Shown one piece after another: positions 1 through 24,000 of a stretch of 24,000 nucleotides of DNA. The position numbers were made by a program, and so were the translations under genes. Each line of letters opens with the position of its first letter. The stretch's first letter is position 1. The stretch covers positions 7,082-31,081 of the forward strand of contig CAYTTW010000002.1 of assembly GCA_964441005.1 (NCBI GenBank), in the 5' to 3' direction. Below the pieces are notes generated by a model. It saw only the letters and a program-made list of their open reading frames with translations, did not search any database and was not told the DNA's origin. This DNA is from an uncultured Candidatus Saccharibacteria bacterium (lineage in GTDB: Bacteria > Patescibacteriota > Saccharimonadia > Saccharimonadales > CAYTTW01).

Positions 1-3000
1 GCCTTGGAGCAATCCGGAGCCAGAGTTGACGCCGACAGCGGTGACGGCACCCGTGGAAGCTACCTGGAAGTTACCAGTTGTGCCACCAACAGATAGCAGA
101 CCCGCTGGAGTACCTGAGGTGCCAATACCGACGTTACCATTACGCTCAAAGTCAATAATTTCAGTTGTAAGTGCGGCTGCGTCAGTAAGTGAACGAATCT
201 TGAGCTGGCCGCCATTGTTAAGGATTTGGAAGTTCTTTAGATCGGTTCCTTGGTCAGAATCACGAAGCACAATGCCAGGAGTGGTTGATTCAATATGCAG
301 GGTGGCCTGAGGTGTCGTGGAACCAATACCCACATTGCCATCGGCCCGGACATAGAGGCCGTTAGTTGAGCCATTGTTGCTGGTGACTTTTAGAGCGTAC
401 TGACTTGAACTACTCGATTGGACATCGATGCTTACCCCGTTGCCGCTGGCGTTAGTACTGTCGAGGGTTGCCAACGTACCAGTACCAGCGTTGTTTACGC
501 GCAAGCCATCTACGGCACCAGAAGCTAACTGGTCAAGATTGAGGATGTAGCCACTGTCAGTACCACTGCTGGAAGGATTACGCAAGATGAGAGAATCATC
601 AGCCGTAGACAAAGTAATAAGGGTATCACTCCCATCAGCATCCGCATCATAACTTTGTTGCAAGGTTACCCCGGCTGAGTTAGTGCCACAGTTGGTAATC
701 TGAGTGGTGGTCGCGTCGCGACACAGGGCTACCGGGTTAGAACCAACACCTGGCAGGCTACCAAAACTAATGGCTCCGGCACCAGTTACTGTAAAGTTCA
801 GGCTGTTAATGAGGTTATCCCAGTTGCTATCAATGTTGATGGCGTTTTCGGTACCGGCGCCCAGTGAAGTAGGTCCTTGGAGTTTGATACCATTTTCGGT
901 GACTCCCGATACTGCTCCAGTACTAGCCCCTACAAAACGCAAACCGCTCCAAATGCCACCACTGGTGGTACCGGGGGTCAGATCAATCCGTTGGGCCGCG
1001 GCTTCAACGTTAGCGGCTCCACCGACGTAGGTTATTTGGAGGTTGTTCGCCCCGGCAGTTATTACTGGGAAGCCGGTATTATCTAACTTAACTAAATCAG
1101 CGGTCGTTTGGGCGGCAGCCGGTGTTACTAATAGAGCATTGGTTGTCGTACCTGCCCCTACTACCTGGAGGCGAGCTGTAGGCGCTGTCGTACCGATACC
1201 CAAATTTCCACCTTGTAAGAAGGAGTTACCACTTGAGGATATCTTATTAATATAAGCCGTATTTACTACTGGCTGAGCACCCGAAGGTGTAATCGAACCG
1301 GTATCTTGGTAAGTGGTAGCTGTAATCCCTGAAGCAATCAGCAGCTCACTCCCGGCAGTTCGGCCATACACTTGGTAAGAGGCCGCCCCAGTCACTGCGC
1401 TCCAGGTAATAGTTACCTTGTTGTCATTGGCTGTGGCCGTACCGGTGCCACAAACCACTGTCGCCGCGGAAGATGTTGTGGTCGTGTTACCGCTAGGATC
1501 AACTGCCACTACTTTATAAGAGTACGAGCCACCGTCTAGCAAAGTGCCGCCCGTATCCAAGTTACAAGCCGCTGACTGGCCAGTCGGGGCGGACATCCGG
1601 TTAAGTAAGATGTTATTACTGGTTTGGTCAACATAGACCTGGTCCTGAATATTACGGTAGCCAGCATTGGCGTCGCGAGCTTCTAGCATTCGAGCGTCAC
1701 TACCAGCTTCATATGCCAAGGCGTTTAATAGTACGCCCTTACCGTTATTATTCTGAGCTAGCTCACCAGTCTGATCGTGGAACCAAACACCACCTTTCTC
1801 ACTTTCGCCAATAATACCTTCTATTTTTGTTGAATCCGCTGTTAAGGTATAGAGAGTTCTAAACTGACTGCGAATCGCGGTAACGTCCTGACCAGAATCT
1901 ACACCCCCACCAATATCGGTAGCACCCGCATAATCTTGAGTGATAATGTGAGGCGGCGAAGTTACGGTTGAGGCATAAGTAGCTGAAGCGTGTCCCGAAG
2001 TAGTAACAACTGGGTAGATATTGCCGCTGGCCGTATCGTTACCAACAGTTATGACGTTCTTACCATAATTTTTCCAAAGCGAAAGCGCCTTAGCGGCCGC
2101 AGTGCTATCGACACCCCAGACCCGGAAGTCCGCAATATAGACATCATAGTCAGACGCCGCCAAGACATCAGCACTTGAGGTAAAGTCGACTGTTGCCACA
2201 ATGTAGTTATTGTTCTTTAGATATAGCCATTCATCAGCATTGCTTTCTAGGCTGGCGTTAGCGCCAAACAGCACGGCTCGGGGCTTGCGACCAATGTTTT
2301 TAACTGTATTGTAAGTAACGTCTAGGTTCCCGCCAGATAAGGTGGCTCCAGCATTGGCGACCGACAATGACACCGCCCCACCGGTAGCCGTGACAACCGA
2401 GGAAGCATGCGAGCTACCAAGATTGATAGTCTGCGCAGCACCGGTTGAAGTACCAATATTCACAGTGGTGGTGTTGGCTGTTGAACCGGTCTTACCAATG
2501 TTCACCGTTGAGTTTACGGCGTTGTTGGCAATGTTTATGGATCCACCTGAGGCTGCTTGAAGATTAATAGCATTTGTTCCGGTGCCACCCTGAATGGTTG
2601 TGACGTTGGCGACTGCCGAGCTTGAACCAATAGTTACCGTTTGCACGCCCGAGGCACCGGTGGTATCAGCAATATGAATTGTCGAAGCCGTGGTAGCCGA
2701 GCCCACCGTGCCAATGCTGATGCCAGCGTTGTTAGGGCTCACCGTAAACACATCCGTACCACCATTCTGGATGGCAAACCGGCCACCACTGGCGCTACAA
2801 GTTGTACACTGCAAGTTGAAGATAATACTGGGGTCTGTGGTCGTATCTGCTGCGTTAATTACAATGTTTTTGTTGTCGGCCAGCAGAATGGTAGCAGGGC
2901 TAGTAGAGTTATCGTACGCATTTTGAAGAGTTGTCGAAGAACCACCGCCACCGCCACAGGCGGCGTCAGTCTGATTACACAGAACCTTCACAACACCATT

Positions 3001-6000
3001 TTCTATAACTGAGAGATGGTTACTGGTTGAGTTGTAGAACAGTCCTCCGTTGAGCGCTGCCAGGTTTGTGGATGGATTAGCCGTTGCCGCGTCTACCTGC
3101 AGAATGGTGGTAGCGGTATCGGTACCGGTGGAGTTACCAACCTTGATCAGGTTACCGCCGGAAGCTGAACGAGCTGAGCTATCAGCGGTTAGCAGAGTTT
3201 CAGCCGCCGCGGAATTTTGGATCAAGAAGGCACTCGCCGAGGTCGTGGCAATAGAGGACGTACCCGTTGTTGAAATATTTCCGCCAGATGTCACCTGGAA
3301 CTGGCTAGAGGAACCAACATTAAGGGTACCGCTTGTATCAATGAGTGCTCGCTGTAAAGAGTTCGTGTAAAAAGCAATCGGCACACTTGAGCCCGCACCG
3401 CGGATTTGTAGTTGCCCGCTTTGGCCGTCTATAGAGCCGCTGCTGCCAAAGGTTTCATGAGTTTGGCCAGATCCATCAGATCCAAAGCTAATCACGCCAC
3501 CTGTAGCATTATCTTGAATTTTAAGGATGGTACTGGCACTGGTCGGGCCAACTATTCCTAACGTCGCTGCCGGACTCGCTGTACCAATACCTACCCGGCC
3601 ATTCAGGGTGTCAGCGACGAACAAGTTGCTCGTGCCAGCACTGTTCTGGATCTGGAAGGCGCTAGTTGAGTCAGACACGTTCTGGAGTGTCAGCGGATTG
3701 TTAATCGTTCCCCGCAACTGGACGGCTCCTTGGCTGGCATAGGGGGCAGCTGTGGCACCAGTGTTGAGCTCCACTGCATCGAGGAAGAATGTACCAGTAG
3801 CGGTAGAGTTAATAGAGATGGCCGTAACGTTGGTCGTCGTGGAAGTAAAGGTACAGGTATAGCGCTGGAAGCCAGTAGTCACCGGGGCTACGTAGTTAAC
3901 CAAGGTACAGGCTGGGGCGCTGCCGCCAGTAATGGCAACACTAAGCGTACCGGCGTTGGTCCCCTTCTCGGCGTAGAAACTAAAGGTGTACTGGGCAGGA
4001 GTGATGGCAGCTGTAAAGCTGGTGACGTTAGCTCCCCCACCGGCAACGGTAACGTTAACCGAGTTACTGGCGGCACCGTGATAGGTATTGGACTTGGTAG
4101 TATTACGGGTACCGGTGGCATTGGTGTAGCTCCAGCCGGTGGTAACATCCGTCTCAAAGCCCGGGTTGGTGACCAAGTTGCTGGTAGTGCTAGTATCAAC
4201 CAGGAAGATAGGCGTCCCACTGGCGTTTTGCACCTGGAAGGCCGTGGTTGAATTGGTAGGCGTCTTAAATAGTGCCCCACTGCTGTTGACATAGGCTGTG
4301 AACCCAGAGCCATTAGCACTGTTACCGACCTGAAGAGTGTTGGTGCCTGTAGCTACGTTATTAATAGTGATAGTGTCATTGCCACTAGAGTTGCCGATGT
4401 TGATGGCTTCGTTGCTGGAGCCTCCTCCCACATTGACAGTGGTAGCCGTTTGACCAATGTTGACAATGCCAGCCCCAGTAGTATCCAGCAGGAGTGTGCC
4501 AGTGCCAGTCTGTAGAACATTAGAGGTGTAAACATTGGCAAAGCGCTTAGCTGTCGAGCCCAGATCTCGAGTGTTGTCTGCTTCGGGGCCAATGTTACCC
4601 CCTACTTCGAGCTTAAAGGTGGCGGGGTTTGTTTGGTTGATGCCAAAGTTACCATTATTAAGGATGGTAGCCACTTCCGAACGCGAGGTTGCGCCATTAG
4701 GCGTTAGCTCAAATGTTAACTTGGCGCCGTTGGCTGTAGCCGTCCAGTTTTCAGCAGCGTAGGCAATAATTCCAGCAGAATTATTAAGAGTATGTGCGGC
4801 ATCGCGTGAACCGCCCAACAAGAAAACACCTAAACGGTCACCCGAAGAGATGGCAGCCCCATCGTCAGAGTAGACCCCAATGCCACCACCAGCATTAGAT
4901 GCGCTTGCAGCAGTATTGATAACACTTTCACCAACAACATTGGTATCAAATACTGTCAGTTTTGAGCTTACGCTGGTTGTGCCACCAATGCCTATACGTC
5001 CGTCTCCTCGAGCAATCAGTAAATCAGTTGCGGCATTATTAGCAGTTAGCTTCAAAGCGTACTGGCTAGAGCTGCTTGATTGGATATCAATATTCACCCC
5101 GTTGCCGCTGGCATTACTGCTATCAAGAGTGGCTAAGTTACCGGTACCAGCATTGGTAACCCGAATGTTGTCGACAGCTCCTGAGGCCAGCTGATCAAGA
5201 CTGAGAATGTAACCACTATCAGTGCCGCTGCTGGCTGGGTTGCTGAAGATTAGAGAGTCATCAGCACTGGTTAAATCAATGCGAGTGTCAGAACCGTCAG
5301 TATCGTTGCCGTATGCTTGTTGCAATGTTGTTGTTGAGCCACTTCCACCACCACAAGCGGCATCAGTCTGATTACAAAGGATTTTTACAGCGCCGTTTTC
5401 AATCACTGAGACGTGATTATTGGTGGAGTTGTAGAACAGACCACCGTTTAGGGCCGCCAAGTTAGTCGATGGATTAGCTGTCGCTGCATCAACCTGAAGG
5501 ATAGTAGTATTGGTGTCGGTGCCAGTCGAGTTGCCTACTTTTATTAAATTGCCCCCTGAAGCAGAGCGAGCAGCGGTATCGATTGACAGCAAGGTATCGG
5601 CTGCTCCAGAGTTCTGGAATAAGAAGGCAGTGGCTGAATTTGTTGTTGGCGCAAAGCTTGCCGAACCCACCGATGTTAAGTTGCCGGTGCTGGCTACCTG
5701 GAAGTTGCCAGTCGTACCGCCTACCGATAATAGTGAGGCTGGATTACCAGATGTACCAATGCCCACATTCCCAGAACTGAACAGGACGTTGGTCCATGAG
5801 CCAGCGCCACTTCCACCGCCAAAGTTAAGAGTGGTAACTTGTCCAGCAGCACCACCTGTCCCTACACGTTGCGGCGACAAGTTGGCGCTAGTGCCTTCTA
5901 CCGATAAGAATGCCGAGTCAAAATTAGACGAAGAAGCATCGTTAGCTAGCGATATCTTCGAGTTACTATTAGTGCCATTGGGGTTAAGCTGGAAACTAGC

Positions 6001-9000
6001 ACCACGGTTCGTGCTCACCGCCTTAAAATCGAGCCGATCATACGACGCCGCCGTGCCCGGAACCAGATCAATAGTATCGGTGTTAGTGCCAGTTCCTTGT
6101 AGCCTAATGCCAGTTGTGCCTGCTACCTGCAACGAGGTTGCCGGTGCCGCCGTCCCAATCCCCACCCGTCCATTCAACGTATCAGCCACAAATAGGTTGC
6201 TGGTACCAGCAGAGTTCTGGATCTGGAAGGCACTGGTGGAGTCAGTCGTATTTATGAAGCTGGTTGGTGAGGTAATGACACCATTGAGTTGAAGCGAACT
6301 TTCTTGGAAAGGTTTGGCGGTGGCAGCTACCTCAATTTGTAGGGCATCCAGGAAGAAGGTACGGGCGGAACCTGGGGCATCGGCTTCTTTCCAGTAGATG
6401 AACGTAGTGGTACCGGTGGTGGTGAAAGTACAGGTGTAGCGGGCCCAGCCCGTCGTGGGTACGGCTTGAGTAGCTAGGGTTGGACTTAGAATACAGTTGT
6501 TGTCAGAACCGTTGTTGGTACCAACTTGAAGGTTGGTGCCAAAGGCCGTACCGGCCGTCTGCATAATGGAGAAGCTGAGGGTGTAGGTGTTAGCCGCCAG
6601 AGTGCTGGCTGGGGTGTACTTAACGCCATCGCCAATGGCGGTGGAGGTCAGGGCGATCTTCTCAGAAGCACCACCAATGTAAGCTTGAGTGGTATCCCGA
6701 GCTGTTGTTCCTGTTCCCTGCTTCAGGGCCCAGTTAGTGTTGTCCGTACTTTCAATACTGGGGTTGTTGAGCGTGGTGTTGAGGGCATTGGTGTTGACCA
6801 GAACACTGTTGCTACCAATAGCGTTCTGGATTTGGAAGGCCGTGCTGGTATTAGCGACAGTTTTGAATATTGCTCCAGCACTGCTGAGGTAACTGGTCAG
6901 ACTTGAGCCATTGCTCGTGTTACCTACCTGCAGGGTATTAGTCCCAGAGCTAACGTTGTTGATAGTAACAGTGTCATTACCGGTGGAGTTGCCAATGTTG
7001 ATGGCTTCATTGGCACTACCACCACCTACGTTGACCGTAGTAGCATTGGTACCAACAGTGACTGTTCCCGCGCCAGTGGTGTCCAGGGTCAAGGTACCAG
7101 CACCGTTCTGGAGGACATTAGAGGTGTAGACATTGGCAAAGCGCTTAGCTGTCGAGCCAAGATCTCGAGTGTTATCTGCTTCAGGACCAATGTTACCGGC
7201 TACTTCCAGTTTGAAGGTGGTGGGAGTGGCTATGCCAATCCCCACCCGCTCATTGGTGGTGTCAATATCAAACACGGCGTTGGTATTGCCTGATGGCTGA
7301 ACTTGGAGGGCAGCTGTGGAGTTGGTCTTGGGCTTGAACAGGAAGGCGCTCGTGGAAGAACTGTTATTAGCAACCGTTAGGACATCAGTTCCAGCGTTCT
7401 GGACCTTAAAGACTCCACCGCCGGCGCTACAGGTGACACACTGGAGGTTGAAGACGATGTTTGGGTCGGTGGTGGTGTCGGCAGCATTAACCACAATGTT
7501 TTTGCTGTCAGCCAGGAGGATGGTTGCCGGCGATGTGGAGTTATCGTACGCCTGTTGAAGTGTTGTCGAAGAGCCACCCCCACCGCCACAAGCCGCATCA
7601 AACTTATTACAAATAATTTTCACAACGCCATTTTCTACAGCTTCTAGATGATTCGTGTTGGAGTTGTAGAATATACCACCGTTCAGTGCCGATAGGTTAG
7701 TTGAGGGATCAAGGGAAGTGGAATCAACCTGTAGAATAGTGGTGTTAGTGTCGGTGCCGGTTGAATTACCAATCTTAACGAGGTTACCACCAGAGCCAGA
7801 TCGAGCAGTGGTATCAACCGTCAAAAGTGTGTCGGCCGAGCCTGAATTTTGCACAACAAAACCAGTGGCACTGTTTGTGCCGGTAATAATGCTCTGGGTG
7901 CCACCAACGGTGATGCGTCCATTCAACGTATCCGCCACAAGTAGGTTGGTAGAACCTGTCGCGTTCTGAATCAGTAGAGCGGTTGTACTGTCACTGGTAT
8001 TTCGTATCGACAGCGGACTGGTAATAGTAGCATTGAGGTTGATGTTGCCACCACCGTAAGCGGTAGCGTTGGAGCCGGTCTCTAGTTGGACGGCATCAAT
8101 AAAGATCGTGCCAGCTCGGGCCGTGGCGTCTGACTGCTTGACGTAGATATTGCTGCTAGTGATGGTACCACCAGTGGTGAAGCTACAGACGAAGCGGGTC
8201 CAGCCAGCGTTACTCAGAGTCTGATCCTGGGTACCGTTGATCGTACAGTCAACGTCCGTACCCGAAACGTCCTGACGACCGATACGGAAAGTGGTCATGG
8301 CACCACTACTGAGTCGTGCGTAGAGGCTCAGAGTGTAAGTGGTAGCAGTACTAAACGTAAATGGTAGTTGGGCACCAGTGTTGGCAGTCGCTAAGGTAGT
8401 GATTTGGCCCGAAGCATTACCAGTGTAGAACTGAGCGGTGGAACGAGCAACGGTACCAGTTCCCTTACCGACCCAGCTGGTCAACGGGTTGGCTTCAAAG
8501 CCAGGGTTGAGGTTGGCGAGTAAGTTAGAGTCCGTGGTGTCAACGCCGAAGATGGGGGCTGCAATGGCGTTCTGGACTTGGAAAGCAGTGGCGGTGTTGG
8601 TGTTGGTCTTCACAATAGTACCTGCCGACGCACTGTTCGTAATCAGGTTAATATTACCAGTCCCCCCTTGAATGGTGGTGGTACTGGCATTGGCTGTGCT
8701 ACCAATCGTCACCAAATTAGTACCACTCCCTGTTGGGGTGCCATCGGCAATGTGCACGGTGTTACCACCAGCTACAGTGGTAGGGTTAGTCGCAATGTTG
8801 ATGGTATCTACGGCAGCATTAGCTGTACCTGTAGTGTTGCCAATGTTGATGCTTCGGGCCGCTGCTGGGTTGATGTTGCCAAGGTCAATCTGGTTGACCC
8901 GAGTGTTGTCGCCAAGCTTCAGGATACCGGTGCCCGCTGTACCCACACCTGAGAGGATGTTGACGTTAATCGCGGTACCAGCACCAGCTCCGTTACCAAT

Positions 9001-9915
9001 GTTGATGGTCTGGGTGTTACCAGAAGCGACCGTTGCAGAACCAATAGAGATAGTGTTGGAGACGGTGGATTGACCGACGGTGATTTGACCACCCAAAGAA
9101 GTGCCACCAATGGTAATGGCGTTGGCGGTACCTGTGCCGAGCGAAAGTGTTGCGGCCGTAGCGGTATCAAGGAGGGGGGTTAGAATTGAGGTGTTCGCTC
9201 TTCCCGTTCCCGAAATGCGAAAATCAGCTGTTTGATCTGAGCCACTTTGATTTTGAATGTAATTGGCCGAGCCGCTAGTAGGAGCAAATCCACAGTTAGT
9301 GCTGGTACGAATACAAAGCGTGCCCCCTTCATCTGGCAGTAAAATGCTGTTGGCGGCACTTTGCGTCGCGAAGTCTAGGGTGCTCGTGTTAACACCTGTC
9401 AGTTTGGCCAGCTGACCAGCGCGAAAAGCGTATGGTACCGCCGTGAGTTTCAAGCGTGGGCTCATTTCGCCGTCCCAACTGGCCGAAACACCCGAGCCAC
9501 CGATGTTCATAGTGAGCCAGAGGTCCTGATCCCACTTAATCGTACTCGGGAAGGCGGTTACAGACCCCAGATCAGCAGTCAAGTAACCATTGACTAAACG
9601 CACCAGGTTGCCGGTAGTTCTGGTTTCTGTCCAGAGACAGTTAGCATCACCAGTACAGGAACCTTGGCTGGAGCCCGACGAACTTGAAGCATTAAACAGT
9701 TTAAATTCAATGTGGTAGTTGCCATCCGGCACCACCGAACCGCTACCAGTTAATAGTCGTGCTTGAAAGTTCAAGGTAGATGAGGTGGCGGCACTGGCTA
9801 CTTGAGTGTTTGATGGCCGAATGAGCGGAATCAGGATGCCCAACACCAAGGCGACACTGATGGCTATCAGGTACCGAGCGAACAGTACTCGTTTGAGAGG
9901 TGTTTTTACGGACAT
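1..9915 (-). CDS. Giant secreted/cell-surface modular repeat protein; 5' end complete, 3' end beyond the left window edge (>=3,305 aa)
   Basis: ATG 9915-9913 is preceded by an in-frame TAA (9918-9916). Hand translation of the reverse complement of every 60-nt row from 9915 to 1 gave 3,305 sense codons and no stop. No minus-strand ORF in the track shares this frame. The sequence is protein-like with coherent repeats throughout. It is missing from the track, presumably because no stop codon lies inside the window. Confidence 0.9.
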   Translation of the reverse strand, partial: MSVKTPLKRVLFARYLIAISVALVLGILIPLIRPSNTQVASAATSSTLNFQARLLTGSGSVVPDGNYHIEFKLFNASSSSGSSQGSCTGDANCLWTETRTTGNLVRLVNGYLTADLGSVTAFPSTIKWDQDLWLTMNIGGSGVSASWDGEMSPRLKLTAVPYAFRAGQLAKLTGVNTSTLDFATQSAANSILLPDEGGTLCIRTSTNCGFAPTSGSANYIQNQSGSDQTADFRISGTGRANTSILTPLLDTATAATLSLGTGTANAITIGGTSLGGQITVGQSTVSNTISIGSATVASGNTQTINIGNGAGAGTAINVNILSGVGTAGTGILKLGDNTRVNQIDLGNINPAAARSINIGNTTGTANAAVDTINIATNPTTVAGGNTVHIADGTPTGSGTNLVTIGSTANASTTTIQGGTGNINLITNSASAGTIVKTNTNTATAFQVQNAIAAPIFGVDTTDSNLLANLNPGFEANPLTSWVGKGTGTVARSTAQFYTGNASGQITTLATANTGAQLPFTFSTATTYTLSLYARLSSGAMTTFRIGRQDVSGTDVDCTINGTQDQTLSNAGWTRFVCSFTTGGTITSSNIYVKQSDATARAGTIFIDAVQLETGSNATAYGGGNINLNATITSPLSIRNTSDSTTALLIQNATGSTNLLVADTLNGRITVGGTQSIITGTNSATGFVVQNSGSADTLLTVDTTARSGSGGNLVKIGNSTGTDTNTTILQVDSTSLDPSTNLSALNGGIFYNSNTNHLEAVENGVVKIICNKFDAACGGGGGSSTTLQQAYDNSTSPATILLADSKNIVVNAADTTTDPNIVFNLQCVTCSAGGGVFKVQNAGTDVLTVANNSSSTSAFLFKPKTNSTAALQVQPSGNTNAVFDIDTTNERVGIGIATPTTFKLEVAGNIGPEADNTRDLGSTAKRFANVYTSNVLQNGAGTLTLDTTGAGTVTVGTNATTVNVGGGSANEAINIGNSTGNDTVTINNVSSGTNTLQVGNTSNGSSLTSYLSSAGAIFKTVANTSTAFQIQNAIGSNSVLVNTNALNTTLNNPSIESTDNTNWALKQGTGTTARDTTQAYIGGASEKIALTSTAIGDGVKYTPASTLAANTYTLSFSIMQTAGTAFGTNLQVGTNNGSDNNCILSPTLATQAVPTTGWARYTCTFTTTGTTTFIYWKEADAPGSARTFFLDALQIEVAATAKPFQESSLQLNGVITSPTSFINTTDSTSAFQIQNSAGTSNLFVADTLNGRVGIGTAAPATSLQVAGTTGIRLQGTGTNTDTIDLVPGTAASYDRLDFKAVSTNRGASFQLNPNGTNSNSKISLANDASSSNFDSAFLSVEGTSANLSPQRVGTGGAAGQVTTLNFGGGSGAGSWTNVLFSSGNVGIGTSGNPASLLSVGGTTGNFQVASTGNLTSVGSASFAPTTNSATAFLFQNSGAADTLLSIDTAARSASGGNLIKVGNSTGTDTNTTILQVDAATANPSTNLAALNGGLFYNSTNNHVSVIENGAVKILCNQTDAACGGGSGSTTTLQQAYGNDTDGSDTRIDLTSADDSLIFSNPASSGTDSGYILSLDQLASGAVDNIRVTNAGTGNLATLDSSNASGNGVNIDIQSSSSSQYALKLTANNAATDLLIARGDGRIGIGGTTSVSSKLTVFDTNVVGESVINTAASASNAGGGIGVYSDDGAAISSGDRLGVFLLGGSRDAAHTLNNSAGIIAYAAENWTATANGAKLTFELTPNGATSRSEVATILNNGNFGINQTNPATFKLEVGGNIGPEADNTRDLGSTAKRFANVYTSNVLQTGTGTLLLDTTGAGIVNIGQTATTVNVGGGSSNEAINIGNSSGNDTITINNVATGTNTLQVGNSANGSGFTAYVNSSGALFKTPTNSTTAFQVQNASGTPIFLVDTSTTSNLVTNPGFETDVTTGWSYTNATGTRNTTKSNTYHGAASNSVNVTVAGGGANVTSFTAAITPAQYTFSFYAEKGTNAGTLSVAITGGSAPACTLVNYVAPVTTGFQRYTCTFTSTTTNVTAISINSTATGTFFLDAVELNTGATAAPYASQGAVQLRGTINNPLTLQNVSDSTSAFQIQNSAGTSNLFVADTLNGRVGIGTASPAATLGIVGPTSASTILKIQDNATGGVISFGSDGSGQTHETFGSSGSIDGQSGQLQIRGAGSSVPIAFYTNSLQRALIDTSGTLNVGSSSQFQVTSGGNISTTGTSSIATTSASAFLIQNSAAAETLLTADSSARSASGGNLIKVGNSTGTDTATTILQVDAATANPSTNLAALNGGLFYNSTSNHLSVIENGVVKVLCNQTDAACGGGGGSSTTLQNAYDNSTSPATILLADNKNIVINAADTTTDPSIIFNLQCTTCSASGGRFAIQNGGTDVFTVSPNNAGISIGTVGSATTASTIHIADTTGASGVQTVTIGSSSAVANVTTIQGGTGTNAINLQAASGGSINIANNAVNSTVNIGKTGSTANTTTVNIGTSTGAAQTINLGSSHASSVVTATGGAVSLSVANAGATLSGGNLDVTYNTVKNIGRKPRAVLFGANASLESNADEWLYLKNNNYIVATVDFTSSADVLAASDYDVYIADFRVWGVDSTAAAKALSLWKNYGKNVITVGNDTASGNIYPVVTTSGHASATYASTVTSPPHIITQDYAGATDIGGGVDSGQDVTAIRSQFRTLYTLTADSTKIEGIIGESEKGGVWFHDQTGELAQNNNGKGVLLNALAYEAGSDARMLEARDANAGYRNIQDQVYVDQTSNNILLNRMSAPTGQSAACNLDTGGTLLDGGSYSYKVVAVDPSGNTTTTSSAATVVCGTGTATANDNKVTITWSAVTGAASYQVYGRTAGSELLIASGITATTYQDTGSITPSGAQPVVNTAYINKISSSGNSFLQGGNLGIGTTAPTARLQVVGAGTTTNALLVTPAAAQTTADLVKLDNTGFPVITAGANNLQITYVGGAANVEAAAQRIDLTPGTTSGGIWSGLRFVGASTGAVSGVTENGIKLQGPTSLGAGTENAINIDSNWDNLINSLNFTVTGAGAISFGSLPGVGSNPVALCRDATTTQITNCGTNSAGVTLQQSYDADADGSDTLITLSTADDSLILRNPSSSGTDSGYILNLDQLASGAVDGLRVNNAGTGTLATLDSTNASGNGVSIDVQSSSSSQYALKVTSNNGSTNGLYVRADGNVGIGSTTPQATLHIESTTPGIVLRDSDQGTDLKNFQILNNGGQLKIRSLTDAAALTTEIIDFERNGNVGIGTSGTPAGLLSVGGTTGNFQVASTGAVTAVGVNSGSGLLQG
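43..141 (-). repeat. Module E, copy 2 (aa 3259-3291)
   Basis: NGNVGIGTSGTPAGLLSVGGTTGNFQVASTGAV matches aa 1381-1413. Confidence 0.75.
316..669 (-). repeat. Module C2, copy 2 (aa ~3083-3200)
   Basis: VTLQQSYDADADGSDTLITLSTADDSLILRNPSSSGTDSGYILNLDQLASGAVDGLRVNNAGTGTLATLDSTNASGNGVSIDVQSSSSSQYALKVTSNN...ADGNVGIGS. Confidence 0.8.
1273..1533 (-). other. FN3/Ig-like beta-sandwich region (aa ~2795-2881)
   Basis: GGSYSYKVVAVDPSGNTTTTSSAATVVCGTGTATANDNKVTITWSAVTGAASYQVYGRTAGSELLIASGITATTYQDTGS. V-T-I-T-W-S-A-V-T-G-A-x-S-Y-x-V-Y and T-Y-x-D-T-G are typical bacterial FN3 strand motifs. Confidence 0.55.
1621..2340 (-). other. Unique non-repetitive alpha/beta domain inside the giant protein (aa ~2526-2765); fold unassigned
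   Basis: RKPRAVLFGANASLESNADEWLYLKNNNYIVATVDFTSSADVLAASDYDVYIADFRVWGVDSTAAAKALSLWKNYGKNVITVGNDT...GGVWFHDQTG...GKGVLLNALAYEAGSDARMLEARDANAGY. Hydrophobic strands alternate with amphipathic helices. It has more charged and aromatic residues than the rest of the protein and contains no Cys. Confidence 0.5.
2341..2739 (-). repeat. Second I-x-I-G / Gly-Thr-Asn short-repeat tract (aa ~2393-2525)
   Basis: ISIGTVGSATTASTIHIADTTGASGVQTVTIGSSSAVANVTTIQGGTGTNAINLQAASGGSINIANNAVNSTVNIGKTGSTANTTTVNIGTSTGAAQTINLGSS. Confidence 0.55.
2740..2946 (-). repeat. Module C1, copy 2 (aa ~2324-2392)
   Basis: SSTTLQNAYDNSTSPATILLADNKNIVINAADTTTDPSIIFNLQCTTCSASGGRFAIQNGGTDVFTV. Confidence 0.75.
2947..3240 (-). repeat. 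Module B, copy 3 (aa ~2226-2323)
   Basis: SASAFLIQNSAAAETLLTADSSARSASGGNLIKVGNSTGTDTATTILQVDAATANPSTNLAALNGGLFYNSTSNHLSVIENGVVKVLCNQTDAACGGGGG. Confidence 0.8.
3586..3720 (-). repeat. Post-CBM linker module A, copy 3
   Basis: QLRGTINNPLTLQNVSDSTSAFQIQNSAGTSNLFVADTLNGRVGIGT. Confidence 0.7.
3736..4182 (-). other. CBM4/9-like beta-sandwich domain, copy 3 (aa ~1912-2060)
   Basis: NLVTNPGFETDVTTGWSYTNATGTRNTTKSNTYHGAASNSV...AQYTFSFYAEKG...PACTLVNY...TTGFQRYTCTFTS...GTFFLDAVELNTG. Confidence 0.6.
4183..4662 (-). repeat. Module D (tail-fibre-like), copy 2 (aa ~1752-1911)
   Basis: NGNFGINQTNPATFKLEVGGNIGPEADNTRDLGSTAKRFANVYTSNVLQTGTGTLLLDTTGAGIVNIGQTATTVNVGGGSSNEAINIGNSSGNDTITINNVATGTNTLQVGNSANGSG... 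Confidence 0.8.
4981..5340 (-). repeat. Module C2, copy 1 (aa ~1526-1645)
   Basis: TTTLQQAYGNDTDGSDTRIDLTSADDSLIFSNPASSGTDSGYILSLDQLASGAVDNIRVTNAGTGNLATLDSSNASGNGVNIDIQSSSSSQYALKLTANN...GDGRIGIGG aligns with 316-669. Confidence 0.8.
5347..5640 (-). repeat. Module B, copy 2 (aa ~1426-1523)
   Basis: NSATAFLFQNSGAADTLLSIDTAARSASGGNLIKVGNSTGTDTNTTILQVDAATANPSTNLAALNGGLFYNSTNNHVSVIENGAVKILCNQTDAACGGG. Confidence 0.8.
5677..5775 (-). repeat. Module E, copy 1 (aa 1381-1413)
   Basis: SGNVGIGTSGNPASLLSVGGTTGNFQVASTGNL versus NGNVGIGTSGTPAGLLSVGGTTGNFQVASTGAV at 43-141. Confidence 0.75.
6160..6294 (-). repeat. Post-CBM linker module A, copy 2
   Basis: LQLNGVITSPTSFINTTDSTSAFQIQNSAGTSNLFVADTLNGRVGIGT. 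Confidence 0.7.
6316..6780 (-). other. CBM4/9-like beta-sandwich domain, copy 2 (aa ~1046-1200)
   Basis: NNPSIESTDNTNWALKQGTGTTARDTTQAYIGGASEKI...NTYTLSFSIMQ...NNCILSP...TTGWARYTCTFTTTG...ARTFFLDALQIEVA. Confidence 0.6.
6781..7260 (-). repeat. Module D (tail-fibre-like), copy 1 (aa ~886-1045)
   Basis: NERVGIGIATPTTFKLEVAGNIGPEADNTRDLGSTAKRFANVYTSNVLQNGAGTLTLDTTGAGTVTVGTNATTVNVGGGSANEAINIGNSTGNDTVTINNVSSGTNTLQVGNTSNGSS... The copy at 4183-4662 is offset by exactly 2,598 nt. Confidence 0.8.
7366..7575 (-). repeat. Module C1, copy 1 (aa ~781-850)
   Basis: SSTTLQQAYDNSTSPATILLADSKNIVVNAADTTTDPNIVFNLQCVTCSAGGGVFKVQNAGTDVLTV is near-identical in protein to 2740-2946. Confidence 0.75.
7576..7872 (-). 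repeat. Module B, copy 1 (aa ~682-780)
   Basis: ATGFVVQNSGSADTLLTVDTTARSGSGGNLVKIGNSTGTDTNTTILQVDSTSLDPSTNLSALNGGIFYNSNTNHLEAVENGVVKIICNKFDAACGGGGG. Confidence 0.75.
7912..8040 (-). repeat. Post-CBM linker module A, copy 1
   Basis: NLNATITSPLSIRNTSDSTTALLIQNATGSTNLLVADTLNGRITVGG aligns with copies at 6160-6294 and 3586-3720. Confidence 0.7.
8056..8520 (-). other. CBM4/9-like carbohydrate-binding-type beta-sandwich domain, copy 1 (aa ~466-620)
   Basis: NLNPGFEANPLTSWVGKGTGTVARSTAQFYTGNASGQI...TYTLSLYARLSS...DCTING...AGWTRFVCSFTT...IFIDAVQLETG. Pattern is N-P-G-F-E..W near the start, Y-x-[LF]-S-x-[YI] in the middle, G-W-x-R-[FY]-x-C-x-F, and F-[FI]-[LI]-D-A-[VL]-[QE]-[LI] at the end. Confidence 0.6.
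8542..9198 (-). repeat. Tract of short imperfect I-x-I-G / Gly-Thr-Asn repeats (beta-helix-like), aa ~240-458
   Basis: LSLGTGTANAITIGGTSLGGQITVGQSTVSNTISIGSATVASGNTQTINIGNGAGAGTAINVNIL...SINIGNTTGTANAAVDTINIA...TVHIADG...LVTIGSTANASTTTIQGGTGNINLI. Confidence 0.55.
9406..9780 (-). other. Non-repetitive N-terminal globular domain of the giant protein (aa ~46-170)
   Basis: STLNFQARLLTGSGSVVPDGNYHIEFKLF...SCTGDANCLW...LWLTMNIGG...EMSPRLKLTAVPYAFRA. The alternating beta-strand-like pattern occurs only once in the window. Confidence 0.5.
9790..9915 (-). other. Predicted Sec signal peptide / N-terminal anchor of the giant protein (aa 1-42)
   Basis: MSVKTPLKRVLFARYLIAISVALVLGILIPLIRPSNTQVASA|A has a basic n-region (K4,K8,R9,R14), a ~19-residue hydrophobic core and an A-S-A motif before the putative cleavage site. 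Confidence 0.65.
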
Positions 9916-10277
9916 TTAATTTGTTTGGTTTTGGTTTTGCCGGTCAATCACGACCTAGTTACGTGAACTCTTTCGTGACCTAATTTTTGTTTTGGCAAAT
10001 ACCTAGCTTCAATTATCGAGGTATATCAGGGGTAAAACAAGCAGTTTTTGAGCAAAAATAGGACTCTAATTTTAAAGCTAAAATCTCTATTATTTTTACC
10101 TCGTAGTGTTGTGCTAATTAGCACCCTTCCGATTTTTGTCGGTGTTAGCCACTTCAAGGACAGAATCTACCTCTATTAATTATGGCATTTATCGTTGTGT
10201 ATATGATAACAGTCGACTAAAATCAGTGATTTTTATCCACAAGAGGTGACGAAATTGAGCACTTAATTTATCTACTT

Positions 10278-10586
10278 TTAACTGATCTTGGTAATTTTGA
10301 TTTGAGTGTGACGCTGGCGATGACCATGCACTTTTTTAACACGCTTCTTGGCCTTATAACGAATAGCTGTCACCTTTTCGGCCTTAACTTCCGGTTCTAG
10401 AATGCTCGCGGTCACCTTTGCACCTTCTACCGCTGGTGTGCCAACCTTGACGGTGGTGCCATCGATAGTCAAAAGTGCGTCAAAAGCCAGACTTTTTTGA
10501 TCCCCAGCCAGTAAATCAACCAACAGTGTATCGCCCTCACTAACGAGGTATTGTTTACCACCACTGGAGATAACTGCTTTTTTCAT
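10278..10586 (-). CDS. rplU: 50S ribosomal protein L21
   Basis: MKKAVISSGGKQYLVSEGDTLLVDLL...KVTAIRYKAKKRVKKVHGHRQRHTQIKITKIS is the L21 pattern. I chose ATG 10586 (AAGGGA ~10 nt upstream) rather than the track's TTG at 10634. Confidence 0.9.
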   Translation of the reverse strand: MKKAVISSGGKQYLVSEGDTLLVDLLAGDQKSLAFDALLTIDGTTVKVGTPAVEGAKVTASILEPEVKAEKVTAIRYKAKKRVKKVHGHRQRHTQIKITKIS

Positions 10587-10679
10587 TAAATACAATCCCT
10601 TGATCTTGTGTAGCGCTTCGGGTGCGAAGCTCAATAAGTACCGACCGAGTCTAACAGATTACGGCCCCTGTGTAAACCT

Positions 10680-13600
10680 TTAGACTTTTGCCACAGCAAT
10701 CTTAACTTCCAGGCCCTCTACCTTAACGGTTGTGCGGTATGCATCGGCTGAAACTTCGCCAAACTCTTCGGTCAGAGTTTCGGATAGAATCGTGGCTTGA
10801 TGATTTTCAATAGCCTGTTGGATTTCAATACTATCTGTTTCAATCAGTAGAGCTATCCGATCTTCCACATTTAGCCCAGCCTGCTTACGCGCGTTTTGAA
10901 CCGAGCGAACCAGCTCACGCATAATACCCTCTTCCCGCAGCTCTTCGGTCACGTTAAAGTCAATTTCAATCTGATATAACTGAGCAAAGTTGTGCTCTTC
11001 CCAGTTCTGGCCAAATGTTTTTTCTGGATCTACATGTTTCTCATCAATCACCAGTTCTTTGACGTTCAATTCATCTTTCACGATCTCCAGTAAATCAGCC
11101 GGAAAATCCTTATATGTGCCCCTGAGTGTTGCTTTCGCCAGTGGTTGACGAACCTTAACGCCTTGTTCAGCTCGTAAGCCTAGTCCTATGGCAACCACGT
11201 GCCGGATAGCCGCCATCTGGTAGAGAAGATCTTTATCTACCTCGCCTGACGGCGGCCAATCTAACAGATGCACTGATTCTCCACCAGTTAGCTTTCGGTA
11301 TAGCTCTTCGGCCATGAAAGGTGTAAAGGGTGCCAAAATCATACTGAGCCGCACCAGCACGTAGTGCAGAGTGCGATAGGCGTCATCTTTATCTGAATCA
11401 AAGATAGGGTGACCCTGGGCTTGCATCTGAGCGTCGGAGTGGTCTTCTCCTCGAGAAGCGGAAGTAGGTGTAGGTGAACTACTGCTACTGAGCATCGGAG
11501 AGGAAAGGCCGCTTCCGGCGCCAGAAGTGTCGTCCAAGCGAGTGGCTTGGCCACTTGATTGGTCGGCACGGTGCATGCTCCAGGGCTTCCAGAAACGGCG
11601 GCGCGAGCGGCGTACAAACCAGTTAGAGGCGTCATCCAGAAACGGTAATACTGGTTTGAGGGCATTTGGAATATCATAGCTATCCATACTCTTTTGGACT
11701 TCGGCTGTGAGGCTATGAACCCGCGAGATGATCCATCTGTCCAACGGATTGCTTAGTGTCTTCAAGGGGTCATCGAGTGTACCATCCCATTCCCAGCCGT
11801 CTACCGAAGCATAAAGTGTAAAGAAGTCATACATGTTCCACACCATGTTCAACTTGCGAAACACATCAGCCACATCTTTATCCTGCAATGAGTAATCTTC
11901 ACCATTCAGCAAGGGTGAACTAAGCAGCAGGAACCTTAGGGCGTCAGCTGAATACTCATCCATGAGTTCATTAGGATCAGTATAGTTACCATACGATTTG
12001 CTCATCTTACGGCCGTCGTTACCCGCTATCGTCCCTGTTACAATAACGTTTTTAAATGAATTGTTGTCAAAAAGTCCTACGCCGACGGCGTGGAGATAGT
12101 AAAACCAGGCGCGGACCTGAGCCACATACTCAGCAATGAAATCGCCAGGGAAGCTTTGTTCAAATTTCTCTCTATTCTCAAAAGGGTAATGAAACTGAGC
12201 AAAGGGCATTGAGCCTGCCTCAAACCAGCTATCCATAACCTTATCGATACGCTTGTATTCGAGGCCATCTATTGTGAAGGTTACATCATCAATCCATGGT
12301 CGGTGATAATCCTCGAGTTCTACCCCTGACAACTCCTTTAGTTCAGCGTAGCTACCGATTACTTTGACATGTTCTTTCCCCTCCCTGTCAACCGCCTTCC
12401 AAATTGGCATCGCCGTCGCCCAAAAACGGTCACGTGACAGATTCCAGTCAGGCGCATTCTCTACTGTCTTCTCAAAGCGACCATGTTTGATGTGAGCCGG
12501 AAACCACGTAATTGGCTCGTTCTTCGATAACATCGTGCTACGCTGACCCTCAATATCCATAAACCAACTGGGGTGAGCACGGTACATGAGTTTGGTGTTG
12601 CAACGATGACAATGGGGGTATGGATGGGTTATATACTCGATCTTCCAGACCACTCCCCGCTGATGCAGCGTCCTCGCGATCTCTTTATTTATATCCCATA
12701 CCAGCTGGCCTTTCCACTCTCCCTTGGTGTACAGCCCTTTCTCATCGGTATCGATAAACATAGGGATCTTGTGTCGCTGTGCCAACAGGTAGTCATCTTC
12801 ACCGTAGGCTGGCGACTCGTGGGCAATGCCGGTACCTTCCTCGGTATGTACAAAATCAGCGTGCCAGACCTTGAAGGCGGTGTCTCCGACATCCTTGTAG
12901 GTATCAAACAGCGGTTCATAACTCTTGCCAACTAGTTCGGAGCCCTGAAATGTCCGAATTATCTTAAAAGGCACAACGTTGTGTTTTTCATCAGTTAAGA
13001 CTCTCTCAAGAAGTTCTTTTGCCAGGATGAGTGTAGTACCATCCACATCAACTTCGGCATACTCCACCTCTTTGTTAATGGCGATAGCCGAATTTGAAGG
13101 CAGCGTCCAAGGTGTCGTTGTCCAGGCTAGCAAATACTTGGCTTCCCCAACTAGCTTAAACTTGACGTAGACCGAGGGATCGGTGTCTTCCTGGTATGAG
13201 TTATCCATGGCAATTTCAGCTTTCGCCAGGGGTGTTTCATCGCGCGTGCAGTACAACAGTACTTTCTCACCTTCATAAATCTTACCCTTGTCAAAAAGCT
13301 GCTTGAAGGCCCACCAAACCGATTCCATATAGGGCTTATCCATAGTCTTATAGGCGCCCTGAAAGTCCACCCAGCGACCAATCCGAGCAATCGTGTCTTC
13401 CCAGAGGTTCCCAGTGAGTACCATATTGTCACGGCAGGCCTTAATGTAGTCTTCGAGCGAGATTTTGGTGCCGATCTCTGTTTTGTCTTTAATCCCTAGC
13501 TTTTTCTCGGTGTAAACTTCAGCCGGCAGACCATGACAATCCCAGCCCCAGACTCGTTCCACGCGCTTACCTTTCATGGTCCAGTAGCGTGGAACAGCAT

Positions 13601-13796
13601 CTTTGACGATGCTACTCAGTAACGTGCCGTGGTGAGGAACACCAGTAATAAACGGTGGCCCATCATAAAAAACATAACCGTTCTCTTTGGGCCGCTGGTC
13701 AACTGACTTTTCAAACGTTCTCTGCTCGCGCCAATACCGCACTAAGTCTTTTTCGTACTCAAGTGCCGGACGTCGGGTATTTTTTTGAAACTTCAT
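10680..13796 (-). CDS. ileS: Isoleucyl-tRNA synthetase, eukaryote-like type 2
   Basis: 1,038 aa. GPPFITGVPHHGTLL (HIGH-type motif), WGWDCHGLPAE, KMSKSYGNY and NWFVRRSRRRFW are present. AGGAGG lies 5 nt upstream of the ATG. Confidence 0.95.
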   Translation of the reverse strand: MKFQKNTRRPALEYEKDLVRYWREQRTFEKSVDQRPKENGYVFYDGPPFITGVPHHGTLLSSIVKDAVPRYWTMKGKRVERVWGWDCHGLPAEVYTEKKLGIKDKTEIGTKISLEDYIKACRDNMVLTGNLWEDTIARIGRWVDFQGAYKTMDKPYMESVWWAFKQLFDKGKIYEGEKVLLYCTRDETPLAKAEIAMDNSYQEDTDPSVYVKFKLVGEAKYLLAWTTTPWTLPSNSAIAINKEVEYAEVDVDGTTLILAKELLERVLTDEKHNVVPFKIIRTFQGSELVGKSYEPLFDTYKDVGDTAFKVWHADFVHTEEGTGIAHESPAYGEDDYLLAQRHKIPMFIDTDEKGLYTKGEWKGQLVWDINKEIARTLHQRGVVWKIEYITHPYPHCHRCNTKLMYRAHPSWFMDIEGQRSTMLSKNEPITWFPAHIKHGRFEKTVENAPDWNLSRDRFWATAMPIWKAVDREGKEHVKVIGSYAELKELSGVELEDYHRPWIDDVTFTIDGLEYKRIDKVMDSWFEAGSMPFAQFHYPFENREKFEQSFPGDFIAEYVAQVRAWFYYLHAVGVGLFDNNSFKNVIVTGTIAGNDGRKMSKSYGNYTDPNELMDEYSADALRFLLLSSPLLNGEDYSLQDKDVADVFRKLNMVWNMYDFFTLYASVDGWEWDGTLDDPLKTLSNPLDRWIISRVHSLTAEVQKSMDSYDIPNALKPVLPFLDDASNWFVRRSRRRFWKPWSMHRADQSSGQATRLDDTSGAGSGLSSPMLSSSSSPTPTSASRGEDHSDAQMQAQGHPIFDSDKDDAYRTLHYVLVRLSMILAPFTPFMAEELYRKLTGGESVHLLDWPPSGEVDKDLLYQMAAIRHVVAIGLGLRAEQGVKVRQPLAKATLRGTYKDFPADLLEIVKDELNVKELVIDEKHVDPEKTFGQNWEEHNFAQLYQIEIDFNVTEELREEGIMRELVRSVQNARKQAGLNVEDRIALLIETDSIEIQQAIENHQATILSETLTEEFGEVSADAYRTTVKVEGLEVKIAVAKV

Positions 13797-13805
13797 TTCT
13801 GCCTC

Positions 13806-14010
13806 CTAAAAAACAAAAAGTCCCTGTAGCGTAGGATCCGGCTGTTGCCGAAGGTACCATCCTACTTGGGACTCATTTAGCGCTGTAACGGGCGGACCCG
13901 GCAAGATTTACTGATCCGAAACTACGGACGTTCTGCTTGCTCCTCGTGGTAGATAGCCACTGATAACGGATTTCCCAAATTGTCCTACACAGTGTAACAG
14001 ATGAGCCAAA
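13806..14010 (-). promoter_or_regulatory. T-box leader (tRNA-sensing riboswitch) upstream of ileS
   Basis: Minus-strand AAGTAGGATGGTACC (13867-13853) matches the conserved T-box AANNNGGGTGGNACC. It overlaps the 5' arm of a terminator hairpin. Several ATC (Ile) triplets lie in the upstream stem region (e.g. GTTATCAG, AAATCTT). The ileS context is typical for T-boxes. Confidence 0.6.
13808..13872 (-). terminator. Intrinsic terminator of the ileS T-box leader
   Basis: Minus strand GTCCC-AAG-TAGGAT...ATCCTA-CGCTACA-GGGAC is followed by TTTTTGTTTTTT, which sits directly before the AGGAGG RBS. Confidence 0.6.
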
Positions 14011-14024
14011 GCTTGGTAAATACT

Positions 14025-14053
14025 TTGACAAGAGTGAGGTTTTATGCTAAAAT
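14025..14053 (+). promoter_or_regulatory. Candidate promoter giving a leaderless mRNA for the 14060 ORF
   Basis: TTGACA (14025-14030), 17 nt spacer, TAAAAT (14048-14053), then 6 nt and the ATG at 14060. There is no Shine-Dalgarno sequence. Confidence 0.45.
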
Positions 14054-14080
14054 TATACTATGCTTAGAAAATCCAGTCAT
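14052..14080 (-). promoter_or_regulatory. Candidate promoter for the ileS leader
   Basis: Minus strand ATGACT (14080-14075), 17 nt spacer, TATAAT (14057-14052). Confidence 0.35.
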
Positions 14081-14644
14081 CGGCAGGCACCAGCACATCA
14101 GCAAGAGCTTCACCCAACCCCTGATACTCGGCAAGTAGCAATTGATGAGGCTACGAGTCGGTACCGCAACTTAGCGGCCAAAGCTGGTAGTGAGGCTGCC
14201 AAAAGAGTCTTTGAGGCCAAGGCCGCTGAAGCGGCCGCAAACGCCAGCAAAGCTTATGAAGCCGCGCAGGCTTTTACGGCCGAACACCTACCCGGTGTGC
14301 TCCACAACCTGACGCGTTTCCAGGAACAAAAGCAACCGGTGGGTCTTATTCTCACGCTCGATGAACCCATCACACAAGATCTCGTGCAAGCCACTCGGGA
14401 GGCAGCTGGCGTTGACCCCGAGCAGCTAAAGCAGTTTGTGGGTAAAGTTATCCTGCCCGAGTTCTTAATGCCAACCCTTAATATTAGCAGTCCAGAGGTT
14501 AATGCCTACAGAGTCATTGATGGCCCCATGGCTATGGGTGGCATTCTGCGCGAGGTGGCTATTCACTTTAGTAACCACGCGGTAAGTCCACCCGTCGAGT
14601 ACAACCAAATGGTTTTGCTAGCCCTACCCGAACAACAGGGCTAA
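14060..14644 (+). CDS. Hypothetical protein (194 aa), Ala/Glu-rich helical N-terminal half
   Basis: Track ORF. It is the only long ORF in this interval. I recognised no family and saw no signal peptide. Confidence 0.6.
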   Translation: MLRKSSHRQAPAHQQELHPTPDTRQVAIDEATSRYRNLAAKAGSEAAKRVFEAKAAEAAANASKAYEAAQAFTAEHLPGVLHNLTRFQEQKQPVGLILTLDEPITQDLVQATREAAGVDPEQLKQFVGKVILPEFLMPTLNISSPEVNAYRVIDGPMAMGGILREVAIHFSNHAVSPPVEYNQMVLLALPEQQG

Positions 14645-14648
14645 GTAA

Positions 14649-14951
14649 TTACTGCTCTTCAGCTATGGGTTGTTCTTGAGTATTACTAGAGCCAGCATAA
14701 GCTGCCACTTCATCCATCAAGGGTAGCGGTTCACCTTCCCACTGATTCAGCACCTGCCCATCACTTCTGAGGGCCAGAATAGCCGGATACTGAACCACGC
14801 CATAGAGATTAGCTGCATCAGCTCCTGCTTGGGTTTCGAGGTCTAGGAGTTCCACGGTGCTTTCTGGTGAGCGCCGTTGAAAGTGGCGCACATAGTCTTC
14901 AACCACACGCGTATGCTCAGAGTTGGCATGGTACAGAATAACCACTTTCAT
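14649..14951 (-). CDS. Thioredoxin-fold protein lacking the CxxC motif (100 aa)
   Basis: MKVVILYHANSEHTRVVEDYV...GVVQYPAILALRSDGQVL shows a beta1-alpha1 start and a cis-Pro-type YPA loop as in Trx/Grx/NrdH, but the protein has no cysteine. Confidence 0.6.
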   Translation of the reverse strand: MKVVILYHANSEHTRVVEDYVRHFQRRSPESTVELLDLETQAGADAANLYGVVQYPAILALRSDGQVLNQWEGEPLPLMDEVAAYAGSSNTQEQPIAEEQ

Positions 14952-14996
14952 GTAGAGCTTATTGTAGCAGCTATACGCTTTACTTGCCTATCGGTG

Positions 14997-17768
14997 CTAA
15001 CTGCAGCCCGTCGTTGAACCACAACTGGTGCAGACGTAACACGAGCCGGCTCGCTGGGTCTGGTTACCGCAGTTGTAGCACATCGGGGCCGTATCATCTT
15101 TTTTGACAGTCACACTGGGCTTTGGCACCGCAGCAGCCACAACTACTGGTTCCGGTACCTTGGCTGGTTCGGTAGAAGCCTGGGGCTCCTCAGCGATAGC
15201 AAGGTCGCCCTCACCTAGTAAACTGGTCTGTGCTTCCGGCATATCATCGATGGAGGCCAAGCCTAATTCCAGGCGGTCATCAAACGATAGATAGGACAAA
15301 GCCAGACGCCGGAAGATGTAGTCCGTAATTGAACTCGCTGTGCGGATTTGTGGATCGTCCGTAATTCCGGCTGGTGCAAAGCTAGTGCTCATAAAAGCAC
15401 TGACGTACGTCTTAAGCGGCACACCATATTGCAAACCATGGCTCACGGAGATGGCAAAAGCATCCATTATGCCTCGCAAGGTAGACCCATGCTTTGAGAA
15501 GTTAATAAATACTTCTCCAGGCGTACCATCTTCGTACTCGCCAACCGTCACATAACCTTTTGAATCGGCGACCTTGAAGGCAAATGTCTTGGAATTACGC
15601 ACTTTTGGTAGGCTCCGCCGCACGGCCCCTTTCACGATGATTCTGTCATTAACTTCATCAACTGAAGTCGGTTTAGTCTGGTCACCATCTTTCTTGGCCA
15701 TCGAAAGCGGCTGGGCGACCTTGCAGTTATCGCGGTAGATAGCCACTGCTTTGAGACCCATTTGCCAAGCGTCAATATGAAGTTGTTCAATCTCTTCAAC
15801 GGTTGCCTCTTCCGGCATATTCACGGTTTTGCTAATGGCACCGGAAATAAATGGTTGTACTGCTGACATCATCTTTACATGGCCAAGATAATGAATAGAG
15901 TTGTCCCCCATGGAGCACGCAAAGACGTTTTCATGGTCTTTTTTGAGGTGAGGTGCTCCAAGTATAGTTTTTTCAACATCAATGTAATTGACAATGTCAT
16001 CAACTTGGGCCGGCGTATAGCCGAGTACTTTAAGTGCTCGCGGCACCGTTTGGTTGACAATACTCATAGTGCCACCGCCAACTAACTTTTTAACTTTGAC
16101 GAGGCCGAGATCGGGCTCGATGCCTGTGGTATCGCAGTCCATCATCAGACCAATCGTGCCGGTCGGGGCGAGTACACTGGCTTGAGAGTTGCGCACGCCG
16201 TATAGCTGTCCCAGCTCGACGGCTTCGTCCCAGGAGGCAGCCGCCGCACTCAGTAGCTCCTCTGATACCAGGCTGGCATCAATTTTAGAGACTTCTTCGC
16301 GGTGCATCTTTAGCACATTAATCATGCCTTCGCGGTCTTTGTGATAGCCGGCAAATGGGCCCATCCGCCGGGCAATTTTGGCACTAGTAGCGTAGGCGTG
16401 GCCAGTAATAAGAGCTGTGATAGCCGCAGCCTGGGCACGACCTTCGTCGGAATCATACGGTAGCCCCTGGGCCATTAATAGAGCCCCGAGATTCGCGTAG
16501 CCCAAGCCCAATTCGCGATAGGCTTTGGCATTCTTAGTAATGTTCTCAGTAGGATATTCGGAGTAGCCCACTAAAATTTCCTGAGCCGTAAAGACCAGTT
16601 CCACGGTGTGCTTAAAGCTCTCAATATCAAACGAACCGTCGTTGTTTAAGTACCTGAGTAAGTTAATAGAGGCTAAGTTACACGCCGAGTTATCGAGGTG
16701 CATGTACTCACTACAGGGGTTGGAGGCGTTAATCCGCCCCGCTACTGGGCAAGTGTGCCAGCGATTAATGGTGGTATCAAACTGCATACCCGGATCCGCA
16801 CACTCCCACGCGGCTTCAGCAATTTGCCGAAACAACTCACGCGCTTTGACCGTTTTGACCGGTTGCCCGGTCTTCACGGCTCTCAGTTGCCAATCTTTAT
16901 TATCCAACACGGCTTGCATAAACTCATCTGTTACACGAACAGAGTTGTTGGCATTCTGGTACTGGATGGAGTGAATATCTTTACCATCGAGCGTCATATC
17001 GTAGCCAGCGGTCTCTAAGACACGCGCCTTGCGCTCCTCAATGGCCTTGCACCAAATAAAGTCTTCGACATCGGGATGATCAGCGTTCAGGATCACCATC
17101 TTAGCGGCCCGGCGGGTTTTACCGCCACTTTTGATCGCCCCGGCCGAGGAGTCGGCACCCCGCATGAAGCTCAAGGGCCCAGAGGCTGTACCAGCACTCT
17201 TACCAAGCGCCTCTACCGATGAACGGATGGTGCTCACGTTAATTCCAGAGCCAGACCCACCCTTGAAGATCATACCCTCTTCTTTATACCAGTTAAGAAT
17301 AGACGGCATGGTGTCATCAACCGCCAGAATAAAACAGGCACTGGCCTGTTGCGAGCGCTGGGGCGCGCCGATATTGAACCAGACCGGCGAATTAAAGGCC
17401 GCTCGTTGGGTTGCACAAACATATTTTAATTCTTCACGGAAATCTTCGGCTTCGGCCTCGGTTTCAAAATAGCCTTCTTGCAAACCTTGGCGAGTAACGG
17501 TATCAACCACTCGATCAACCAGGTCGCGTAGGGATTGCTCGCGGTCGGGTTCGCCGGGTGTCCCGGTAAAGTACTTTTGCGCCACGATATTAATGGCGTT
17601 GAGCGACCAACCCTCTGGGAATTCGACATCTTTTTGTTCGAACACTGGTTTGCCGGTGGCCGGATTCATAATCACTGAATCGCGTTTGTGCCACGTCAAT
17701 TGATCATAGGCCTTAGTTTTGGCCGGCGTAAAGCGCCGGGCTACCCCCAAATTTGTTGTTTGTGCCAT
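14997..17768 (-). CDS. nrdJ: Adenosylcobalamin-dependent (class II) ribonucleotide reductase
   Basis: 923 aa. SNPCSEYMHLDNSACNLASINL active-site loop and a C-terminal CYNCGNQTQRAGSCYVCTSCGSTTGCS Cys-rich tail. GAGGG RBS. Confidence 0.9.
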   Translation of the reverse strand: MAQTTNLGVARRFTPAKTKAYDQLTWHKRDSVIMNPATGKPVFEQKDVEFPEGWSLNAINIVAQKYFTGTPGEPDREQSLRDLVDRVVDTVTRQGLQEGYFETEAEAEDFREELKYVCATQRAAFNSPVWFNIGAPQRSQQASACFILAVDDTMPSILNWYKEEGMIFKGGSGSGINVSTIRSSVEALGKSAGTASGPLSFMRGADSSAGAIKSGGKTRRAAKMVILNADHPDVEDFIWCKAIEERKARVLETAGYDMTLDGKDIHSIQYQNANNSVRVTDEFMQAVLDNKDWQLRAVKTGQPVKTVKARELFRQIAEAAWECADPGMQFDTTINRWHTCPVAGRINASNPCSEYMHLDNSACNLASINLLRYLNNDGSFDIESFKHTVELVFTAQEILVGYSEYPTENITKNAKAYRELGLGYANLGALLMAQGLPYDSDEGRAQAAAITALITGHAYATSAKIARRMGPFAGYHKDREGMINVLKMHREEVSKIDASLVSEELLSAAAASWDEAVELGQLYGVRNSQASVLAPTGTIGLMMDCDTTGIEPDLGLVKVKKLVGGGTMSIVNQTVPRALKVLGYTPAQVDDIVNYIDVEKTILGAPHLKKDHENVFACSMGDNSIHYLGHVKMMSAVQPFISGAISKTVNMPEEATVEEIEQLHIDAWQMGLKAVAIYRDNCKVAQPLSMAKKDGDQTKPTSVDEVNDRIIVKGAVRRSLPKVRNSKTFAFKVADSKGYVTVGEYEDGTPGEVFINFSKHGSTLRGIMDAFAISVSHGLQYGVPLKTYVSAFMSTSFAPAGITDDPQIRTASSITDYIFRRLALSYLSFDDRLELGLASIDDMPEAQTSLLGEGDLAIAEEPQASTEPAKVPEPVVVAAAVPKPSVTVKKDDTAPMCYNCGNQTQRAGSCYVCTSCGSTTGCS

Positions 17769-17815
17769 TTACGGAACCCTCACTTTTCTCCCACTCACAC
17801 TGGTGAGCTTTAATT

Positions 17816-18313
17816 TTATACTTTTACTTTTGAAGAGTGAACTTTTTTTGGCTGATCAGACCGTCTTTCCCGGATCTGGGACAGCTCTTTTTCGAACCCG
17901 GTGATGTCTTTAAAGTTTCGATAGACGCTGGCAAATCGGACGTACGCCACTTCATTGAGGGCGGCCAACTGTTCCATGACTAGTTGACCAATCTTAGAAG
18001 ACGACACTTCAGATTCACCACAGGCGTACAATTGCTCTTCGACATCCGAGACTAATCGATCAAGCTGGACACTGGTTACGGGAGTCTTTTCACAGGCCCG
18101 AAAGAGCCCGGCGAGCAGCTTATCCCGGTTAAACAACTCACGATTACCATTTTTCTTAATAATAATGAGCTGAGGCCGTTCTAGGCGTTCATAGGTAGTA
18201 AACCGGTATTCACAGGCTGTACATACCCGGCGTCGCCGTATGGCTTCGCCTTCCGCCACATCGCGTGACTCAATAACTTTGGTATCAGCTTGGTGACAAC
18301 GACTACATCTCAT
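17816..18313 (-). CDS. nrdR: Transcriptional repressor NrdR (Zn ribbon + ATP-cone)
   Basis: MRCSRCHQADTKVIESRDV...RRRRVCTACEYRFTTYERLE followed by an ATP-cone-like region. GGAGG RBS. It lies 47 nt upstream of nrdJ. Confidence 0.9.
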   Translation of the reverse strand: MRCSRCHQADTKVIESRDVAEGEAIRRRRVCTACEYRFTTYERLERPQLIIIKKNGNRELFNRDKLLAGLFRACEKTPVTSVQLDRLVSDVEEQLYACGESEVSSSKIGQLVMEQLAALNEVAYVRFASVYRNFKDITGFEKELSQIRERRSDQPKKVHSSKVKV

Positions 18314-18427
18314 TGCACCTCCTTAACTCTTAGTTTCTGAAAGGACAAGCGCCATGTGTGGTTAGCTAATTGGTTGTCCTCCTGCCGAATTCCTGGCAAC
18401 TTGCCTGAGTGGTTCAGAGAACACCTA

Positions 18428-18443
18428 TCCCCACATATAGCGC
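18428..18443 (-). promoter_or_regulatory. Candidate NrdR box
   Basis: Plus strand TCCCCACATATAGCGC matches ~10-11 of 16 positions of the remembered NrdR-box consensus acaCwAtATaTwGtgt. It lies just downstream of the candidate -10. A weaker second site lies at 18459-18474, 31 bp centre to centre. Confidence 0.3.
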
Positions 18444-18454
18444 CTATGCTTTAG

Positions 18455-18483
18455 ATAATAGCTCTATACCTGGGGCTTTTCAA
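18455..18483 (-). promoter_or_regulatory. Candidate nrdR-nrdJ promoter
   Basis: Minus strand TTGAAA (18483-18478), 17 nt spacer, TATTAT (18460-18455). Confidence 0.45.
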
Positions 18484-18586
18484 GACAATTTGCGGTGTAT
18501 TATTTACGCTAAAATGAGACAAATCAAAGGGTTATTTCGTTATGCTAAGGAGGAGGCGGTGTTTTAGCGGATGGTGCTTTTGCTTC

Positions 18587-19888
18587 TTACTCGTTGCTAT
18601 CGTCACTATTTTCGTTTTTGCTTTTCTCATCATCGTGACGACGCTTTTTGAAGCGGCGTAAGAATGATGGTTTTTCGAGCTCTTGCTCGAGTTCCTTCTC
18701 GGGGCCGGTGACAACTTTTGACTCTACGTTTTCGTCTTCATCGGGCTGATCGAGAGCCCAAATATTGGGTACGGTCGGCTCGGCGTGGAAATCTTCGGCG
18801 CCAATCGTGTCCTCTTCGGCGGTATCGAGTGTCATGTCAATGTCGGACATGTCCTTCTCATCGGTCTTGCCCTCTTCTTCGACTACCGGTGTTGTGACGG
18901 CTGTTGAGGGGGTCGCCGCTCGATTGGCAAAATACGCCGCATCAAAACCGGTGGCAACTACAGTAATAATCATCTCCCCTTCAAGATCGGGGTTAATGGT
19001 CGCACCAAAAATAATGTTGGCCTCAGGATCGGCGGCGGCCGTAATGGTCTCCGCGGCGGTGTTGATCTCATGCATGGCAAGATCTGAGCCGCCAATCACA
19101 TTAAAGAGAATGCCGCGGGCACCATCGATGGAAACTTCCAAAAGTGGTGATTCAATCGCCTGCTGAGCGGCCTGGATGGCGCGGTTTTCACCGCTAGCGC
19201 GGCCAATGCCCATGAGAGCTGAACCAGCGCTACTCATGACGGCGCGAACGTCAGCAAAGTCGAGATTAACCAACCCGTGGACCGTAATAAGGTCAGAAAT
19301 GCCCTGCACCCCTTGGCGTAGGACATCATCGGCCACCTTAAACGCCTCGAGCAGCGGTGTTTGGCGATCAATCGTCTGGAGCAAACGATCATTGGGAATG
19401 ATAATTAAGGTATCGACGGCATTACGTAGCTTACTAATAGCCATATCGGCATTTTGACGGCGTTTTTCACCTTCAAAAGCAAATGGCTTGGTAGCAAAGC
19501 CCACAACGAGGGCATTAACATCTTTGGCCACCTGGGCCACAATTGGACCCGCACCACTACCCGTGCCACCGCCGGCACCAAGTGTTACAAAGATCATATC
19601 GGCGCCTTCGAGCGCTTGGCGAATATCATCCCTCGATTCATCGGCAGCCTTGCCGCCAACTGACGGATCGGCCCCGGCCCCAAGGCCCCGGGTGGTGTCT
19701 TTCCCAATGTGTATTTTCGTATGAGCCCGGGAGTGATGGAGGGCTTGAGCATCTGTATTAATGGCCACAAATTCGACGCCCTCTACCCCAGCTTCTACCA
19801 TCCGGTTGATGGCTGCCCCACCAGCGCCTCCGACACCAACTACTTTAATTCGAGCAAACGTTTCGATGGCAGGTGCAACTTGCGGCAT
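18587..19888 (-). CDS. ftsZ: Cell division GTPase FtsZ
   Basis: 433 aa. [10 protein letters not shown] tubulin signature, NTDAQAL, and a C-terminal PSFLRRF peptide. Confidence 0.95.
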
Positions 19889-20008
19889 AAATACCCCTTT
19901 TAACTCCCTTAACTTCCAGAATACTCGCAGTATACCCTGCAGGGCCCTTAATGAGCAACTCCCTTACCCTAAATCATGGGCAATTAGCTTGAATAAATTC
20001 TGTGAACA

Positions 20009-21238
20009 TTAGCGACGAAAACGACGTAGTAGGCCATCAACAAAACCGAATACATTGTGATTGGGCTGCCCCATTTCTTGAGGTAGACCTGAAGACAAAA
20101 GTAGCATGTCCAGGATCATAAGACCGGCAGCCGTAGCATACGCTGGGTCTTCAACCGTATCCACCAGGCCACCAAGTGGCTGTAACTTACCTACCCGCGC
20201 AGCAAGCTGTAACTTCTCCTTGGCCAAATCGGCAATCCCTGGCAGCTTGGCGGTACCACCCACGAGGACTGCTCCACCTGGTAACTTACGAGAGCGTTGG
20301 ATTTTCTTGAGTTCTTTATCAACATATTCAAACAATTCCTCAACGCGCGCCTCAACAATCATGTAGACATCACTGGCCTCAAAGGTATGGGGTTTCCCAC
20401 CGACGCTAACGGTGACTGTTCCTTTCTTAGCCTTACCCATAACCTGGGCGTGCTCCAGTTTAACAGCCTCGGCAACGTCAAGATCGGTCTTAAGACCAAT
20501 TGCTAGATCATTGGTCAGATGAAGGCCACCGATGGGCAGAACCGCCACGTGCTGAACCTCGCCATCTTCCACTACCACGACGTTGGTCGTGCCCGCACCA
20601 ATGTCCAGGAGCACCGTACCAGCTTCCTTTTGTTGACGACTCAGCACGGCTTCGGCGGCAGCCAGACTAGAGACGGTGTGGTGTGACGGTGTTACGTGGG
20701 CTCGCTCCAAGACCATATCCAGGCTACGCAAATTAGGAGTAGCTGCCGTCACAATGTGTGTATCAACCTCTAGACGTACGCCGTGCATGCCAACGGGATC
20801 TTTAATATTATCTTGGCCGTCAAGGCGATAATTTTTAGCAAAAACTTGGATAATTTCACGGTTAGGTGGCAATTGTACAATGGTCGCTGCTTCTTCCACG
20901 CGCAGGCGATCCTGGGGAGTAATTTCGCGGTTAGCAGCACTAATGGCAATCACTCCTCGGGAATTCATGCCACTAATATGGATGCCATTGACGTTCACGG
21001 TGGCGGCTGGAATTGGCACACCTGAGACGCGTTCGGCCTCGGCCATGGCGTTGACGACCGCTTCAACGACATCATCAACGTGCACTACTACGCCCTTGCG
21101 CATACCACTATTAACAGCACTCCCGTGACCAATGATCGCCGGTTTACCATCAGTGCCGTCAAGCATACCTACAATGCAACGAACCGCACTCGTACCAATA
21201 TCCAGCCCAAAATAATGGGACACTGGAGTTTCACGCAT
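20009..21238 (-). CDS. ftsA: Cell division protein FtsA (actin-like ATPase)
   Basis: 409 aa. GLDIGTSAVR and LLDIGAGTTNVVV phosphate-binding motifs. It lies immediately upstream of ftsZ. Confidence 0.9.
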   Translation of the reverse strand: MRETPVSHYFGLDIGTSAVRCIVGMLDGTDGKPAIIGHGSAVNSGMRKGVVVHVDDVVEAVVNAMAEAERVSGVPIPAATVNVNGIHISGMNSRGVIAISAANREITPQDRLRVEEAATIVQLPPNREIIQVFAKNYRLDGQDNIKDPVGMHGVRLEVDTHIVTAATPNLRSLDMVLERAHVTPSHHTVSSLAAAEAVLSRQQKEAGTVLLDIGAGTTNVVVVEDGEVQHVAVLPIGGLHLTNDLAIGLKTDLDVAEAVKLEHAQVMGKAKKGTVTVSVGGKPHTFEASDVYMIVEARVEELFEYVDKELKKIQRSRKLPGGAVLVGGTAKLPGIADLAKEKLQLAARVGKLQPLGGLVDTVEDPAYATAAGLMILDMLLLSSGLPQEMGQPNHNVFGFVDGLLRRFRR

Positions 21239-21286
21239 GGTGGCAGTATACCATATGCATTTTTAGTAATTGGCGGGCTCTAACGC

Positions 21287-22036
21287 CTAGAGTGATGTCA
21301 GGATTTCACAGCCGGAATTGGTCACTACAACCGTGGCTTCAAACTGCGCCGACCAGCTCCCATCCTTGGTCCACAGTGTCCAGCCGTCGGGATCTTGGAC
21401 AATGTCGTGACCGCCAAGAGTAGCAATTGGCTCAATCGCAATGGTCATGCCGCTACGCAGCACGGGGCCTTCGTGACGCTGACCATAATTAGGAATATTT
21501 GGATCCTCGTGCAAGCTATCTCCCACGCCATGGCCAACCAGCTCTCTGACAATACCCAGTTGATAGCGTTTTAGGACCGCTTCAATGGCGGCAGAAACCT
21601 CCCCAACCCGGCGGCCACTTTTCACCTTGGCCAGCCCAGCCGACAAGGCGGCCTTGGTGCCCTCGAGTAGACGCTGAGCGTCATCGCTAATGTCACCAAC
21701 GCCAATGGTCACCCCCGCATCGGTAATTAAGCCACGGTGTTCCACGCCAAAATCATAATTAACGACGTCTCCATCCTGGAGCGGCTGATCGGTAGGAATG
21801 CTGTGCTGAACTTGATTATTAACCGAAATACAAATGACGTCTGGATAGCCCATGTAGCCTTTAAAGGCGGGGCGACCGCCGAGGGCCTTGAGTTCTTGAA
21901 GGGCCAGGGCTGACATATCCCGCGGTGTCAGGCCCGGTTTCGTTTTGTCAGTTAGTAGCTTCAACACGGCGGCTAGCATGTGGCCCCCCTCGCGCATTGC
22001 CGCAATTTCGTTCGCGCTTTTAACCCGTGTGAGCAT
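21287..22036 (-). CDS. map: Methionine aminopeptidase, type I
   Basis: 249 aa. EIAAMREGGHML, VNYDFGVEHRGLITD, VGHGVGDSLHE and IAIEP are pita-bread-fold metal-ligand contexts. Confidence 0.9.
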   Translation of the reverse strand: MLTRVKSANEIAAMREGGHMLAAVLKLLTDKTKPGLTPRDMSALALQELKALGGRPAFKGYMGYPDVICISVNNQVQHSIPTDQPLQDGDVVNYDFGVEHRGLITDAGVTIGVGDISDDAQRLLEGTKAALSAGLAKVKSGRRVGEVSAAIEAVLKRYQLGIVRELVGHGVGDSLHEDPNIPNYGQRHEGPVLRSGMTIAIEPIATLGGHDIVQDPDGWTLWTKDGSWSAQFEATVVVTNSGCEILTSL

Positions 22037-22571
22037 GGGCCTCTCGCAACACGTTCAGGATTTGATCGTGAACCTTTGCTGGGTCTTGTTCACCATCAAT
22101 GTCGTAGACGGCAATCTTGGCGTCCTTGAAGTGCTGCAGAATGGGCTTCACGGCATTTTCATACTCCCCAAAACGCTCGGCAATAGCCTCGCGGTAGTCA
22201 TCCGGCCGACCACGACTCATGAGCCGCGCCTCGACCACTTTTTCGGTGGCAGTTAAATGAATGACGGCACTAATATCGAGTTGGCCATGTTTCACTTGAT
22301 TTAATAGCCAATCGGCTTGGGCGGCCGTACGTGGAAAGCCATCCAGTACAAACTCGTGTTCAGTATCGATAATGTTAAAGATTTTTTGTACCAGGCCAAT
22401 AATTTCTTGATCATCGAGTAGTTTGCCAGCCAACATATCTTTTCGCTCGTCACCGGCAATCAGCATGCGCAGGAATTCACCAGTTGAAACCCACGGCAAG
22501 GCTAGCTGATCAGCTAGCATTTTGCCCTGCATACTCTTACCAGAGCCAGCGACACCCATAAACACAATCAT
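22020..22571 (-). CDS. adk: Adenylate kinase (short, lid-less form)
   Basis: MIVFMGVAGSGKS P-loop, LDGFPRT, RGRPDD. I chose ATG 22571 because GGAGG (22581-22577) lies 5 nt upstream. The track start at 22583 has no RBS. Confidence 0.8.
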   Translation of the reverse strand: MIVFMGVAGSGKSMQGKMLADQLALPWVSTGEFLRMLIAGDERKDMLAGKLLDDQEIIGLVQKIFNIIDTEHEFVLDGFPRTAAQADWLLNQVKHGQLDISAVIHLTATEKVVEARLMSRGRPDDYREAIAERFGEYENAVKPILQHFKDAKIAVYDIDGEQDPAKVHDQILNVLREAHAHTG

Positions 22572-22599
22572 TCTGGCCTCCATGCCGCTTGGGTCTGCA

Positions 22600-23052
22600 T
22601 TAGCTTAGCCTTTCTTTGACGAGGCGGGCGATGATAGCGCCATCGGCCTGTCCCGCCGTCTGTTGCTTGACAGCTCCAATGACCTGTCCCATAGCCTGTA
22701 GCCCGCTCGCACCCAACTCGGTCATTTTTTGATCGATAATTTGACCAATTTGAGCTTCAGATAGTTGCGCAGGCAGATACTTTTCGATTACGGTTTTTTC
22801 GGTCAGTTCGGCTTGCTGTTTCTCAGCGTTACCGCCCTGGGCATACAAATCAGCACTTTCCTGTCGCTGCTTGGCTTCTTTGCTTAAGACATCAACAACT
22901 TCACTATCCTCAAGCCCGCTGTCGCGCTTATTTTTGGCCACTTCCTGGTTGAGAATGGCACTTTTGAGACCACGCAGCGTTTCCACCAGCGTTTTATCAC
23001 CAGCCAACATGGCCTGCTTGAGGTCTTGATTAAGCGTGTCCTTCAAACTCAT
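22600..23052 (-). CDS. yqeY: GatB/YqeY-domain protein
   Basis: 150 aa. LKQAMLAGDKTLVETLRGLKSAILNQEV...EKYLP...GQVIGAVK resembles the YqeY family. Position next to rpsU is typical. Confidence 0.75.
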   Translation of the reverse strand: MSLKDTLNQDLKQAMLAGDKTLVETLRGLKSAILNQEVAKNKRDSGLEDSEVVDVLSKEAKQRQESADLYAQGGNAEKQQAELTEKTVIEKYLPAQLSEAQIGQIIDQKMTELGASGLQAMGQVIGAVKQQTAGQADGAIIARLVKERLS

Positions 23053-23082
23053 CCAGTTAAGAGTGTAGCAAAAGCTAGGGAT

Positions 23083-23298
23083 TTATTTAAGGCCGAGCTT
23101 CATGCGCTTGGCTTTGTCAGCCTTGCGGGCCCGGCGAATGATGGCCTTTTTACGTCGATCGCGCTTGCTTATGGGCTTCTCAAAGTACTGCGTTTGTTTC
23201 ACCACCGTCATCACGCCAGCTTGCTGAACCTTACGCGTAAAGCGGCGGAGCATGTTTTCTAATGATTCTTTGGAATCTTTCCGGGTCACCTGTATCAT
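23083..23298 (-). CDS. rpsU: 30S ribosomal protein S21
   Basis: 71 aa, very basic. SLENMLRRFTRKVQQAGVM...YFEKPISKRDRRKKAIIRRARK. Confidence 0.9.
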   Translation of the reverse strand: MIQVTRKDSKESLENMLRRFTRKVQQAGVMTVVKQTQYFEKPISKRDRRKKAIIRRARKADKAKRMKLGLK

Positions 23299-23346
23299 AG
23301 GCGGTTAATTGTAGCTTAACAGATAGAATTATGCAACCCTGCCCTG

Positions 23347-23643
23347 TTACTGCTGAGGGGAGAGTTGTCGTTTTTGATTGGCGCGTTGTGATTTCAACAC
23401 GATGCTTTGGAGTTCTTTGAAGATCGCAAAGTGCTTGTTAGTGTGGTAAATCTTAGTATTTCCTTGTCGCTCAGAAATCAGAAAACCAACCTTCTCAAGG
23501 CGCTTGAGTTCACGCTGAATATTGCCGGCGTCTTCCTTTATGAGCTTAGCCAGACCCCTGACGTGAGTCTTAAAATCGGGATACTTCGCATAGACGACAA
23601 TAATCTTGCGACGGACTCGAGAGGTAATAAAAACATCTAACAT
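23347..23643 (-). CDS. Small winged-helix DNA-binding regulator (ArsR/MarR-like wHTH)
   Basis: 98 aa. HVRGLAKLIKEDAGNIQRELKRLEKVGFLISERQGNTKIYHTN gives an HTH plus beta-wing pattern. Confidence 0.7.
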   Translation of the reverse strand: MLDVFITSRVRRKIIVVYAKYPDFKTHVRGLAKLIKEDAGNIQRELKRLEKVGFLISERQGNTKIYHTNKHFAIFKELQSIVLKSQRANQKRQLSPQQ

Positions 23644-23722
23644 TGATCCCTACTCACGCTTTCACACCATTAGCTTTATTGTTAGAAGGACAACGATAAG
23701 TATAGACTGGCAGCTTGGGCAT

Positions 23723-23752
23723 TTCAATACAATTTTCAGCATATGGGATAAT
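23723..23752 (+). promoter_or_regulatory. Candidate promoter with leaderless geometry for ATG 23759
   Basis: TTCAAT (23723-23728), 18 nt spacer, GATAAT (23747-23752), then 6 nt and the ATG at 23759. The -10-to-ATG spacing is the same as at 14048-14060. Confidence 0.35.
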
Positions 23753-23758
23753 ACAAGC

Positions 23759-24000
23759 ATGCATTATCTCGAGGTGAAGAAAATCAAAAAAGAAAAGTAT
23801 CGGAACTCTATCGCTTGGGTTTAAAATATTTAAAAACCTATGCCTATCAAGCTAAATTTGATGCTGAAGATATTCATACCATTGAACAAAGACTTGATTC
23901 TAATTTTGAGTCATTGGTATTGGCTTGGAAATGGACGCTTCATAGCCAAAGCAAAAAAGATATAGAAAAAGCATTACTTAAAATGGCTAACCATTGCAAA
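23759..24000 (+). CDS. Partial ORF of unknown function running off the right edge; reading it from ATG 23759 needs a -1 shift in the A6 run, otherwise TTG 23815 is the start
   Basis: The frame with codons starting at 23752 is open to nt 24000 and reads ...ENQKRKVSELYRLGLKYLKTYAYQAKFDAEDIHTIEQRLDSNFESLVLAWKWTLHSQSKKDIEKALLKMANHCK, but it has no in-frame ATG. ATG 23759 lies in the neighbouring frame and stops at 23822-23824. Confidence 0.4.

Follow-up and report, generated by a model that had tools for sequence, protein, structure and literature searches.

A giant, probably secreted Saccharibacteria protein encoded next to rplU is a candidate surface fibre for gripping host cells

What is encoded by the minus strand of the first 9,915 nt of the window (the whole 24,000-nt stretch of Saccharibacteria DNA analysed here), and could its product be a structure for attachment to a host? 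The frame set by the ATG at 9915-9913 runs through 3,305 sense codons to nt 1 without a stop, and a TAA at 9918-9916 lies in frame directly 5′ of this ATG. Translation of 9918..1 thus reproduced what had been read by hand in the original prediction. The start codon was backed by homologues with like N-termini, for example MIKQTPLKRVLLARAY. At about 50% GC the odds of such an open frame are (61/64)^3305, or about e^-158, so the frame is not a chance event. The ORF listing for 1-9915 holds just ORFs of 80-260 aa on the plus strand or off-frame, as was also pointed out earlier; the giant ORF is missing because ORFs that leave the source sequence go unlisted. The 3′ end lies past nt 1, which makes 3,305 aa the minimum length of the protein. 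The suggested leftward extension of the contig to the stop codon was attempted and gave no gain: the 102-aa ATG-start version of L21 retrieved only a 1,013-nt Logan contig, the 118-aa TTG-start version had no record in a sequence look-up, and metagenome contigs scanned with the last 300 aa yielded relatives at 62-63% only and not the source contig.

The part of the mature protein within the window has a mass of about 327 kDa and a pI of 4.5. The residue counts bore out the predicted bias of the body towards few amino acids (T 14.7, G 11.9, A 11.3, S 10.7 and N 9.1%) and its low charge (196 D+E and 130 K+R), and the G+C content of the ORF is that of its flanks. Self-BLAST revealed modules that occur two or three times (Table 1). 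Module B copy 1 is 54-78% identical to copies 2 and 3, with a dN/dS of 0.12 between copies 3 and 1; the two copies of module C are 81% identical with a dN/dS of 0.086, and those of module D are 75% identical. The internal modules share 76-84% protein identity at a dN/dS of 0.04-0.12, with synonymous sites near saturation, and thus represent old duplications maintained by selection. The giant ORF is therefore under purifying selection, and the open frame together with the dN/dS between modules rules out an assembly artefact or a chance ORF. We conclude that a giant, probably secreted protein of Saccharibacteria (TM7) is indeed encoded here, with its first 3,305 codons inside the window.

The N-terminus was expected to resemble a Sec signal, and a rule-based reading found all three regions of a signal peptide: an n-region with the positive residues K4, K8, R9 and R14, an 18-residue hydrophobic core from Y15 to I32, and A40-S41-A42 followed by A43, so that A-S-A stands just ahead of a conserved domain. 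The homologues share this pattern, and A42 is kept in at least 90% of them. All 24 cysteines of the protein fall into 12 close pairs, which fits an extracytoplasmic protein. Secretion by way of a Sec-type signal peptide is what these features suggest. The 133-aa domain that follows has at least 124 homologues at E ≤ 1e-5, and its AlphaFold2 (AF2) model contains eight strands at a pLDDT above 90. There was no match to Pfam, and a fold search of the PDB and BFVD gave no significant match. The domain is the signature of the family and presumably a cell-proximal anchor.

Table 1. Coordinates of the giant ORF, its parts and its upstream neighbours in the window.
Feature	Window position	Strand	Residues	Basis or remark
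Giant ORF	1..9915	-	1-3305	translation; 3′ end past nt 1
Signal peptide	9790..9915	-	1-42	read from sequence by rule; A42 conserved
Conserved β-rich N-terminal domain	9391..9789	-	43-175	homologues and AF2
Stalk segment 1	8581..9390	-	176-445	12 rungs x-[ILV]-x-[ILV]-G, period 10-16 residues
CBM_4_9 domain 1	8134..8511	-	469-594	Pfam PF02018, E 6.7e-13, 49.6 bits
Module B copy 1	7240..7929	-	663-892	stalk module; paired C769/C776, C826/C829
Module C copy 1	6856..7386	-	844-1020	capping loop and DLGSTAKRFANVYT motif
Capping loop 1, RVGIGIATPTTFKLE	7204..7248	-	890-904	motif pattern
CBM_4_9 domain 2	6406..6774	-	1048-1170	Pfam, E 3.2e-6, 28.0 bits; cutoff 25.9
Capping loop 2, RVGIGTAAPATSLQV	6124..6168	-	1250-1264	motif pattern
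Capping loop 3, NVGIGTSGNPASLLS	5725..5769	-	1383-1397	motif pattern
Module B copy 2	5176..5685	-	1411-1580	self-BLAST
Module D copy 1	4975..5355	-	1521-1647	weak DUF3244 match (Pfam)
Capping loop 4, RIGIGGTTSVSSKLT	4954..4998	-	1640-1654	degenerate, without Pro
Segment homologous to Bdellovibrio MAT fibre Bd1334 (PDB 8ON4)	4588..4854	-	1688-1776	phmmer
Module C copy 2	4261..4803	-	1705-1885	self-BLAST, dN/dS
Capping loop 5, NFGINQTNPATFKLE	4606..4650	-	1756-1770	motif pattern; inside Bd1334-like segment
CBM_4_9-like domain 3	3823..4182	-	1912-2031	Pfam, 18.7 bits, below cutoff
Capping loop 6, RVGIGTASPAATLGI	3553..3597	-	2107-2121	motif pattern
Module B copy 3	2578..3291	-	2209-2446	self-BLAST
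Globular insert, class I glutamine-amidotransferase (GATase) fold	1651..2283	-	2545-2755	AF2 and Foldseek
FN3-like domain	1246..1593	-	2775-2890	homologues; weak GH85_C match (Pfam)
Capping loop 7, NLGIGTTAPTARLQV	1162..1206	-	2904-2918	motif pattern
Module D copy 2	313..690	-	3076-3201	self-BLAST, dN/dS
Capping loop 8, NVGIGSTTPQATLHI	292..336	-	3194-3208	motif pattern
Capping loop 9, NVGIGTSGTPAGLLS	91..135	-	3261-3275	motif pattern
AT-rich spacer between rplU and giant gene, 362 nt	9916..10277	-		sequence scans
rplU (ribosomal protein L21)	10278..10586	-		conserved upstream neighbour, locus marker across Saccharibacteria

Beyond the N-terminal domain, the rungs of stalk segment 1, a segment common to 50 related loci, suggest a β-helix or β-roll. 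Two repeated motifs had been described for the body of the protein, and the number of copies depended on how strictly they were counted. Nine copies of G-x-[VIF]-G-I-[GN]..P...L.V.G had been claimed; eight fit G-x-[VIFL]-G-I-[GN] and a variant, E-R-V-G-I-G-I, brings the number to nine, but a letter-exact search with the original spacing gave only four matches. A loosened pattern matched nine times against 0.47 expected from 1,000 shuffles, and for the nine loops the chance expectation was 0.04-0.47. The second motif, A-[FL]-x-[IVF]-Q-N, is likewise truly repeated, with eight exact copies and two variants against 0.10 expected, but this amounts to about ten copies and not about a dozen. The first motif corresponds to the capping loop known from S74 fibres and from the mosaic adhesive trimer (MAT) fibres of Bdellovibrio (Caulton et al. 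2024, PMC10769870), for which the consensus in MAT is V-G-[GI]-[GN]-x-x-x-P-x-x-x-L, also given as V-G-G/N-pi-x-x-P-x-x-x-L (PMC10769870). The nine loops are near-identical to published MAT loops such as NVGIGATAPTAKLE. The sequence after capping loop 9 parallels the start of module B, so that more protein is to be expected off-window.

A link to a solved fibre was found when the PDB was searched by sequence. Residues 1688-1776 matched 8ON4 by phmmer with a modest score (E 1.4e-4, 22 bits) that covers 89 of the 3,305 residues, and this was the only PDB sequence match, as a search with wider thresholds added nothing. A profile of this segment gave no long matches in the loci of the family, and a search for full-length Bd1334 with an 88-aa stretch of the PDB alignment gave no candidate. 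The resemblance to tail fibres, which had been suggested in the original prediction, is supported by the identity of the capping loop, the 8ON4 match and the Peptidase_S74 domains of some orthologues.

A genome scan built on an alignment of eight N-terminal sequences located relatives at 164 places in species-representative genomes, nearly all of them Saccharibacteria. The gene lies between rplU and parAB in more than 50 species, usually as one copy at this fixed locus, and the gene order FtsZ-NrdR-RNR-IleRS-L21-fibre was found at more than 50 loci. The giant gene is a positional orthologue that more than 50 species of Saccharibacteria keep immediately 3′ of rplU. The neighbourhood in the window is the compact housekeeping one that had been described, with genes for L21, IleRS, a class II RNR, NrdR, FtsZ, FtsA, MAP and Adk. 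The spacer upstream of the giant gene has a single promoter-like site (10117-10089) but neither a terminator-like site nor a match to Rfam, and scans for Rfam families, tRNAs and tandem repeats were all empty. Nearly all database copies of the family are truncated "partial" proteins, and ORF callers drop any copy that extends past a contig end; annotation therefore systematically underrates the family.

The locus bears on whether the gene is the tail fibre gene of a prophage, tailocin or mobile element lying in the chromosome. The tail-fibre-like motifs would fit such an origin, as would the S74 domains in relatives and the matches to phage genomes, all of which are short: residues 887-934 in module C copy 1 match a cyanophage virion structural protein, and the FN3-like domain matches a hypothetical protein of phiRSL1. 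On the other hand, the protein has a signal peptide, no phage gene is present in the 24-kb window, the rplU-parAB locus is kept in more than 50 species, the G+C content equals that of the flanks, there is no PHROG match, and no relative was found on IMG/VR contigs. Housekeeping neighbours, conserved synteny and the absence from IMG/VR largely refute a prophage fibre, and we regard this origin as highly improbable.

Complete relatives range in length from 914 to 3,400 aa, and their C-terminal tips differ (S74 chaperone, Kelch, lectin-like, CBM); the N-terminal part is conserved and the remainder varies across homologues. Scoring of the last 450 aa in 40 complete members identified CBM_4_9 in four, Peptidase_S74 in three (E 2.8e-16), Kelch, Laminin_G_3 and DUF4082 in two each, and H_lectin in one. 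Peptidase_S74 is not known to work outside the assembly of trimeric β-helices. A different trimeric architecture, that of the trimeric autotransporter adhesins, is called up by the JGI name of one homologue (P0010, "trimeric autotransporter adhesin"), by the short x-I-x-I-G rungs in the stalk, and by the mention of an autotransporter adhesin in the T. rhizospherense genome (Starr et al. 2018), which holds an orthologue (L025). However, none of the 40 complete members has a YadA-type C-terminal β-barrel anchor in its last 450 aa, and Pfam found no YadA head or stalk domain in the giant protein. Saccharibacteria are moreover regarded as monoderm and so lack an outer membrane in which a barrel anchor could sit. 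The missing barrel in these 40 members speaks against a trimeric autotransporter, to which we assign next to no probability.

The same pattern, in which the N-terminal domain is conserved and the rest varies, could also belong to an S-layer or envelope-sheath protein, in which a wall-anchoring N-terminal domain carries a variable exposed part and the molecules form a lattice and not discrete fibres. The acidic pI and the T/S/G/N/A-rich, weakly charged composition agree with this, and a usually single copy at a fixed place beside a ribosomal protein gene hints at high expression. Ultra-small CPR cells from groundwater have been reported with an S-layer. However, neither SLH nor any other known S-layer domain was found by Pfam and NCBIfam in the 3,305 residues, lectin-type tips and a length of 3,300 residues or above would be atypical, and fibres are favoured by the capping loops, by the similarity to a solved fibre stalk and by the S74 trimer chaperones that orthologues carry. 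An S-layer protein is therefore unlikely, at roughly the level of an outside chance.

Several globular domains were recognized along the stalk. The recommended Pfam searches of the modules found CBM_4_9, in addition to weak matches to DUF3244 and GH85_C, for which domains 1 and 2 exceed the gathering cutoff and domain 3 stays below it. Domain 2 is 39-43% identical to domain 1, and domain 3 is 36-43% identical to domains 1 and 2. The structure predictions and Foldseek searches that had been proposed for single modules gave a fold match for the globular insert, but no significant one for the N-terminal domain. The insert (pLDDT above 90 over its residues 1-200) matched GATase subunits in the PDB at E 1e-5 and TM 0.65-0.69. 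It has no cysteine and hence no nucleophile Cys, conserves W2711, H2713 and D2714, and has only 11 related cluster representatives in 1.84 billion. The FN3-like domain is 41-47% identical to domains of SGNH-esterase-type and hypothetical proteins.

These domains are what a secreted or wall-bound enzyme or scaffold for polysaccharide processing might carry, with single-chain β-helices like those of depolymerases, CBM_4_9 for targeting and nutrient scavenging as the benefit. CBM_4_9 also occurs in secreted glycanases, which counts against a fibre; the FN3-like domain has its counterparts in SGNH/GDSL esterase-type proteins, and the GATase-fold domain retains a conserved His-Asp. Depolymerases are common among phage tailspikes whose stalks are similar. 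However, searches of the 3,305 aa with Pfam, NCBIfam and PHROGs found no glycoside hydrolase, lyase or esterase domain, and the last two returned zero matches of any kind; the GATase-fold domain lacks its nucleophile, and the tips of orthologues are of the binding type. We therefore consider a role in glycan processing improbable.

Taken together, we put a probability of about 0.65 on the reading that the giant ORF encodes at least the first 3,305 residues of an extracellular fibre of a Saccharibacteria (Saccharimonadales-type) bacterium, in or near the MAT and S74-fibre class of trimeric β-helical adhesins. Against it stands that no S74 or lectin tip is found by Pfam within the 3,305 residues, although the expected place for Peptidase_S74 is the C-terminus, which lies off-window. 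The protein is probably a MAT-like surface fibre, trimeric and binding host glycans, and a strong candidate for a structure that grips host cells. The original prediction had pointed to attachment or host interaction, and such a role is compatible with the presence of three CBM_4_9 domains and with the lectin-like tips seen in orthologues. All points of that prediction open to checking in silico were borne out. Such a protein would be exported by Sec with a cleavable signal peptide, and the conserved N-terminal domain would hold it at the cell envelope. Three chains may intertwine into a long stalk of β-helix modules punctuated by capping loops, as the nine loops and the homology to MAT and, indirectly, the S74 trimer chaperones of orthologues suggest. 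The globular domains present in the sequence (three CBM_4_9, GATase-fold and FN3-like) would project along this stalk, and a variable distal tip, here off-window, could together with the CBMs bind surface glycans of the host bacterium. The fibre would thereby give the epibiont target specificity and a reach of about 100-200 nm, as scaled from MAT models. Length and tip domains of the giant gene vary greatly between species, as expected if its product serves recognition and diversifies through the shuffling of modules.

For the means by which Saccharibacteria and other Patescibacteria locate and grasp their host bacteria, the only molecules named to date are Type IV pili and a small number of adhesins. 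The family described here is easy to locate beside rplU, giant and hypervariable, with hallmarks of the target-recognition fibres of phages and Bdellovibrio. If these fibres set host range, the tips found in metagenomes could predict the hosts of uncultured Saccharibacteria, and the genetics now at hand for this phylum could be used to check the role of the fibre. More speculatively, and with the odds against it, the rplU-adjacent fibre might be the main determinant of host range in Saccharibacteria, a cellular counterpart of phage receptor-binding proteins that swaps modules and tips; MAT-type fibres might then be a toolkit shared by unrelated bacteria living on other bacteria, from diderm predators to monoderm CPR epibionts, and the cysteine-less GATase-fold insert a novel head that binds a ligand or acts as an enzyme.

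Saccharibacteria in culture live as obligate epibionts, and for growth they depend on several adhesins that carry glycan-binding domains. In Southlakia epibionticum, adhesins found essential by Tn-seq (VCBS, dockerin, FN3; PMC10633639) are likewise extracellular with glycan-binding domains, and a role in adhesion through glycans of the host cell was proposed for them (Wang et al. 2023, PMC10633639). They have other domain sets, and neither fibres nor MAT or S74 features are described for them (PMC10633639). The S74 phage fibres and tailspikes (T5 pb1, K1F endosialidase) share the capping-loop motif with the giant protein, which has short local matches to phage structural proteins and three orthologues with Peptidase_S74. 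In contrast to these, the giant gene is cellular, encodes a signal peptide and lies in a housekeeping locus without virion genes nearby, and the protein is far longer than typical phage fibres, with no S74 in the residues available.

The MATs of Bdellovibrio bacteriovorus (Bd1334, Bd2133, Bd3182; PMC10769870) are about 1,000 aa long, and the longest in a cross-phylum table has 1,915 aa (Caulton et al. 2024, PMC10769870), whereas the giant protein has at least 3,305 aa and its relatives reach 3,400. It differs from MATs in having globular CBM_4_9, GATase-fold and FN3-like domains inserted along the stalk and not just at the tip, and its family usually has one rplU-adjacent copy compared to 21 dispersed paralogues in Bdellovibrio. 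MAT was defined in a diderm and Patescibacteria are absent from the published list of MAT-bearing lineages (PMC10769870), whereas the owner of the giant protein is a monoderm Patescibacterium; envelope anchoring may therefore differ. Both proteins begin with a signal peptide followed by a β-rich N-terminal domain of about 130 aa, which by published description, the basis of our comparison, is conserved in all 21 Bdellovibrio MATs and, as here, has no fold match in the PDB. Both have stalks with the capping-loop motif, and that of the giant protein is similar in sequence to Bd1334. Both families combine a conserved N-terminus with swapped C-terminal tips (S74 chaperone, lectin-like, β-sandwich), and their owners both live attached to other bacteria.

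Minus-strand translation from window position 9918 to 1 gave 3,305 sense codons without a stop after the initial stop codon, in agreement with the DNA and with the original prediction of a frame opening directly behind a TAA. The giant protein is known for these 3,305 residues only, and its tip and total length lie outside the window. Within 1-9915 the ORF listing held, as had been noted, only ORFs of 80-260 aa on the opposite strand or in other frames, and the giant ORF was absent because ORFs running off the source are skipped. The mature portion within the window is ~327 kDa with a pI of 4.5, and the body was indeed dominated by T (14.7%), G (11.9%), A (11.3%), S (10.7%) and N (9.1%). With tolerant spacing, the G-x-V-G-I-G..P...L-type motif occurred at nine sites, the number first reported, compared with 0.04-0.47 in 1,000 shuffles. 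The A-F-x-x-Q-N-type motif was also real (0.10 in shuffles), but it numbered ten rather than about a dozen; letter-exact expressions gave fewer sites for both motifs.

Coordinates of the features in the window (nt) and in the giant protein (aa)
Feature	Position	Strand	Remark
Stop and start of giant ORF	TAA 9918-9916, ATG 9915-9913	-	read from DNA
Spacer 5' of giant gene	9916-10277, 362 nt		AT-rich; one promoter-like site
194-aa ORF	14060-14644	+	adjoins 100-aa ORF
100-aa ORF between RNR and IleRS	14649-14951	-	same position in >40 related loci
Signal peptide	aa 1-42		n-region K4, K8, R9, R14; hydrophobic core Y15-I32; A40-S41-A42/A43; read from sequence
N-terminal domain, family signature	aa 43-175		eight-stranded beta domain, predicted pLDDT >90
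Stalk segment 1	aa 176-445		twelve x-[ILV]-x-[ILV]-G rungs, period 10-16 residues
CBM_4_9 domains	aa 469-594, 1048-1170, 1912-2031		Pfam; third under Pfam cutoff
Module B	aa 663-892, 1411-1580, 2209-2446		protein self-comparison
Module C	aa 844-1020, 1705-1885		protein self-comparison
Module D	aa 1521-1647, 3076-3201		protein self-comparison
CBM-containing unit	three occurrences		protein self-comparison
Phage match 1	aa 887-934		cyanophage virion structural protein
Capping loops	nine, spread across aa 890-3275		e.g. NLGIGTTAPTARLQV, NVGIGSTTPQATLHI
Globular insert	aa 2545-2755 (1651-2283)		class I glutamine amidotransferase (GATase) fold, by model
FN3-like domain	aa 2775-2890		common to SGNH-esterase-type and hypothetical proteins and a phiRSL1 protein
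Phage match 2	FN3-like domain		phiRSL1

A tandem-repeat scan found no tandem DNA repeats in the gene, and the dispersed repeats were only 66-78% identical. Self-comparison of the protein resolved the body into large modules, each recurring two or three times, and paired copies were 76-84% identical in protein whereas their DNA was only 68-73% identical. Synonymous sites between copies were near saturation and dN/dS was 0.04-0.12; the repeats are therefore old duplications kept by purifying selection. These results rule out a repeat-assembly artefact and establish the giant ORF as genuine and under selection. The 45 residues nearest nt 1 parallel aa 1381-1417, a region leading into a module B, and at least one further module probably lies past nt 1. 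Module B also carries a motif with a cysteine pair, L-L-x-L-D ... G-x-[MIL]-[YF]-Y-N ... C-[YN] ... W/A-x-C-G-G-G, which was present in its copies (e.g. 7240-7929) and in the consensus of many relatives, including family C-termini (alignment A4), and had no match among Pfam models.

The genes upstream on the same strand were those of the housekeeping neighbourhood originally described: L21, IleRS, class II ribonucleotide reductase (RNR), NrdR, FtsZ, FtsA, methionine aminopeptidase and adenylate kinase. With the N-terminal 323 residues as query, 124 homologues were retrieved, all ≤565 aa; nearly all with an NCBI name were flagged 'partial', and the named ones were from Candidatus Saccharimonadales, Saccharibacteria or Patescibacteria. 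Scanning GTDB r232 (one genome per species) with the N-terminal alignment gave 164 relatives, from which 78 loci were retained, almost all from Saccharibacteria MAGs, together with the complete chromosomes CP025011 and OY970327. In >50 of them the gene order matched that of the window (FtsZ-NrdR-RNR-small ORF-IleRS-L21-fibre gene), which makes the fibre gene a conserved positional orthologue throughout the class. No species representative had housekeeping proteins more than ~80% identical to those of the window, so the source species is not among the GTDB r232 representatives. Most loci had one fibre gene, whereas four carried a pair, arranged in tandem or separated by a few kb; some genomes had a second copy on a separate contig. 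On the 3' side, two related loci, L005 (13058-17928) and L025 (14752-17723), shared a small unannotated ORF, parA, parB, signal peptidase I and an LCP (LytR-CpsA-Psr) wall-polymer ligase.

The usual partner 3' of rplU (L21) is rpmA (L27), which does not follow it here (window 9916-10586, rplU with the spacer). A tblastn search with E. coli L27 found no rpmA, either in the window or up to 10 kb from the fibre gene at any of the 78 related loci, and the slot directly downstream of rplU was held by the giant fibre gene in >50 Saccharibacteria genomes. G+C was 0.43 in the 10001-11000 bin compared with ~0.51 within the giant gene, and the spacer 9916-10277 had no Rfam match and no evident Shine-Dalgarno sequence 5' of the ATG. 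Between its catalytic and anticodon-binding domains, IleRS had a low-complexity S/T/P/G-rich stretch (...HRADQSSGQATRLDDTSGAGSGLSSPMLSSSSSPTPTSASRGEDHSDAQMQAQGH..., aa ~737-797, window ~11406-11588); in most related loci the tblastn matches came in two pieces flanking it, which suggests a lineage-specific insertion. Neither the 100-aa nor the 194-aa ORF matched Pfam, and the latter, with no counterpart in any related locus, may be lineage-specific or spurious. L005 (DATLCF010000002.1) and L062 (CAJCIR010000037.1) are labelled Nevskiaceae/Chlamydiae and yet had Saccharibacteria-type synteny, with housekeeping genes 66-79% identical to the window's. The family N-terminal domain was also found on fragments labelled Ktedonobacteraceae, Verrucomicrobiae and Nitrososphaera (short contigs behind the homologues P0030, P0040, P0074 and P0084 among the odd-labelled records), and all of these contigs seem to be Saccharibacteria DNA that was mis-binned or wrongly labelled.

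A prophage fibre was essentially excluded by the housekeeping neighbours, the synteny in >50 loci, the lack of any PHROGs match and a G+C of ~0.51, equal to that of the flanks. Tblastn against 50,697 phage genomes gave two short local matches only, and IMG/VR contigs held no relative.

The N-terminus had the Sec-signal-like features originally proposed, and A42 and the residues after it were conserved among homologues. The domain that follows has the consensus T-x-S-T-L-N-F-Q-A-R-L-L ... V-P-D-G-x-Y ... L-W-T-E-T-R ... N-G-Y ... W-D-G-E-M; it had no Pfam match, and its model no significant fold match in PDB or BFVD. Compared in full with PDB sequences, the protein matched one entry only, with a low bit score: 8ON4 (E 1.4e-4, aa 1688-1776), residues 914-1151 of Bd1334, a mosaic adhesive trimer (MAT) fibre of Bdellovibrio bacteriovorus. 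MAT stalks are intertwined trimeric beta-helices with capping loops V-G-G/N-pi-x-x-P-x-x-x-L, which also occur in S74-type phage fibres and MyRF, and the supplementary loop list includes NVGIGATAPTAKLE, LVGIGTPAPAVPLQ and NVGVGVGAPTAKMD (Caulton et al. 2024, PMC10769870). The nine loops of the giant protein read like these, and thus the first motif, originally associated with tail fibres, is the MAT/S74 capping loop. The most serious alternative is an S-layer or sheath protein. In its favour are the composition, an N-terminus that is conserved and anchor-like, and a single locus of high conservation; against it stand the features specific to fibres, and the 3,305 residues contained no recognised S-layer domain.

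Along the stalk, Pfam searches identified the CBM_4_9 domains, and a fold search with the modelled insert matched class I glutamine amidotransferase subunits (E 1e-5, target-normalised TM 0.65-0.69). The insert had just 11 related cluster representatives in 1.84 billion, which served as alignment for the confident model; one was a 209-aa protein, and the other ten lay within larger proteins of 624-3,217 aa, of which several were fibre-like and some had DUF4815-like phage-type N-termini. The insert has no cysteine and therefore lacks the canonical GATase nucleophile, while W2711, H2713 and D2714 (W-x-H-D) were invariant or nearly so. A CBM-targeted glycan-processing enzyme is possible, against which stands that no catalytic domain was seen in 3,305 residues. 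All 24 cysteines fell in 12 closely spaced pairs, which fits disulfide-bonded extracellular domains.

The 40 complete relatives without N-runs were 914-3,400 aa long (median near 1,900), and two further ones exceeded 3,564 aa, reaching the edge of the 10-kb flank. Their C-terminal sequences fell into several unrelated classes, with Pfam finding Peptidase_S74 in three (E 2.8e-16; L076 confirmed), CBM_4_9 in four, Kelch propellers, Laminin_G_3 and DUF4082 in two each, and H-type lectin and Gly_rich_2 in one each. The C-termini of the 40 (last 450 aa) showed no YadA-type beta-barrel anchor, which essentially excluded a trimeric autotransporter; the paper on the genome holding the L025 orthologue mentions 'an autotransporter adhesin' (Starr et al. 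2018). The window's stalk modules were patchy (module D in 4 loci, module B in 11, the CBM unit in 13, FN3 in 6), and the GATase-fold insert recurred in none of the related loci. This behaviour matches 'mosaic'. In L032 and L049, both Microflora Danica MAGs, RNR was matched as five or six separate fragments with displaced coordinates, and so was IleRS in L032. This suggests that the assemblies contain insertions or errors of the frameshift type, and caution is needed with long ORFs from records of this kind, among them the >3,564-aa fibre ORF of L049.

From this architecture we infer an adhesive fibre, which would be exported by Sec with cleavage after A42 and retained at the envelope by the N-terminal domain. 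S74 chaperones act in trimeric beta-helix folding, and their presence in orthologues gives indirect support to a homotrimeric assembly. The CBM_4_9 domains and the distal tip may bind glycans of the host surface. Scaling from MAT figures (Bd3182, ~550 Å for 922 aa; Bd2133, ~145 Å for 370 aa; PMC10769870) would give a fibre on the order of 100-200 nm. This reading fits the lifestyle of cultured Saccharibacteria, which live as obligate epibionts on Actinobacteria and, according to Tn-seq, depend on type IV pili and on several adhesins that bear glycan-binding domains (adhesins: Wang et al. 2023, PMC10633639).

MATs are defined by a signal peptide and a conserved beta-rich N-terminal domain of ~130 aa, and their adhesive tips are swapped between S74 chaperone/protease and lectin-like folds (PMC10769870). 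The cross-phylum table covers Oligoflexia, Micavibrio, Omnitrophica, the FCB group and others, with no Patescibacteria and a longest entry of 1,915 aa (PMC10769870), and our literature search found no paper linking MAT fibres with Saccharibacteria. The giant protein has a MAT/tail-fibre-like architecture, and formal MAT membership would hinge on homology of the N-terminal domain and on trimerisation. In contrast to MATs, it is three times larger, bears globular domains inserted along the stalk, and is encoded at a conserved chromosomal locus in a monoderm CPR lineage.
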